Shown one piece after another: positions 1-64,000 of a stretch of 64,000 nt of DNA (positions are counted from its first letter, which is position 1; each line of letters opens with the position of its first letter). The notes under the pieces are model-generated. The model saw only the letters and a list, made by a program, of their open reading frames with translations, was not told where the DNA came from and did no database searches. This DNA is from Selaginella moellendorffii (lineage: Eukaryota; Plantae; Lycopodiophyta). Made by a program: the position numbers and the translations under genes. The DNA lies in contig NW_003314328.1 of NCBI RefSeq assembly GCF_000143415.4, positions 523,889-587,888 of the forward strand, read 5' to 3'.

Positions 1-1273
1 GAAGTTGCATATGTCTTTCTATTGGCCGGAGATGTGATTTGATATTATCCAGTATGTGCGTAGCTATGTTTGGTGTCAAGATTGTAATACTCCCCCTTGT
101 GCCACAAAAGGACGGTTGGAGTCAATTTTAGTTTCCCATCCATTTGAGTTGGTGGCGTTTGATTTTATAGGACTTTTTCCATGGTTGACTGCTGGCAATG
201 AGTATGTTATTATTGTTTCTAATTATATGACTCATTGGGTGGAAGTTGGTGCTCTTGCTAGCTTCTCTGCAACTGCTGTTAGATACTTTCTCCTCAATTA
301 AATGGTATTCCAACATTCTTGTCAAAAGTGAATTCTTTCTAATAATGGTCCCACATTTATGGCTAAGGCATTTCATGTTTTGACATCTCGGTTGGGGATA
401 CGTCACACTTTTATGAGTGCTTATCATCCACAATTAGACGGTCTAGTGGAACGGCTCATACGAACATTCAAAGGGATGATCGCGAAGTATGTGAACTTTC
501 AGCATTCGGATTAAGATGGTTATTTGCCATCTCTTCAATATGCATATATCACAGGGGTGTAGAGTTTTGTTAGTGCTTCACTATATAAACTCCTATATGG
601 TCATAATCCAATATTACTAATGGAGCTGGGTTTACCTTCGCAATTGTTACGAGCTGCTGATGCTAAGTCATGGGATTGGTATTTGACGAGCATTCTTCCA
701 CTTGTTCAAGCAAAATCTACTAAACACTTAGGTTACGTACAAGTGGGATAACAATAGCACTACAACTCCCATCATTATCCACCTATGGAGTATAAAGTGG
801 ATGACTTAGTGTTGGTCCATTTTCCCCATTTTACGATATATAGTTTTTTTAAATAGCTCCATGCTCAGTAGAAAAGACCATATCAAGTGTTGCAGCAAGT
901 TGGACCACAAGTTTATGAGGTTCAGCATGTCCAAAGATTATGCATGTGCAACAATTGAAACACTTCATATAAAAGGATTAAGAGCAGTTAATACCACCTA
1001 TAGATCTGCCAATGCCTCCTTTTAACATTCCTCTAGATCTCGGCCCATCTACAAGAGAACCCTGATGGTCTTCCATTATTCCGAGAGGAGGGGATGATGT
1101 GAGGGTCAAGTGTATGGCTATGATACCATATACTAATATTAGTGTAGTGAGATTTTGATAGTTGTCAAATTGGTTTCAATCTGGACCACTTGCTCCTATG
1201 TATAAACTAGGCTTTTTGGGCTAATTGATATACATATTTTCTATATTCCCTTCATATATTCCAAGCACTTACA
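1..1273 (+). mobile_element. 3' end of a decayed Ty3/gypsy LTR retrotransposon (integrase remnant, PPT, probable short 3' LTR 1098-1273)
   Basis: Integrase motifs CQDC, PFELVAFDFIG, SAYHPQLDGLVER and a GPY/F-like PYQVL, all interrupted by stops. Purine tract GAGAGGAGGGGATGA (1083-1097) is followed by TGT...TACA. Confidence 0.8.
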
Positions 1274-1289
1274 AAGTGATTTAACCAAT

Positions 1290-1555
1290 CCAAAATTTCA
1301 CCATGCACACAAAGTGTTAAAGCCAATCTACTTATATAGCCCAAATTAAAAGATCAATAGATGGACAATATCAAGGTAAAAAAAAAAATATTTTAGACAA
1401 AATTATCAGTAAATAAATCTTTCATTAGAATACAAAAGTATTCAAGTTATCATCTAGTAAATTAGGATTATAGAAACTATCAAGATTAACTATCATCAAT
1501 GAAACATAATGATAAAACTTAACCACCAAATATTATAAATAGTATGCCAAATAAC
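1290..1555 (-). mobile_element. Internal fragment of gypsy family 2 (same family as 46508-58635 and 60601-64000)
   Basis: ATTTCACCATGCACAC...AGTTATCATCT...GATAAAACTTAAC matches 61685-61910 directly and 56890-57025 in reverse complement. It abuts and truncates the LIN-like fragment. Confidence 0.65.
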
Positions 1556-2250
1556 TTATGATCATAACACTCACTTGCTCTTCTAGCATCTCAGACTCAA
1601 GGCATTGCAAGAGATACAGCACAGCCCCCTCAAACACCTTAACGATCACACAAAGATCAAAAGAGACAAAGAGAAAGATCACTGCTGCTCTTGGACCCCA
1701 GAGGGCCAGAGAGGTTCGACCCACCACCACCTGTTCCTGGAGGAGTTCCACGAGCGTGGGGACGAGCTGGAGAGCCTCGAGCTCTGGCAAATGGAGCTTG
1801 AGCAAGTAGAGAAGAACCACTGCCTGTGGAATCCTGCCTTGTTGGAGAATCTTGCTCACCCATCTGAGACCTGGGTCATAGTCTACTATCCCCCACCAAA
1901 CAGCCTCGTTGTTGTGGACGAACTCTGTCAGCAGGCACACCGCTGTTCTTTGCATTTGCAGGGACTTGGACATAACCATGAACTCCATCATGACATCGAT
2001 GACTACTTCAAGACGAGGACTGCCTTTGGTTTCCATCCAGACGCGGGCAATGACTGGAACAACTTGCTCGCAATCTTGGAGGTTCTCGACGGAACACAAC
2101 GTTGCAACGGCTTTCCTCAGATCCTCCATATTCTTCGGAGTGTCAGGCTTTATCAGTGTCTCAGCCAGGGTATCGTTTTGCACGAATTTTCCGTAGATGA
2201 GAAAGGCAAGGATTGGGTGCATGAAAGCAATACTTGTGTTAGCCACAAGG
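1556..2250 (-). pseudogene. Fragment of a LIN/CERBERUS-like U-box/ARM/WD40 E3 ubiquitin ligase (ARM region only), copy 1
   Basis: LRKAVATLCSVENLQDCEQVVPVIARVW...AVVLLYLLK...LVPTLVELL resembles the LIN ARM region (LCTSENLQECEAAVLxIARxW...AAxLIYQL...LIPSLV). In-frame deletions relative to copy 2, 3'-truncated by a TE fragment, no U-box or WD40 seen. Confidence 0.7.
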
Positions 2251-3104
2251 GACAGATGGGAAAGTAGAAGAAAAACTACTCACCTCACAGTCGAATAGGC
2301 TGGTGATCCATTGTCCTACAGAACCGTAACCAACAAAATGGACCGAAATGGTATGTATTGAGAAAAGAAAAATGCCAAGTTACCAAACATACCACGGACC
2401 GTTCATGTGATGGCACTCTCCAAGAGCCAAGTTCATTACCATTTGACATTGATGGCTTCTTTGTCTGAAAAGATAACGTTTATTCAGTAATAGTTACCTC
2501 CTTCGGTGTTGTTGGAGATTCCATAATATTTCCAATACTTGGGCAAACGTTTTCCTTTGCCTTCGTTTTGTTTCTACAAAAAGAAAAATGAACAAGAGAG
2601 ATCATGAAAAGTCTTACCGTTCAAACGGTGCCACCAAATTGCTCCTTGATAAAAACTCTCGCTGCACGTATTGAAGCCGAATTTGAGGAGTTTTCACGGA
2701 CGGAAACTTCAAGGTGCCGCCTTTGCGGTGTCGAGAAATCTCATACTGATAAAAACCTGCAAAAGCCTTCATGTTCTCGTCCAGAGATTCCTGATAAAGG
2801 CTCCTGAGAACATGTAGTCTTTCCTCACGCTCAAGGCACAGTTGGTCCAGAGGTCCCGAGCAAGCACTAGATGATGCCAAAAACCTTTCAAGTCTGTATA
2901 CAGCGCCTCAATCGGATAAGACGACTTCCGTGGAGAAATCTTTCCGGACGAAGGCACCTTCTGCATCGACGGATTTCCGGTCTCCTTGCTATACCCCATC
3001 TTGGAAAACCGAGGAAGAAATACGCTTCACGCCATGAGACGCGCGATTGAGAGAAATTCAAAAGAGTTCATGTAGCCGCAAGCCCTAAATTTGAATTTAG
3101 GGTT

Positions 3105-4659
3105 CTAGCGGTGGGAGGCACAGACAATGCGGGGCGACGCGACCGCGGCGGCGCCCGCGCCCGCGAGCTCCGCCATCTCGATCGGTTTCCCAAGCGGCGA
3201 TCGCCAGCTCCAGCGATGCAAGAGGTAGGCGAGGGTGAGCGTGACATGGGGCATGGCCAGCGGGATCCCGACGCAGCGGCGCCGCCCGGACGAGAAGGGC
3301 AGGAGATCGAAGTCGTTTCCCAGCACGCTGTGGTCGCTGCCCAGGAATCGTTCCGGAAGAAAGAGCTCGGGGTCGCTCCAGATGCTTGGGTCGTGATGGA
3401 TTGCCCAGATGTTCACGAGGACTGTGGTGTGGGCGGGGATCGTGTAGCCGGCGAGAGTTAACTCGCGATCGTTGTAGTGGGGGAGGCCCAGCGGCGCGAT
3501 TGGACGCTTCCGGAAGACTTCCTTGACGATGGCTTGGATGTAAGGCAGGTCTTTTAGATGCGACTCCTCCAAGGGACGGTCTCTTCCCACGACTCTGTCC
3601 AGCTCCTCGTGAGCTTTCTCCTGGACTTTCGGGTTTACTATCAGCTCCGAGATGGCCCATTCGATCGTCCCCTTGGACGTTCCAGTGCCGGCCAGCAGCA
3701 GATCCTGCAAGCATACGTGAGAAAGAATGAAGAACAAGGTAAGTTTTTCTTTCTACCTGGAGCAGTGCGATGATCTGGTCGTTGCTCAGCTTGTCTTCTC
3801 CTCCCAGAGTCAGCATCACGTCGACGAAGTCCCGGGGATTTTCCGGATCGAAGTCTTTCGTGTGCTCCTCGATGACTGCTTCCAGAAAGCGAGATCTTGC
3901 TGGTAGGACTTCATTCTTGAGTCGGTTTTGCGTCCCTCTGAGCGTGTCCAGCCATCGCATCGCAGGGATGTAATCACCGGCAAACAGCCTCCTGGATTCT
4001 TTCGCTTGGATCGCCCACGACGCCTTGTAGGCTTCGGCCTCGGGAGTGAGCGGCGTGTCGGTGCCGTAGAATTTCCTCCCGAACAACACGCACGTCATGA
4101 GGTTGGTGAAGTACTCGTGCAGCATGGAGCTGAGATCAAACTCGTGCCCGTCTTTTGCAGACGCCTCGACGATCTCTCCAAACGCTCCCACCTCCCTCTT
4201 GCGAGTGCTGGCAAAGTGGCTCACCTTGGAGGCCGTGAAGAGCTCTGTGCCGCACACTCGCCGCAGCATCTTCCATCGTTCGCCGTGCGGTGCGAAGATA
4301 AGGTCCTGGAAGTTGTGGCTAAGGAGGCGACCGATGGTGGAGAACAGGGGCCTGCTCGCAAACTCGACGTCGTGCTCCTTGAGGACTTGCCTCGCCATCT
4401 CCGGGCTGCTGATGATGGTGTGAGGCCGGACTCCCAGCCGGAGAGACATAACAGGGCCATACTTTCGAGCCATCTCGGCTAGGGAGCGATGCCGATAGGG
4501 GCCGAGCGAGAAGAGAGAGCCAACGAGGGGCCATGAGAAAGGACCTGGTGGGAAGTTCTTCTTGCTCCTCGCGCTGGTGGAGTGGAAGATCTGGAAGAGG
4601 AGTAGCAGGGCGGCCAGTGACGAGCAAATCCAAGTCCCCAAGAGCAGCAGCGCATCCAT
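3105..4659 (-). CDS. Cytochrome P450, CYP71 clan (A-type), copy 1. Exon 1 4659-3757, intron 3756-3705 (52 bp), exon 2 3704-3105; 500 aa
   Basis: N-terminal membrane anchor, PPGP hinge, WxxxR (WKMLR), I-helix AGTGTS, ExxR (KEVFR), PERF and heme motif PFSSGRRRCVG. A phase-0 GT-AG intron at the conserved A-type position (IIALLQ|DLLLAG) restores the frame. Confidence 0.96.
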
Positions 4660-5189
4660 GATGTTGCCCGGGTAGAAAAAAGAGATTGGTGGAGCTTTAA
4701 GTACGTCGAAGTGATGGATCGAAGGCTCCGGAGGGCGTGTTCGTCGAAGCATTCATGCTCGCACAAACTTCGGTTTTCGTGGAGAAGACGAAAGCTCTTT
4801 TGTTTTTCTATGGCTGGCTATGATAATTTATTGTAATATAGAAGATATTCTGAGAATAACCTAAGATCGCTTTTAAACTAATGACAATTAGGGTTTATGT
4901 GCTTTATTCGTTTCCATGTGTTAGAGATTCACGAACGTTTTGTCTCCTCCGGAGATAGATGTGATCAAGGAACATCTATCCACACCAGGATTTCATGGAT
5001 GACATAGAGCACATTAAGGGCACTAGAGAGCTAGAGACACTGTTTAAAAGTAGTAGATACACTGACATGGCGCTTGAGACAAAGTTGAGTCTCTCCTTTT
5101 TCTTCTTCTTACTTTGGGATTTTGGTGATCTCATGGCGATTGTGCAGAGGTTGCACAAAGCAGGAGCTGGTGTGCCAGAGCACCACCCG

Positions 5190-5760
5190 GCATTCAGCCG
5201 AACCAGATAGCGAAGAGGAAGTCCACGTACGTGTGGGCGACCATATCTTGCCTGAATCAGACCGCACGACATGGGTGGCCAAGGATGCAGCCAAAGCAGT
5301 TGGTCCTCCAATTGAGCTCTTCAACCAGGTTGAGAATTCAGGAGGCTCTGGCTGCCAGTGGATCCAAGATTAGGATCCGGTTTACAGCTGTTTAACTGGA
5401 GAAACTACCCAATCGTGCTCATGAGTTATATTGGTGAATTACTCCACGGCAAGATGCTTCTGATTCGAGATGGGAGCCAGGCTGCTGGAGATGGTGCAAG
5501 AGCTGCACAAGCAAGGGATAATCCATGGACTTCAGCCCCAGGAACATTTCTTACTGCAAGCAAGGCATTGGTTTTGGAGAGGTTCTACTGTCTGAATTGC
5601 CACATCTGTGTTGGACAACAATGGTAGCGGGGGAACCAGCCCTGTCAAGGACCTAGAGTTTGGCTCCATGAACTCAGTGTTCAATTGATCTTCAGCGGAA
5701 AGGTGGCAGGGATGGATTTGCCATGGTCAGGAGGAGGACAAGGACTCGGTGGTCTCAATG
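5190..5760 (+). pseudogene. Frameshifted protein kinase remnant, copy 1
   Basis: Across frames: PIVLMSYIGE (hinge-like), LLEMVQELHKQGIIH[x]DFSPRNI (catalytic loop), GGT, PVKDLE. Confidence 0.55.
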
Positions 5761-6289
5761 TATGGCATGTAATTTATAAATCACACGACATCTAACTGCG
5801 CGCCCCATGTTTCCAGCACTAAATATATGAGCTTTTTATATACATAGATGGCTCTTAGATGGGTTCGTAATGGAAACCATGAGTCATGCATGGTGCCAAC
5901 CTGAAGATGAGTCTTTGGTTAGGGTCAAGTCTCAAGGAATGTTGACTGTAGTGGCATCTTTGGATGTAGTAGTTACACTACATGGTGAGCTAATTTATAT
6001 CTTATCCCTGGTCATATGTCCTTAGTTAGGTTGAGTCCTAAAACTAGAGTATAAAGGTAGGGTGTTGACAAGTAAAGGAGATTCTAAGTAAGCTCAAATA
6101 ACTACATTATATATCTCTAACCCATGTTAGGTGAGGAGGCAAACAACAATTTGTCCTCCTTCAGTTTGCTTCCGAAAGTGGTTCTAGTATGGAAGAAGTG
6201 GTGGAGGACAATGTTTTGCCTGTAAGCAGAAATTTCATACTTATATCTGTAATTTCTTAATTTCTCATGCATTTGAGACTTCACTAGTC

Positions 6290-7250
6290 CAGACTCATTT
6301 GCCATCTGGTTACATCTCAAGATTCTTAAAACAAAAACTACAAGGTACCTAGCAAACTACTTCCAAATTACAAGGCCAACTTTGTGCAAATATATGTGCA
6401 TTGTCATTCTGAATTGGAGGGTGAAGGAGATATTGAGTCAGGTTCGGACTAATGTAGCTATAAATCATGCTGGCACAAACTGGGGTATTATCAACTCCTG
6501 GTTTAGTTGTTGAAATGCAGGATATAGATTTAGCTGATAGCAAGTTCACAAAGCATTGGCAATGCATGATCTAATAAAACAGAGGCACTTGTTTAAAATT
6601 CAACAACAAATTTACACTTACACGTTATGCTATATGGATTGTGAGTATATTTCATTGTATTTGTGAAGACTTAAACATTCACCAGGGTAACATATTGCAA
6701 GCTTATGGATTCATATTCATGCTTTGATATGTGGGGGGACTTATATAGTAACTTGTAAGCTATCAACCATAAAACAAACACATACAATTTTTAACACATA
6801 TGTATGGGTTGTATGCAGATTTGGCTGGCCTAAATGCATTAGGAGTGACAATGCTCCTGAACATAATATGGTAGAAAATGATATGGAATGTTCTTGGGGT
6901 CCTTAAAGCAAGAGTTTTATTCATGGGACATCAACAAGAAACTAGGTCTACATTTAATATTTTGTTGTGCATGTTCATCACCACCCTTGTAGCACATCAA
7001 GCACTTCTGGTGTGAATTATACAAGTTTGTGGTGTAGAGTCTATAGAGTATATTGGCATATTGGATGTTTCCAATGCATGACACAAGTACAGTCTGCAAT
7101 ATGTTTTTATGCCATATCTTGCCAAAGATATACCTCATTAGGTTGTTATTTGGAAGTTACACAAAATGCATCCATATCAGTGTGGTGGGTTCTTTAGGCC
7201 ATCTCACATATTAACAAACGTGTTCTAGCCCCTAGAGTGCAAGCTTGGGT
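6290..7250 (+). mobile_element. Decayed IS3EU-like (eukaryotic IS3/IS481-related, integrase-core) DDE transposase gene with a 47-bp intron (6946-6992), copy 1
   Basis: In order: HTH-like TRYLANYFQITRPTLCKYM; GYRFS..QVHKALAMHD; CKL..GF.IHALI.GGT; RFGWPKCIRSDNAPEHNMVENDME; SFIHGTSTRN(Q) | GT..AG | HIKHFWCELY (RIERFWRELY after C>T/G>A decay); EYIGILDVSNA.HKYSLQYVFMPYL; W.LH. Confidence 0.7.
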
Positions 7251-8520
7251 AAGCCTTTCCTTTGAAGATGATATGTATAAACTTTCACACCACTTGTAGA
7301 ATCATTTGGCATATCAATCTTCAAGGGACATAGAAGACATGATAGGTTTGATGCTTATGAATGTTGAAGGTGCAACACTCCCTTAGATATTACTTTCCTT
7401 TTTTCTATTACCTAAAGTATGTTTAATGTCTTAGGAACTCATTGCTGTGAGGAATTGGGCTCTTCTAATGCACTAGAAAGGTCTTAATCTTGATGAGCAA
7501 TATCTCCTACACTTGGATTTGTCTATTGAATGTGCAATAGCTAACGTTGAAGGTGTGGCTCTTCCAATTTATATTAATACTAGTCTTCCTTTTGCAACAC
7601 CAGTCAAGAAGTGGGAAAAAAAAATTCTTTCTCCCCTATTTGCCCTGCTTATGCAGGAAAAGCATAAATAAGGGTTGTTTGCTATGCTCTAACCACATGA
7701 GTGTGATTAATTATTAAGCCAAAAATATTTCATCTTTTTCTAGGGTTTGAACTATTGTGTGTTGTTTTTTTAAGGAACTAGAGCTTTGCTTTTACACTCT
7801 AGTCACAACACTCCATGGTAAGCCTTTTGCATTTCCTCTCATCTCCATGGCAAATCTTTTCTCTCTGTTTTTTTTTCCCCATAGGCAAGAAGTAAAGACC
7901 CAGCATAAATACATGAAGGTCAAGGTATTTCCCCCCAGAGTAGTGCTAGAAACAATGCTCTAGGTGATACTAAAGAGCCTCATGATCTTCCCTTTATGTC
8001 CAATTTGCAAACCACATATGTGGGCTTAGTTTCAATAGAGCATGCAAGGGTGCAACTTGTTAATGCACCACCTTGAGCAGTTAACAACCCTCCACCAAAT
8101 ATCTCCTTCCAATCAAACCATGAGTAGCTCTCCACTAGGATCTAGAAATCTACTCCAAGGCTTAGGTGCTCTACAAGCCTAAAGAGCCCAATTGATTGAT
8201 AGTGCTATTGATAGCACCCCAATGCAATTGCTTTAGATGCAATAAATACCACAATTGGTGGGTAGCACCCCAATGCAATCACTACAATTGCAACAAATAC
8301 TAACACTAACAAGTAGTATAAACTCCACTAAGTAGTAGTAGCTCCTCTATAATCTAAAGCTTGAGTCTGCCACCCAATTCATATTGAGGGGAGTCTAGAG
8401 TCATCACACCACCCCCACTACATTCTAGATGCTTTGTTCTACCTCCTTCCAATCTGGCTCAAGGGGAGGACTAACTCTCCATGGATTCAATCTATATTCT
8501 TCCTCGAAGAGAGCTAGTAC

Positions 8521-8748
8521 TATAAGTGCTTTCCAAATATTTTTAATTTTAGTTCTCAATTACATCACCCCACCCTTAAATCGTCCATTTGGATCTTTAT
8601 TCTCAACTTCTTCCCAAAGCTTGCCAATTGAATCACTAGTGCAATATGTTATTGTTTGCTCAATAATATATAACCAACAATATTTTATTTTTTTATGTCC
8701 ATAATTGTTGTCTCCTTTAGTTGCCACTATCTAGACATGCTAACAACA
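8521..8748. mobile_element. Small insertion, probable decayed solo LTR (228 bp)
   Basis: Absent from the duplicated copy (near 26425). Flanked by the imperfect 5-bp duplication AGTAC/ACTAC. Termini TATAAG...AACA. Confidence 0.4.
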
Positions 8749-9788
8749 ACTACTAGAGCCTCTCCTCTTGGTGTGGGAGGCCTAAACGCTAGTCCAAGGT
8801 GATAGGAGCTAATAGTGGTGAGAGCTCCTTAAGTGTGTTATAAATCTCATGGAGAAACAAATTGCTATTCCTGTAATTTATACTTTGTGCCTCTATAGGA
8901 AATAAAGGGAGCCAATAATGAAGATCCTACAATTTAAAGATGTCCTCTTGCAACTTCTAGAATGCATGCCATAGGAGGAATTTACCTCAAAGCTTGTTTT
9001 CAACTAAGCATTGTTTAATATACTATCTAAGAGCACCTTTCAACATTCTAATGCAAGTTTTTATTATTGGATCATTTGTTTGGTGATCAAGACAATCCAA
9101 TAGGCTGATCCCCCACCTACTTTGCAAGGGCTGAGATGAGTTCTAAGCCAATATTAATCACCACCACCAACTCCCATAAAACAACTATTGGCAATAGACA
9201 CAACTAAAACACTAGTAATGGAGAGGCAAGAGCCTCTTACTACTGACAATGATGTCAATGAGGAAGAGGAAGTTGATGAGGAAGAAAATGATAGGCCACA
9301 CAATGAGCAAGATGAAGTAGAGCCTTCTTTATCTTAAAAATTCCCATCTTAAGGAGCCGATACTAGTAAGTCTTTCTTTCCTTCCTCATGCAAGTCCTCA
9401 CCAAAGGCACCATCTACTCTTGCAATGCAGCCTATGGTAGTCTCAGATAGTGATGATGGTTTTGGGCCAGAAGATCCTATAGAGCCCACCAACTTTTAGT
9501 GACAAGGACTACTAAACACCACTCCCACTAGTAAAAATGGTCAACTCAATAACAACTCAAGTGTAAATGGTCTAGTTGTGAAGCACATGTTTAATGTATA
9601 TTATTATTGATTTGTGCAATTTTGAGTTGAAGCAAAGTGCATGGATAGATGCTGCCATGGCTTATAACCACACATTGGAGTTGGCCATGCAACCCAAGGC
9701 TATCAATAACATGGTTAATTTCCAAGAAATTGGAGCTATAGAGGATGTAATGTCAGTACTAAAGCTTGCAATAGTGAATGATCTTGAC

Positions 9789-12700
9789 CTAATGGCACCT
9801 TAATAATACACCTTTCAACTGGCTCACATAAAATATCGGATGAATTTTCACCCCAGCTAGCAGCCGGACCCGATAAGCTACTTTACCAATGTACTCCAAC
9901 ACTTCATATGGACCAACATATCGATGGGAAAGTTTGTCACTTTTCCCTGTCCGTAAAGGCACCAAGATGTTTTGCCACTCACTTGACGGAAAGATCACTT
10001 GCATGAAGATGAGATCACCTACTTTATATTCCCGGAATTGGCAATGCTCATTAGCAAACTTCTCTATTCTATCTTAAGTTGCTTGCAAATTCTATTTGCA
10101 CACCACCAAAATCTCATCAAGTTCTGTGGCCAAGTCAGTCGCCTCTGAATCAAGCTTGTCTTAAACATCCTTACTCAAATACAATCCTTGTTCAGGGATG
10201 CCTTCCAAACATAGCAAAGTAAGGACTTAGCTTTGTTCCACTGTGTTGGCTATTTTTGTAAGCAAATTGCACCAATGGAAAATATAGATCCCACTGTCTT
10301 TGCCTTTTACCAACGCTACAATGTAGTATATCCTCCACCACCTAATTCACATGCTCGATTTGCCCATTTGTCTAAGGATGATCTCCACTTGAGAGTTTCA
10401 AAGTCACTTGCATAGCTTTCATAAAGCTCATCCAAAATCCATTGGTGAACTTTCAATCTCGATCACTAATGATATCTTGTAGCAAACCAAAATCAGGAAA
10501 AACTTTTTCCAAATAGACTATAGTTAAGTCTGAGGCAGTGATAGTCTTTCAAAGAGCCAACAATTGCACATACTTCATCAATTGATCCACTATGACCCAT
10601 ACTTGCTCCTTTTGCTTTTATGTTCGCGGCAAATAAGTGATGAAGTGCATAGAGATACTATATCAACGGCTCTAAGGAATAGGTAAAGGTTAGTCCCCTC
10701 AACTTTTCCCATGGCACCTTAACCTGTTGATAGAGCTCACATGATTTACAATAATCGAGGATATCGATCTTCATATTCCTCCAATAAAAATTGTGCTTAA
10801 TCAACTCATATGTCTTCTTCCCCCCAAAATGACTAGTTTCTAGATGATCATGACAGTGGAATAAAATTTGAGTAATTAATATATCCACCCGTGGCAAATA
10901 TACATGGCCATTATAGAAGAGAATCCTATCCACTAATGAGAAAGGGGCTTCCATCTGATCTTGCAAAGAGGCCACATCAGCATCTTGAACTTGAGTACGC
11001 TCAACCAATTGCCCAAACTTGTTGACCACTTTACTCAAATGATGACAAAACTGTGTTTGTAACATCGTCACATGACAAACATGAAATAAAGCATTCGCCA
11101 CCACATTCAATTTTCCTAGACGAGGAAGAGGAAACTCCCCAAACTCCATGAGTTTGACCATCTAACGAACTTATTTAGTGTTCAACTCTTTCTGTGTGAA
11201 AAGATACACAAGTGGTTTGTGATTCGTTAACACCACAAACACTACACCATAAAGATAGTGCTGCCACATCTATAAAGCATGAACAATAGAGAGTAACTCT
11301 TGTTCATATATGGAATAATGTTGTTCTGCAGGATTCAAAATTCGACTCTTATATGCAATAAGCTGTCCCTTTTGCATGAGAACTCCTCCCAATGCATAAC
11401 CACTGGCATCACATCTCACCTCATAAAGTTTTGATGGATCAGAAATGTGAAGCATTGGAGCCTCGCTCAACAATCATTTCAGCACCACAAAACTCTCCTT
11501 TTATGGCTTCTTCCATTTGAATGGCACGTTCTTGTGCAACAACTGTGTCAAAGGAATAACCACCTCCGCAAACTTATGTTAGAAATGTCGGTAGTAACTA
11601 GCCATTCCAAGGAAATTGAGTAACTCAACCATTGTAGTTGGTGTAGGCTAGTTCTCCACCACAACCACCTTCCTTAGATCAGTCTTAACACCCTTAGATG
11701 TCACAATATGACTTAGATATTCCACCTTCGACTTTGCAAATTCATATTTGCTCTTCTTCATATAAAGTTTGTTATTACAGAGTAATGAAAGAACCTTGTG
11801 CAAATGCATCTTATGTTCTTCCATATTCTTGCTAAAAACAAGAATATTGTCCAAGAGAATCTCCACAGACTCATGAAGATAACACCTAAATACCTTCGTT
11901 ATCAACTGAGTAAATATGGCTAGTGCATTCGTCAAACCAAATGGTATAACTGTAAACTCAAAATGTCTAAAGCTTGTGTTGAATGCTATCTTGGAGATAG
12001 ATGCATCATCCATTGCAATCTGATGATATCCACTCCTCAGATCAATCTTGGTAAACACTCGTGCTTCACTAAGCTTGTTTAGGATATCATCCACACGCCC
12101 CTATTTTCTTGTTCAAGGCACAGTAGTCAATACACATCTGTATTGAATTGTCCTTCTTCTTCACAAGCAAGACTGGAACACCAAATAAAGACTTACTTGG
12201 TTAAATAAATCCAAACTCAAGTAACTCCTTGACTTCTCGTTGAACTTCTTGCTCCTTTGCATAACTTAACCGAAATGGATGCCAATAAATTGGCTATGTC
12301 CTTAGCTCCAATGTAATCCTATGCTCCACACCTTGTATTGGAGGCAACCTATGAAGAAGTTCAGATGGAAAAGCATCGGAAAACTCTTGGAGTACATCCT
12401 ATACTGTTGCTTCTCCCCCACATGTTCCTTGGCATAAACAGTAAGTAACTTGAAAATGTTTTTCCATTACAACAAACCCACTTCAAAGATATAGTGTAGA
12501 GCATAACAACTCCCTCTCCAAACCACACATCTTTAACACCACTGTATTCCAGTGAGACACGCTTAATACTCCATTTTATCTCCGGATCCACCTTCACCAA
12601 CCATGGCATCCCAAGAATGAGATTCACACGATAGATATCCGTGAGATAAAAAGTTTCTACAAGTGTGGTTTTGCCAACCAACACTTTCAACCCCTCTACA

Positions 12701-14240
12701 TAAGCATCAAAATGCTAATTAGAGGTAACTGCACCTTCCACTATGTATAGAAGAACTCCTCGTGTGAACAGGCCATGCTCCACAACAAACTTTGCCGAAA
12801 CAAAGTTGTCATTGCTCCCACTATCCAGTAAAATCCATATTGGACCACCACAGAATACACCCTCCAGCATCCATCTTATTCCCACATAATTGAGTTGATG
12901 AGCAATGTTCGAAAGCCTCTTCCTCCGACCAGAATGGTGGTCCCCATCATCCTCACACTACAAAGTTTGCAACTTTTTAGTATCTGACTTACTGTCAGTA
13001 GAAGATTGGCCATTCTTCTTGCCCTACTGCTTGTTCTTCAACTGTGGACAATCAGCCTTATAGTGTCCAAACTCACTGCAATAATGACAACTTTGTCTAT
13101 AATTCTTCACAAAGAACTTTTGCTTCTTTGACCCCTTTGCATCTGAAGTAGTCACCACTGACTTCAACTTGTGATGCTTGTTCCCATCCTTGTGTCCACG
13201 GCGATCATCACGATGATTCTCGACATAAGGACTTTGCGAACGCTTGCAAAATTTGTGTTTGTCATTGTCAAGTTGACAAACTGTATCAAAGAGCTCCTCC
13301 AAACTCTTTGTAGGCTAAGAATGATGCAAGTGTTACCACATACTTTCACTACGAAGGCCATCAATGAAGTAGGACTTGTTTTGATCTGGATCCTTTGTTG
13401 GAACATAGCTAATCAAGTGAATAAGCTTCTCAATATAGTACCTAAGTATCAGTTTCCTTTGTTGAAAATGTCAAAGTTCTATATAAGCATTTTCCACATC
13501 ATAGTGAGGGGCAAAATGTAAATGAAAAGCAGCCTTAAACTCATCCATGGTAGACATTGGTGGTTTCTTACCTACAACATGAGACTCCTCAAGCCAATTC
13601 CACCACTGAAGACCCACATCATGCAAAACCATTAGAATAGCCACTAAAGCCTCTACATCCAGAGTTCCCCTAGCAGCCAAGAACTTCTTCACATTGGCTA
13701 GTCAAGTGAGACAATCGTCCACATCACAATCATCAGAAAATGTTGGAATCTTGAGTTGATCTACCAAGGAAAGCTTACTTGGAGTGCTACCATGTCCAGC
13801 CTCATGCTCACGCATAGTATCCATTATACCATGCATCTTATCTTGCATCTCTTGTTGATTTCGATTAAAGACTCGTAGTTCATAAACAACATCTTGAATG
13901 GTCCAAACTTCCACAGTTCCATCGGCACCATCTTCAGCACCACCATCAACAATAGGATTCCATCATTCAGTTTGGTTGGCCATTGTAACCAACTCCTTTG
14001 ATACCAATGTTATAATTTGGCACAAAAAGACAGAGAACTAGTCTCCTTAGACTTTGCTATGCCACCTTTTGAGGTTCATCATCACCTAACCACTGCCAAG
14101 CTACCTCAAAAGCTCCACTATGCTGCCACTCCACTATAAACCCTAGGGTAGGTTAAGTCCTTTACCTTAACATGCCTTAATATGCCCTTGAGCCTCCCTT
14201 TGACCGATGTTGACCACGTGGTCAAAGCTGGCACCTAACA
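9789..14240 (-). mobile_element. Decayed Ty3/gypsy retrotransposon, family 1 (5' LTR 14008-14240, PBS, gag-pol; 3' LTR missing)
   Basis: LTR TGTT...AACA and PBS TGGTATCAAAG (tRNA-iMet type, 13996-14006). Gag knuckle CHYCSEFGHYKADC, protease LLDSGS, RT KIDLRSGYHQI/PFGLTNA, RNase H DASGYALG, integrase H..H..C..C, GPY..HPIFYVSQLK. Many stops and frameshifts. Confidence 0.93.
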
Positions 14241-14242
14241 AG

Positions 14243-15272
14243 GGAGGCCATAAAAGAATGTTATACATAAAGCAATGTAGAGGAATGTAAGTGTTTTGAA
14301 AAATTCTCTTATGCATTGTAGTCACACAGCCTTTTTTCTTACTAGGCCAGGGGTTTGTGTTGGCATTTACATATGCCAAGGTAGAGCACAACATTACACT
14401 AAAAAGACAAAGTAAGGAAGTTTTAATAGATTTACATTGCAATGACTATTCCCAAGTGGTTTGCAAACTATGTTTTGTTGCCTAGCTTTTATTCCAAGCC
14501 TTTAAATGCAATGCAATGCCTCTCGACCTTGCACAATTGCCACACTTGCTATTGAAATAGGCAAAATCCCTACTCCAAATGATAGGCAACTGGTGTGTTT
14601 GAGATGGATTTCAAGTCTTGTACCTTGGGATATGAGATGCTATCAATGGAGGAGGATGCCTGCTAAAAGGCCATTGATGACATCCTGGAAAACCTACCCA
14701 TCACACACCTTAGTAATTCAAGGTTGGTGAACATCATGGTCAACTACTTAGAAAAAGTGGACTCTTGCATATGGCCAATGGTGTGAAAAACACTATTCCA
14801 TGAACTGGGAGAAATAATGTGCACTTTATCATCATGGAGGCATGAAGAAGACCACACTATAGTGGGCAATTGATGGGGGCTCTCACAAATATAAAGATGG
14901 ACACCCTTTTACAGTTTTTTCAAGTACGGAATATCATCCTACCAAAGGGAATTCTTCAAGTGCTTATGGTTTGACAGTAGTGTGAGTAAGTAGTATCAAT
15001 TTTGGCTCAAGGAACTAATTGAAAATTGGCAAATAGTAGTTTTTATTTGCCTTACTGAGAGGTGTAGTAATGCAACCATTCTCTTATATCACATTGGAAG
15101 TATAAGCAAAAGAGTGAGATGACAATGGTGCACTATAAGAGGAGTTATATGAAACTAATAAAGCCATGAGCATTTTTGGATTGAAAGGGGGAGTTCTAAA
15201 AGCACTTTAAAACCCACCCTCCATTGTCCCACAGTAGATAAGACACTAAAAATTTATATATTAGAGAACTAA
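14243..15272 (+). repeat. Duplicated ~1.1-kb decayed coding-like segment D, copy 1 (direct repeat of 19726-20855)
   Basis: GGCCATAAAAGAATGTTATA...TTAGAGAACTAATA is shared with 19726-20855 at roughly 85-90% identity. Family not identified. Confidence 0.8.
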
Positions 15273-18200
15273 TATGAACTTTAATGAGAGAAATTCACTA
15301 CTTTTACAAAGCTATCTTCATGCTTCTTTTTCTCTACATATCTATAATATAGAGATTGCCCAGCTCACAATGCTCAAAAAAGTCTAGATCTAAGGGCTTG
15401 AGGTATTCTTCCTTCTTGTTCCAAATGCCAAGACAAGTCTTTTTACCCCCACTAATCAATTTGAGATTTAGAAGGTTCAAAGGAACCTTAAACATCCCTT
15501 TGTTTTGTTCTGAAAAAGCCTTACATAAAAATAACATAGCCAAACTATTAGAGTGTAAAAGAAATGAACTTTATATTAGAACTCAAATCTTGCCCACTTT
15601 TTGAACTTAGATTGTATCCATCCAGCCTACCATCATAAATAGAGCAGAGTTTATCTAAAGGATCCCATTTAGGATCACTTGGCATGAACACACTACCCAT
15701 AAAACTGGCATCAGCCCCCTTTCAATGAAATAAGCAAATGAAAGATGCACAATAGTGACACTTAGAATGGCTTGGATGAATGGGATCATGATCCATGCAT
15801 GGCCCCATTGGTGTATGGGATGGGTATATAAACATGATAAATAACATCATGTCTAGTGGTGGAATATTCGACCCTTACAGCTATGTTGGGAGTGAAAAGT
15901 TATCATTTTTAAAAAAAATCATAACTATAACATACATAGTTAATATAACATTATATAAGAATATCCTATTTACAATTAATAAAAATCATATAACATAAAA
16001 AAGTATAACCCTTAACATAATTTAACTAAAACTTAGAGTCTAGAATCTAATTGTTCAAGTGAAATCTTGGATCTTCTGCTGAGATGAAAATGCTCATTGT
16101 GGGATCCTGGCGATTAAAGTTTGGCAGCCACTAGAGGAATGGGTTTGATTGTAATTAGCATGTGAAATCTCCAAATGAGATCTTCTCTTGAAGGCTTCAT
16201 TTGTAGTGAAAAGAGGTAAAAGTATAGTGAGCAATCCACACTAGATCCCAAGGGATCCAAGTTCATATGCATCCAGCTCGTTCATGGTTTTTGGATTGCT
16301 GCTTGAAAAGCACATTGAGCTTGTAAACTGCTACTATCTTAACTTCCAAACCGTCACCTTGGATCCCTGTCACAGCCTTGTAATTCTTCAAGATTGCCTA
16401 TGTGTTTTTCTAGCAGCTCCTAGCATAGAATAAAAGCTCATCATCATAAGATCAGGGTAAGGGCTCTAGAGAACAAGATTAGGAGAAAATACTATAAATA
16501 ACACTTTTTCACACTTTTCTAAAATACAAGGTGTAAAAAATGATATAACTATTTATGATCTATAATATGGTTATTTAAATACTAATTTAAAATTCTGGAT
16601 ATTTAGTTTTGGCATATGGTCATATACTCACCTAATTTAGGAGGAATTCAACCTACCAAGTTATCAAAGACCTTTTATAACTCTTGCTAGTTTTAAAAAT
16701 TGATAAAACATTTGAATACTTGGTTGTTAAGGTATGTTTTATTTTGCTTTTGTTTCCACTTGTAAAAAAAACAAAAAATGAAATATGATTACTTATAGAT
16801 AATTTTGGTTTTCGAAGATATAATATTTTTAAAATAAAAATTATAAATTTAGCAATAAGTAAAATAACAATAATATTACTATTTTTTAGACATGCCAATA
16901 TTGAGTTAGAAATTAATATTGACTATTATTATTTAGTGTTGCTCTAATAGCAAGTGAAGCCTTCGAACATGCTGACGTGGCAGTACTTCTTGGATCATTT
17001 CTTCGGAGGTGGCCCGAGCGCGCGCAGACTCTCCTACTAGAAAAGGTGTGCTTCCTTTTGGGTCCCGGTTTGACAGCTTCAGCAAATTGGCTTTGAAAGA
17101 AAGCTCAATTGCAAGGAAACTTCTCTAGCAAAAGCAAAACTCAAATCCTGGAAGCGCTGCCGGGGCCGTGGAAAACTTCGATCCTTGGTGTACTTTCTGG
17201 GCCTGAATGCTTGCGGACAATTGTGGGCAGATCTTCACCGGAATAATTTGCGGCATTTTTGAAAGCACCAAAGTGGTGTTCATGCTGCACATAGGCACGA
17301 GCAAGCATGCAAATCCAAATGTTGCCAGTGACACCCAGCAGCTCTTGCATCCTGGCCCAGAGTTGCGGCCTGTCCTCGTCATACTCCACTCCACCAGCCG
17401 AGACGACTGCCTCTCTTATGGCATCCAAGTCCCTCTGCGTGCTTGGAGACTGGATCCACGCCGCAAACGCCTCACAGATTCCTCTGGTGGAGTTGCTAAT
17501 CGCAACAAAAACCCCTTTTCCACTGCGGGACACGCGCTGCCCCCCCCGTCTGGTATACAGCAGTGACTTGCCTGTGACGATCCAAGCAAAAAGGATCACG
17601 ATTGAGCAAAGAGAAAGGCACTGTATAGACTCACAGTCTCGTTTCCACCTCTCACGATCAACGCTGGCGCCCAAGCAGTCCTCGAGGATCAGCTGCAGCA
17701 GCAAACTCGTAAGCGATGGATGGAATCATTTACATGCTTACATAAACTATGTAGAGGATCATGTCGGAAATCCGAGGTCTCCATATGGCCTCGTTGCGGC
17801 TGCCATCGTCAAAACGGTGCCTTTGAAGCGTGCTGTCGGAGCTCGCAGCCCGGAAGAGTCCGTCCCAGGCTGCCTGCTTGATCGCCCCGAATTCTTCTAG
17901 AGAGCACGCGGTCAGGCATGGATCCCACTGCACGTTGGCGCAAATCTCCACGAAAAGGCTACCGTAGTCATTGCCAAAGACGGTGGCAGCCGCGTCACAA
18001 AGCTGGCGGCACTCGTCGCTGCTTCCCCGGCTCATCGTAGCCTGGATGTGCTCCACAATCGACTCCGATGATGTTGCTGCCGAGCACAGGGATTTGAGCT
18101 CGGCGTGGTCGCGGCATCCCTTCCTCGTGTGCATCCATGTATAGATCAGGCGCGCAATCGGCACGCTCACGTCTGCGTGCTCCTGGAAGAGCGGCTCCAC

Positions 18201-19398
18201 GCGGTGGAAGTTGTAGTAGCCTTGGATCCACTGCTCGAGCCGGGCACGAATCTGGTTGTCCCATTGGATTTCTCCCGCTGCCATCACCTCCTTCCACACA
18301 AAAGTTGAATGCTTTCAAGCAAAACGGTATCAATCATCATACCTCCAACATCTGGCGCAGAGCGACGGTGAGGTCCATGGACTTCCACTCTATCCTGGGC
18401 GCGTTTTCGATGCAGGAACGTATCCGTTTGAGCTTGTCCAAGGATGCCGGGGACAACTTTTCATCCTTCAGCACTGCTTGCTTGCTCAAGAACAGCAGCA
18501 AGAGATTTTCCAGGGGTCCAGCTCCGCCACGGCCACCACGGTCACCTGCTATAGCTTGTGCTTCGAATGCGTCGAGCCATTCCAGCGGCTGCTTGTTGCT
18601 CTGGAGCTGGAGCAACAGCCAGGTGAAGACGACGACACAAACCTTGCCGCTCGCATCGAACAGGAGAGCGGCATCAGCAACGCAAGTGGGCGAGAGAGTG
18701 CAAGGAAACAATATCGACACGATGGCTGTGGAAAAGGAACCAAGCTCTCAGTTTGAGAGGAATCCAAAGAAGAAGTACGCCTAGCTACCTGACACATATT
18801 CATCTGTGATGACCAATGGGAAAGACGTTGGCGTCCGATCAGTGGCCTCCTCGACCTGCAAAAAAGAAAAAAAACCATAACTTTGCTACAAACAAGCACT
18901 CACAAGGTGGAGTTCGGTCAGGGCGTACGTGCAGCGGCCTGTGCAGCACTCGGGGCGGGGATGAGGATTTCTAGATTGCTCTTGATGTGGGCTATGGCGC
19001 GTGAAGTAGTCGGCCGCGATGAAGAGGTGCAAGTAGCCATCCGGCACGGTAGCGCCAAGGACGCGTGCGACGGCCACAGTCCAGATCTTCCACTTGAGCT
19101 CCGAGACAGTGGAAGAGACCAGGACTTCGAAGAACCACGGGATGATCCAGCTCCAGTCCAAAGTGAGAGAACGTTGCCCTCACAACCATCAGCAGTCTGG
19201 AGCCTATGCCGCTGCGGAACCATTCCGCCACGACACATGGCATCCACCCCAGCAGCCCTATGCATAAAATAGGGTTTTTGCTTTGTAGATTTTAAGGTTC
19301 CAAGTCGTCTTCGTCGCATCAGCACCAGAAAGTACACGGCATAGACCTCACCGTATGAAAAACAAGAGCTTGTCTGCCATTTCTCTTACGATCCCCAT
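15261..19398 (-). repeat. Segment E, inverted duplicate of 30133-34370
   Basis: Reverse-complement match throughout. The ORF track gives near-identical translations (e.g. 17730-18299 vs 31264-31833). Confidence 0.95.
17141..19398 (-). pseudogene. Unknown multi-exon (about 7 exons) gene, copy 1, with a frameshift in the 5' region
   Basis: ATG at 19398 (MGIVREMADKLL). Same short GT-AG introns as the copy at 30150-32458. An 8-bp deletion near 19138 shifts the frame, and there is a 24-bp in-frame deletion near 17423. Confidence 0.65.
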
Positions 19399-19725
19399 GG
19401 CGCAGCTCTTTGCCCATATCTAACCGTGCTTGGATCTCTGAGTTCCAAGCATTCCAGCATCCACAAAGCTACACACACGAAAAGAGAAGAGTTGGCGGTC
19501 ACTCGAGTGAGAGAAAAACCCTAGGCATTGGCTTTCCATGACTCAAGCAGTGTAACGCCTCAAACACTTTATACTACTAGTTCTCGAGGTTTATAATAGA
19601 GAATGTAATGCTTCCATCATATAGGAGGACATGAAGGAAATTAAAATTAGCAAATCTATTAGTTTTATAAATAAAATTTCTAAGTTTCACACCTTGATTT
19701 GGTCAATAACAACCATCAATGTATG

Positions 19726-20855
19726 GGGGCCATAAAAGAATGTTATATATAAAGCAATGCAACAAATTAGAGTTTAGATATCTCCTGAGAACAAGTTTAG
19801 TTGTTTTCAGTTGCTAGAATTGTGAAATCCAAGAGAAATGTAAATGTTTTGAAAAATTCTCCTATACACATTTGATGATAGACTTTTATAATCACATTGC
19901 CTTTTTCCTACTAGGATGTGTTTTGTGTTGGCATCCACATATGCCAAGGCAGAGCACAACATTACACTAAAAAAGACAGTAAGGAAGTCTTAATAGATTT
20001 GCATTATAATGACTATATAAGCTATATTTGTTGGCTGGCTTTTATTCCTTTGAATGCAATGCAATGGCCTCCCAACCCTGCACAATTGCCACACTTGCTA
20101 TTGAAACAAGCAAAATCCCTACTCCAAATGATTAATAGTGATGTGTTTGAGATGGATTTCAAGTCTTGTACCTTTGGGATATGAGAAGATATCAACCTAT
20201 TATGTGGGGCAATCTGCAAGTTGGAGGAGGATGCCCGCCAAAAGACCATTGATGACATCCTAGAAAACCTAGCCATCACACACCTCAATAGTTCAAGGTT
20301 GGTGAACATTATGGTCAACTACTTGGAAAAAGTGGACTCTTGCATATGGGCAGTGATGTGAAAAACATTATTCTGTGAACTAGGACAAATTGGAGAAATA
20401 ATATGCACTTCATCATCATAGAGGCATGAAGAAGACCACACTATAGTGGGCAATTGATGGGGGCTCTCGCAAATATAGGGATGGACACCCTTATATAGTT
20501 GTTTCAAGTACAGAATATCATCCTACCAAAGGGAATTCTTCAAGTGCTTATGGTTTGACAGTAGTGTGAGCAAGTAGTATCAATTTTGGCTCAAGGAAAT
20601 AATTGAAAGCTGGCAAATAGTAGTCTTTATTTGCTTCACTGAGAAGTGTGGTAATGCAACCATTCTCTTATATCACATTGGAAGTATAAGCAAAGGAGTG
20701 AGATGACAATGATGCACTACAAGAGGAGTTATATGAAGCTAATAAAACCATGGGCATTTTTGGATTGAAAGAGGTGTTATAAAAGCACTTTAAAACCCAC
20801 TTTTCATTGCCCCACACTAGATGGGACACTAGAAATTTATAGATTAGAGAACTAA
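19726..20855 (+). repeat. Duplicated segment D, copy 2
   Basis: Direct repeat of 14243-15272. Confidence 0.8.
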
Positions 20856-21142
20856 TAATTCGATTAAGGATTCGGCTTCAATAAGGAGGAATTTGGTGGA
20901 AGCTGATTCAAGTCTGTATACAGCACCTCAACCGAATAAGACGACTGCTGTGGAGAAATCTTTCCGGACGAAGGCCTTCTGCGTCGACGGATTTCCGGTC
21001 TCCTTTCTATACCACTCCTTAGAAAACCGAGGAAGAAATACGCTTCACACCATGAGACGCGCGATTGAGAGAAATGCGAGTTCATTAGCCGCAAATAGCT
21101 CCCCTTAAGATAACTTCAAGCCCTAAATTTGAATTTAGGACT

Positions 21143-22686
21143 CTAGCGATGGGAGGCACAGACAATGCGGGGCGACGCGACCCCGGCGATGCCCGCGCCC
21201 GCGAGCTCCGCCATCTCGATCGGCTTCCCAAGCGGCGATCGCCAGCTCCAGCGATGCAAGAGGTAGGCGAGGGTGAGCGTGACATGGGGCATGGCCAGCG
21301 GGATCCCGACGCAGCGGCGCCGCCCGGACGAGAAGGGCAGGAGATCGAAGTCGTTTCCCAGCACGCTGTGGTCGCTGCCCAGGAATCGCTCGGGGAGAAA
21401 GAGCTCGGGGTCGCTCCAGATGCTTGGGTCGTGATGGATTGCCCAGATGTTCACGAGGACTGTGGTATGGGCGGGGATCGTGTAGCCGGCGAGAGTTACC
21501 GCGCGATCGTTGTAGTGGGGGACGCCCAGCGGCGCGATTGGACGCTTCCGGAAGACTTCCTTGACGATGGCTTGGATGTAAGGCAGGTCGTTTAGATGCG
21601 ACTCCTCCAAGGGACGGTCTCTTCCCACGACTCTGTCCAGCTCCTCGTGAGCTTTCTCCTGGACTCTGGGGTTTACTATCAGCTCGGAGATGGCCCATTC
21701 GATCGTCCCCTTGGACGTTCCAGTGCCGGCCAGCAGCAGATCCTGCAAGCATACGTGAGAAAGAATGAAGAACAAGGTAAGTTTTTTCTTTCTACCTGGA
21801 GCAGTGCGATGATCTGGTCGTTGCTCAGCTTGTCTTCTCCTCCCAGAGTCAGCATCACGTCGACGAAGTCCCGGGGATTTTCTGGATCGAAGTCTTTCGC
21901 GTGCTCCTCGATGACTGCTTCCAGAAAGCGAGATCTTGCTGGTAGGACTTCATTCTTGAGTCGGTTTTGCGTCCCTCTGAGCGTGTCCAGCCATCGCATC
22001 GCAGGGATGTAATCACCGGCAAACAGCCTCCTGGATTCTTTCGCTTGGATCGCCCACGACGCCTTGTAGGCTTCGGCCTCGGGAGTGAGCAGCGTGTCGG
22101 TGCCGTAGAATTTCCTCCCGAACAACACGCACGTCATGAGGTTGGTGAAGTACTCGTGCAGCATGGAGCTGAGATCAAACTCGTGCCCGTCTTTTGCAGA
22201 CGCCTCAACGATCGCTCCAAACGCTCCCAGCTCCCTCTTGCGAGTGCTGGCAAAGTGGCTCACCTTGGAAGCCGTGAAGAGCTCTGTGCCGCACACTCGC
22301 CGCAGCATCTTCCATCGCTCGCCGTGCGGTGCAAAGATAAGGTCCTGGAAGTTGTGGCTAACGAGCCGACTGATGGTGGAGAACAGGGGCCTGCTCGCAA
22401 ACTCGACGTCGTGCTCCTTGAGGACTTGCCTCGCCATCTCCGGGCTGCTGATGATGATGTGAGGCCGGACTCCCAACCGGAAAGACATAACAGGGCCATA
22501 CTTTCGAGCCATCTTGGCCAGGGAGCGATGCCGATAGTCGAGCGAGAAGAGAGAGCCAACGAGGGGCCATGAGAAAGGACCTGGTGGGAAGTTCTTCTTG
22601 CTCCTCGCGCTGGTGGAGTGGAAAATCTGGAAGAGGAGCAGCAGGGCGGCCAGTGACGAGCAAATCCAAGTCAGCAACGCATCCAT
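21143..22686 (-). CDS. Cytochrome P450, CYP71 clan, copy 2. Exon 1 22686-21796, intron 21795-21743 (53 bp), exon 2 21742-21143; 496 aa
   Basis: Same motifs as copy 1, about 97% nucleotide identity, two small in-frame deletions at the N-terminus, open frame after splicing. Confidence 0.95.
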
Positions 22687-23219
22687 GATGTTGCCCGGGT
22701 AGAAAAAAGAGATTGGTGGAGCTTTAAGTACGTCGAAGTGATGGATCGAAAGCTCCAGAGGGAGTGTTCGTCGAAGCATCCATGCTCGAATGAGATCTGG
22801 TGGAGACGAAACTCCCAAGTTGTGCAAACAGTGCAACGAAAGGCACGACGAAACTTCGGTTTTCGTGGACGAGACGAATTGTTTTTCTATGATTAATATA
22901 GATATTCTGAGAATAATGTATTTTACCTAAGGTCTGGGTTTATGTGCTTTATGTGTTAGAGATGCTCCCGAACGTTTTGTCTCCCGAGGAGATAGATGTG
23001 ATCAAGGAACATCTATCCACACCAGGATTTCATGGATGACGTAGAGCACATTAAAGGCACTAGAGAGCTAGAGACTGTTTAAAGTAGTAGACACATTGAC
23101 ATGGCGCTTGAGACAAAGTTGAGTCTCTCCTTTTTCTTCTTCTTACTTTGGGATTTTAGTAATCTCGGCTGGATGAAGGTGCAACCTCTGCACAATCGCC
23201 ATGAACCAGATAGCAGCCC

Positions 23220-23790
23220 CCACGGAAGAGGAAGTCCACGTACGTGTGGGCGAGCTCCAGCTCCCATATCTTGCCTGAATCAGACAGCACGACATAGTTT
23301 TCATCCTCGGCTGAGTGAGAAGGTTTCGGCTTAAGCAAGGCGGCCAAGCATGCAGCCGAAGCAGTTGGTCCTCCAATTGAGCTCTTCAAGAATTCAGGAC
23401 GCTCTGGCTGCCAGTGGATCCAAGGTCAGGATCCCCAAGATCCTGTGGTCAGGCTGGGCTTTACAGCTGTTTAACTGGGAGCCAAGCTGCTGGGGACGGT
23501 GCAGGAGCTGCACAAGCAAGGGATAATCCACGGACATCAGCCCCAGGAACGTTGCTTACCGCGAGCAAGGCATTGGTTTGAAGAGGTTCTCTGGATTGCC
23601 ACATTTGCGTCGGAGGACAACGGTAGCGGGGGAACCAGCCCTGTCAAGGATCTGGAATTCGGCTCCATGAACTTGGTGTTCTGCAATGCAATTCATGCTT
23701 CAGCGGAAAGGTGGCTGGGATGGACTTGCCATGGTCAGCTGCTGTGCAGGAGGAGGACAAGGACTCGGTGGTCTTACTGTATGGCATGCA
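23220..23790 (+). pseudogene. Frameshifted protein kinase remnant, copy 2
   Basis: VQELHKQGIIH[frameshift]DISPRNVAY...IATFASED..GGTSPVKDLE. Confidence 0.55.
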
Positions 23791-24339
23791 ATTTGCGAAA
23801 TCTGACTGTGATGCCACCAGTTGCCAGCACTCAATTTCCGATTGGATGTCAAATATATGAGCTTTTTATATACATAGATGACTCCCGTAATAGAAACCAT
23901 GTCATGCATGGTGCCACATGCATTCATGGCATCCACCATATCATCATATGTTCCACACCTGAAGATAGGGTTGGGTCTGGCATCTTTGGATGTGAGGGGT
24001 TTTCGTAGTTACACTACATAGTGAGTTAATTTATGTCCTATCTCTGGTCATGTGTCCTGTTTGTAGTTTGGCTGAGTCCAAAAACTAGAGTATAGAGGCA
24101 GGGTGTTGACAAGCAAAGGAGATTCTGAGTAAACTCAAATAACTACATTATATATCTCTAACCATGTGAAACACTAGGTGAGGAGGCAAACAGCATTTTG
24201 TCCTCCTTCAGCTTTGCTTGTTCTAGTGTGGAAGTGGTGGAGGACAATGTTTTGCCTGTAAGCAGAAACTTCATACTTATATCTGTAATTTCTTAATTTC
24301 TTAGGCATTCAAGACTTTCTTGTGAACAAAAGGATTCAC

Positions 24340-25200
24340 TAGTCCAGATACATTTGCCATCTAGTTACATCTCAAGATTCTTAAACAAAAACTACAAGGT
24401 ACCTAGTAAACTACTTCCAAATTACAAGGCCAACTTTGTGCAAATTTATGTGCATTGTCATTCCGAATTGAAGGGGTGTATACAACAGAGTACCAACAAA
24501 GGAGATATTGAGTCAGGTTTGGAGTAATGTAGCTATAAATCATGCTGGCACAAACTGGGGTATCATCAACTCCTGGTTTAGTTATTGAATAGTAGGATAT
24601 AGATTTAACTGACAGCAAGTTTATGAAATATTGGCAATGCATGATCTAACAAGATTACAATAGAGGCATCTGTCTAGAATTCGAAGATGAATTTACACTT
24701 ATGTGCTATGCCTTATGGACTGCGTATATTTCATTGTATTTGTGAAGACTTAAACATTCATTGTGGCAACATATTGCAAGCTTGTATCATATGGATTCTA
24801 CATTTATGCTTTGATATGTGGGGGAACTTATATAGTCACTTGCAAGCTATCAACCATAAAACAAACACATATGATTTTTAACACATATGCACTGTTGTAC
24901 ACAGATTTAGTTAGCCTAAATGCATTAGGAGTGACAATGCTCTTGAACATAATGTGGTAGAGAATGATATGGAATGTTTTTGGGGTCCTCAAAGCAAAAG
25001 TTTTATTCGTGGGACATCAACAACTCAGTCTACCTTTAATATTTTATTGTGCATATTCATCACCACTTACCTTGCAGCACATCAAGCACTTCTAGTCTCA
25101 TTAGGTCGTTATGTGGAAGTTACAAGAGGTGCATCCATATCAATGTGGTGGGTTCTTAGGCCATCTCACATACCAGAAAATTTATTCTAGCCCCTAGAGT
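24340..25200 (+). mobile_element. Decayed IS3EU-like transposase, copy 2
   Basis: HSLWQ..YCKLVSYGFYIYALICGGT; IRSDNALEHNVVENDMECFWGPQSKSFIRGTST; acceptor TTGCAG followed by HIKHF. Confidence 0.68.
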
Positions 25201-27074
25201 GTGAGCTTGGGTAAGCCTTTCCTTTGATGATAATATGCATAAACTTTCACACCACTTGTAAAATCATTTGACCATTATCTTCAAGGGACATAGTGCCAGG
25301 TTTGATGCTTATAAGTGCTGAAGGTGCAACACTCTCTTAGGTATTACTTCCCTTTTTTCTATCATATAAAGTATGCTTGATGTCTCAGGAACTTGTTATT
25401 ATGAGGAATCAGGCTTTTCTATTAACATAGGTCTTCCTTTTGCAACACCAGTCAAAGTAGTGGGCAAAAACAATTTTTTTGGTTTTGGTTTCTCTTGTTT
25501 TAGAGTGTTTGCTTTGATGTGGGAAAACCATAAATAAGGGTGGTTTGCTATGCCCTAACAACATCAAATCATGTGATTAATTATTAAACCAAAAGCATTT
25601 CATCTTTCTCTAGGGTTTGAACTATGTGTGTTTTTTTAAGGAACTAGAGCTTCAATATTACACTTCAGTCACACACTCCATGGTAAACCTTTTTCATTTC
25701 CTTTCATCTTTATGGCAAGCCTCACCTCCATTTTTATTTTCCCATAGGCAAGAAGTAAAGACTCAACATAATACATGAAGGTGGAGGTATTTGACCCTAG
25801 AGTAGTGCTAGAAACCATGCTCTAGCTGATACTAGCAAACCTCACAATCTTCCTTCTACCTCCAATTTGCAAACCACACATGTGGGCCTAGTTTCAATAA
25901 TTCTGTCTGTGCATAAGTATGTAGGGGTGCAACTTGTCAATACACCAACTCGAGTAGTTAATAACCCTCCACCAAATATTTCCTTCTAATCAAGCAATGA
26001 GTAGCTTTCCACTAGGATTTGGACATCTATTCTAAGGCTTGGGTGCTCTACCGGCCCAAAGACAATCAATTAGTAGTGCCACTGATAGCACCCCAATGCA
26101 ATTGCTTTAGATGCAATGAACACCACCACTTGTAGGTATGGGTAGCACCCAATGCAATCACTACAGTTGGAACAAACACCAACACTAACAAACAATATAC
26201 TGCATAGAGGCATAGGGTCATCAACTCTGTTATATAGCAATAGCTCCTCTATAATCTAGAGCTTGAGTTTGCCACTTAATCCACATTGAGGGGAGTCTAG
26301 AGTCATCACACCACCCTTACTACATTCTAGATGCCTGGTTTTGCCTCCTTCCAATTTGGCTTAAGGAGAGGACCAATTTTCTATATCTCCATAGATTCAA
26401 TCCATATTCTTCTTTAAAGAGAGCAACTACTAGAGCCTCTCCTCTCAGTGTGGAAGGCCTAAATGCTAGTCCAAGATGTTGGGAGCTATTAGTGGTGAGG
26501 GCCCCTTGAGTGCAACTTTGTCCTATGAGAATGAATTTTATTAAGAAACACATTGTTATTCCTATAGCCTAAACTTTGCATCTCTATGGGAAATAAAGGG
26601 AGCCAATAATGAAGATCCTAGAACTTAAAGATGTCCCCTTATGACTTCCAGAATGCATGCCATAGAGGGAATTTATATCAGAGTTTACTTTTAGTTAGAC
26701 ACCATCCAATATGCTATCTAAGAGCATCATAAAAGGCATATTTCAACATTCCAACTATGCAAGTATCTAGTATTGGAGCATTTATTTAGTGATTAAGACA
26801 ATCCAATAGGTTGACCCCCCACCTAGACACAACAAAATATAGGCTTGCCTTATATACAACTTGATCATCAATTTGCAATAAATCAAACCACTATCAATTC
26901 ACTATGATTTTCCTTTACAACATTATGCTTCATATAACCCAACAGCATTAAATTGCTTACCAACAGTAAATGTGTTCTCTAATGTAGAAGGAAAAGTGGC
27001 TAAAAGATGGGTGTTATAATTACAATTGTTTGTGGTTATTTTCACCCACTACAATATATGTTTTTTGAAAGGGT

Positions 27075-27225
27075 TTGTAGTGCATGTAATCATGGGATGA
27101 AATTTGGATATACTATCACTATAAATTTTTAGAACTTTGGGGGATAAATAGGGATAAAATAGCTATTAAAGGCTCTTTTATCAAGCAATTACCCTTTTTT
27201 CAGTTAGTTTAAGGGGAGAAAAATA
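27075..27225. repeat. Dispersed AT-rich repeat inside a copy-2-specific insertion (~26825-27240); inverted copy at 59028-59175
   Basis: CATGGGATGAAATTTGGATATACTATCA...ATTAAAGGCTCTTT..CAAGCAATTACC matches 59028-59175 in reverse complement. Confidence 0.7.
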
Positions 27226-27745
27226 GAGTGCACTATAAGAGTTATGAGCCAATGTTAATCATCAAGCCCCCACCACTAACTTCTATAGAGCAAATACTTA
27301 ATGGACACAATTAAAACATCAGTATTGAAGAGCCTCTTACTACTGATGACAATGTTAATGAGGAAAAAAATGATGGGCCACACAATGAGTAAGATGAAGC
27401 AAAACCTTTTTATCTTAAGAATTCCCACATCCAAAGAGCTAGTTTTAGTAAATTTCTCTTTCCTTCCTTATGCAAGTCCTCACTAAAGGCCCCATCTACT
27501 CTTGTAGCACAACCCATGGTAGTCTTAAATAGTGATAATGGTTTTGGGCCAGAAAATTTCATATAGCCACCACCACCTTTTTGTGATAAAGGCTACTAGA
27601 CACTAGTCCTTCATCTTCACCAATGTAAATACTTGAGATATGGGAATAATAAATTAATTAGGGTTTAGACCTTTGCTTAAATACAAGAATGGATCCCACT
27701 ACTGGAAATGCTAACTCTATAACAACTCAAGTGTAAGTGGTTTAG

Positions 27746-28871
27746 TGTCGTAAATGTGACTTCGGGTATCGAAAGTTACCTGTCGGCCAGTCCTTACGGA
27801 CACTCTTTCCTTACTGCCACGATGGCAGGAGGTCGGTATTGTTAGGCCCGTTATCAATCTCCGCCTAAGCTAGTTAAGAAACTAGTCTTTGCGTGTGCAC
27901 TTGACCAGAAGAGCATAAGGAAGGAATTCCTAAGTGTCTATTTAGTCAAGCATACTTGACCTGGTTAGAGAAACTCATTCGTTGACTTACACTTGCTAGT
28001 GTTAGGAACCCCTGCAATATTGAGATTGGTCCCTCAATAATTCGCTAGATGATAGCTTACTATGTCTGCTAAACACCTTCACTATCATACCCTTTATGTT
28101 AATCTCATTTCGGTCCCAAATACTATTTATGGAAAGTGTCTTGATTTGCTCATTTGGCATATCTACGGAATGTAGAGATTGACCTAAACACAATGGTGTT
28201 CGTCCCATGTCCAAATTCGCAATCTAGCGCCATTCTATATTTAATAAGTTTCAAACTTGTTCCAGAGACTAACTCCTGATACTAAGGGAGGCTTGGGGTG
28301 AAAGCCCAAAGTGTGTGTTCTTGAAAGGGGGGGGGGGGGGGGGCACTGTGGGGGGTTCCAAATGTATAATAGGGATAGTGGGTAGGTCGGGCATGGCTGA
28401 CCAACCTGAGGCATAGTTTAGNNNNNNNNNNNNNNNNNNNNNNNNNNNNNNNNNNNNNNNNNNNNNNNNNNNNNNNNNNNNNNNNNNNNNNNNNNNNNNN
28501 NNNNNNNNNNNNNNNNNNNNNNNNNNNNNNNNNNNNNNNNNNNNNNNNNNNNNNNNNNNNNNNNNNNNNNNNNNNNNNNNNNNNNGGGATGCTGGTTGCT
28601 CTAGGACTGTTCCAAATCGCTCCAAGCTCTTGTCCCTTTGCTCCTTGAGCTGTATGCTCGGGAGTTGCTCTGGGGTTCGGTTCTGTTGCCCCTTGGCTCC
28701 ATACTTGGGAGTTTGGCACCATTCTTTTGTTTAGTGGCCCAAGGCCTTGAACCTCGGGTTCCACACCACTGTCCTTGGACACATGGCATAAAGAAGGTTT
28801 AGGCTCCGCTTTGTGGTGTTATCCTATGGTAAATCACCATAGGATAAAGGGTAAAAACCACGTGCGCTACA
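27746..28871 (+). mobile_element. Solo LTR of gypsy family 2 with TSD TTTAG
   Basis: TGTCG...CTACA is flanked by TTTAG on both sides and is absent from the copy-1 site (~9575). It is homologous to LTR 57496-58635, and the N-gap length matches the missing LTR segment. Confidence 0.88.
28422..28584. other. Assembly gap (163 N)
   Basis: Run of N. Confidence 1.
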
Positions 28872-29670
28872 TTTAGTTATAGAGCATGTACTTAATGTAT
28901 ATTATTGTTGATTTGTGCACTTTTGAGTTGAAGCAAAGTGTATGGATAGATGCTGCCATGGATTATAATAACACATTGAAGGGGGATGGTCCAAACTTGA
29001 GTTGAGCTTAACTTAACACAAGTTATAATAAAGACTAAGAGTGTAATATAGAAATTATGGTAATGAAATAAAATTAACATTTTTACATTCCTTTATGCTA
29101 CAACTTTTACTCACAGATTTTTTGTTTTCGTTGCTCTCCATCTTCTCAAGAACCCTAGAAAAATCTTTTGAATGAAGAAATAGTATGTAATTATATAACA
29201 ACTATAAAAATAGTCAAAATATGAAGTAGTCAAATAAAAAAATGACAACTGTAACATTAGTCATAGTAAAATAATATAGCTTTACAAAATATAGGTTCTC
29301 GTGAACTTTATCTTTCTTAAAAAACTCAATTTAGTAGAAACTTTTAACTTAAGGATTTATATTTTCAATATTTTAAAGTTCGTTAAAACCTTCTTTTCTT
29401 CAATTTAGATTTCTTTTGTAAGACTTTTAGTTGATTGTGTTGACTTAAGTTATGGAAACCACTACATTGATAAAAATACATTTATTACATTTGAAATAAC
29501 AGTTTAGAATAAAGAAATGAAGAAATGAAGAACATAAAGGAAAACACCAAAAATTCTATTCCATAAAACTTCTCATGACATTTATAATTTATATATTAAT
29601 TCATATCAAAGATTCTCTATCATTGGAGCTCAAGATATCAAATAAGCCAATTGTTCCATCGCAAAGAACC

Positions 29671-30144
29671 ATGGAGTATGTCTTTGATCCCAGGACAAAC
29701 TCCCTTGTTCCTGCTCCTCCACCAGCTGGCGTTCCAATGCCACTTCCAGGGCTCCTCAGCCACCAGCTCTGCCTCCTCCAGCTGTCCAAGCGTTGTGCGT
29801 GGCAGCACACAACGCTTGGACGAGGTGAGCAAGCACGAGGTGATCCAGCAGTGAGCTATGATGCAGCGGCGGTGATGGCCGGGTGCGATGCAGCAAGAGA
29901 TTGGGACAGGCGTGATGCGGCAAATTGGGATGAAACGGCCAGCTTTCTGCGAGGCGGCAGTGCCACAGTGATGGGCGGGCAGTATGCTTTGACGACAGTG
30001 GCATGGGATGGACCACGGGACGATCCGGCAACTGAAAGCATCGAGCGTCATTTCCCCAGCCCAGAGCTGGAGCTTTCGCTGTGTCCTCCAGGGACAGTAG
30101 CTCACAACCTGGGCGACGGTGGCAAAGACCTGTGGGGATCGTAA
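29671..30144 (+). CDS. Putative orphan ORF (157 aa from MEYVFDP), Pro-rich N-terminus and C-terminal LELSL
   Basis: Single-copy, GC-rich, CpG-retaining ORF after a long AT-rich stretch. No recognised domain. Confidence 0.35.
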   Translation: MEYVFDPRTNSLVPAPPPAGVPMPLPGLLSHQLCLLQLSKRCAWQHTTLGRGEQARGDPAVSYDAAAVMAGCDAARDWDRRDAANWDETASFLRGGSATVMGGQYALTTVAWDGPRDDPATESIERHFPSPELELSLCPPGTVAHNLGDGGKDLWGS

Positions 30145-33100
30145 GAGAAATGGCGGACAAGCTCTTGTTGTTTATACGGTGAGGTCTCCTTCGAAGTGAA
30201 GCCCTTGTGCAACGTGTAGATGCTCCCCTACTAACTTTCTCCTCTCGGCTGGTTGGCTTGGAACCTTAAAATCTACAAAGCAAAAACCCTATTTTATGCA
30301 TACAATCCAGGGCAAAGATTCCGGTGGTGGGGTGGATGCCATGCGTTGGCGATCGCGTGGCGGAATGGTTCCGCAGTGGCATAGGCTCCAGACTGCTGAT
30401 GGTTGTGAGGGCAACGTTCTCTCACTTTGGACTGGAGCTGGATCATCCCCCGGGTGCGTGGTTCTTCGAAGTCCTGCCCGACTCCACTGTCTCTTCCACT
30501 GTCTCGGAGCTCAAGTGGAAGATCTGGACTGTGGCCGTCGCACGCGTCCTTGGCGCTACCGTGCCGGATGGCTACTTGCACCTCTTCATCGCGGCCGACT
30601 ACTTCACGCGCCACACCGCTGCACAGGCCGCTGCACGTACGCCCTGACCGAACTCCACCTTGTGAGTGCTTGTTTGGACCGTGTAGCAAAGTTACGGTTT
30701 TTTCCTTTTTTGCAGGTCACGGATCGGACGCCAACGTCTTTCCCATTGGTCATCACAGATGAATATGTGTCAGGTAGCTATGCGTATCTTCTTCTTTGGA
30801 TTCCTCTCAAACTGAGAGCTTGGTTCCTTTTCCACAGCCATCGTGTCGATATTGTTTCCTTGCACTCTCTCGCCCACTTGCGTTGCTGATGCCGCTCTCC
30901 TGTTCGATGCGAGCGGCAAGGTTTGTGTCGTCGTCTTCACCTGGCTGTTGCTCCAGCTCCAGAGCAACAAGCAGCCGCTGGAATGGCTCGACGCATTCGA
31001 AGCACAAGCTATAGCAGGTGACCGTGGTGGCCGTGGCGGAGCTGGACCGCTGGAAAATCTCTTGCTGCTGTTCTTGAGCAAGCAAGCAGTGCTGAAGGAT
31101 GAAAAGTTGTCCCCGGCATCCTTGGACAAGCTCAAACGGATACGTTCCTGCATCGAAAACGCGCCCAGGATAGAGTGGAAGTCCATGGACCTCACCGTCG
31201 CTCTGCGCCAGATGTTGGAGGTATGATGATTGATACCGTTTTGCTTGAAAGCATTCAACTTTTGTGTGGAAGGAGGTGATGGCAGCGGGAGAAATCCAAT
31301 GGGACAACCAGATTCGTGCCCGGCTCGAGCAGTGGATCCAAGGCCACTACAACTTCCACCGCGTGGAGCCGCTCTTCCAGGAGCACGCAGACGTGAGCGT
31401 GCCGATTGCGCGCCTGATCTATACATGGATGCACACAAGGAAGGGATGCCGCGACCACGCCGAGCTCAAATCCCTGTGCTCGGCAGCAACATCATCGGAG
31501 TCGATTGTGGAGCACATCCAGGCTACGATGAGCCGGGGAAGCAGCAACGAGTGCCGCCAGCTTTGTGACGCGGCTGCCACCGTCTTTGGCAATGACTACG
31601 GTAGCCTTTTCGTGGAGATTTGCGCCAACGTGCAGTGGGATCCATGCCTGACCGCGTGCTCTCTAGAAGAATTCGGGGCGATCAAGCAGGCAGCCTGGGA
31701 CGGACTCTTCCGGGCTGCGAGCTCCGACAGCACGCTTCAAAGGCACCGTTTTGACAATGGCAGCCGCAACGAGGCCATATGGAGACCTCGGATTTCCGAC
31801 ATGATCCTCTACATAGTTTATGTAAGCATGTAAATGATTCCATCCATCGCTTACGAGTTTGCTGCTGCAGCTGATCCTCGAGGACTGCTTGGGCGCCAGC
31901 GTTGATCGTGAGAGGTGGAAACGAGACTGTGAGTCTATACAGTGCCTTTCTCTTTGCTCAATCGTGATCCTTTTTGCTTGGATCGTCACAGGCAAGTCAC
32001 TGCTGTATACCAGACGGGGGGGGCAGCGCGTGTCCCGCAGTGGAAAAGGGGTTTTTGTTGCGATTAGCAACTCCACCAGAGGAATCTGTGAGGCGTTTGC
32101 GGCGTGGATCCAGTCTCCAAGCACGCAGAGGGACTTGGGAGCGAGCTCGGATGAGATCCGTCATGCCATAAGAGAGGCAGTTGTCTCGGCTGGTGGAGTG
32201 GAGTATGACGAGGACAGGCCGCAACTCTGGGCCAGGATGCAAGAGCTGCTGGGTGTCACTGGCAACATTTGGATTTGCATGCTTGCTCGTGCCTATGTGC
32301 AGCAAGAACACCACTTTGGTGCTTTCAAAAATGCCGCAAATTATTCCGGTGAAGATCTGCCCACAATTGTCCGCAAGCATTCAGGCCCAGAAAGTACACC
32401 AAGGATCGAAGTTTTCCACGGCCTCGGTAGCGCTTCCAAGAAGTTTCCTTGCAATTGAGATTTCTTTCAAAGCCAGGCTAATCTGCTATTTGCTGAAGCT
32501 GTCAAACCGAGACCCAAAAGGAAGCACACTTTTCTAGTAGGAGAGTTCCTCAAGAAGTACTGCTACGTCAGCAAGGCTTCACTTGCTATTAATAGGAAGT
32601 GAAGCCCTAAGAGCAACACTAAATAATAATGGTCAATATTAATTTCTAAATCAATATTGGCAAAATCTGTCTAAAAAATAGTATTATTATTTTTATTAAA
32701 TTAGTGCTAAATTAATTAGCAGTAAATTTAGCATCACTGCTAAATTAATTATTTTTATTTTAAAAATATTATATCTTTGTAATGCTAAAACCAAACGTAT
32801 CTATAAGTAATATTGCATATTTCATTTTTTGTTTTTTTACAAGTGGAAACAAAAGAAAAATAAAACATACCTTAATAACCAAGTATTCAAATGTTTTATC
32901 AATTTGTAAAACTAGCAAGAGTTATAAAAGGTCTTTGATAACTTGGTAGTTTCTTTCAGGTTGAATTCCCCCTAAATTAGGTGAGCATATGAAATGATTT
33001 CCACCCAACTAAATATCCATAATTTTAAATTAGTATTTAAATAACCATATTATAAATCATAAATAGTTATATCATTTCTTACACCTTCTTGTGATAGTAT

Positions 33101-34370
33101 TTTAGAAATGAAAAAATGTTATTTATAGTATTTTCTCCTAATTTTATTCTCTAGAGCCCTTACCCTGATCTTTTGGTGATGATGAGCTTTTATTCTATGC
33201 TACGAGTTGCTAGAAAAACACCTAGGCAATCTTGAAGAATTACAAAGTTGTGACAGGGATCCAAGTTGACGGTTTGGAAGTTAAGATAATAGCAATTTAC
33301 AAGCTCAATGTGCTTTTCAAGCAGCAATCCAAAAACCATGAACAAGCTGGATGCATATGAACTTGGATCCGTGGATTGCTCACTTCTTTTCACTACAAAT
33401 GGAGTCTTCAAGAGAAGATCTCATTTCGAGATTTCACATGCTAATTATAATCAAACCAATTCCTCTAGTGGCTGCCAAACTTTAATCTCCAGGATCCCAC
33501 AATGAGCATTTTCATCTCAGCAGAAGATCCAAGATTTCACTTGAACAATTAGATTCTAGACTCTAAGTTTTAGTTATATTATGTTAAGGATTATATTTTT
33601 TATGATAATTGATTATTATTAATTGTAAATAGGATATTCTTATATAAAGATTATAAATGTTATATTAACTATGTATGTTATAATTATGATTTTGTTAAAA
33701 ATTCTAACTTTTCACTCCCAACATAGCTGTAGTGGGATCCCCTAGGGTCGAATATTCCACCACTAGGCATGATGTTATTTATCATGTTTATATACCCATC
33801 CCATACACCAATGGGGCCATGCATGGATCATTATCCCATTCATCCAAGCCATTCTAAGTGTCACTATTGTGCATCTTTCATTTGCTTATTTCATTGAAAG
33901 GGGGCTGATGCCAGTTTTATGGGTAGTGTGTCCATGCCAAGTGATCCTAAATGGGATCCTTTAGATAAACTCCCTAAAAATTCTTTGCTCTATTTATCGC
34001 ATAATGATGGTAGTTTGGATGGATACAATCTAAGTTCAAAAGGTGGGCAAGGTTTGAGTTCTAGTATAAAGTTCATTTCTTTTACACTCTAATAGTTTGG
34101 CTATGTTATTTTTATGTAAGGCTTTTTCAGAACAAAACAAAGGGATGTTTAGGTTCCTTTGAACCTTCTAAATCTCAAATTGATTAGTGGGGGTAAAAAA
34201 ACTTGTCTTGGCATTTGGAACAAGAAGGAAGGATACCTCAAGCCCTTAGATCTAGACTTTTTTGAGCATTGTGAGATGGGCAATCTCTATATTATAGATA
34301 TGTAGAGAAAAAAAAGCCAAAAGATAACTTTGTAATTTCTCTCATTAAAGTTCATATAAGTTCTCTAATC
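30133..34370 (+). repeat. Segment E', inverted duplicate of 15261-19398
   Basis: Reverse-complement identity about 99% in the GC-rich exons and lower in the AT-rich part. Confidence 0.95.
30150..32458 (+). pseudogene. Unknown multi-exon gene, copy 2 (introns 30662-30715, 30774-30837, 31221-31272, 31822-31870, 31929-31991)
   Basis: Removing five 49-64 bp GT-AG introns joins the exons in one frame from ...TELHL|VTDRTP to ...KKFPCN*. The upstream exon has a frameshifting deletion near 30615, and the copy-1 ATG reads GTG here. Confidence 0.68.
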
Positions 34371-34719
34371 TGTCTGAACAGTAAGACTTTTCGTGATCTC
34401 TCTTGTTCTTTTTTCTTTTTGTAGAAACAAAACGAAGGCGAAGGAAAACGTTTGCCCGAGTATTGGAAATATTATGGAATCTCCAACAACACCGAAGGAG
34501 GTACCTAACTAAATCTAGATCATTCCAGCTGAATAAACGTTATCACTTCAGACAACATCAATGTCGAACGGTAATGAACTTGGCTCTTGGAGAGTACAGT
34601 CCGGAAGTAACTTGGGATTTTTCTTTTCTCAATATATATTGTTTTTCTGTGAGGTGAGTAGTTTTTCTTCTACTTTCCCGTCTATCCCTTGAGGCTAACA
34701 CCAGTATTGCTTTCATGCA

Positions 34720-35560
34720 GCCAATCCTTGCCTTTCTCCTCTATGGAAAATTCTACAGACAAAAAGATACCCCTAGCCAAGACACTGATAAAGCCTGACA
34801 CTTCGAAGAATGGAGGATCTGCAAAAGGCCGTTGCAACGTTGTGCTCTGTCAAGAACCTCCAAAGATTGTGAGTATGTTGTTCCAGTCATTGCTTGCATC
34901 TGGATGGAATCCAAAGGCAATCCTCGTCTTGAAGCCTTCTTGACCAAGCCATTAGTCATCGATGTCATGATGGAGTTCATGGTTACGTCCAAGTCCCTGC
35001 AAACGCAAAGAACAGTGCCTGCTAACCGAGTTCATCCACAACAACGGCAGCGGATAGTAGACTACGACCCAAGTCTCGGATGGGTGAGCAAGACCTTCCA
35101 ACAAGGCAGGATTCCACAGGCAGTGGTTCTTCTCTACTTGCTCAAGCTCCCCTCGCCAGAGCTCGAGGCTCTCCAGCTCGTCCCCGTGCTTGTGGAAGTC
35201 CTCCAGGAACAGGTTGTGGTGGATCTGACCTCTCCGGCCCTCCGGGCTCCAAGAGCAGCGGCGATCTTTCTCTTGGAGCAGCTCGTCTCTTTCGACCTTT
35301 GCGCGATCGCCAAGGTGTCTGAGGGGGCTGTGCCGTATCTCCTCCAGTGCCTCGAGTCCAAGACGCCTGAAGAGCAAGTGAGCGTGATGGTGATCCTGCT
35401 GTGCTGCTGCATGGAGGCGGACCAGACGTGTAGCAACTTCATCGCTCAGCATTGCAAGCCGTCCAAGCTGATGCAGCTGGTGCAATCGCACAACAGCCGG
35501 TCCAGGGAGATCACCATCGCCTTCGTTCACAGCTTGCTCCTGGCACGCAAGAAGTTTTAA
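34720..35560 (+). pseudogene. LIN/CERBERUS-like E3 ligase ARM-region fragment, copy 2 (34372-35395 is the inverted duplicate of 1556-2622)
   Basis: AAIFLLEQL...VPYLLQCLE...VILLCCCMEADQTCSNFIAQH resembles LIN AAIAILEQ...IPTLVKYLE...VLLCCMQAEKSCKNLIA. Frameshifts near 34812-34860. Preceded by an intron-like GTGAG..CTAAC..CAG (34654-34720). Confidence 0.72.
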
Positions 35561-38500
35561 AAAGATAGCTTGGTTTTGTCCTCCACAACTCGAGGGATAG
35601 CGCTATGTTTTAAAAGAGAAGGGTAGTTGGTTGACCGTTGACGTTATAGTTGACCGAGTATTTCGCTTTAATCCCCTGAGCAATTACATTTATACTGCTC
35701 GCCCTCTCTTGCAGGATCTTCCAGCTTTGGCACACTAGCTCCTGCCTTGAAAGTGAAACTGCTTCTATGTGCATGGAACAGAAGACCTGGAAGAGGAGCT
35801 CCAGCAATCCCAAACTATACCCTTCCAAGTCTCGCCCATTTCAGAGATCTCCAACCTGAACCTACCACTATGATGACATGGCTGCCTTGGCAAACATCTA
35901 TGAACACAAACATTGGTTCGAACAGCAAACCTGTGGATGCAGCACCCAGCACCACCTTCCTTTCAACTGGAGCACCTTTCTGATGCTTCTCGGCTCTGTC
36001 CAGAACCTGGCCATATGCCTCTTCAAGCTTAGAGAGGTTGTCTTTGATCTCCACATAGATGTCACAGCTCTTGTATGCATTATCTATGAAAAACATAGTG
36101 CCCAAACTGTTAGGTGCCAACTTTGACCACATGATCAACATCAGTCAAAGGGAGGTTCAAAGGTACATAAAGGCATGTTAGAGTGAGGAATTTAACTTAC
36201 CCTAGGGCTCACAATGGAGTGGCGGTGCAATGGAACTTTTGAGGTAGCTTGGGGGTGGTTGGGTGATGAAGAACTTCAAAAGGGGGTGTAACATAGTCTA
36301 GAAAGACTAAATCTTTGTCTTTTTGCACCACATCATAACATTGGTATCAAAAGAGTTGGTTGTGATGGCCGACCAAGTTGAATGCTAGAATTCTATTGTT
36401 GATGGTGGTGTTGATGATGGTGTTGATGGAGCTGTGGATTCAAGATGTTGTTCATGAGGTATGAGCCCTTAACCAAAATCAACAAAAGATGCAAGATGAG
36501 ATGCATGACATGATGGATGCCATGCGTGAGCATGTTAAGGCACTCGAGATTGGATGTGGTAGCGCTCTAAATAAGCCTTCTTTGGTAGATTGGCTCAAGA
36601 TTCTAACTTTTTCCAGTGATGGTAGTATGGATGAGTGTTTCACTTGGCTAGCCAATATGAATAAATTCTTGGCTATTACGGGAACTCTAGATGCAAAGGC
36701 TTTAATGGCTATTCCAATGGTTTTGCGTGATGTAAGTCTTTGGTGGTGGAATTGACTTGAGGAGTCTCATATCTACCATGAATGAGTTTGAGGCTACTTT
36801 TTATTTACGTTTTGCCCCTCACTATGAAGTGAAGAATGCTCGCATAGAAATTTGACATTTCCAGCAAGGGAAAATAATGTTTGGAGACTATATTAAGAAG
36901 CTTACTCACTTGATTAGCCATGTTCCAATGAAGGATCAAGATCAAAACAAATCCTACTTCATTGATGGCCTTCATAGTGAGAGCATGCAACAACACTTGT
37001 GTCATTTTTAGCCTACAAAGAGTTTGGAGGAGCTTTTTGATGCAACTCGTCGACTTGACAATGAGAAGCATAAATCTTGCAAGCATTTGTGGAGTCCTTT
37101 TGTTGAGAATTGTCGTGATGATCATTATGGACACAAGGATGGCAACAAACATCACAAGTTGAAGTTTATAGTGACTACTTCGGATGCAAAGGGGTCAAAG
37201 AAGCAAAAGTTCTTTGTGAAGAATTATAGATAAGGTTGTCACCATTGTGATGAGCTTAGACACTACAAGGCTGATTGTCCACAATTAAAGAACAAATAGT
37301 AGGGCAAAAAGAATGGCCTATTTGCTATTGACGGTAAGTTAGATATTAAAAAGTTGCAAACTTTGCAATGTAAAGATAATGGGGACAACCATTCCAGTTA
37401 GAGGAAAAGGCTTTTAATTGTTTTTTGTCAACTTAACTATATGTGGAACAAGATGGAGTTCGAGGATACTCATGAATTAGCTTTAATGTTGAAGGGCGTG
37501 TTCTATGGCAGTCCAATGCAAATTTTACTAGATAGTGGGAGCAATGACAACTTTGTTTCGGCAAAGTTTGTTGTGGAGTATGGCCTGATGACATAAGTTC
37601 TTCCATACACAGTGGAAAGTGCAGCTACCTCTGCTCAACATTTTGATACTTATGTAGAATGGTTAGCACATTTGTGGAGACTTTTTATCTTGTGGATATC
37701 CATCGTGTGGATTTCATTCTTGGGATGCCATTGTTGGTGAAGGTGGATCTAGAGATAAAGTAAAGTATTAAGCATGTCTCACTAGAGTATAGTGGCGTTA
37801 AAGATGTGTAATTTGGAGAGGGAGTTCAACCTCCAATTGTTATGCTCTCCACTACATTTTGAAGTGGGTTTATCATAATGGAAAAACACTTTCGAATTAC
37901 TTATTATTTGTTCGTGACTTGGGGGACCAAGGCATATGTGGGGGAGAAGTAACAATACAAGATGTATTTGACGAGTTTTTTGATGTTTTTCCATCTGAAT
38001 TTCCTCAAGGGTTACCTCCATTATGAGGTGTGGAGCATGGGATTGTTGTAAGCGACTAAATTTTTCATTCTACTTTAGTCACTTAACCACACCTCTGACC
38101 ACTTGGAGGAGTCTCATTCACAACCTCCATAAGTCCAATCCAGGGCTTGGGACTTGCTAGCCCCGAGAATGGCATCCATACCACTCAACATTTGCACTTG
38201 GTCCAAGTGCTCTACGTGTCTGATCCCATGACCGACACTCAAAGGTACCACCGACATAGCAGCCCGTTACGCTAAGGCCATGCCCAATCACCTTTGCCAC
38301 ACTGGTAGTCCAATACCACTTGCATCACCGTCTTGGCTCTCCAAGACTAGGCAAACCATCCGTGAGTGGTCATCTCAGATCCACTCCTTAGCATCCTTAG
38401 GATGCCCACCGACAAGGGGAATAGCCTTCCCCAATATCCCTCTGTCAGTCCCCACTAAGTCCCTTTCAGCCCCTGGCCGTGTTTGCCAACACTGCCACTG

Positions 38501-39061
38501 GATCAAGACCCACAAGCCCGACCACTAAGTCCCACGGTCCTCTGGGACTTCCTCACCACACAACTGTGTCCTTGGTCACTACCCCAGAGGACTGCTCCTC
38601 TTCCTTTCCACAGTCTGGGCCTTTGGGACAACATTTCGGAACACCGTGGCCTTACACGAGCCACCTAGGTACTCTCCTCGCCTTCTGCCCTTGGGTGCTC
38701 TAGCCATGGGCTTAGAGCGGGTTCCGTTGAGCCACACCAGGTATCCAAGTAGGTAGTGCCACCCACACTTGGACTGGGAGCATCGGCCAGTCGATCTCCC
38801 GGGGGAACTAGAGCCGGCTCTTGAACACTTCACCAAGCTACCCCGCTTGTCGGTCTGTGTTCACTCTAGTCTTGGACTTCCCAGTGGGCAGCACATCACC
38901 CAACACTGGGTCTGGCCTTCCTGGGCCAAACTGGCCTTTCCTGGCCAAACTGGCCTTTCCTGGCCAAACTGGCTCCACTGCAGTCCTCCCCCTACTATAC
39001 TTTTGGAGCTCACCAAACCCCCCAGGGTCTGGGAGACGAACGCTTTGGGCTTTCACCCTCT

Positions 39062-39632
39062 CAGACTCGAACTCGGACTCGGACTCGGACTCGGACTCGA
39101 ACTCGGACTCGGACTCGGGCTCGGGCTCGGTCTCGGCCTCGGCCTCGGTCTCGTTCTCGGTCCTGATCTCGGTCTCGGTCTCGGTCTTGGTCTCGGTCTT
39201 GGTCCCGGTCTCGGTCTTGACTTCGGACTCCATCTCGGACTCCATCTCGGACTCCATCTCGGGTCCATCTCAGGTCCACCTCGGACTCCATCTCGGACTC
39301 CATCTCGGGTCCATCTCGGGTCCACCTCGGACTCCATCTCGGACTCCATCTCGGGTCCATCTCGGGTCCACCTCGGACTCCATCTCGGACTCCATTTCGG
39401 GTCCATCTCGGGTCCACCTCGGACTCCATCTCGGGCTCCATCTTGGACTCCATTTCGGGTCCATCTCGGGTCCACCTCGGACTCCATCTCGGACTCCATC
39501 TCGGGTCCATCTCGGGTCCACCTCGGACTCCATCTCGGACTCCATCTCGGGTCCATTTCGGGTCCACCTCGGACTCCAACTCGAGTCCATCTCGGACTCC
39601 ACTTCGGACTCCAACTCGAGTCCATCTCGGAC
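39062..39632. repeat. Compound micro/minisatellite in the X1 3' LTR
   Basis: (GGACTC)n, (GGTCTC)n, then 11/12-bp units ATCTCGGACTCC / ATCTCGGGTCC. Confidence 0.97.
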
Positions 39633-42600
39633 ACTTCCACGTGTCATGTGTTGGTCCTTTTGGGTCCCTTTTTGGAGCCTTGCTTTTTGCTCGCTTCGTG
39701 CTCGTTCCTCGAGCACTTCGTTGGGAGTTCCACTCCCGCTCTTGACTTTTCAAGTCGGAGCTTTTGGTCCAAACGTGTTACGCTCGTTTGGCTCTCGCTT
39801 CAGCCACTACCATGTGGCACCCTTTCCGGCTCCACTTTGGGGCCTAGGGATTTTGTGTCTCACAACTCCACCACCCATAGATGAAGTTTGATGTCCTCAT
39901 CGAACGGTAAACCATTTTGTAAAGTAACACTCGCATGTGTTACGATTTCCATCCTTGGCACCTAGCCAATATTTGTCAATGGTTTGACATTGAAGGCTCA
40001 CCATGCCTTTTGCATATGCCTCAATGGTTTGACACCAAAGGCTCACCATGCCTTGCCTATCCTCTAAGGAGGGTAGTCTCTCCAACTTAGAGACTGATTG
40101 GACCACATGTAGTGGTTCTCTCCTTTTATTGGTTTAGTTCTCGCTAAACCTCTTAGAGACCCTTCTCTAAGTCAATCCCACTACTCCTTCTCGAGTAGTC
40201 TCAATTTCCATCTATTGAATGTTTGCACCTTGGAACTTTTACTCTTTTGACTTTTGGAAGTCAATTTCCTAGGTGTCTCTAACACCTTGCATTGCACAGA
40301 TTGTACAACTCCACTTCTCTATCCTAGGAAGTTCATTACTTGAGGGCACCATCATCCTCTCTTCTATTTCGTGCCACCTTGGGCACTAAGTTCCATTTAT
40401 CACACTTTGTGCTAGGGTTGTCCATCGCCCTATCATTTGGCTACCTTACCGCTCCCTCCCTTGGAGCTTCCACTTTCGCCAAATCGGAGCATTTCGGAAT
40501 CCATCCTTGGAAACACACTTCCTTTCCCGCAATTTGTTAGCGTCCAACACATTAGTGTTCCTCGCCTAACTTTGTCACTTGGATTCCTTCCAAGGAATTC
40601 CACGGCCCTATCTTGGCCACTCATCTTTTGCTCCTATCCATTGATTGTTGCACCAAGCAACATCGAATCTCTACCTCCCTCCTTGAGGTGTTCTTTTGAT
40701 TCCATAGCAAAGGCTCTGCTTTGCCCAGACTAGGGTGTTCACCCCTAGTAAGTCTCTTTTAGCATCTTCTGCTGTGGGCTCTATCCTCGGCCCAACTTTG
40801 TGACCCTCTCATGGGTCTCTTTAGAGACTACTTTCCTTGGACACACTATGCCATCGCAATGACATAACTCATTTCCCTAAGGTGCTTTTCCCACTTGGTC
40901 ACCTTGACCAAGCCACACCATCATCAATAGTTCAAATCAACACTTTGAACTAGGAACCTTATTCCTTAACCCAAACAAGGACCTTGTCCTTATTTAGCCA
41001 CAAGATCACCTAGTGATCTCACCTCGGCACTTTAATAGGTTTGCCAATAGGTACTAGGTCTTCCAGACCTTTAACTTGTTAACTACGACCCCGGGGGCAT
41101 CCCCCACACTTGGCGGTGCGCCCAAGCCAGCCCTTCCGGCCAAGGGTCCATAGCAACTGAGATTAGGTGTCCCCATCTCACTCACCACGTCCTTGGTGCC
41201 ACTTGCACCAGAGCGTTCAAGTTAGATATGCCGAGCTTTCACACTAAGCAATCTAACCGTGCATCACGACTCTGAGGCATCCCTCGCTTGGCGGTGTGCC
41301 CAAACCAGTCTCCCCACTGAGAGTCCATGATCACCGAAATATGAGTGTCCTCATATTCCAAACCATCACCACGCCCTAGTGATTTGGGACTCGAACCCAA
41401 GCACTAGAGGGTCGGGACTCGAACCCAACCTCCGTATATGCATCTACGGACGGCATCACACAGATGCCTGGCGTGACTCCCCACGCCGGTGCACCAACTT
41501 ATTTTTAAAGCGCGCTACAAATCACAGCTTAGGAGCCTAGTTCCCCCACACTGCCAAGTCCTCTCACTTGACATATCTGTGATCATGCATGGGCTCCTCC
41601 ATGCTTGGCCCCATGGGCCACCCTTTTTGAAGTTAGCACCTTCAACTAGGGTATTTGTTCCCCCCAACTTGCCAATCTCACTTAGCAAGTCATCCGGCCA
41701 CCGTAACATAGTTCATGCATAAGCGTGGAAGTCCTTAACCATCAACTTTTGTTCAAAGCCCTCTCTTTGAACACTCGGGAACTACTTCCCTAACCTTGAC
41801 AGCCTTGCCTCATGGCAAGCTTCAAGACCACGCTTCTGCTGCGCCACTCTGATTTCGCGCGTTCTATGAACCATTTACACTTGGCCTTTCTAGGTACTAA
41901 GCTACCTAGAATCGTCTTTGGGAACCTTGAAGGAACTCTGTCCCTTAGCTTGCTAAGGCCTCCCTTTTTGCAAGCTTTCCAATTGCCACATAGTCTAACA
42001 TGGACAATTCCATATTTTAGACTCTCCATGGCATCACGGTTGCTAGCGGCAACACCCTCGAGCCCCCACTTGATTCTCCACTCCCAGTTGGCATAACCAA
42101 CCTTGGTTATGCCCTTTGATTTCTATGGTTCAGTTCCATCCCAATACTACTTGCCTTTTGGCCCCATATGTTTCCTTTGGTTATTCTCTTCCAGACCAGG
42201 AGGATAGCTTTGCACTTTCTATCATGCCTTAGCAAGTATTCTTAGGGATGAACCTACCCAATAGCCCAAGGAGTGGTTCCTCAATCCAGGTATGCTCACC
42301 TTATAATCCCACACACTGGGATTACATTGTTGCTTATGGGCCTTTACATGCCCATCACTAGCCTTGCCAAAATTCCATTCTTGGCTTTGTCCAACTTAGG
42401 TAGACAGTCCTCTCCTGTCTCCACAACCTTGGACATTTGGATAGCACCTTCTATCCATCATTCGCTAGGGACTTAGTCCCTTGGGCTTTATCCATTGCCC
42501 TCGCGACATCAAACACCACCTTCTGGTGTTCTAGAGTGTTCGGGTGTCCCAATGATGGCTTTCTTGACAATGAGTATTTCCTTTTATGACATTGACTTAC

Positions 42601-44967
42601 TATATCGCAACACAAGCAACTTATCCCCCGTAAGGGTGTATCCGACTTCCCTATGCTATTAAGAAGTCTTGGGTAGCTACCTTCTACCCGTTCAACCAGT
42701 TATTTTGCACCTCTTGTTTAGTTGCCTCATAGTTGTCAAGTCCTACAACTCATTGTTTGGTGCTTTCACACCTCCATCATTATCTGGGTCACCACACTCC
42801 AACTGCATGCTCTGCAGCTTAGGTTATGCCATTCCCATTTCCATTGGGATTCCTTTGGCAAGGGTTCTCATGAACCCACCAACATAGCCTCAAGGTATCA
42901 CACCTTGGCACATTTGGTGTCTCCACACCATCGGCTCCACGAGCCTACCTCTATGACACTTCCCCTTCGTGTTTATGTCTTTGCCAAGACCAACACCGCT
43001 CTTTCTCATGCCAACCATCCGTTAGCACTGCACCATAGAGGTCACACACAACTTTGTGTCAAAGTTGTTTTCTTCTGAGAACACCTTTCCCATAACTTTA
43101 GCATGGCACATTTTGCCATCGATGAGATATCCTTTGTTCTCATCCTTGGATCCTATGATCCCCCCCCATCCTTTGTGGGGTACAACACACCTCAGTCCAA
43201 ATGCTTCCATCAGTCCTTTTAGGACCATCCCTTGACTCTACTTGAGTCATCAGCAGTTTTGGACTTGGTTAATCCACAGACCTTTAAGGTCCTATTTGTG
43301 AGGCACTAGCTCACTGGAATACACTTCTTGCATTCCTGTCCTACTCAAAAGGACTATTTTCACAAGTGTTACTCCGACACTTGATTTTGTTCTCTGGGGG
43401 CAACTTTTGCCCCTTAGGACTACTTGTCCATGCGATGAGAATACCACTCATCTCTAAGTACACCCCCCAACTCCTTGGGTTGTTCCAGCATTTATTAAAG
43501 GTAGCCCTAGCTACCATTTCAAGGACTTGAGTCCTCTTCCGTATTTGACCTCCCACAGTCATTACCTCTGGTCTCACATTCATGAGCACCAACCTCAACT
43601 ATATGAGGATAATCTTGTGACTCCTTTATTGTTTTGGAGTCTCTATCTTTCCCGTGATCCCAACTTTAGTTGTTTACCACAACAACCTTAGCTAATTTGC
43701 TGAGACAAATGCTCATCCGGATCACATCCTCAACTCAATGAGGAAAACCTTGCACTGTTCCCAAGATCCCAAAGTCGTTCCATTATTGGCCCTTTTCTAT
43801 CCACCACCTCGTCTACAAGTTCACACATGAACTGTAATGGAGAGCCATGTCTTCCCGACTTGCTACTCCTCAAGGATAGGCCCACTCCTCGGACCTTCTG
43901 ATGCCAACACTAGTGGTGATATACTTGAGCACCAATAAAAGTCGGGCTAAGGAACAGCTCCGATACCAAATTGTAAGCGACTAAATTTTTCATTCTACTT
44001 TAGTTACTTAACCACACCTCTGACCACTTGGAGGAGTCTCATTCACAACCTCCATAAGTCCAATCCAGGACTTGGGACTTGCTAGCCCCGAGAATGGCAT
44101 CCATGCCACTCAACATTTGCACTTGGTCCAAGTGCTCTACGTGTCCAATCCCATGACCGACACTCAAAGGTACCACCGACATAGCAGCCCGTTACGCTAA
44201 GGCCATGCCCAATCACCTTTGCCACACTGGTAGTCCAATACCACTTGCATCACCGTCTTGGCTCTCCAAGACTAGGCAAACCATCCGTGAGTGGTCATCT
44301 CAGATCCACTCCTTAGCATCCTTAGGATGCCCACCGACAAGGGGAATAGCCTTCCCCAATATCCCTCTGTCAGTCCCCACTAAGTCCCTTTCTGCCCCTG
44401 GCCGTGTTTGCCAACACTGCCACTGGATCAAGACCCACAAGCCCGACCACTAAGTCCCACGGTCCTTTGGGACTTCCTCACCACACAACTGTGTCCTTGG
44501 TCACTACCCCAGAGGACTGCTCCTCTTCCTTTCCACAGTCTGGGCCTTTGGGACAACATTTCGGAACACCGTGGCCTTACGCGAGCCACCTGGGTACTCT
44601 CCTCGCCTTCTGCCCTTGGGTGCTCTAGCCATGGGCTTAGAGCGGGTTCCGTTGAGCCACACCAGGTATCCAAGTAGGTAGTGCCACCCACACTTGGACT
44701 GGGAGCATCGGCCAGTCGATCTCCCGGGGGAACTAGAGCCGGCTCTTGAACACTTCACCAAGCTACCCCGCTTGTCGGTCTGTGTTCACTCTAGTCTTGG
44801 ACTTCCCAGTGGGCAGCACATCACCCAACACTGGGTCTGGCCTTCCTGGGCCAAACTGGCCTTTCCTGGCCAAACTGGCTCCATTGCAGTCCTCCCCCTA
44901 CTATACTTTTGGAGCTCACCAAACCCCCCAAGGTCTGGGAGACGAACGCTTTGGGCTTTCACCCTCT

Positions 44968-45522
44968 CAGACTCGAACTTGGACTCGGACTCGGACTCGG
45001 ACTCGGACTCGGACTCGGACTCGGACTCGGACTCGGACTCGGGCTCGGGCTCGGTCTCGGCCTCGGCCTCGGTCTCGTTCTCGGTCCCGATCTCGGTCTC
45101 GGTCTCGGTCTTGGTCTCGGTCTCGGTCCCGGTCTCGGTCTCGACTTCGGACTCCATCTCGGACTCCATCTCGGACTCCATCTCAGGTCCATCTCAGGTC
45201 CACCTCGGACTCCATCTCGGACTCCATCTCGGGTCCATCTCGGGTCCACCTCGGACTCCATCTCGGACTCCATCTCGAACTCCATTTCGGGTCCATCTCG
45301 GGTCCACCTCGGACTCCATCTTGGGCTCCATCTTGGACTCCATTTCGGGTCCATCTCGGGTCCACCTCGGACTCCATCTCGGACTCCATCTCGGGTCCAT
45401 CTCGGGTCCACCTCGGACTCCATCTCGGACTCCATCTCGGGTCCATCTTGGGTCCACCTCGGACTCCAACTCGAGTCCATCTCGGACTCCACTTCAGACT
45501 CCAGCTCGAGTCCATCTCGGAC
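44968..45522. repeat. Compound micro/minisatellite in the X1 5' LTR
   Basis: Same units as 39062-39632 with different copy numbers. Confidence 0.97.
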
Positions 45523-48500
45523 ACTTCCACGTGTCATGTGTTGGTCCTTTTGGGTCCCTTTTTGGAGCCTTGCTTTTTGCTCGCTTCGTGCTCGTTCCTC
45601 GAGCACTTCGTTGGGAGTTCCACTCCCGCTCTTGACTTTTCAAGTCGGAGCTTTTGGTCCAAACGTGTTACACTCGTTTGGCTCTCGCTTCAGCCACTAC
45701 CACGTGGCACCATTTCCGGCTCCACTTTGGGGCGTAGGGATTTTGTGTCTCACAATTGTGTTGGAGCCGGGAACACAGCCAATTTACTGGTGTCCATTTC
45801 AGTTAAGTTATGGGGAGGAGCAAAAAGTTCAATGACAAGTCAAAGAATTACTTGAGTTTGGATTTATTCAATCAAATACATCTCTATTTGGTGCTCTAGT
45901 CTTGCTTGTGAAGAAGAAAGATGGTTCAATGCAGATGTGTATTAACTACCGTGCCTTGAACAAGAAGATAATAAAGGATAATATGCCGATGCCGCATGTG
46001 GATAATATCTTAGACAAGCTTGGTGAAGCACGAGAATGGATATCATTAGATTGCAATGGATGATACATCTTTCTCCAAGATGGCATTCAACACAAGCTTC
46101 AGGCATTTTGAGTTTATAGTTATGTCATTTGGTTTGATGAATGCACCAGCCTCATTTACTCGGTTGATAATGGAGGTATTTGAGTGTTATCTTCATAAGT
46201 TTGTGGAGATTTTCTTAGATGATATTCTTGTTTTTAGCAAGAATATGGAGGAGCATCAGATGCATTTGTGCAAAGTTCTTTTGTTATTCCGTGATAGCAA
46301 ACTTTATGCGAAGAAGAGTAAATGTGAGTTTGCAAAGTTAGAGGTGGAATATTTAGGCCATATTGTGACATCTAAGGGTGTCAATATGGATTCAAAGAAG
46401 GTGGCTATGGTGGAGAATTAGTTTATGCCGACTATAGTGGCCGAGTTATACAGTTTCTTTGGTATGGCTAATTACTACTAATGTTTCCAACATAATTTTG
46501 TGGAAGTAGGGATGGAAAAATTTCCACAAATTTTCATTGACTTTTCCAATAGCTAATCTATTGATGACTTTGCTCAAAAACCATTCCGATTTTCGTAAGC
46601 CAATACAAACTAGTGAAAGGGTTAGAGTTGACTTCGGTTGGCTTAGAACTTAATATGTAGTTTGTATGATGCGACTTGAAAAGGATGTTAACTTTTGGGG
46701 CTAAGACAATTGAGTTGGATAGAGTCTGGAGTTAGTGTAGAAAAGTGGCTGTTATACTTTTCTAGAAAGGTGACCCTGATGCCTTTCTTTTCTAGCGTTG
46801 TGTTTGGTAGCAAAGGTTGCACTTTGCATTTTGTTAAGACTTTATGAAAGTAATGAGTTTTCATTGATCTTGACTTGGTTTTGGTGGCCTTCTACCTTGG
46901 TTAAGGATGGTGATGTTCAACTTAATTGTTTGAAATTGAGATGTTAGTACTCGTACTATAGCTTTGTCTATAAGGAGGTTATGTACCGATATGAGTCCAT
47001 CGCATGGTCTTCACTTTAGTTTTGACTGAGTGTTGATTGTGCATAGTTAGCCTCTTCAAAGCATGCTCAAAGTTGTTTTCTAAACGCATTAATGAGCTTA
47101 TTGCGGTTGAGTAGGATTCGAGTAGTCATATGCTTGTCTATGAACTTTTGTCTTGTGTTTGAGGTATTATGTTCATGTTGGACAAGAATGTGACTTGATG
47201 ATTTGAGTTTAGTGTTTAGGTCTTGTGAAGGCAAGTTGAAAAGGTGATTGTTAGTTGTTTGGTTATAAACTTTATCAAGGACTATTTAACACTTGTTTCG
47301 CTCGATGATGATTTAATAGTGATGGGTTTGCTTTACTGGATAGTGTTGCGGAGGATTATGTTATTAGACTTATATGGTTTTTTCCATGATGGTATATCAA
47401 TTCTACCTTTGTTGATATCATTTGGTTATATTTAGTCTATGGTGTTAGATTTCATTGAGTCTTGGATGTGGTGAATTATTCCTTGATAATGTATTATATA
47501 AAACTGAGTATTGTTGGAGGATTAGTCTTGGATACTAAGAATGGTATCTTCGACCTTAATTAGCTTGGTTGTTAGAAAGCTTTGAGTGGTGATTCACTCT
47601 TGCTTTCTTTTAGCTTTGTTCTAGTGTTGATGGTATTGAAGTGATGCCTTGTTGTTGACATTATTGTTGTTGAGATTTGAGTTAAATGAGATATCTCTCC
47701 GTAGGATTGATATTGAATTTCATTAGTCTCGATACAAATAGTGTTGATGATTTGGTTGTAGATTTGTGTTATTGGCATTCGTGCATTTACTATAACTATA
47801 TTGACGTTCAAATGAACTAAGTGGCAAGTTGGGTTAGTTGTGTTTTAGACGAGATTATTTAGTAGAGATTGAGCTTTAGCTTTTCCTTGAAAGGTGATTT
47901 AGTCGTGGACAATGCTAACTCTACAAGAGAAAAGTTAGTGATCGATATTGAAATATTTGAATCTTTATTGGATTTGAGTTGGGATATATTAATCATTGAT
48001 AATTTTTCTTGTGCTTATTATAAAGTGAGTTATGTCTTGTTATAAATGGATTCATAAAGGATTATTTGGTGATCACTTGTTGAGCATAGCTTTGTTATGC
48101 TTAGCTTTTGGATTGATGCAGACATGTTCTCTATTAGCTTTGTATTATGAAATTTAGCTTATAGATATGTTGAGAAGGATATTATGGGTTATGCCATGAT
48201 TTCTTCTTTAGCATTGAAGTTTGTTTATGCAAGACTTGTGATCATTATTAGGCAAGACTTGGCTATAAACTTCTTCGAGTTTTTGGTTCTTTGAGTTTTA
48301 TGCTCATTGTTTAATTTGTTAAAAATTATTAGGAAAGGAATTTTGGCTTATTAGTTTTGATATTGAAGTTAGTATTTGCATCTGGCAGTCATTGGTGATG
48401 ATTGACTATCATCTAGGATAGTTGATTATCCTTGTCAAGGGTTTTGCTTAATTATTGTTTGTATAGAATGATTTACCATTCTTTGGGATGATAAATTCTT

Positions 48501-49296
48501 TCTTTGACGATGATTATGCATCTCTTTATTGATGGGATGATTGATGTTCTTTTATGATAGTTAGTTGTTCACTTTGATGGTTTATGGCTTTTCACAATAC
48601 TATATGTTCTTTGTTTTTTGCTCTAGATTGGTCTCTTAGGTTTGAGATATTGGTAGAATGTTGTTAACACTTGCTTAAGCAACTCTGGTTCCTTCATATT
48701 GTTGACCAGGATTTAGTCAGATTAGTTGGTGTGATAGTTGGCATGAATGAGTGTTTGTTAGTGTTGCCACATTCATTTTGTTCTGTTGATTATTGTTCAA
48801 GTTAGTTTTGATAAATTATAATGTTCTTTCCTTTGGGTGATACATTTGCATGCATTTTACTTGCTAGTTAATGATACTTTGTGTTCTTTGATTTGTTTTT
48901 CATAAATTGTTTAGCATGCTATCTACAATATTTGATAGCTAAGTTTTATCATTAAGTTTCTTGATGATACACTGACTATTGGATTTTGTTAGATGGTGAA
49001 TCTTATGTTTTCCAACTATAATGATCTTGGTGGTTTCAATACTTTAATAATGGTTTATCAAATGATAACTTACTTGGAATACTTTCGTGTTCTAATTTAA
49101 TGTGAGACACAAAATCCCTAGGCCCCAAAGTGGAGCTGGAAGGGCGCCACATGGTAGTGGCCGAAGCGAGAGCCAAACGAGCGTAACACGTTTGGACCAA
49201 AAGCTCCGACTTGAAAAGTCAAGAGCGGGAGTGGAACTCCCAACGAAGTGCTCGAGGAACGAGCACGAAGCGAGCAAAAGGCGAGGCTCCAAAAAG

Positions 49297-49801
49297 GGAC
49301 CCGAGTTGGAGTCCGAAGTGGAGTCCGAGATGGACCCGAGTTGGAGTCCGAAGTGGAGTCCGAGATGGACCCGAGTTGGAGTCCGAAATGGAGTCCGAGA
49401 TGGACCCGAAATGGAGTCCGAAGTGGAGTCCGAGATGGACCCGAGTTGGAGTCCGAAATGGAGTCCGAGATGGACCCGAAATGGAGTCCGAAATGGAGTC
49501 CGAGATGGACCCGAGATGGAGTCCGAGATGGAGTCCGAGATGGACCCGAGATGGAGTCCGAGATGGAGTCCGAGATGGACCCGAGATGGAGTCCGAGATG
49601 GAGTCCGAGATGGAGTCCGAGGTGGACCCGAGATGGACCCGAAATGGAGTCCGAGATGGAGTCCGAGATGGACCCGAGATGGAGTCCAAGATGGAGTCCG
49701 AGATGGACCCGAAATGGAGTCCGAGATGGACCCGAGATGGAGTCCGAGATGGAGTCCGAGATGGAGTCCGAGATGGAGTCCGAAGTCGAGACCGAGACTG
49801 G

Positions 49802-49833
<32 letters not shown>

Positions 49834-49945
49834 TCGGGACCGAGACCGAGACCAAGGCCGAGGCCGAGACCGAGCCCGAGTCCGAGTCCGAGTCCGAGTC
49901 CGAGTCCGAGTCCGAGTCCGAGTCCGAGTCCGAGTCCGAGTCCGG
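49297..49945. repeat. Compound micro/minisatellite in the X2 5' LTR
   Basis: GGAGTCCGAGAT / GGACCCGAGAT units, then (GAGACC)n and (GAGTCC)n. Confidence 0.97.
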
Positions 49946-52900
49946 AGCCTGAGAGGGTGAAAGCCCAAAGCGTTCGTCTCCCAGACCCTGGGGGGTTTGG
50001 TGAGCTCCAAAAGTATAGTAGGGGGAGGACTGCAGTGGAGCCAGTTTGGCCAGGAAAGGCCAGTTTGGCCTAGGAAGGCCGGACCCAGTGTTGGGTGATG
50101 AGCTGCCCACTGGGAAGTCCAAGACTAGAGTGAACATGGACCGACAAGCGGGGTAGCTTGGTGAAGTGTTCAAGAGCCGGCTCTAGTTCCCCCGGGAGAT
50201 CGACTGGCCGATGCTCCTAGTCCAAGTGTGGGTGGCATTACCTACTTGGATACCTGGTGTGGCTCAACGGAACCCGCTCTAAGCCCATGGCTAGAGCACC
50301 TAAAGGCGAAAGGCGAGGAGAGTACCCAGGTGGCTCGCGTAAGGCCACGGTGTTCCGAAATGTTGTCCCGAAGGCCCAGACTGTGGAAAGGAAGAGGAAC
50401 AGTCCTCTGGGGCAGTGACCAAGGACACAGTCGTGTGGTGAGGAAGTCCCAGAGGACCGTGGGACTTAGTGGTCGGGCCTGTGGGTCTCGATCCAGTGGC
50501 AGTGTTGGCAAACACGGCCAGGGGCAGAAAGGGACTTAGTGGGAACTGACAGAGGGATATTGGGGAAGGTTATTCCCCTTGTCGGTGGGCATCCTAAGGA
50601 TGCTAAGGAGTGGATCTGAGATGACCACTCACGGATGGTTTGCCTAGTCTTGGAGAGCCAAGACGGTGATGCAAGTGGTATTGGACTACCAGTGTGGCAA
50701 AGGTGATTGGGCATGGCCTTAGCGTAACGGGCTGCTATGTCGGTGGTACCTTTGAGTGTCGGTCATGGGATCGGACACGTGGAGCACTTGGACCAAGTGT
50801 AAATGTTAAGTGGCCTGGATGCCATTCTCGGGGCTAGCAAGTCCCAAGTCCTGGATTGGACTTATGGAGGTGGTGAATGAGACTCTTCCAAGTGGTCAGA
50901 GGTGTGGTTAAGTGACTAAAGTAGAATGGAAAATTTAGTCGCTTACAATTTGGTATCGGAGCTGTTCCTTAGTCCAACTTTTATTGGTGCTCAAGTATAT
51001 CACCACTAGTGTTGGCATCGGAAGGTCCGAGGAGTGGGCCTATCCTTGAGGAGTAGCAAGTCGGGAAGACATGGCTCCCCATTACAGTTCATGTGTGAAC
51101 TTGTAGACGAGGTGGTGGATAGAAAAGGGCCAATAATGGAACGACTTTGGGATCTTGGGAACAGTGCAAGGTTTTCCCCATTGAGTTGAGGATGTGATCC
51201 AGATGAGCATTTGTCTCAGCAAATTGGCTAAGGTTGTTGTGGTAAACAACTAAAGTTGGGATCACGGGAAAGATAGAGACTCCAAAACAATAAAGGAGTC
51301 ACAAGTTTATCCTCACATGGTTGAGGCTGGTGCTCATGAAGGTGAGACCGGAATGGATGACCGTGAGAGGTCAAGTATGGATGAGGACACGAGTCCTCGA
51401 AATGGTAGCCGGGGCTACCTTTAATAAATGCTGGAACAACCCAAGGAGTTGGGGGTGTATTAAGTGGATGAGTTGGTATTCTCATCACATGGACAAGTAG
51501 TCCTAAGGGGCAAAGGTTGCCCCCAGAGAACAAAATCAAGTGTCGGAGTAACACTTGTGAAAATAGTCCTTTTGAGTAGGACAGGAATGCAAGAAGTGTA
51601 TTCCAGTGAGCTAGTGCCTCACAAATAGGACCTTAAAGGTCTGTGGATTAACCAAGTCCAAAACTGCTGATGACTCAAGTAGAGTCAAGGGATGGTCCTA
51701 AAAGGACTGATGGAAGCATTTGGACTGAGGTGTGTTGTACCCCACAAAGGATGCGGGGGGGATCATAGGATCCAAGGATGAGAACAGAGGGTATCTCATC
51801 GATGGCAAAATGTGCCATGCTAAAGTTGTGGGAAAGGTGTTCCCAAAAAGAAAACAACTTTGACACAAAGTTGTGTGTGACCTCTATGGTGTAGTGCTAA
51901 TGGATGGTTGGCATGAGAAAGAGTGGCATTGGTCTTGGCAAAGACTTAGACACAAAGAAGAAGTGTCATAAAGGTAGGCTCGTGGAGCCGATGGTGTGGA
52001 GACACCAAATGTGCCAAGGTGTGATACCTTGAGGCTATGTTGGTGGGTTCATGAGAACCCCTTGCCAAAGGAATCCCAATGGAAGTGGGAATGGCATAGC
52101 CTAAGCTACAGAGCATGCAGTTGGAGTGTGGTGACCCAGATAATGATGGAGGTGTGAAAGCACCAAGCAATGAGTTGTAGGACTTGACAACTATGAGGCA
52201 ACTAAGCAAGAGGTGCAAAATAACTGGTTAAACGGGTAGAAGGTAGCTACCCAAGACTTCTAGCATAGGGAAGTCGGATATACCCTTGCGGGGGATAAGT
52301 TGCTTATGTTGCGATATAGTAAGTCAATGTCATAAAAGGAAATACTCATTGTCAAGAAAGCCATCATTGGGACACCTGAACACTCTAGAACACCAAAAGG
52401 TGGTGTTTGATGTCGCGAGGGCAATGGATAAAGCCCAAGGGACTAAGTCCCTAGCGAATGATGGATAGAAGGTGCTATCCAAATGTCCAAGGTTGTGGAG
52501 ACAGGAGAGGACTGTCTACCCAAGTTGGACAAAGCCAAGAATGGAATTTTGGCAAGGCTAGTGATGGGCATGTAAAGGCCCATAAGCAACAATGTAATCC
52601 CAGTGTGTGGGATTATAAGGTGAGCATACCTGGATTGAGGAACCACTCCTTGGGCTATTGAGTAGGTTCATCCCTAAGAATACTTGCTAAGGCATGATAG
52701 AAAGTGCAAAGCTATCCTCCTGGTCTGGAAGAGAATAACCAAAGGAAACATATGGGGCCAAAAGGCAAGTAGTATTGGGATGGAACTGAACCATAGAAAT
52801 CAAAGGGCATAACCAAGGTTGGTTATGCCAACTGGGAGTGGAGAATCAAGTGGGGGCTCGAGGGTGTTGCCGCTAGCAACCGTGATGCCATGGAGAGTCT

Positions 52901-55284
52901 AAAATATGGAATTGTCCATGTTAGACTATGTGGCAATTGGAAAGCTTGCAAAAAGGGAGGCCTTAGCAAGCTAAGGGACAGAGTTCCTTCAAGGTTCCCA
53001 AAGACGATTCTAGGTAGCTTAGTACCTAGAAAGGCCAAGTGTAAATGGTTCATAGAACGCGCGAAATCAGAGTGGCGCAGCAGAAGCGTGGTCTTGAAGC
53101 TTGCCATGAGGCAAGGCTATCAAGGGTAGGGAAGTAGTTCCCGAGTGTTCAAAGAGAGGGCTTTGAACGAAAGTCGATGGTCAAGGACTTTCACGCTTAT
53201 GCAGGAACCATGTTACAGTGGTCGGAGGACTCGCCAAGCGAGATTGGCACGTCGGGGGAACAAATACCCTAGTTGAAGGTGATAACTTCAAAAAGGGTGG
53301 GCCATGGGGCCGAGCATGGAGGAGTCCATGCATGATCACAGACATGTCAAGTGAGAGGACTTGGCAGTGTGGAGGAACTAGGTTCCTAAGCTGTGATCTG
53401 TAGCGCGCTTTAAAAATAAGTTGGTGCACCGGCGTGGGGAGTCACGCCAAGCATCTTGTGTGATGCCGTCCGTAGATGCATATACGGAGGTTGGGTTCGA
53501 GTCCCGACCCTCTAGTGCTTGGGTTCGAGTCCCAAATCACTAGGGCGTGGTGATGGTTTGGAATATGAGGACACTCATATTTCGGTGGTCATGGACTCTC
53601 AGTGGGGAGACTGGTTTGGGCACACCGCCAAGCGAGGGATGCCTCGGAGTCGTGATGCACGGTTAGATTGCTTAGTGTGAAAGCTTAGCATATCTAACTT
53701 GAACGCTTTGGTGCAAGTGGCACCAAGGTCGTGGTGAGTGAGATGGGGACACCTAATCTCAGTTGCTATGAACCCTTGGCCGTAAGGGCTGGCTTGGGTG
53801 CACCGCCAAGTGTGGGGGATGCCCCCGGGGTTATAGTCAACAACTTGGAGGTCTAGAAGACCAAGTACCTCTTGGCAACTCTGTTAAGGTGCCAAGGTGA
53901 GATCACTAGGTGATCTTATGGCCAGATAAGGACAAGGTCCTTGGTTGGCTAAGGAATGAAGTTCCTGGTTCAAAATGTTGAAATTGAACTGTTTAAGGTG
54001 GTGTGGCTTGGTCGTGATGACCAAGTGGGAAGAGCACCTAAGGGAAATAAACTATGTCCGTGCGATGGCATAGTGAGTCCGAGGAAAGTAGTCTCTATAA
54101 AAGACCCATGGGAGGGTCACGAAGTTGGGCCGTGGATAGAGCCCATAGCAGAAGATGCTAAAGAGACGTACTAGGGGTGAACATCCTCCGGACTTGGCAA
54201 AGAAGAGTCTTTGCTATGGAACCGAAACAATACCTCAAGAAGGGAGGTAGAGATTCGATGTTGCTTGGTGCAACAATCAACGGATAGGAGCAAAAGATGA
54301 GTGGCCAAGATAGGGCCGTGGAATCCCTTGGAAGGAATCCAAGTGACAAAGTTAGGTGAGGAACACTAATGTGTTGGACGCTAACAAGTTGCGGGAAAGG
54401 AAGTGTGTTTCCAAGGAGGGATTCCGAAATGCTCCGATTTGGCGAAAGTGGAAGCTCCAAGGGAGGGAGCGGTAAGGTAGCCAAATCATAGGGCCATGAA
54501 CAGCCCTAGCACAAAGTATGATAACTGGAACTTTGGCACGAAATAGAAGAGAGGATGATGGTGCCCTCGAGTAGAGAACTTCCTAGGATGGGAAGTGGAG
54601 TTGCACAAAAAGGTGCAAGGCAAGGTGTCGGAGACACCTAGGAAATTGACTCCAAGAAGTCAAAATTCAAAGTTCCAAAGTGCAAAGGTTATATCGATGG
54701 AAATCGAGACTACTCGAGAAGGAGTAGTGGGATTGACTTAGAGAAGGGTCTCTAAGAGATTTAGCGAGGACTAAACCAATAAAAGGAGAGAACCTTTACA
54801 TGTGGTCCAATCAATCTCTAAGTTGGAGAGACTACCCTCCTTAGAGGATAGGCAAGGCATGGTGAGCCTTTGGTGTCAAACCATGGAGGCCTATGCAAAA
54901 GGCATGGTGAGCCTTCAATGTTAAACCATTGACGAATATGGAGAAGGCATGGTGAGCCTTCAATGTCAAACCATTGACAAATATTGGCTAGGTGCCAAGG
55001 ATGGAAATGGTAACACACGCGAGTGTTACTTTACAAAATGGTTTACCGTTCGATGAGGACATCGAACTTCGTCTATGGGTGGTGGAGTTGTGAGACACAA
55101 AATCCCTAGGCCCCAAAGTGGAGCTGGAAGGGCGCCACATGGTAGTGGCCGAAGCGAGAGCCAAACGCGCGTAACACGTTTGGACCAAAAGCTCCGACTT
55201 GAAAAGTCAAGAGCGGGAGTGGAACTCCCAACGAAGTGCTCGAGGAACGAGCACGAAGCGAGCAAAAGGCGAGGCTCCAAAAAG

Positions 55285-55754
55285 GGACCCGAGTTGGAGT
55301 CCGAAGTGGAGTCCGAGATGGACCCGAGTTGGAGTCCGAAGTGGAGTCCGAGATGGACCCGAGTTGGAGTCCGAAATGGAGTCCGAGATGGACCCGAAAT
55401 GGAGTCCGAAGTGGAGTCCGAGATGGACCCGAGTTGGAGTCCGAAATGGAGTCCGAGATGGACCCGAAATGGAGTCCGAAATGGAGTCCGAGATGGACCC
55501 GAGATGGAGTCCGAGATGGAGTCCGAGATGGACCCGAGATGGAGTCCGAGATGGAGTCCGAGATGGAGTCCGAGGTGGACCCGAGATGGACCCGAAATGG
55601 AGTCCGAGATGGAGTCCGAGATGGACCCGAGATGGAGTCCGAGATGGAGTCCGAGATGGACCCGAAATGGAGTCCGAGATGGACCCGAGATGGAGTCCGA
55701 GATGGAGTCCGAGATGGAGTCCGAGATGGAGTCCGAAGTCGAGACCGAGACTGG

Positions 55755-55786
<32 letters not shown>

Positions 55787-55886
55787 TCGGGACCGAGACC
55801 GAGACCAAGGCCGAGGCCGAGACCGAGCCCGAGTCCGAGTCCGAGTCCGAGTCCGAGTCCGAGTCCGAGTCCGAGTCCGAGTCCGG
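55285..55886. repeat. Compound micro/minisatellite in the X2 3' LTR
   Basis: Same units, shorter array than in the 5' LTR. Confidence 0.97.
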
Positions 55887-58800
55887 AGCCTGAGAGGGTG
55901 AAAGCCCAAAGCGTTCGTCTCCCAGACCCTGGGGGGTTTGGTGAGCTCCAAAAGTATAGTAGGGGGAGGACTGCAGTGGAGCCAGTTTGGCCAGGAAAGG
56001 CCAGTTTGGCCTAGGAAGGCCGGACCCAGTGTTGGGTGATGAGCTGCCCACTGGGAAGTCCAAGACTAGAGTGAACATGGACCGACAAGCGGGGTAGCTT
56101 GGTGAAGTGTTCAAGAGCCGGCTCTAGTTCCCCCGGGAGATCGACTGGCCGATGCTCCCAGTCCAAGTGTGGGTGGCATTACCTACTTGGATACCTGGTG
56201 TGGCTCAACGGAACCCGCTCTAAGCCCATGGCTAGAGCACCTAAAGGCGAAAGGTGAGGAGAGTACCCAGGTGGCTCGCGTAAGGCCACGGTGTTCCGAA
56301 ATGTTGTCCCGAAGGCCCAGACTGTGGAAAGGAAGAGGAACAGTCCTCTGGGGCAGTGACCAAGGACACAGTCGTGTGGTGAGGAAGTCCCAGAGGACCG
56401 TGGGACTTAGTGGTCGGGCCTGTGGGTCTCGATCCAGTGGCAGTGTTGGCAAACACGGCCAGGGGCAGAAAGGGACTTAGTGGGAACTGACAGAGGGATA
56501 TTGGGGAAGGTTATTCCCCTTGTCGGTGGGCATCCTAAGGATGCTAAGGAGTGGATCTGAGATGACCACTCACGGATGGTTTGCCTAGTCTTGGAGAGCC
56601 AAGACGGTGATGCAAGTGGTATTGGACTACCAGTGTGGCAAAGGTGATTGGGCATGGCCTTAGCGTGACGGGCTGCTATGTCGGTGGTACCTTTGAGTGT
56701 CGGTCATGGGATCGGACACGTGGAGCACTTGGACCAAGTGCAAATGTTAAGTGGCCTGGATGCCATTCTCGGGGCTAGCAAGTCCCAAGTCCTGGATTGG
56801 ACTTATGGAGGTGGTGAATGAGACTCCTCCAAGTGGTCAGAGGTGTGGTTAAGTGACTAAAGTAGAATGGAAAATTTAGTCGCTTACATTTAAGCTTTAT
56901 TCAATGATAATTAAGTCTCTAAGATATCATTGTTTTTGACTTTGATATTGTCCATCTGTTGATCTTTGAATTTGGGCTAGTATACATAGCTTGGCTTTGG
57001 CACTTTGTGTGCATGGTGAAATCTTTAGTTATGGGGTAGCTACTATCGACTGGTCACAACACCCGCCTCTCTATCGATGTTCCTTGTTCCATTAAAAGGG
57101 TGTGACTGTGTAAACAACTCTAACTGCCTGTTTACAATAGTCTATTTAAACCTTACTGATAGGTTTGGTTTCTTTGCTCATGAGGGTTGAGGCCTCTAGC
57201 TTCTCTCTCTATGTCCCTGCAGGCAGGGGCGTATCACACTTTTGTAAGTTGGGTGACACCCAGAGCAGCAAGGGTGGCTAACTCTGTTGGTCATTTCCTT
57301 ATCGGCGACTGCCGAAAGGTGTTTGAGTTGGTAGCGCATCCGCGTTAGACAAAGAGGTTATCTTAACTCATTTAAGTTGGTGCATTTCTCATATAGTGTG
57401 ATCACCATGAACTTTTTCTAGAGTTGTTTCCTTGGCGATGGTCTAAACTGGAGTGTGCAATGACGAGGATGTCGATCTTCCCTAGGGGGGGAGAGTGTCG
57501 CGAATGTGACTTCGGGTATCAAAAGTTACCTGTTAGCTAGTTCTTTCGGATATTCTTTCCTTATTGCCACGATGGCAGGAGGTTGGTATTGCTGGACCCG
57601 TTATCAATCTCCGCCTAAGCTAGTTGAGAAACTGGCCAATGACCATGCACTTAAATTGGATAAACATAAGGTAGGAACCTTATATGTTTCTTGCTGAGCA
57701 TACTCGGCTTGGTTTGAGAAACTTGTGTCATTAACTTGCACTTGCTAGTATCAAGAACCCCCATGATATTAAGATTGGTCCCTCAATATCACTACATGAT
57801 AGTTTATTGTGTTTGCCAAACACTCTTGCTATCATGCCTTTTGTGTTAGTCTCATTCAAATCCCAAATACTATTTATGGAAAGTATCCAAATTTGCTCAT
57901 TTGACATATCTACAGAATGTAGAGATTGTCTTGAACACAATGGTGTTCATCCCGTATCCAAATTTGCAATCTAGGGACATTCTATATTTAGTAAGTTTCA
58001 AGCTTGTCCTAGAGACTAACTCTTGGTACTAAGGGAGGCTTGGGGTGAAAGCCCAAAGCATGTATTCCTCAAGGGAGGGGGGGTTGGGGGATTCCAAATG
58101 TATAGTAGGGATAATGGGTAGGTCGGGCATGGCTGATTAACCTGAGGCATAGTTTAGCTTCCACTTGTGTGCCTATCCTTGTTCTACGTTCGGCTTGAGT
58201 CTAAGCCCAAGCTCCACACCATGCTAGCTGGTGGAGTACCTATATCCTTACATTAGGCCATTGGTATGCCAAAATAGTGCCAGACTCCGTTTGGCTCCGT
58301 TTTGTGTGCTAGTCTAGCATTGGGATGTTGAATGCTCTAAGATTGTTCCAAGTCACTCCGTGCTCCTGTCCCTTTGCTCCTTAGGCTATATGTTCGAGAG
58401 TTGCTCTATGGTCTGGTTCTATCACTTCTTGGCTCCATGTTTAGGAGTTTTGGCATTTTTCCTTCATTCAGTGGCCCAAGGCCCTAAAACTCAGGTTCCG
58501 CACCACTGTCCTTTGGACACGTGGCATGTGGCATGTGGCATGTGATATGTGGCACATGAAGGGTTTAAGTTCCGCTTCATGGTTATCCTATAGTAATTCA
58601 CTATAAGATAAAGGGTGAAAACTATATACATTATATAATATATCCAAATTTCATCCCATGATCACATGTATTACACTTCAGAGATATCAATGTCCTCATT
58701 GACTATTGACTAACAACCCCTATTAAGCCAAGGGGATTCAACACCTTCATTTCCACATTGAATTTACTAATCCTTCTATTGTGTAAATAAGTTATTTCAT

Positions 58801-60247
58801 ACGAAACAACTAATCATTCACTGTATCATAATCTTATAGTGGATACCTTCATCTGTGGATGCTCCACAAGAGGAAGGATATATGTATAGATGCGTAATAC
58901 GTACGATTTAAAATTTAGGAGTAAGAATATACCTTACTCAAGGGTATATTATATTTTAAGTAGCCATTAATCAATGGGAATCAAACTTGTGCCATTTGTT
59001 CCGATACCACATATAGCATACCCTATCTCTCTCCTTTTAACCTAATTGAAAAAGAGGTAATTGCTTGATGAAAGAGCCTTTAATAGTTATTTTATATCTA
59101 TTTATCCCTCAAAGTTCTAAGAATCCACAATGATAGTATATTCAAATCTCATCCCATGATCACATGCATTACAACTAACTCCCTAAGCCACCAAAGTACC
59201 TAGCACTTTGGCAATTTGGGGGGTTAAGGTTATTTGAATAACTATAACTAGTTTCAGTTATTAGAGATATGATATTATTTTTTCCAAATTATCTAGAAAG
59301 GATGTATTGTCATTAATATTTTTTACATATTTTGGAATTATTACAAGAACTTTAAAGAGTATACATAAGGCATATTGAAATATTTTATATTATATTAATC
59401 TATGAATGGATGAATCCTCATCCTTAAATTTATTTTATATTGTATTAGATCCTAAACAATAGGCTTATGCTTTTAATGTCATTGAGTAATATTCACAATT
59501 ATGGATAAAACTTGACTCATACTGAGAATTAAATTTGTCATTGAAGGATTATCATTACTAACATCATTATTGACTATCAAATTTAACATGCTGAAAAACC
59601 CTTCTTTGGATCTATGTGAATCCATGCATCAGACATCGTAATAGATAACAATAATGTTAAAATTGTCACACTTGCTCAAGTTAGATATGCTGTAGGATTT
59701 AAATTTATTTTATACATTGCTGATATTTTTCTTATTGCTCTCCTTAAATTTCAATTTATATTTCATTAGTAGTATAAAGAGAAATAGAGAATCTCAGATG
59801 AAGAGGTTTCTTCTTTTTTTAGATTACCATCTCTTTCATTCTCTTAAAGTATTGTTTCCAAAAGTTTTTATATCGTCATTTTGATCTTCATCTTGGCTTT
59901 ATTTCATTAAAGGTTGTGATTCATAATGACACTGATATAGTTGCATGCTTGGAGTTTCTTTTTTCAAGTGTGAGTGAGGGTAGACAATAATGGGATTTGC
60001 AAAATTCCAAATCAAAGGAAATTTGAGTTTTTGAATCTCTAGTCAAAGTGTTATAATGCACTTTAGCCAAAGTGAATGTGAAGCAAGAGTCAATTATCAT
60101 CATTTCCTCCTCTTTTAGTTCAAGAAAAGAAGTCATGCTAGTGCGAGCACTGAATTCACCAACTCCATCTTTATCATTATTCAAATCTATTAATAATACT
60201 TTTCAATTTTTATGCCTTTTAGTCAACATGTGCTTGTTTTTGTATAG

Positions 60248-60600
60248 GCTTGTGAGCAAGCTTCCATCCTTCTACAATGGCAACATTTTCTTCAAGCTAC
60301 CACCTCTTGTTAACAATATAGATTCCAACAAAAGGGGATGGAAACCAAGTAAGATGTTCATAATTGGTGTAAAATCAAGACCACACATTTTTAACATTTT
60401 GAACATATAATATCTATAGTTCATTGTGGTAGGCAATTAGATTGTGTGGATGAAGCATGCAATTGAGATCATTGTAGAAATTCAATATTTTTCGATAGAT
60501 TTGCAATCAATCCTCCTGCCTATGATACCATTGCTGTTGAATTCAAGTGTCAATTTTGCAAAAGTATTCCTCTATATCATGCCATTTGTGAGGCCAGGAT
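60248..60600 (+). pseudogene. Fragment of a Cys-rich, probably transposase-associated protein of a family seen in mosses and ferns
   Basis: VSKLPSFYNGNIFFKLPP...GMETK.DVHNWCKIKTT...HCGRQLDCVDEAC...FKCQFCKSIPLYHAICEARI. Cut off by the LTR at 60601. Confidence 0.5.
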
Positions 60601-63600
60601 TGTAGTGGACATGATTTTCACCTTTTATCTTATAGTGATTTACTAAAGAACAACCACGAAGCAGAACCTAAACCCTCCATGTGCCATGTGTTATATGCCA
60701 CATGTCTAAGAACAGTGGGGGCTTAAACCTAAGCCGGATGTAGAACAAGGACAAGCATGCAAGCGAAAGCTAGACTATGGCTTGGGTTGGTTAGCAATGC
60801 CCAACCTACCCACTATCTCTACTACACATTTGGAACCCTCTACAACCTGCATGCTTTGGGCTTTCACCCTTAGTCACCCTTAGTACCAAGAGTTAGTCTC
60901 TAAGACTAACTCAAAACTTACTAAATATGGAATGGCATTAGATTGCGAATTTGAACACCACTATTGTGTTTAGAACAATCTTTACATTCTGTAAATATGC
61001 CAAATTAACAAATCTAGACACTTTCTATAAATAGCAATTATCCTATTATTATAGTAGTAAGAAAAGAATATCCAAAAGTGCTAAGCGACAGGTAATTTTC
61101 AATACTCGCAGTCACATTCGCAACACTCTCCCCCCTTAGGGAAGATCCACATCTTTGTTGATGCATACTTTAGTGTAGAACACCTCTAAGGAAATAAGTC
61201 CAGAAAAAGTTTACCCCCCTTAGGGAAGATCCACATCTTTGTTGATGCATACTTTAGTGTAGAACACCTCTAAGGAAACAAGTCCAGAAAAAGTTCACGG
61301 TATTCACACTTGGTAAAAAATGCACCAACTTAAATGCGTTAAGGTAACCTTTCTATCTAATGCAAATGCACTACCAACTCAGACATATTTCAGCTGTCAC
61401 CGACAAGGAAATGACTAATGGAGTTAACTACCCTTGCTGCTCTGGTTGTCACCCAGCTTACAAAATACTAATATGCCTCTACTCACAGGTGATATAGAGA
61501 GAAAAGCCAGAGGCCCTAACCTTTATGAGCAACCAAACTAAACTCATTGGTAAGGTTTAGATAGATTACTATAAATAGGAAATTAAAGTTATTTATACAA
61601 TGACACCCTTTTAAATGAAATAAGGAACATCAACAAAGAAGTAGGTGATATGACTAGTTGATAGTAGTTATGCTATAACTAGAGATTTCACCATGCACAC
61701 GAAATGCTGAAACTAGTCCATTTAATTATTAGTGAATAAATTTTAGATTAGAACACAGAAGTATTCTAAGTAAGTTATCATCTGATAAACCAATATTAGA
61801 GTACAGAACCATCAAAATCATCATAATTGTAAAATATAAAATTCACCAGCCGACAAAATTCAATAGCAAATGTATCATCAATACCACTCGATGATAAAAC
61901 TTAACTATTAAAGATTGAAGACAACATGCTAAAGAACTTTTGAAAAACAACTAAAAGAACACAAAGTATTATTGACAGATAGGCAAAATGCTCGCAAATG
62001 TATTACCCAAAAGAAATAACATCCAAATTTATTACAACCAACCTTAGCAATAATTAATATAACAGAATGAATGTTGCACACTTGTTCATACCAACTATCA
62101 CATTAGCTAATTTGAATAAATCTCAGTTAACAATACCAAAGAACCAGAGTTGCTCATGCAACGTTAGCAATATCCTATTGATATCTTAAACCTAAAAGAC
62201 CAATCCAGACCAAATCACAAAGAACATATCGTAATGCAAAAAGTCATAAGTCATCAAAGAGAATAACTAATTATCATGAAAGACCATCAATCATCCCATC
62301 AATATAGATGCATAATCATTGTCAAAGAAAAAATATATTATTCCGAAGAATGGAAAATTATTCTATATCAACAATAATCTAGCAAAACCTTTAACAAGGA
62401 TAATTAATTATCCTAAATGACAATCAATCATCACTAATGATTATTACATGCAAAAATTAACTTCAATAATGAAACTAATGAGCTAAACTACCTTCCCTAA
62501 CAATTTTTAACAAATGGAACAATATGTATGAAACTCAAGAAATAAAAAACTCGAAGAATCTTAGAGCCAAGTTTTGCATGAACTAACTTTAATACTAAAG
62601 AAGAAATTATGGTACAACCCACAACATTCTTCTTAATATATCCATAAGCTAAATTTCATAATGCAAATTTAATAAAGAGTATGTCGACATCAATCCAAAA
62701 GTTAAACATAATAAAGCTATGCTCAATAAGTGATTACCAAAAAATCCTCCATAAATCCATCTTCTATAGCAATAAGCTTATTAATACATCTAACCAACAA
62801 CTCTAAGCATGTCTTAAAGAGGCTAGCTATGCATGAAGAGTACTTAGTCATAACTAAAATGAAGACCATGAGATGGACTCATATTGGTACACAACTTCCT
62901 CATAGACAAAACTATAATACAGGTACTAACATCTTAACTACAAACAATTAAGTTGGACATCATTATCCTCAACCAAGGGGAAAAGCTAAACCAAATCAGG
63001 ATTAGTGAGAATTTATTACTCTTATAGAGTTTAATGAAATGCAAAATGCAACCTACCACTTAGCATAACACTATAAAAAAGAGGTACAAAGGTCACCTTT
63101 CTAGAAAAGTGTAACAATTACTTTACTAAACCAACTTTAAACTTTATATAACTTAATTGTCTTAGCCTCAAAAGTCAGCATCCTTTTTGGGTCGCATCAT
63201 ATAAATTATATATTAAGGTTTAAGCTAACCAAAGTTAAGTCCAACTCTTTCATTAGTTTATAATGGCTTACAAAAACAAAAAAAAATTCAAGCAAAATGA
63301 TCAATAGATTAGCTATTAGAAAAGTGTAAGAAAATTTATGGAAAAATTTTCCATCCTAAAGAAAGAATGACTCTCAGTCTAAAAATATAAACTTTCAAGA
63401 CTCAACCAACTTCCTTCTACCAACAACTTCACATACATTCACTATAATATTAATTCTCATGACCTAATAGTATGATTAAACATCGAACATCATACCCATA
63501 TATTCAACATTCAACATTGACATCTGCAAAATATAAATGAATACCCAAGACTCGATCATGAAGACCATATATTCATATATCTATATTGCATTAACACTTT

Positions 63601-64000
63601 TTTTTAATCATCTTCAAGATCCAATATAAAGCCAAAACACTAACAAAAAAAATAACATAAAAAATCAAGGTCTAAGGAAAATTCTTTATCATTCAAAACA
63701 ACAATGCCACTTTCACTAACACAAGTGCTAGTAATGTCAATGCCTTAACTTCACATTTTCACTATCTAATAATCTACTTCAAGTGCTAATGAATAAATCA
63801 ACAATCCAACCCTTTTCAAAACCTAATGGGCAAATTTTTAAGGAGCAAGATACCAACTTAAGCTTAACATAATGGATTATCATTGAGAACTTAGTCAAAT
63901 CTACTATGTGCAAGTACACTAGCTTCACTGTCAACCACTTTTAAGGTTAATCATCATTTGACCAAGTAACTTCGTAAACCCATTACTCACTATCCCATGG
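60601..64000 (-). mobile_element. Old gypsy family 2 element (internally deleted 3' LTR 60601-61125, PPT from 61126, decayed pol running off the window)
   Basis: Inverted homolog of 46508-49100 plus 56889-58635. Continues past 63357 with SF(L)GM-like and LLGH-like RT relics. Confidence 0.8.
61131..61295 (+). repeat. Tandem duplication of an 83-bp unit next to the PPT
   Basis: CCCCCTTAGGGAAGATCCACATC...CCAGAAAAAGTT occurs twice in tandem. Confidence 0.9.

What the first reader, a model, noticed from the sequence alone, without database searches (positions are those of the whole stretch)
6290..7250. Intron-containing IS3EU-like DDE transposase fossil in a land-plant genome (two copies)
Seen: frame-jumping translation of both copies (second at 24340-25200) gives a collinear motif series: HTH, GYRF..QV.KAL..D, SLW...CKL..GF.IHA.I.GG, FGWP..IRSD...E...V...M, SFI.G.S..NQ, xIxxFW, GILD..N..H...LQYVFMP, W..H. 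A 47-bp GT-AG intron splits NQ|RIERFW. Knowledge: this order matches the animal/fungal integrase-core transposases (SLWHIDGxxKL..W..IHG.IDG; YG.P..VRSD; SFI.G.S..NQRIERLW), which I associate with the IS3EU superfamily, described mainly from animals and fungi. Inference: this is a plant-resident lineage of that superfamily, either ancient or horizontally acquired, with host-sized introns. It is invisible in the ORF track.
Basis: partly seen in the sequence, partly recalled or inferred. Interest (0 to 1): 0.8.

Follow-up and report, generated by a model that had tools for sequence, protein, structure and literature searches.

The report
Dead GingerRoot (IS3EU) transposon relic, duplicated
These are two decayed, silent remains of one jumping gene of the GingerRoot/IS3EU kind, already described from spikemosses in 2019, and the second copy arose when a block of DNA holding a neighbouring P450 gene was duplicated.

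Summary
Window 6250-7610 and 24300-25350 (+) are collinear, stop-ridden remains of an integrase-core (Pfam rva_4) DDE transposase. tblastn with a Selaginella moellendorffii protein gives E=3e-50.

The superfamily call also holds. The core motifs match the published IS3EU/GingerRoot alignment, best the S. lepidophylla GingerRoot SL_GR-020 (about 52% by eye). Younger S. moellendorffii relatives have TIRs ending TATGG..CCATA, as fungal IS3EU do.

The novelty claim does not hold. GingerRoot was described from Selaginella, other lycophytes and bryophytes in 2019 and merged with IS3EU in 2023.

The intron is real: it has the same position in all copies and is 47-65 nt long. At least two introns are conserved in the core and probably five in the gene.

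The "two copies" are one insertion. They share flanks, a complete P450 gene, two CGA>TGA stops and the catalytic E>K change, so a dead element was copied by a 6.6-kb segmental duplication. Three RNA-seq runs show no reads on the relic, while the adjacent P450 is expressed.

Side observations:
- The younger S. moellendorffii family makes 5-bp TSDs, not 6-bp.
- It carries a second gene with a HECT-like end.

The scan noted similar relics elsewhere in this genome (s1-420005, s1-388306), both unchecked.

The parts
5761..5780 (+). Left terminal motif of relic copy 1 (TATGGCATGTAATTTATAAA)
   Evidence: It matches the left ends of the younger S. moellendorffii elements (TATGGCRTGCAATTYRTAAA). It lies about 490 nt upstream of the transposase remains, as in L002.
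6253..6640 (+). Copy 1, exon with the HTH-like stretch and the first catalytic D. GAT is at 6637-6639. CGA>TGA stops shared with copy 2 lie at 6511-6513 and 6535-6537.
   Evidence: P0013 aa 37-179 hits 6253-6642 at 50% identity.
6641..6690 (+). Copy 1, intron A. It is phase 1 and starts GTGAGT. The acceptor AG has decayed to AA.
   Evidence: L001-L004 and L006 have a 58-59-nt GTGAGT..TAG intron at the same position. The public gene model P0001 splices HMD|SYCKL.
6691..6945 (+). Copy 1, exon with the second catalytic D. GAC is at 6847-6849 in IRSDNAPEHN. The exon ends N-TAG, formerly NQ. It has a frameshift near 6703 and a stop at 6904-6906.
   Evidence: Pfam rva_4 E=5e-4 on 6691-6903; tblastn; alignment.
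6946..6992 (+).
   Evidence: All copies have an intron at the same codon boundary, 56-65 nt long in the younger ones. Models P0005 and P0006 splice there.
6993..7249 (+). Copy 1, exon starting HIKHFW (formerly RIEHLW). The catalytic E is now K (AAG 6999-7001). It continues through GILD..LQYVFMP..W.LH.
   Evidence: P0013 aa 184-275 hits 6993-7249. The alignment shows a GTAAG donor at 7250.
7318..7608 (+). Copy 1, remains of the C-terminal exons (..NVEGATL.. and ..EGLNLDEQYLLHLDL..LPIYI..)
   Evidence: P0005 aa 204-285 hits 7318-7611, E=1.7e-24. P0013 aa 281-353 also hits here.
8960..8973 (+). Right-end-like motif GAATGCATGCCATA, status uncertain. Its homologue in copy 2 is at 26651-26664.
   Evidence: It matches the right ends of the younger elements. 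No TSD pairs it with the 5761 end: the flanks are CAATG and GGAGG. Weak ORF2-like matches lie beyond it.
9407..9794 (+). Weak remains of the N-terminal part of the element's second gene (ORF2), copy 1
   Evidence: P0012 aa 108-208 hits 9407-9767, E=3.5e-6. P0013 aa 743-793 hits 9642-9794. The remains are cut at about 9790 by a minus-strand gypsy integrase fragment.
23780..23799 (+). Left terminal motif of relic copy 2 (TATGGCATGCAATTTGCGAA)
   Evidence: Its upstream flank is homologous to that of copy 1.
24305..25349 (+). Copy 2, transposase remains. D1 GAC is at 24718-24720 and D2 GAC at 24933-24935. Intron B is 25029-25077. The E>K codon AAG is at 25084-25086. Shared stops lie at 24586-24588 and 24610-24612. 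About 120 nt are deleted relative to copy 1 (7011-7133).
26775..27587 (+). Copy 2, weak matches to the linker and the N-terminal part of ORF2. Copy 2 ends with the duplicated block at 27609.
   Evidence: P0013 aa 554-625 hits 26775-26966, E=2.6e-8. P0012 aa 69-139 hits 27327-27587, E=0.008.
2887..9525 (.). Duplicated block, first copy. It holds a complete two-exon P450 gene (3105-4752, minus strand) plus the relic.
   Evidence: Self-blast. Identity profile: 98% over the P450, about 90% over the relic, about 82% further right. Pfam p450 E=2.5e-32. RNA depth is up to 528 with a 52-nt intron at 3704-3755.
20907..27609 (.). Duplicated block, second copy (P450 remains at 21679-22836, minus strand, plus relic copy 2)
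14324..15026 (+). Diverged fragment of the HECT-like ORF2. A second fragment lies at 19902-20604. Whether either belongs to this relic is unresolved.
   Evidence: P0012 aa 448-668 and 432-666, E=1.7e-14 and 8.7e-17. The fragments lie in 1-kb direct repeats 14279-15274 and 19832-20857.

Best explanation
**What it is.** A fossil of a cut-and-paste DNA transposon of the IS3EU/GingerRoot superfamily, in a spikemoss genome that is most likely Selaginella moellendorffii.

**How a live element would work (inferred from the superfamily).** The element carries a multi-intron gene for an HTH plus RNase-H-fold DDE transposase. The transposase binds the terminal inverted repeats (TATGG..CCATA), cuts the element out and pastes it in with a short staggered cut. 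The younger relatives seen here leave a 5-bp TSD.

**History of this copy (shown).** The copy inserted once, beside a P450 gene. It then died. It acquired two CGA>TGA stops and the catalytic Glu became Lys (RIE>HIK), all of them C>T or G>A changes. A 6.6-kb block holding the P450 gene and the dead element was then duplicated about 18 kb downstream. Both copies have since diverged by about 10% and gained private frameshifts and deletions.

**Present state.** It is not transcribed in the three RNA-seq runs examined, and I infer no present function.
For: **Homology.**
- tblastn E=2.9e-50 and 1.7e-44 to S. moellendorffii rva_4 proteins.
- Pfam rva_4 on stop-free pieces. Related proteins pass the gathering score at 41-67 bits.

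**Superfamily.**
- The published alignment of IS3EU and GingerRoot cores shows hWHxD..KL / G.IDG / RSD / NQRIE.
- SL_GR-020 shares HMDSY.KL, GAT..IVAC, IFN.YA.AV, A.EHN and NQRIEH.WR..FE with P0001 and P0005. That is about 52% identity over about 107 aligned positions, counted by eye.
- Younger copies L001, L002, L005, L006 and L010 have a roughly 54-nt TIR, TATGG..CCATA ends and TSDs. These are the same termini as fungal IS3EU (TAYGG..CCRTA, PMC12730594).
- The same left-end motif is at 5761 and 23780.

**Introns.** Two introns keep their position between the relic and the younger family.

**One insertion, then duplication.**
- The collinear repeat 2887-9525 / 20907-27609 includes the flank of the left end and a whole P450 gene.
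- The stops and the E>K change are shared.

**Silence.** There are 0 RNA reads over 4800-8990, against depth up to 528 on the P450, in X18-X20.
Against: - No TSD and no secure right end could be found for the relic itself. The CCATA motif at 8973/26664 has non-matching flanks, and weak ORF2-like matches lie beyond it.
- The 6-bp TSD that defines GingerRoot and most IS3EU is not seen in the related S. moellendorffii copies (5 bp).
- No formal tree with Repbase IS3EU or SL_GR sequences was built. Placement rests on motif comparison with a published alignment.
- The identity gradient along the duplicated block (98>90>82%) is not fully explained. The extra ORF2-like repeats at 14279-15274 and 19832-20857 show that the region's history is more complex than one duplication.
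- The species is inferred, not given.
Confidence: 0.85

Rival explanations
1. The two copies are two independent insertions of the same transposon family.
For: They are only about 90% identical and each has private deletions.
Against: - Homology runs without a break through the left terminus into the flank and through a complete host P450 gene.
- Both copies share two nonsense mutations, the E>K change and several indels.
- Elements with shared flanks are also seen repeated elsewhere in this genome (L004, L008, L010).
Confidence: 0.05
2. It is the integrase of a decayed LTR retrotransposon (Ty3/gypsy or Ty1/copia), or a Ginger1/Ginger2 element.
For: - Pfam rve also matches the related proteins weakly, at 31.6 bits, just under its cut-off.
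- The window is full of LTR-element debris. A gypsy integrase lies at 9789-11161 on the minus strand.
Against: - rva_4 scores higher than rve in every related protein.
- There is no Integrase_H2C2/HHCC match upstream. An HTH-like stretch is there instead.
- Related copies are bounded by TIRs ending TA..TA, not by LTRs or TG..CA ends.
- No RT or RNase H lies next to it.
- The core motifs match IS3EU/GingerRoot rows, not the Gypsy, BEL or Ginger rows of the published alignment.
Confidence: 0.03
3. It is a pseudogene of a host gene domesticated from such a transposase, not a transposon remnant.
For: It has several introns of host size, lies next to an expressed gene and has no TSD of its own.
Against: - A conserved terminal motif lies at the expected distance upstream.
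- The nearest relatives are multi-copy units bounded by TIRs and TSDs.
- All fetched relatives are themselves degenerate.
Confidence: 0.04

Closest known systems
GingerRoot DNA transposons of Selaginella lepidophylla (Cerbin, Wai, VanBuren & Jiang 2019, PMC6839031), in particular the SL_GR-020 type
   Same: - The host is a spikemoss.
- The DDE core is the same, about 52% identical to SL_GR-020 by eye over the published core.
- There is no HHCC finger.
- The TIRs have TA..TA termini.
- The elements are several kb long (3.9-12.9 kb reported; about 8.5 kb in L002, L005 and L006).
- Most copies are decayed and silent.
   Different: - TSDs are 5 bp in the five S. moellendorffii insertions read here. 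The paper reports 6-8 bp and used that as a search criterion.
- The recognisable TIR is about 54 nt, against 100-150 bp.
- The held text of the paper describes neither transposase introns nor a HECT-like second gene.
- The window's relic shares only about 65% nucleotide identity with the younger S. moellendorffii family.
IS3EU superfamily of Repbase (animals and fungi; Kojima & Bao 2023 PMC10045372; Kojima 2025 PMC12730594)
   Same: - The motif series is the same: WHxD..KL, G.IDG.SR-like, RSD, NQRIE.
- The fungal termini TAYGG..CCRTA are identical in form to TATGG..CCATA here.
- The Pfam family is rva_4.
- IS3EU and GingerRoot form one clade at 99% bootstrap in the paper.
   Different: - The usual TSD is 6 bp.
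- The accessory genes in fungi are alpha-kinase and TET/JBP, not HECT-like.
- The Selaginella cores have GAT in place of DGFSR after the first D.
Ginger1 and Ginger2/TDD transposons and Ty3/gypsy integrases
   Same: All have an RNase-H-fold DDE integrase-type catalytic core.
   Different: - Those carry HHCC (and GPY/F) motifs and TG..CA ends.
- Here there is an HTH-like N-terminus, TA..TA ends and rva_4 rather than rve as the best model.

Membership tests
IS3EU/GingerRoot superfamily | DDE transposase core with the IS3EU/GingerRoot motif series (hWHxD..KL; second D in R.D; NQRIE with the catalytic E) | tested here: met
   Window translations and S. moellendorffii relatives were compared with the published alignment rows IS3EU-1_CVi, IS3EU-6_CGi and SL_GR-020. 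In the relic the E is mutated to K in both copies.
IS3EU/GingerRoot superfamily | Terminal inverted repeats ending 5'-TA..TA-3' (TAYGG..CCRTA in fungal IS3EU) | tested here: met
   L002 has a 54-nt TIR at 87% complementarity with ends TATGG..CCATA. L001, L005, L006 and L010 have the same ends. The window has the left-end motif at 5761 and 23780. Its right end is uncertain.
IS3EU/GingerRoot superfamily | 6-bp target site duplication (6-8 bp in GingerRoot) | tested here: not met
   The younger S. moellendorffii copies have 5-bp TSDs. GAGAG, TTTTT and GCTCA are perfect. ACTAA/ACTAT and CAAAT/CAAAC match at 4 of 5. The sixth base never matches. No TSD is recognisable for the window relic itself.
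IS3EU/GingerRoot superfamily | No HHCC zinc finger upstream of the core; an HTH-type N-terminal region instead | tested here: met
   No Integrase_H2C2 or other zinc-finger hit appears in P0001, P0003 or P0013 or in the window pieces. There are only weak HTH_17/HTH_22 hits (E=0.12-0.28) at the ..YLACYLRISKPTLYKYM.. stretch.
IS3EU/GingerRoot superfamily | Phylogenetic placement inside the IS3EU/GingerRoot clade | not tested
   Repbase and SL_GR sequences exist here only as text of a paper's supplement. No tree was built. Placement rests on the motif comparison and on Pfam rva_4.
Pfam PF24764 (rva_4) | Score at or above the gathering threshold (26 bits) | tested here: inconclusive
   The window pieces score 20.3 and 15.1 bits, below the cut-off, because only stop-free fragments were scanned. 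The related proteins P0001, P0003, P0005 and P0006 score 41-66.8 bits, above it.
LTR-retrotransposon integrase (Ty3/gypsy, Ty1/copia) | HHCC zinc-binding domain, neighbouring RT/RNase H, and flanking LTRs | tested here: not met
   None of these is present in the relic or in L001-L010. TIRs are found instead.

The most novel reading that the evidence does not exclude
The Selaginella moellendorffii branch of GingerRoot/IS3EU, to which this relic belongs, would be a distinct variant of the superfamily. It makes 5-bp rather than 6-bp target duplications. Its transposase gene has at least two, probably five, ancient conserved host-size introns. It carries inside its TIRs a second gene with a divergent HECT-type ubiquitin-ligase C-lobe. 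This would be a new kind of transposon accessory protein, perhaps used to interfere with host silencing or protein turnover.
Probability: 0.4. Interest if true: 0.45.

Novelty: new member of a known kind. Interest (0 to 1): 0.22.

Why it matters
It matters little in itself. It is a silent, mutated remnant of a transposon superfamily whose presence in spikemosses, other lycophytes and bryophytes has been published.

It is still useful in three ways:
- It corrects the annotation. These 'Integrase core domain-containing' gene models in S. moellendorffii are GingerRoot/IS3EU debris.
- It shows that a dead transposon can appear multi-copy through segmental duplication alongside a P450 gene.
- It gives leads on the S. 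moellendorffii family: the 5-bp TSD, the conserved introns and the HECT-like second gene. These would refine the definition of the superfamily if confirmed genome-wide.

Tried and rejected
- **Remote protein relatives.** phmmer of the 71-aa piece against 1.84 billion representatives and three word-index searches returned only S. moellendorffii proteins. No direct E-value link to animal, fungal or other plant proteins was obtained. The link to IS3EU/GingerRoot came from the published alignment instead.
- **Literature on the Pfam family.** A search for PF24764/rva_4 found nothing relevant.
- **Ends of the relic.** An inverted-repeat search across both duplicated blocks found no long TIR. The short motifs were found only after the ends of the younger copies were known. 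The pairing 5761/8973 has no TSD.
- **ORF2 fold.** The AlphaFold model of the ORF2 C-terminal 418 aa failed (mean pLDDT 30, 4-row alignment), so no fold search was run. A profile search of PDB sequences was blank.
- **Spacer coincidence.** The 2.9-kb spacer between the ORF2-like repeat and copy 2's left end matches in length the spacers in L008 and L010. A test for homology found none, so this is a coincidence.
- Exons were searched one at a time by reference. In one search two adjacent exons of locus L001 were translated together only to check the frame against the public model P0001.

Full report
**1. Observation**

No ORF longer than 76 aa covers it, so it is indeed invisible in an ORF track.

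The series is not chance:
- Protein P0001 of Selaginella moellendorffii (aa 170-359) aligns by tblastn to 6316-6885 at 49% identity, E=2.9e-50, and to 24385-24891 at E=1.7e-44.
- P0013 carries the match on to 7608 and 25349.
- Stop-free pieces, searched one by one by reference, hit Pfam rva_4 (PF24764, 'Integrase core domain') at E=5e-4 and 0.019. Both are below the gathering score because the pieces are short.
- phmmer of the 71-aa piece 6691-6903 against 1.84 billion representative proteins found five proteins. All are S. moellendorffii gene models named 'Integrase core domain-containing protein'.

**2. What the gene looked like**

I aligned both window copies with a better-preserved copy (L001). 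I also located the motifs in seven fetched loci. This gives the anatomy.

- An exon holds an HTH-like stretch (..TKTTRYLANYFQITRPTLCKYM..) and ends at the first catalytic Asp (..YMD, GAT 6637-6639).
- A phase-1 intron follows, starting GTGAGT (6641-6690; 58-59 nt in the younger copies).
- The next exon reads S-YCKLVSYGF..ICGG..IV.CKL.. through the second Asp (IRSDNAPEHN, GAC 6847-6849) to ..SFI.GTST.NQ.
- The next exon starts RIEHLW in the younger copies and HIKHFW in both window copies. It runs through GILD..LQYVFMPYL..W.LH to a GTAAG donor at 7250.
- Remains of two further exons lie at 7318-7608.

Copy 2 keeps the true frame, and copy 1 has a small deletion there. The public gene models P0001, P0005, P0006 and P0013 splice at these same points.

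The introns are of host size. The RNA-verified intron of the neighbouring P450 gene is 52 nt.

**3. Which family**

The library holds the GingerRoot paper (Cerbin et al. 2019, PMC6839031). It reports:
- a DNA transposon discovered in Selaginella lepidophylla;
- 100-150-bp TIRs, TA..TA ends and 6-bp TSDs;
- a DDE transposase without HHCC;
- presence in lycophytes, bryophytes, fish, corals and molluscs.

Kojima & Bao 2023 (PMC10045372) show that IS3EU and GingerRoot form one clade (99% bootstrap). Their supplementary alignment prints the cores. The IS3EU rows read LWHIDGNHKL / IHGGIDGYSR / VRSDKGGEN / SFIAGRSVHNQRIERLW.

The GingerRoot row SL_GR-020 can be set beside the S. moellendorffii proteins:

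| SL_GR-020 | S. moellendorffii (P0001, P0005) |
|---|---|
| LWHMDSYDKLAV | LYHMDSYCKLVS |
| YGFRFHGIIDGATRFIVACSV | YSFYVHAIICGATHYIVACKL |
| ..IFNNYARAV.. | ..IFNTYAQAV.. |
| RLRADAAREHN | IRSDNAPEHN |
| ..FLKGPSTHNQRIEHQWRDFFEKF | ..FIRGISTCNQRIEHLWRELFERV |

By my count this is about 52% identity over about 107 aligned positions. That is far closer than to the animal rows. The window copies carry the same series in decayed form.

An ESM-Atlas look-up of P0006 returned only rva_4 clusters from fish, molluscs and ascomycetes among its best named hits. This fits the published range, but it is a lead only.

**4. Ends**

I fetched ten S. moellendorffii loci around the related gene models. The younger family is 92-93% identical between copies and about 8.5 kb long.
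- L002 has a 54-nt TIR, TATGGCGTGCAATTCATAAAAGGGTG.. / ..CACCCTTTTATGAATTGCATGCCATA.
- The form TATGG..CCATA is exactly the TAYGG..CCRTA reported for fungal IS3EU (PMC12730594).
- The flanks give 5-bp duplications: GAGAG (L001), TTTTT (L002) and GCTCA (L005) are perfect. ACTAA/ACTAT (L006) and CAAAT/CAAAC (L010) match at 4 of 5. The sixth base never matches.
- So one defining feature of GingerRoot, the 6-8-bp TSD, is not met by this family. The paper used 6-8 bp as a search criterion and so would have missed 5-bp families.

In the window, the left-end motif stands at 5761 and 23780, about 490 nt upstream of the coding remains. A right-end-like GAATGCATGCCATA stands at 8973 and 26664. Its flanks do not repeat those of the left end. 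Weak but collinear matches to the linker and to the second gene of the younger elements lie beyond it, at 9407-9794, 26775-26966 and 27327-27587. I therefore treat the true right end as lost or unresolved.

At about 9790 the relic abuts a minus-strand gypsy integrase fragment.

**5. Why there are two copies**

Self-comparison shows one collinear direct repeat, 2887-9525 against 20907-27609.
- It contains a complete two-exon cytochrome P450 gene on the minus strand (Pfam p450 E=2.5e-32).
- It also contains the sequence between that gene and the relic's left end, and the relic itself.
- Identity is 98% over the P450, about 90% over the relic and about 82% further right. Transitions make up about 75-85% of the mismatches.
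- Both copies share two CGA>TGA stops (6511-6513 / 24586-24588 and 6535-6537 / 24610-24612), the RIE>HIK change that removes the catalytic Glu, and several indels.

So a single, already dead insertion was copied by a segmental duplication. Each copy then decayed further. Copy 1 gained a frameshift near 6703. Copy 2 lost about 120 nt and the intron's 5' G.

The higher identity over the P450 points to selection or gene conversion there. I did not resolve which.

The extra 1-kb direct repeats 14279-15274 and 19832-20857 hold diverged ORF2-like sequence. They show that the region has had more than one rearrangement, and this remains unexplained. Elsewhere in the genome, element plus spacer is also repeated with identical flanks (L004, L008, L010).

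**6. Activity**

Three RNA-seq runs with the same species label were read at about 12% each (1.38 billion letters per run).
- They give depth up to 528 on the P450, with its intron spliced.
- They give no read at 95% likeness or more anywhere in 4800-8990.
- DNA contigs of the same organism cover the relic.

The relic is silent in these samples. All younger copies I read also carry stops or deletions.

**7. Organism**

The organism is not given. Several lines point to S. moellendorffii or a very close relative, by inference:
- All protein relatives are S. moellendorffii.
- Other repeats of the window match S. moellendorffii loci at 80-90%.

The main text of the GingerRoot paper does not mention S. 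moellendorffii.

**8. Side finding**

Inside the TIRs of the younger elements lies a second gene (P0012 747 aa, P0014 733 aa; fused to the transposase in models P0003 and P0013). Evidence that its end is HECT-like:
- The sequence reads ..FPRFSTCTREVFFPLTY..
- It hits Pfam HECT positions 213-301 of 306 at E=2.2e-4, 21.4 bits, under the 23.9 cut-off.
- UniRef names P0012 'HECT domain-containing'.
- 27 of the 30 nearest ESM-Atlas clusters are HECT (score 0.94).

Evidence that failed:
- An AlphaFold model failed (pLDDT 30).
- A PDB profile search was blank.

Neither the GingerRoot paper nor a library search links HECT to these transposons. This is a lead, not a result.

**9. Verdict**

- The superfamily assignment is supported.
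- The claim of an undescribed plant lineage is not supported.
- The 'two copies' are one insertion duplicated with its neighbourhood.
- Two unchecked first-reader notes (s1-420005, s1-388306) report similar relics on other pieces of this genome.

Noticed in passing
L002:9784-18324, L005:9784-18241, L006:9640-18401, L001:8744-13159, L010:9483-17596: The younger S. moellendorffii GingerRoot-type elements have 5-bp target site duplications. Three are perfect and two match at 4 of 5. The published GingerRoot and IS3EU value is 6 bp.
   Followed up: partly
L005:13548-16250 (P0012), L002:12206-16209 (P0014); diverged pieces in window 14324-15026 and 19902-20604: A second gene inside the TIRs ends in a divergent HECT-like C-lobe (..STCTRE..). 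The Pfam HECT hit is E=2.2e-4, below the cut-off. UniRef names it 'HECT domain-containing'. ESM-Atlas neighbours are HECT. The fold model failed, and no paper in the library links HECT to IS3EU/GingerRoot.
   Followed up: partly
window 3105-4752 (-) and 21679-22836 (-): These are tandemly duplicated cytochrome P450 genes, 98% identical over 1.8 kb including the intron, while the flanks are 82-90% identical. This suggests gene conversion or recent homogenisation. The gene is strongly expressed, but most RNA reads are only 95-99% alike, so they come from an allele or a paralogue.
   Followed up: partly
window 17425-18775 and 30788-32138: A 1351-nt inverted repeat is 100% complementary. It lies inside a 4.2-kb inverted pair (15260-19414 / 34369-30121) that is otherwise about 88% identical. 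This could be very recent conversion or an assembly artefact.
   Followed up: no
window 14279-15274 and 19832-20857: 1-kb direct repeats (83-93% identical) flank the 4.2-kb segment 15260-19414 and contain ORF2-like sequence. The second repeat abuts the second P450 block. Their origin is unresolved.
   Followed up: partly
window 1533-2246 (-) and 34832-35560 (+): These are inverted fragments of an E3 ubiquitin ligase LIN-like ARM-repeat gene (Pfam ARM_LIN_2nd, E=1.5e-32 and 6e-25).
   Followed up: no
window 38046-45755, 49101-56891: These are large inverted and direct repeats with internal 12/23/35/46-nt tandem arrays (39036-39700, 44960-45600, 49157-49830, 55145-55990). The same family occurs in S. 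moellendorffii loci L002 and L003 at 80-85% identity.
   Followed up: no
L004, L008, L010 (GL377568.1, GL377614.1): Element plus a roughly 2.9-kb spacer recurs with identical flanks (aaacaagc|TATGG and CCATA|caaacaaa). This means copy number has grown by tandem or segmental duplication rather than by transposition.
   Followed up: partly
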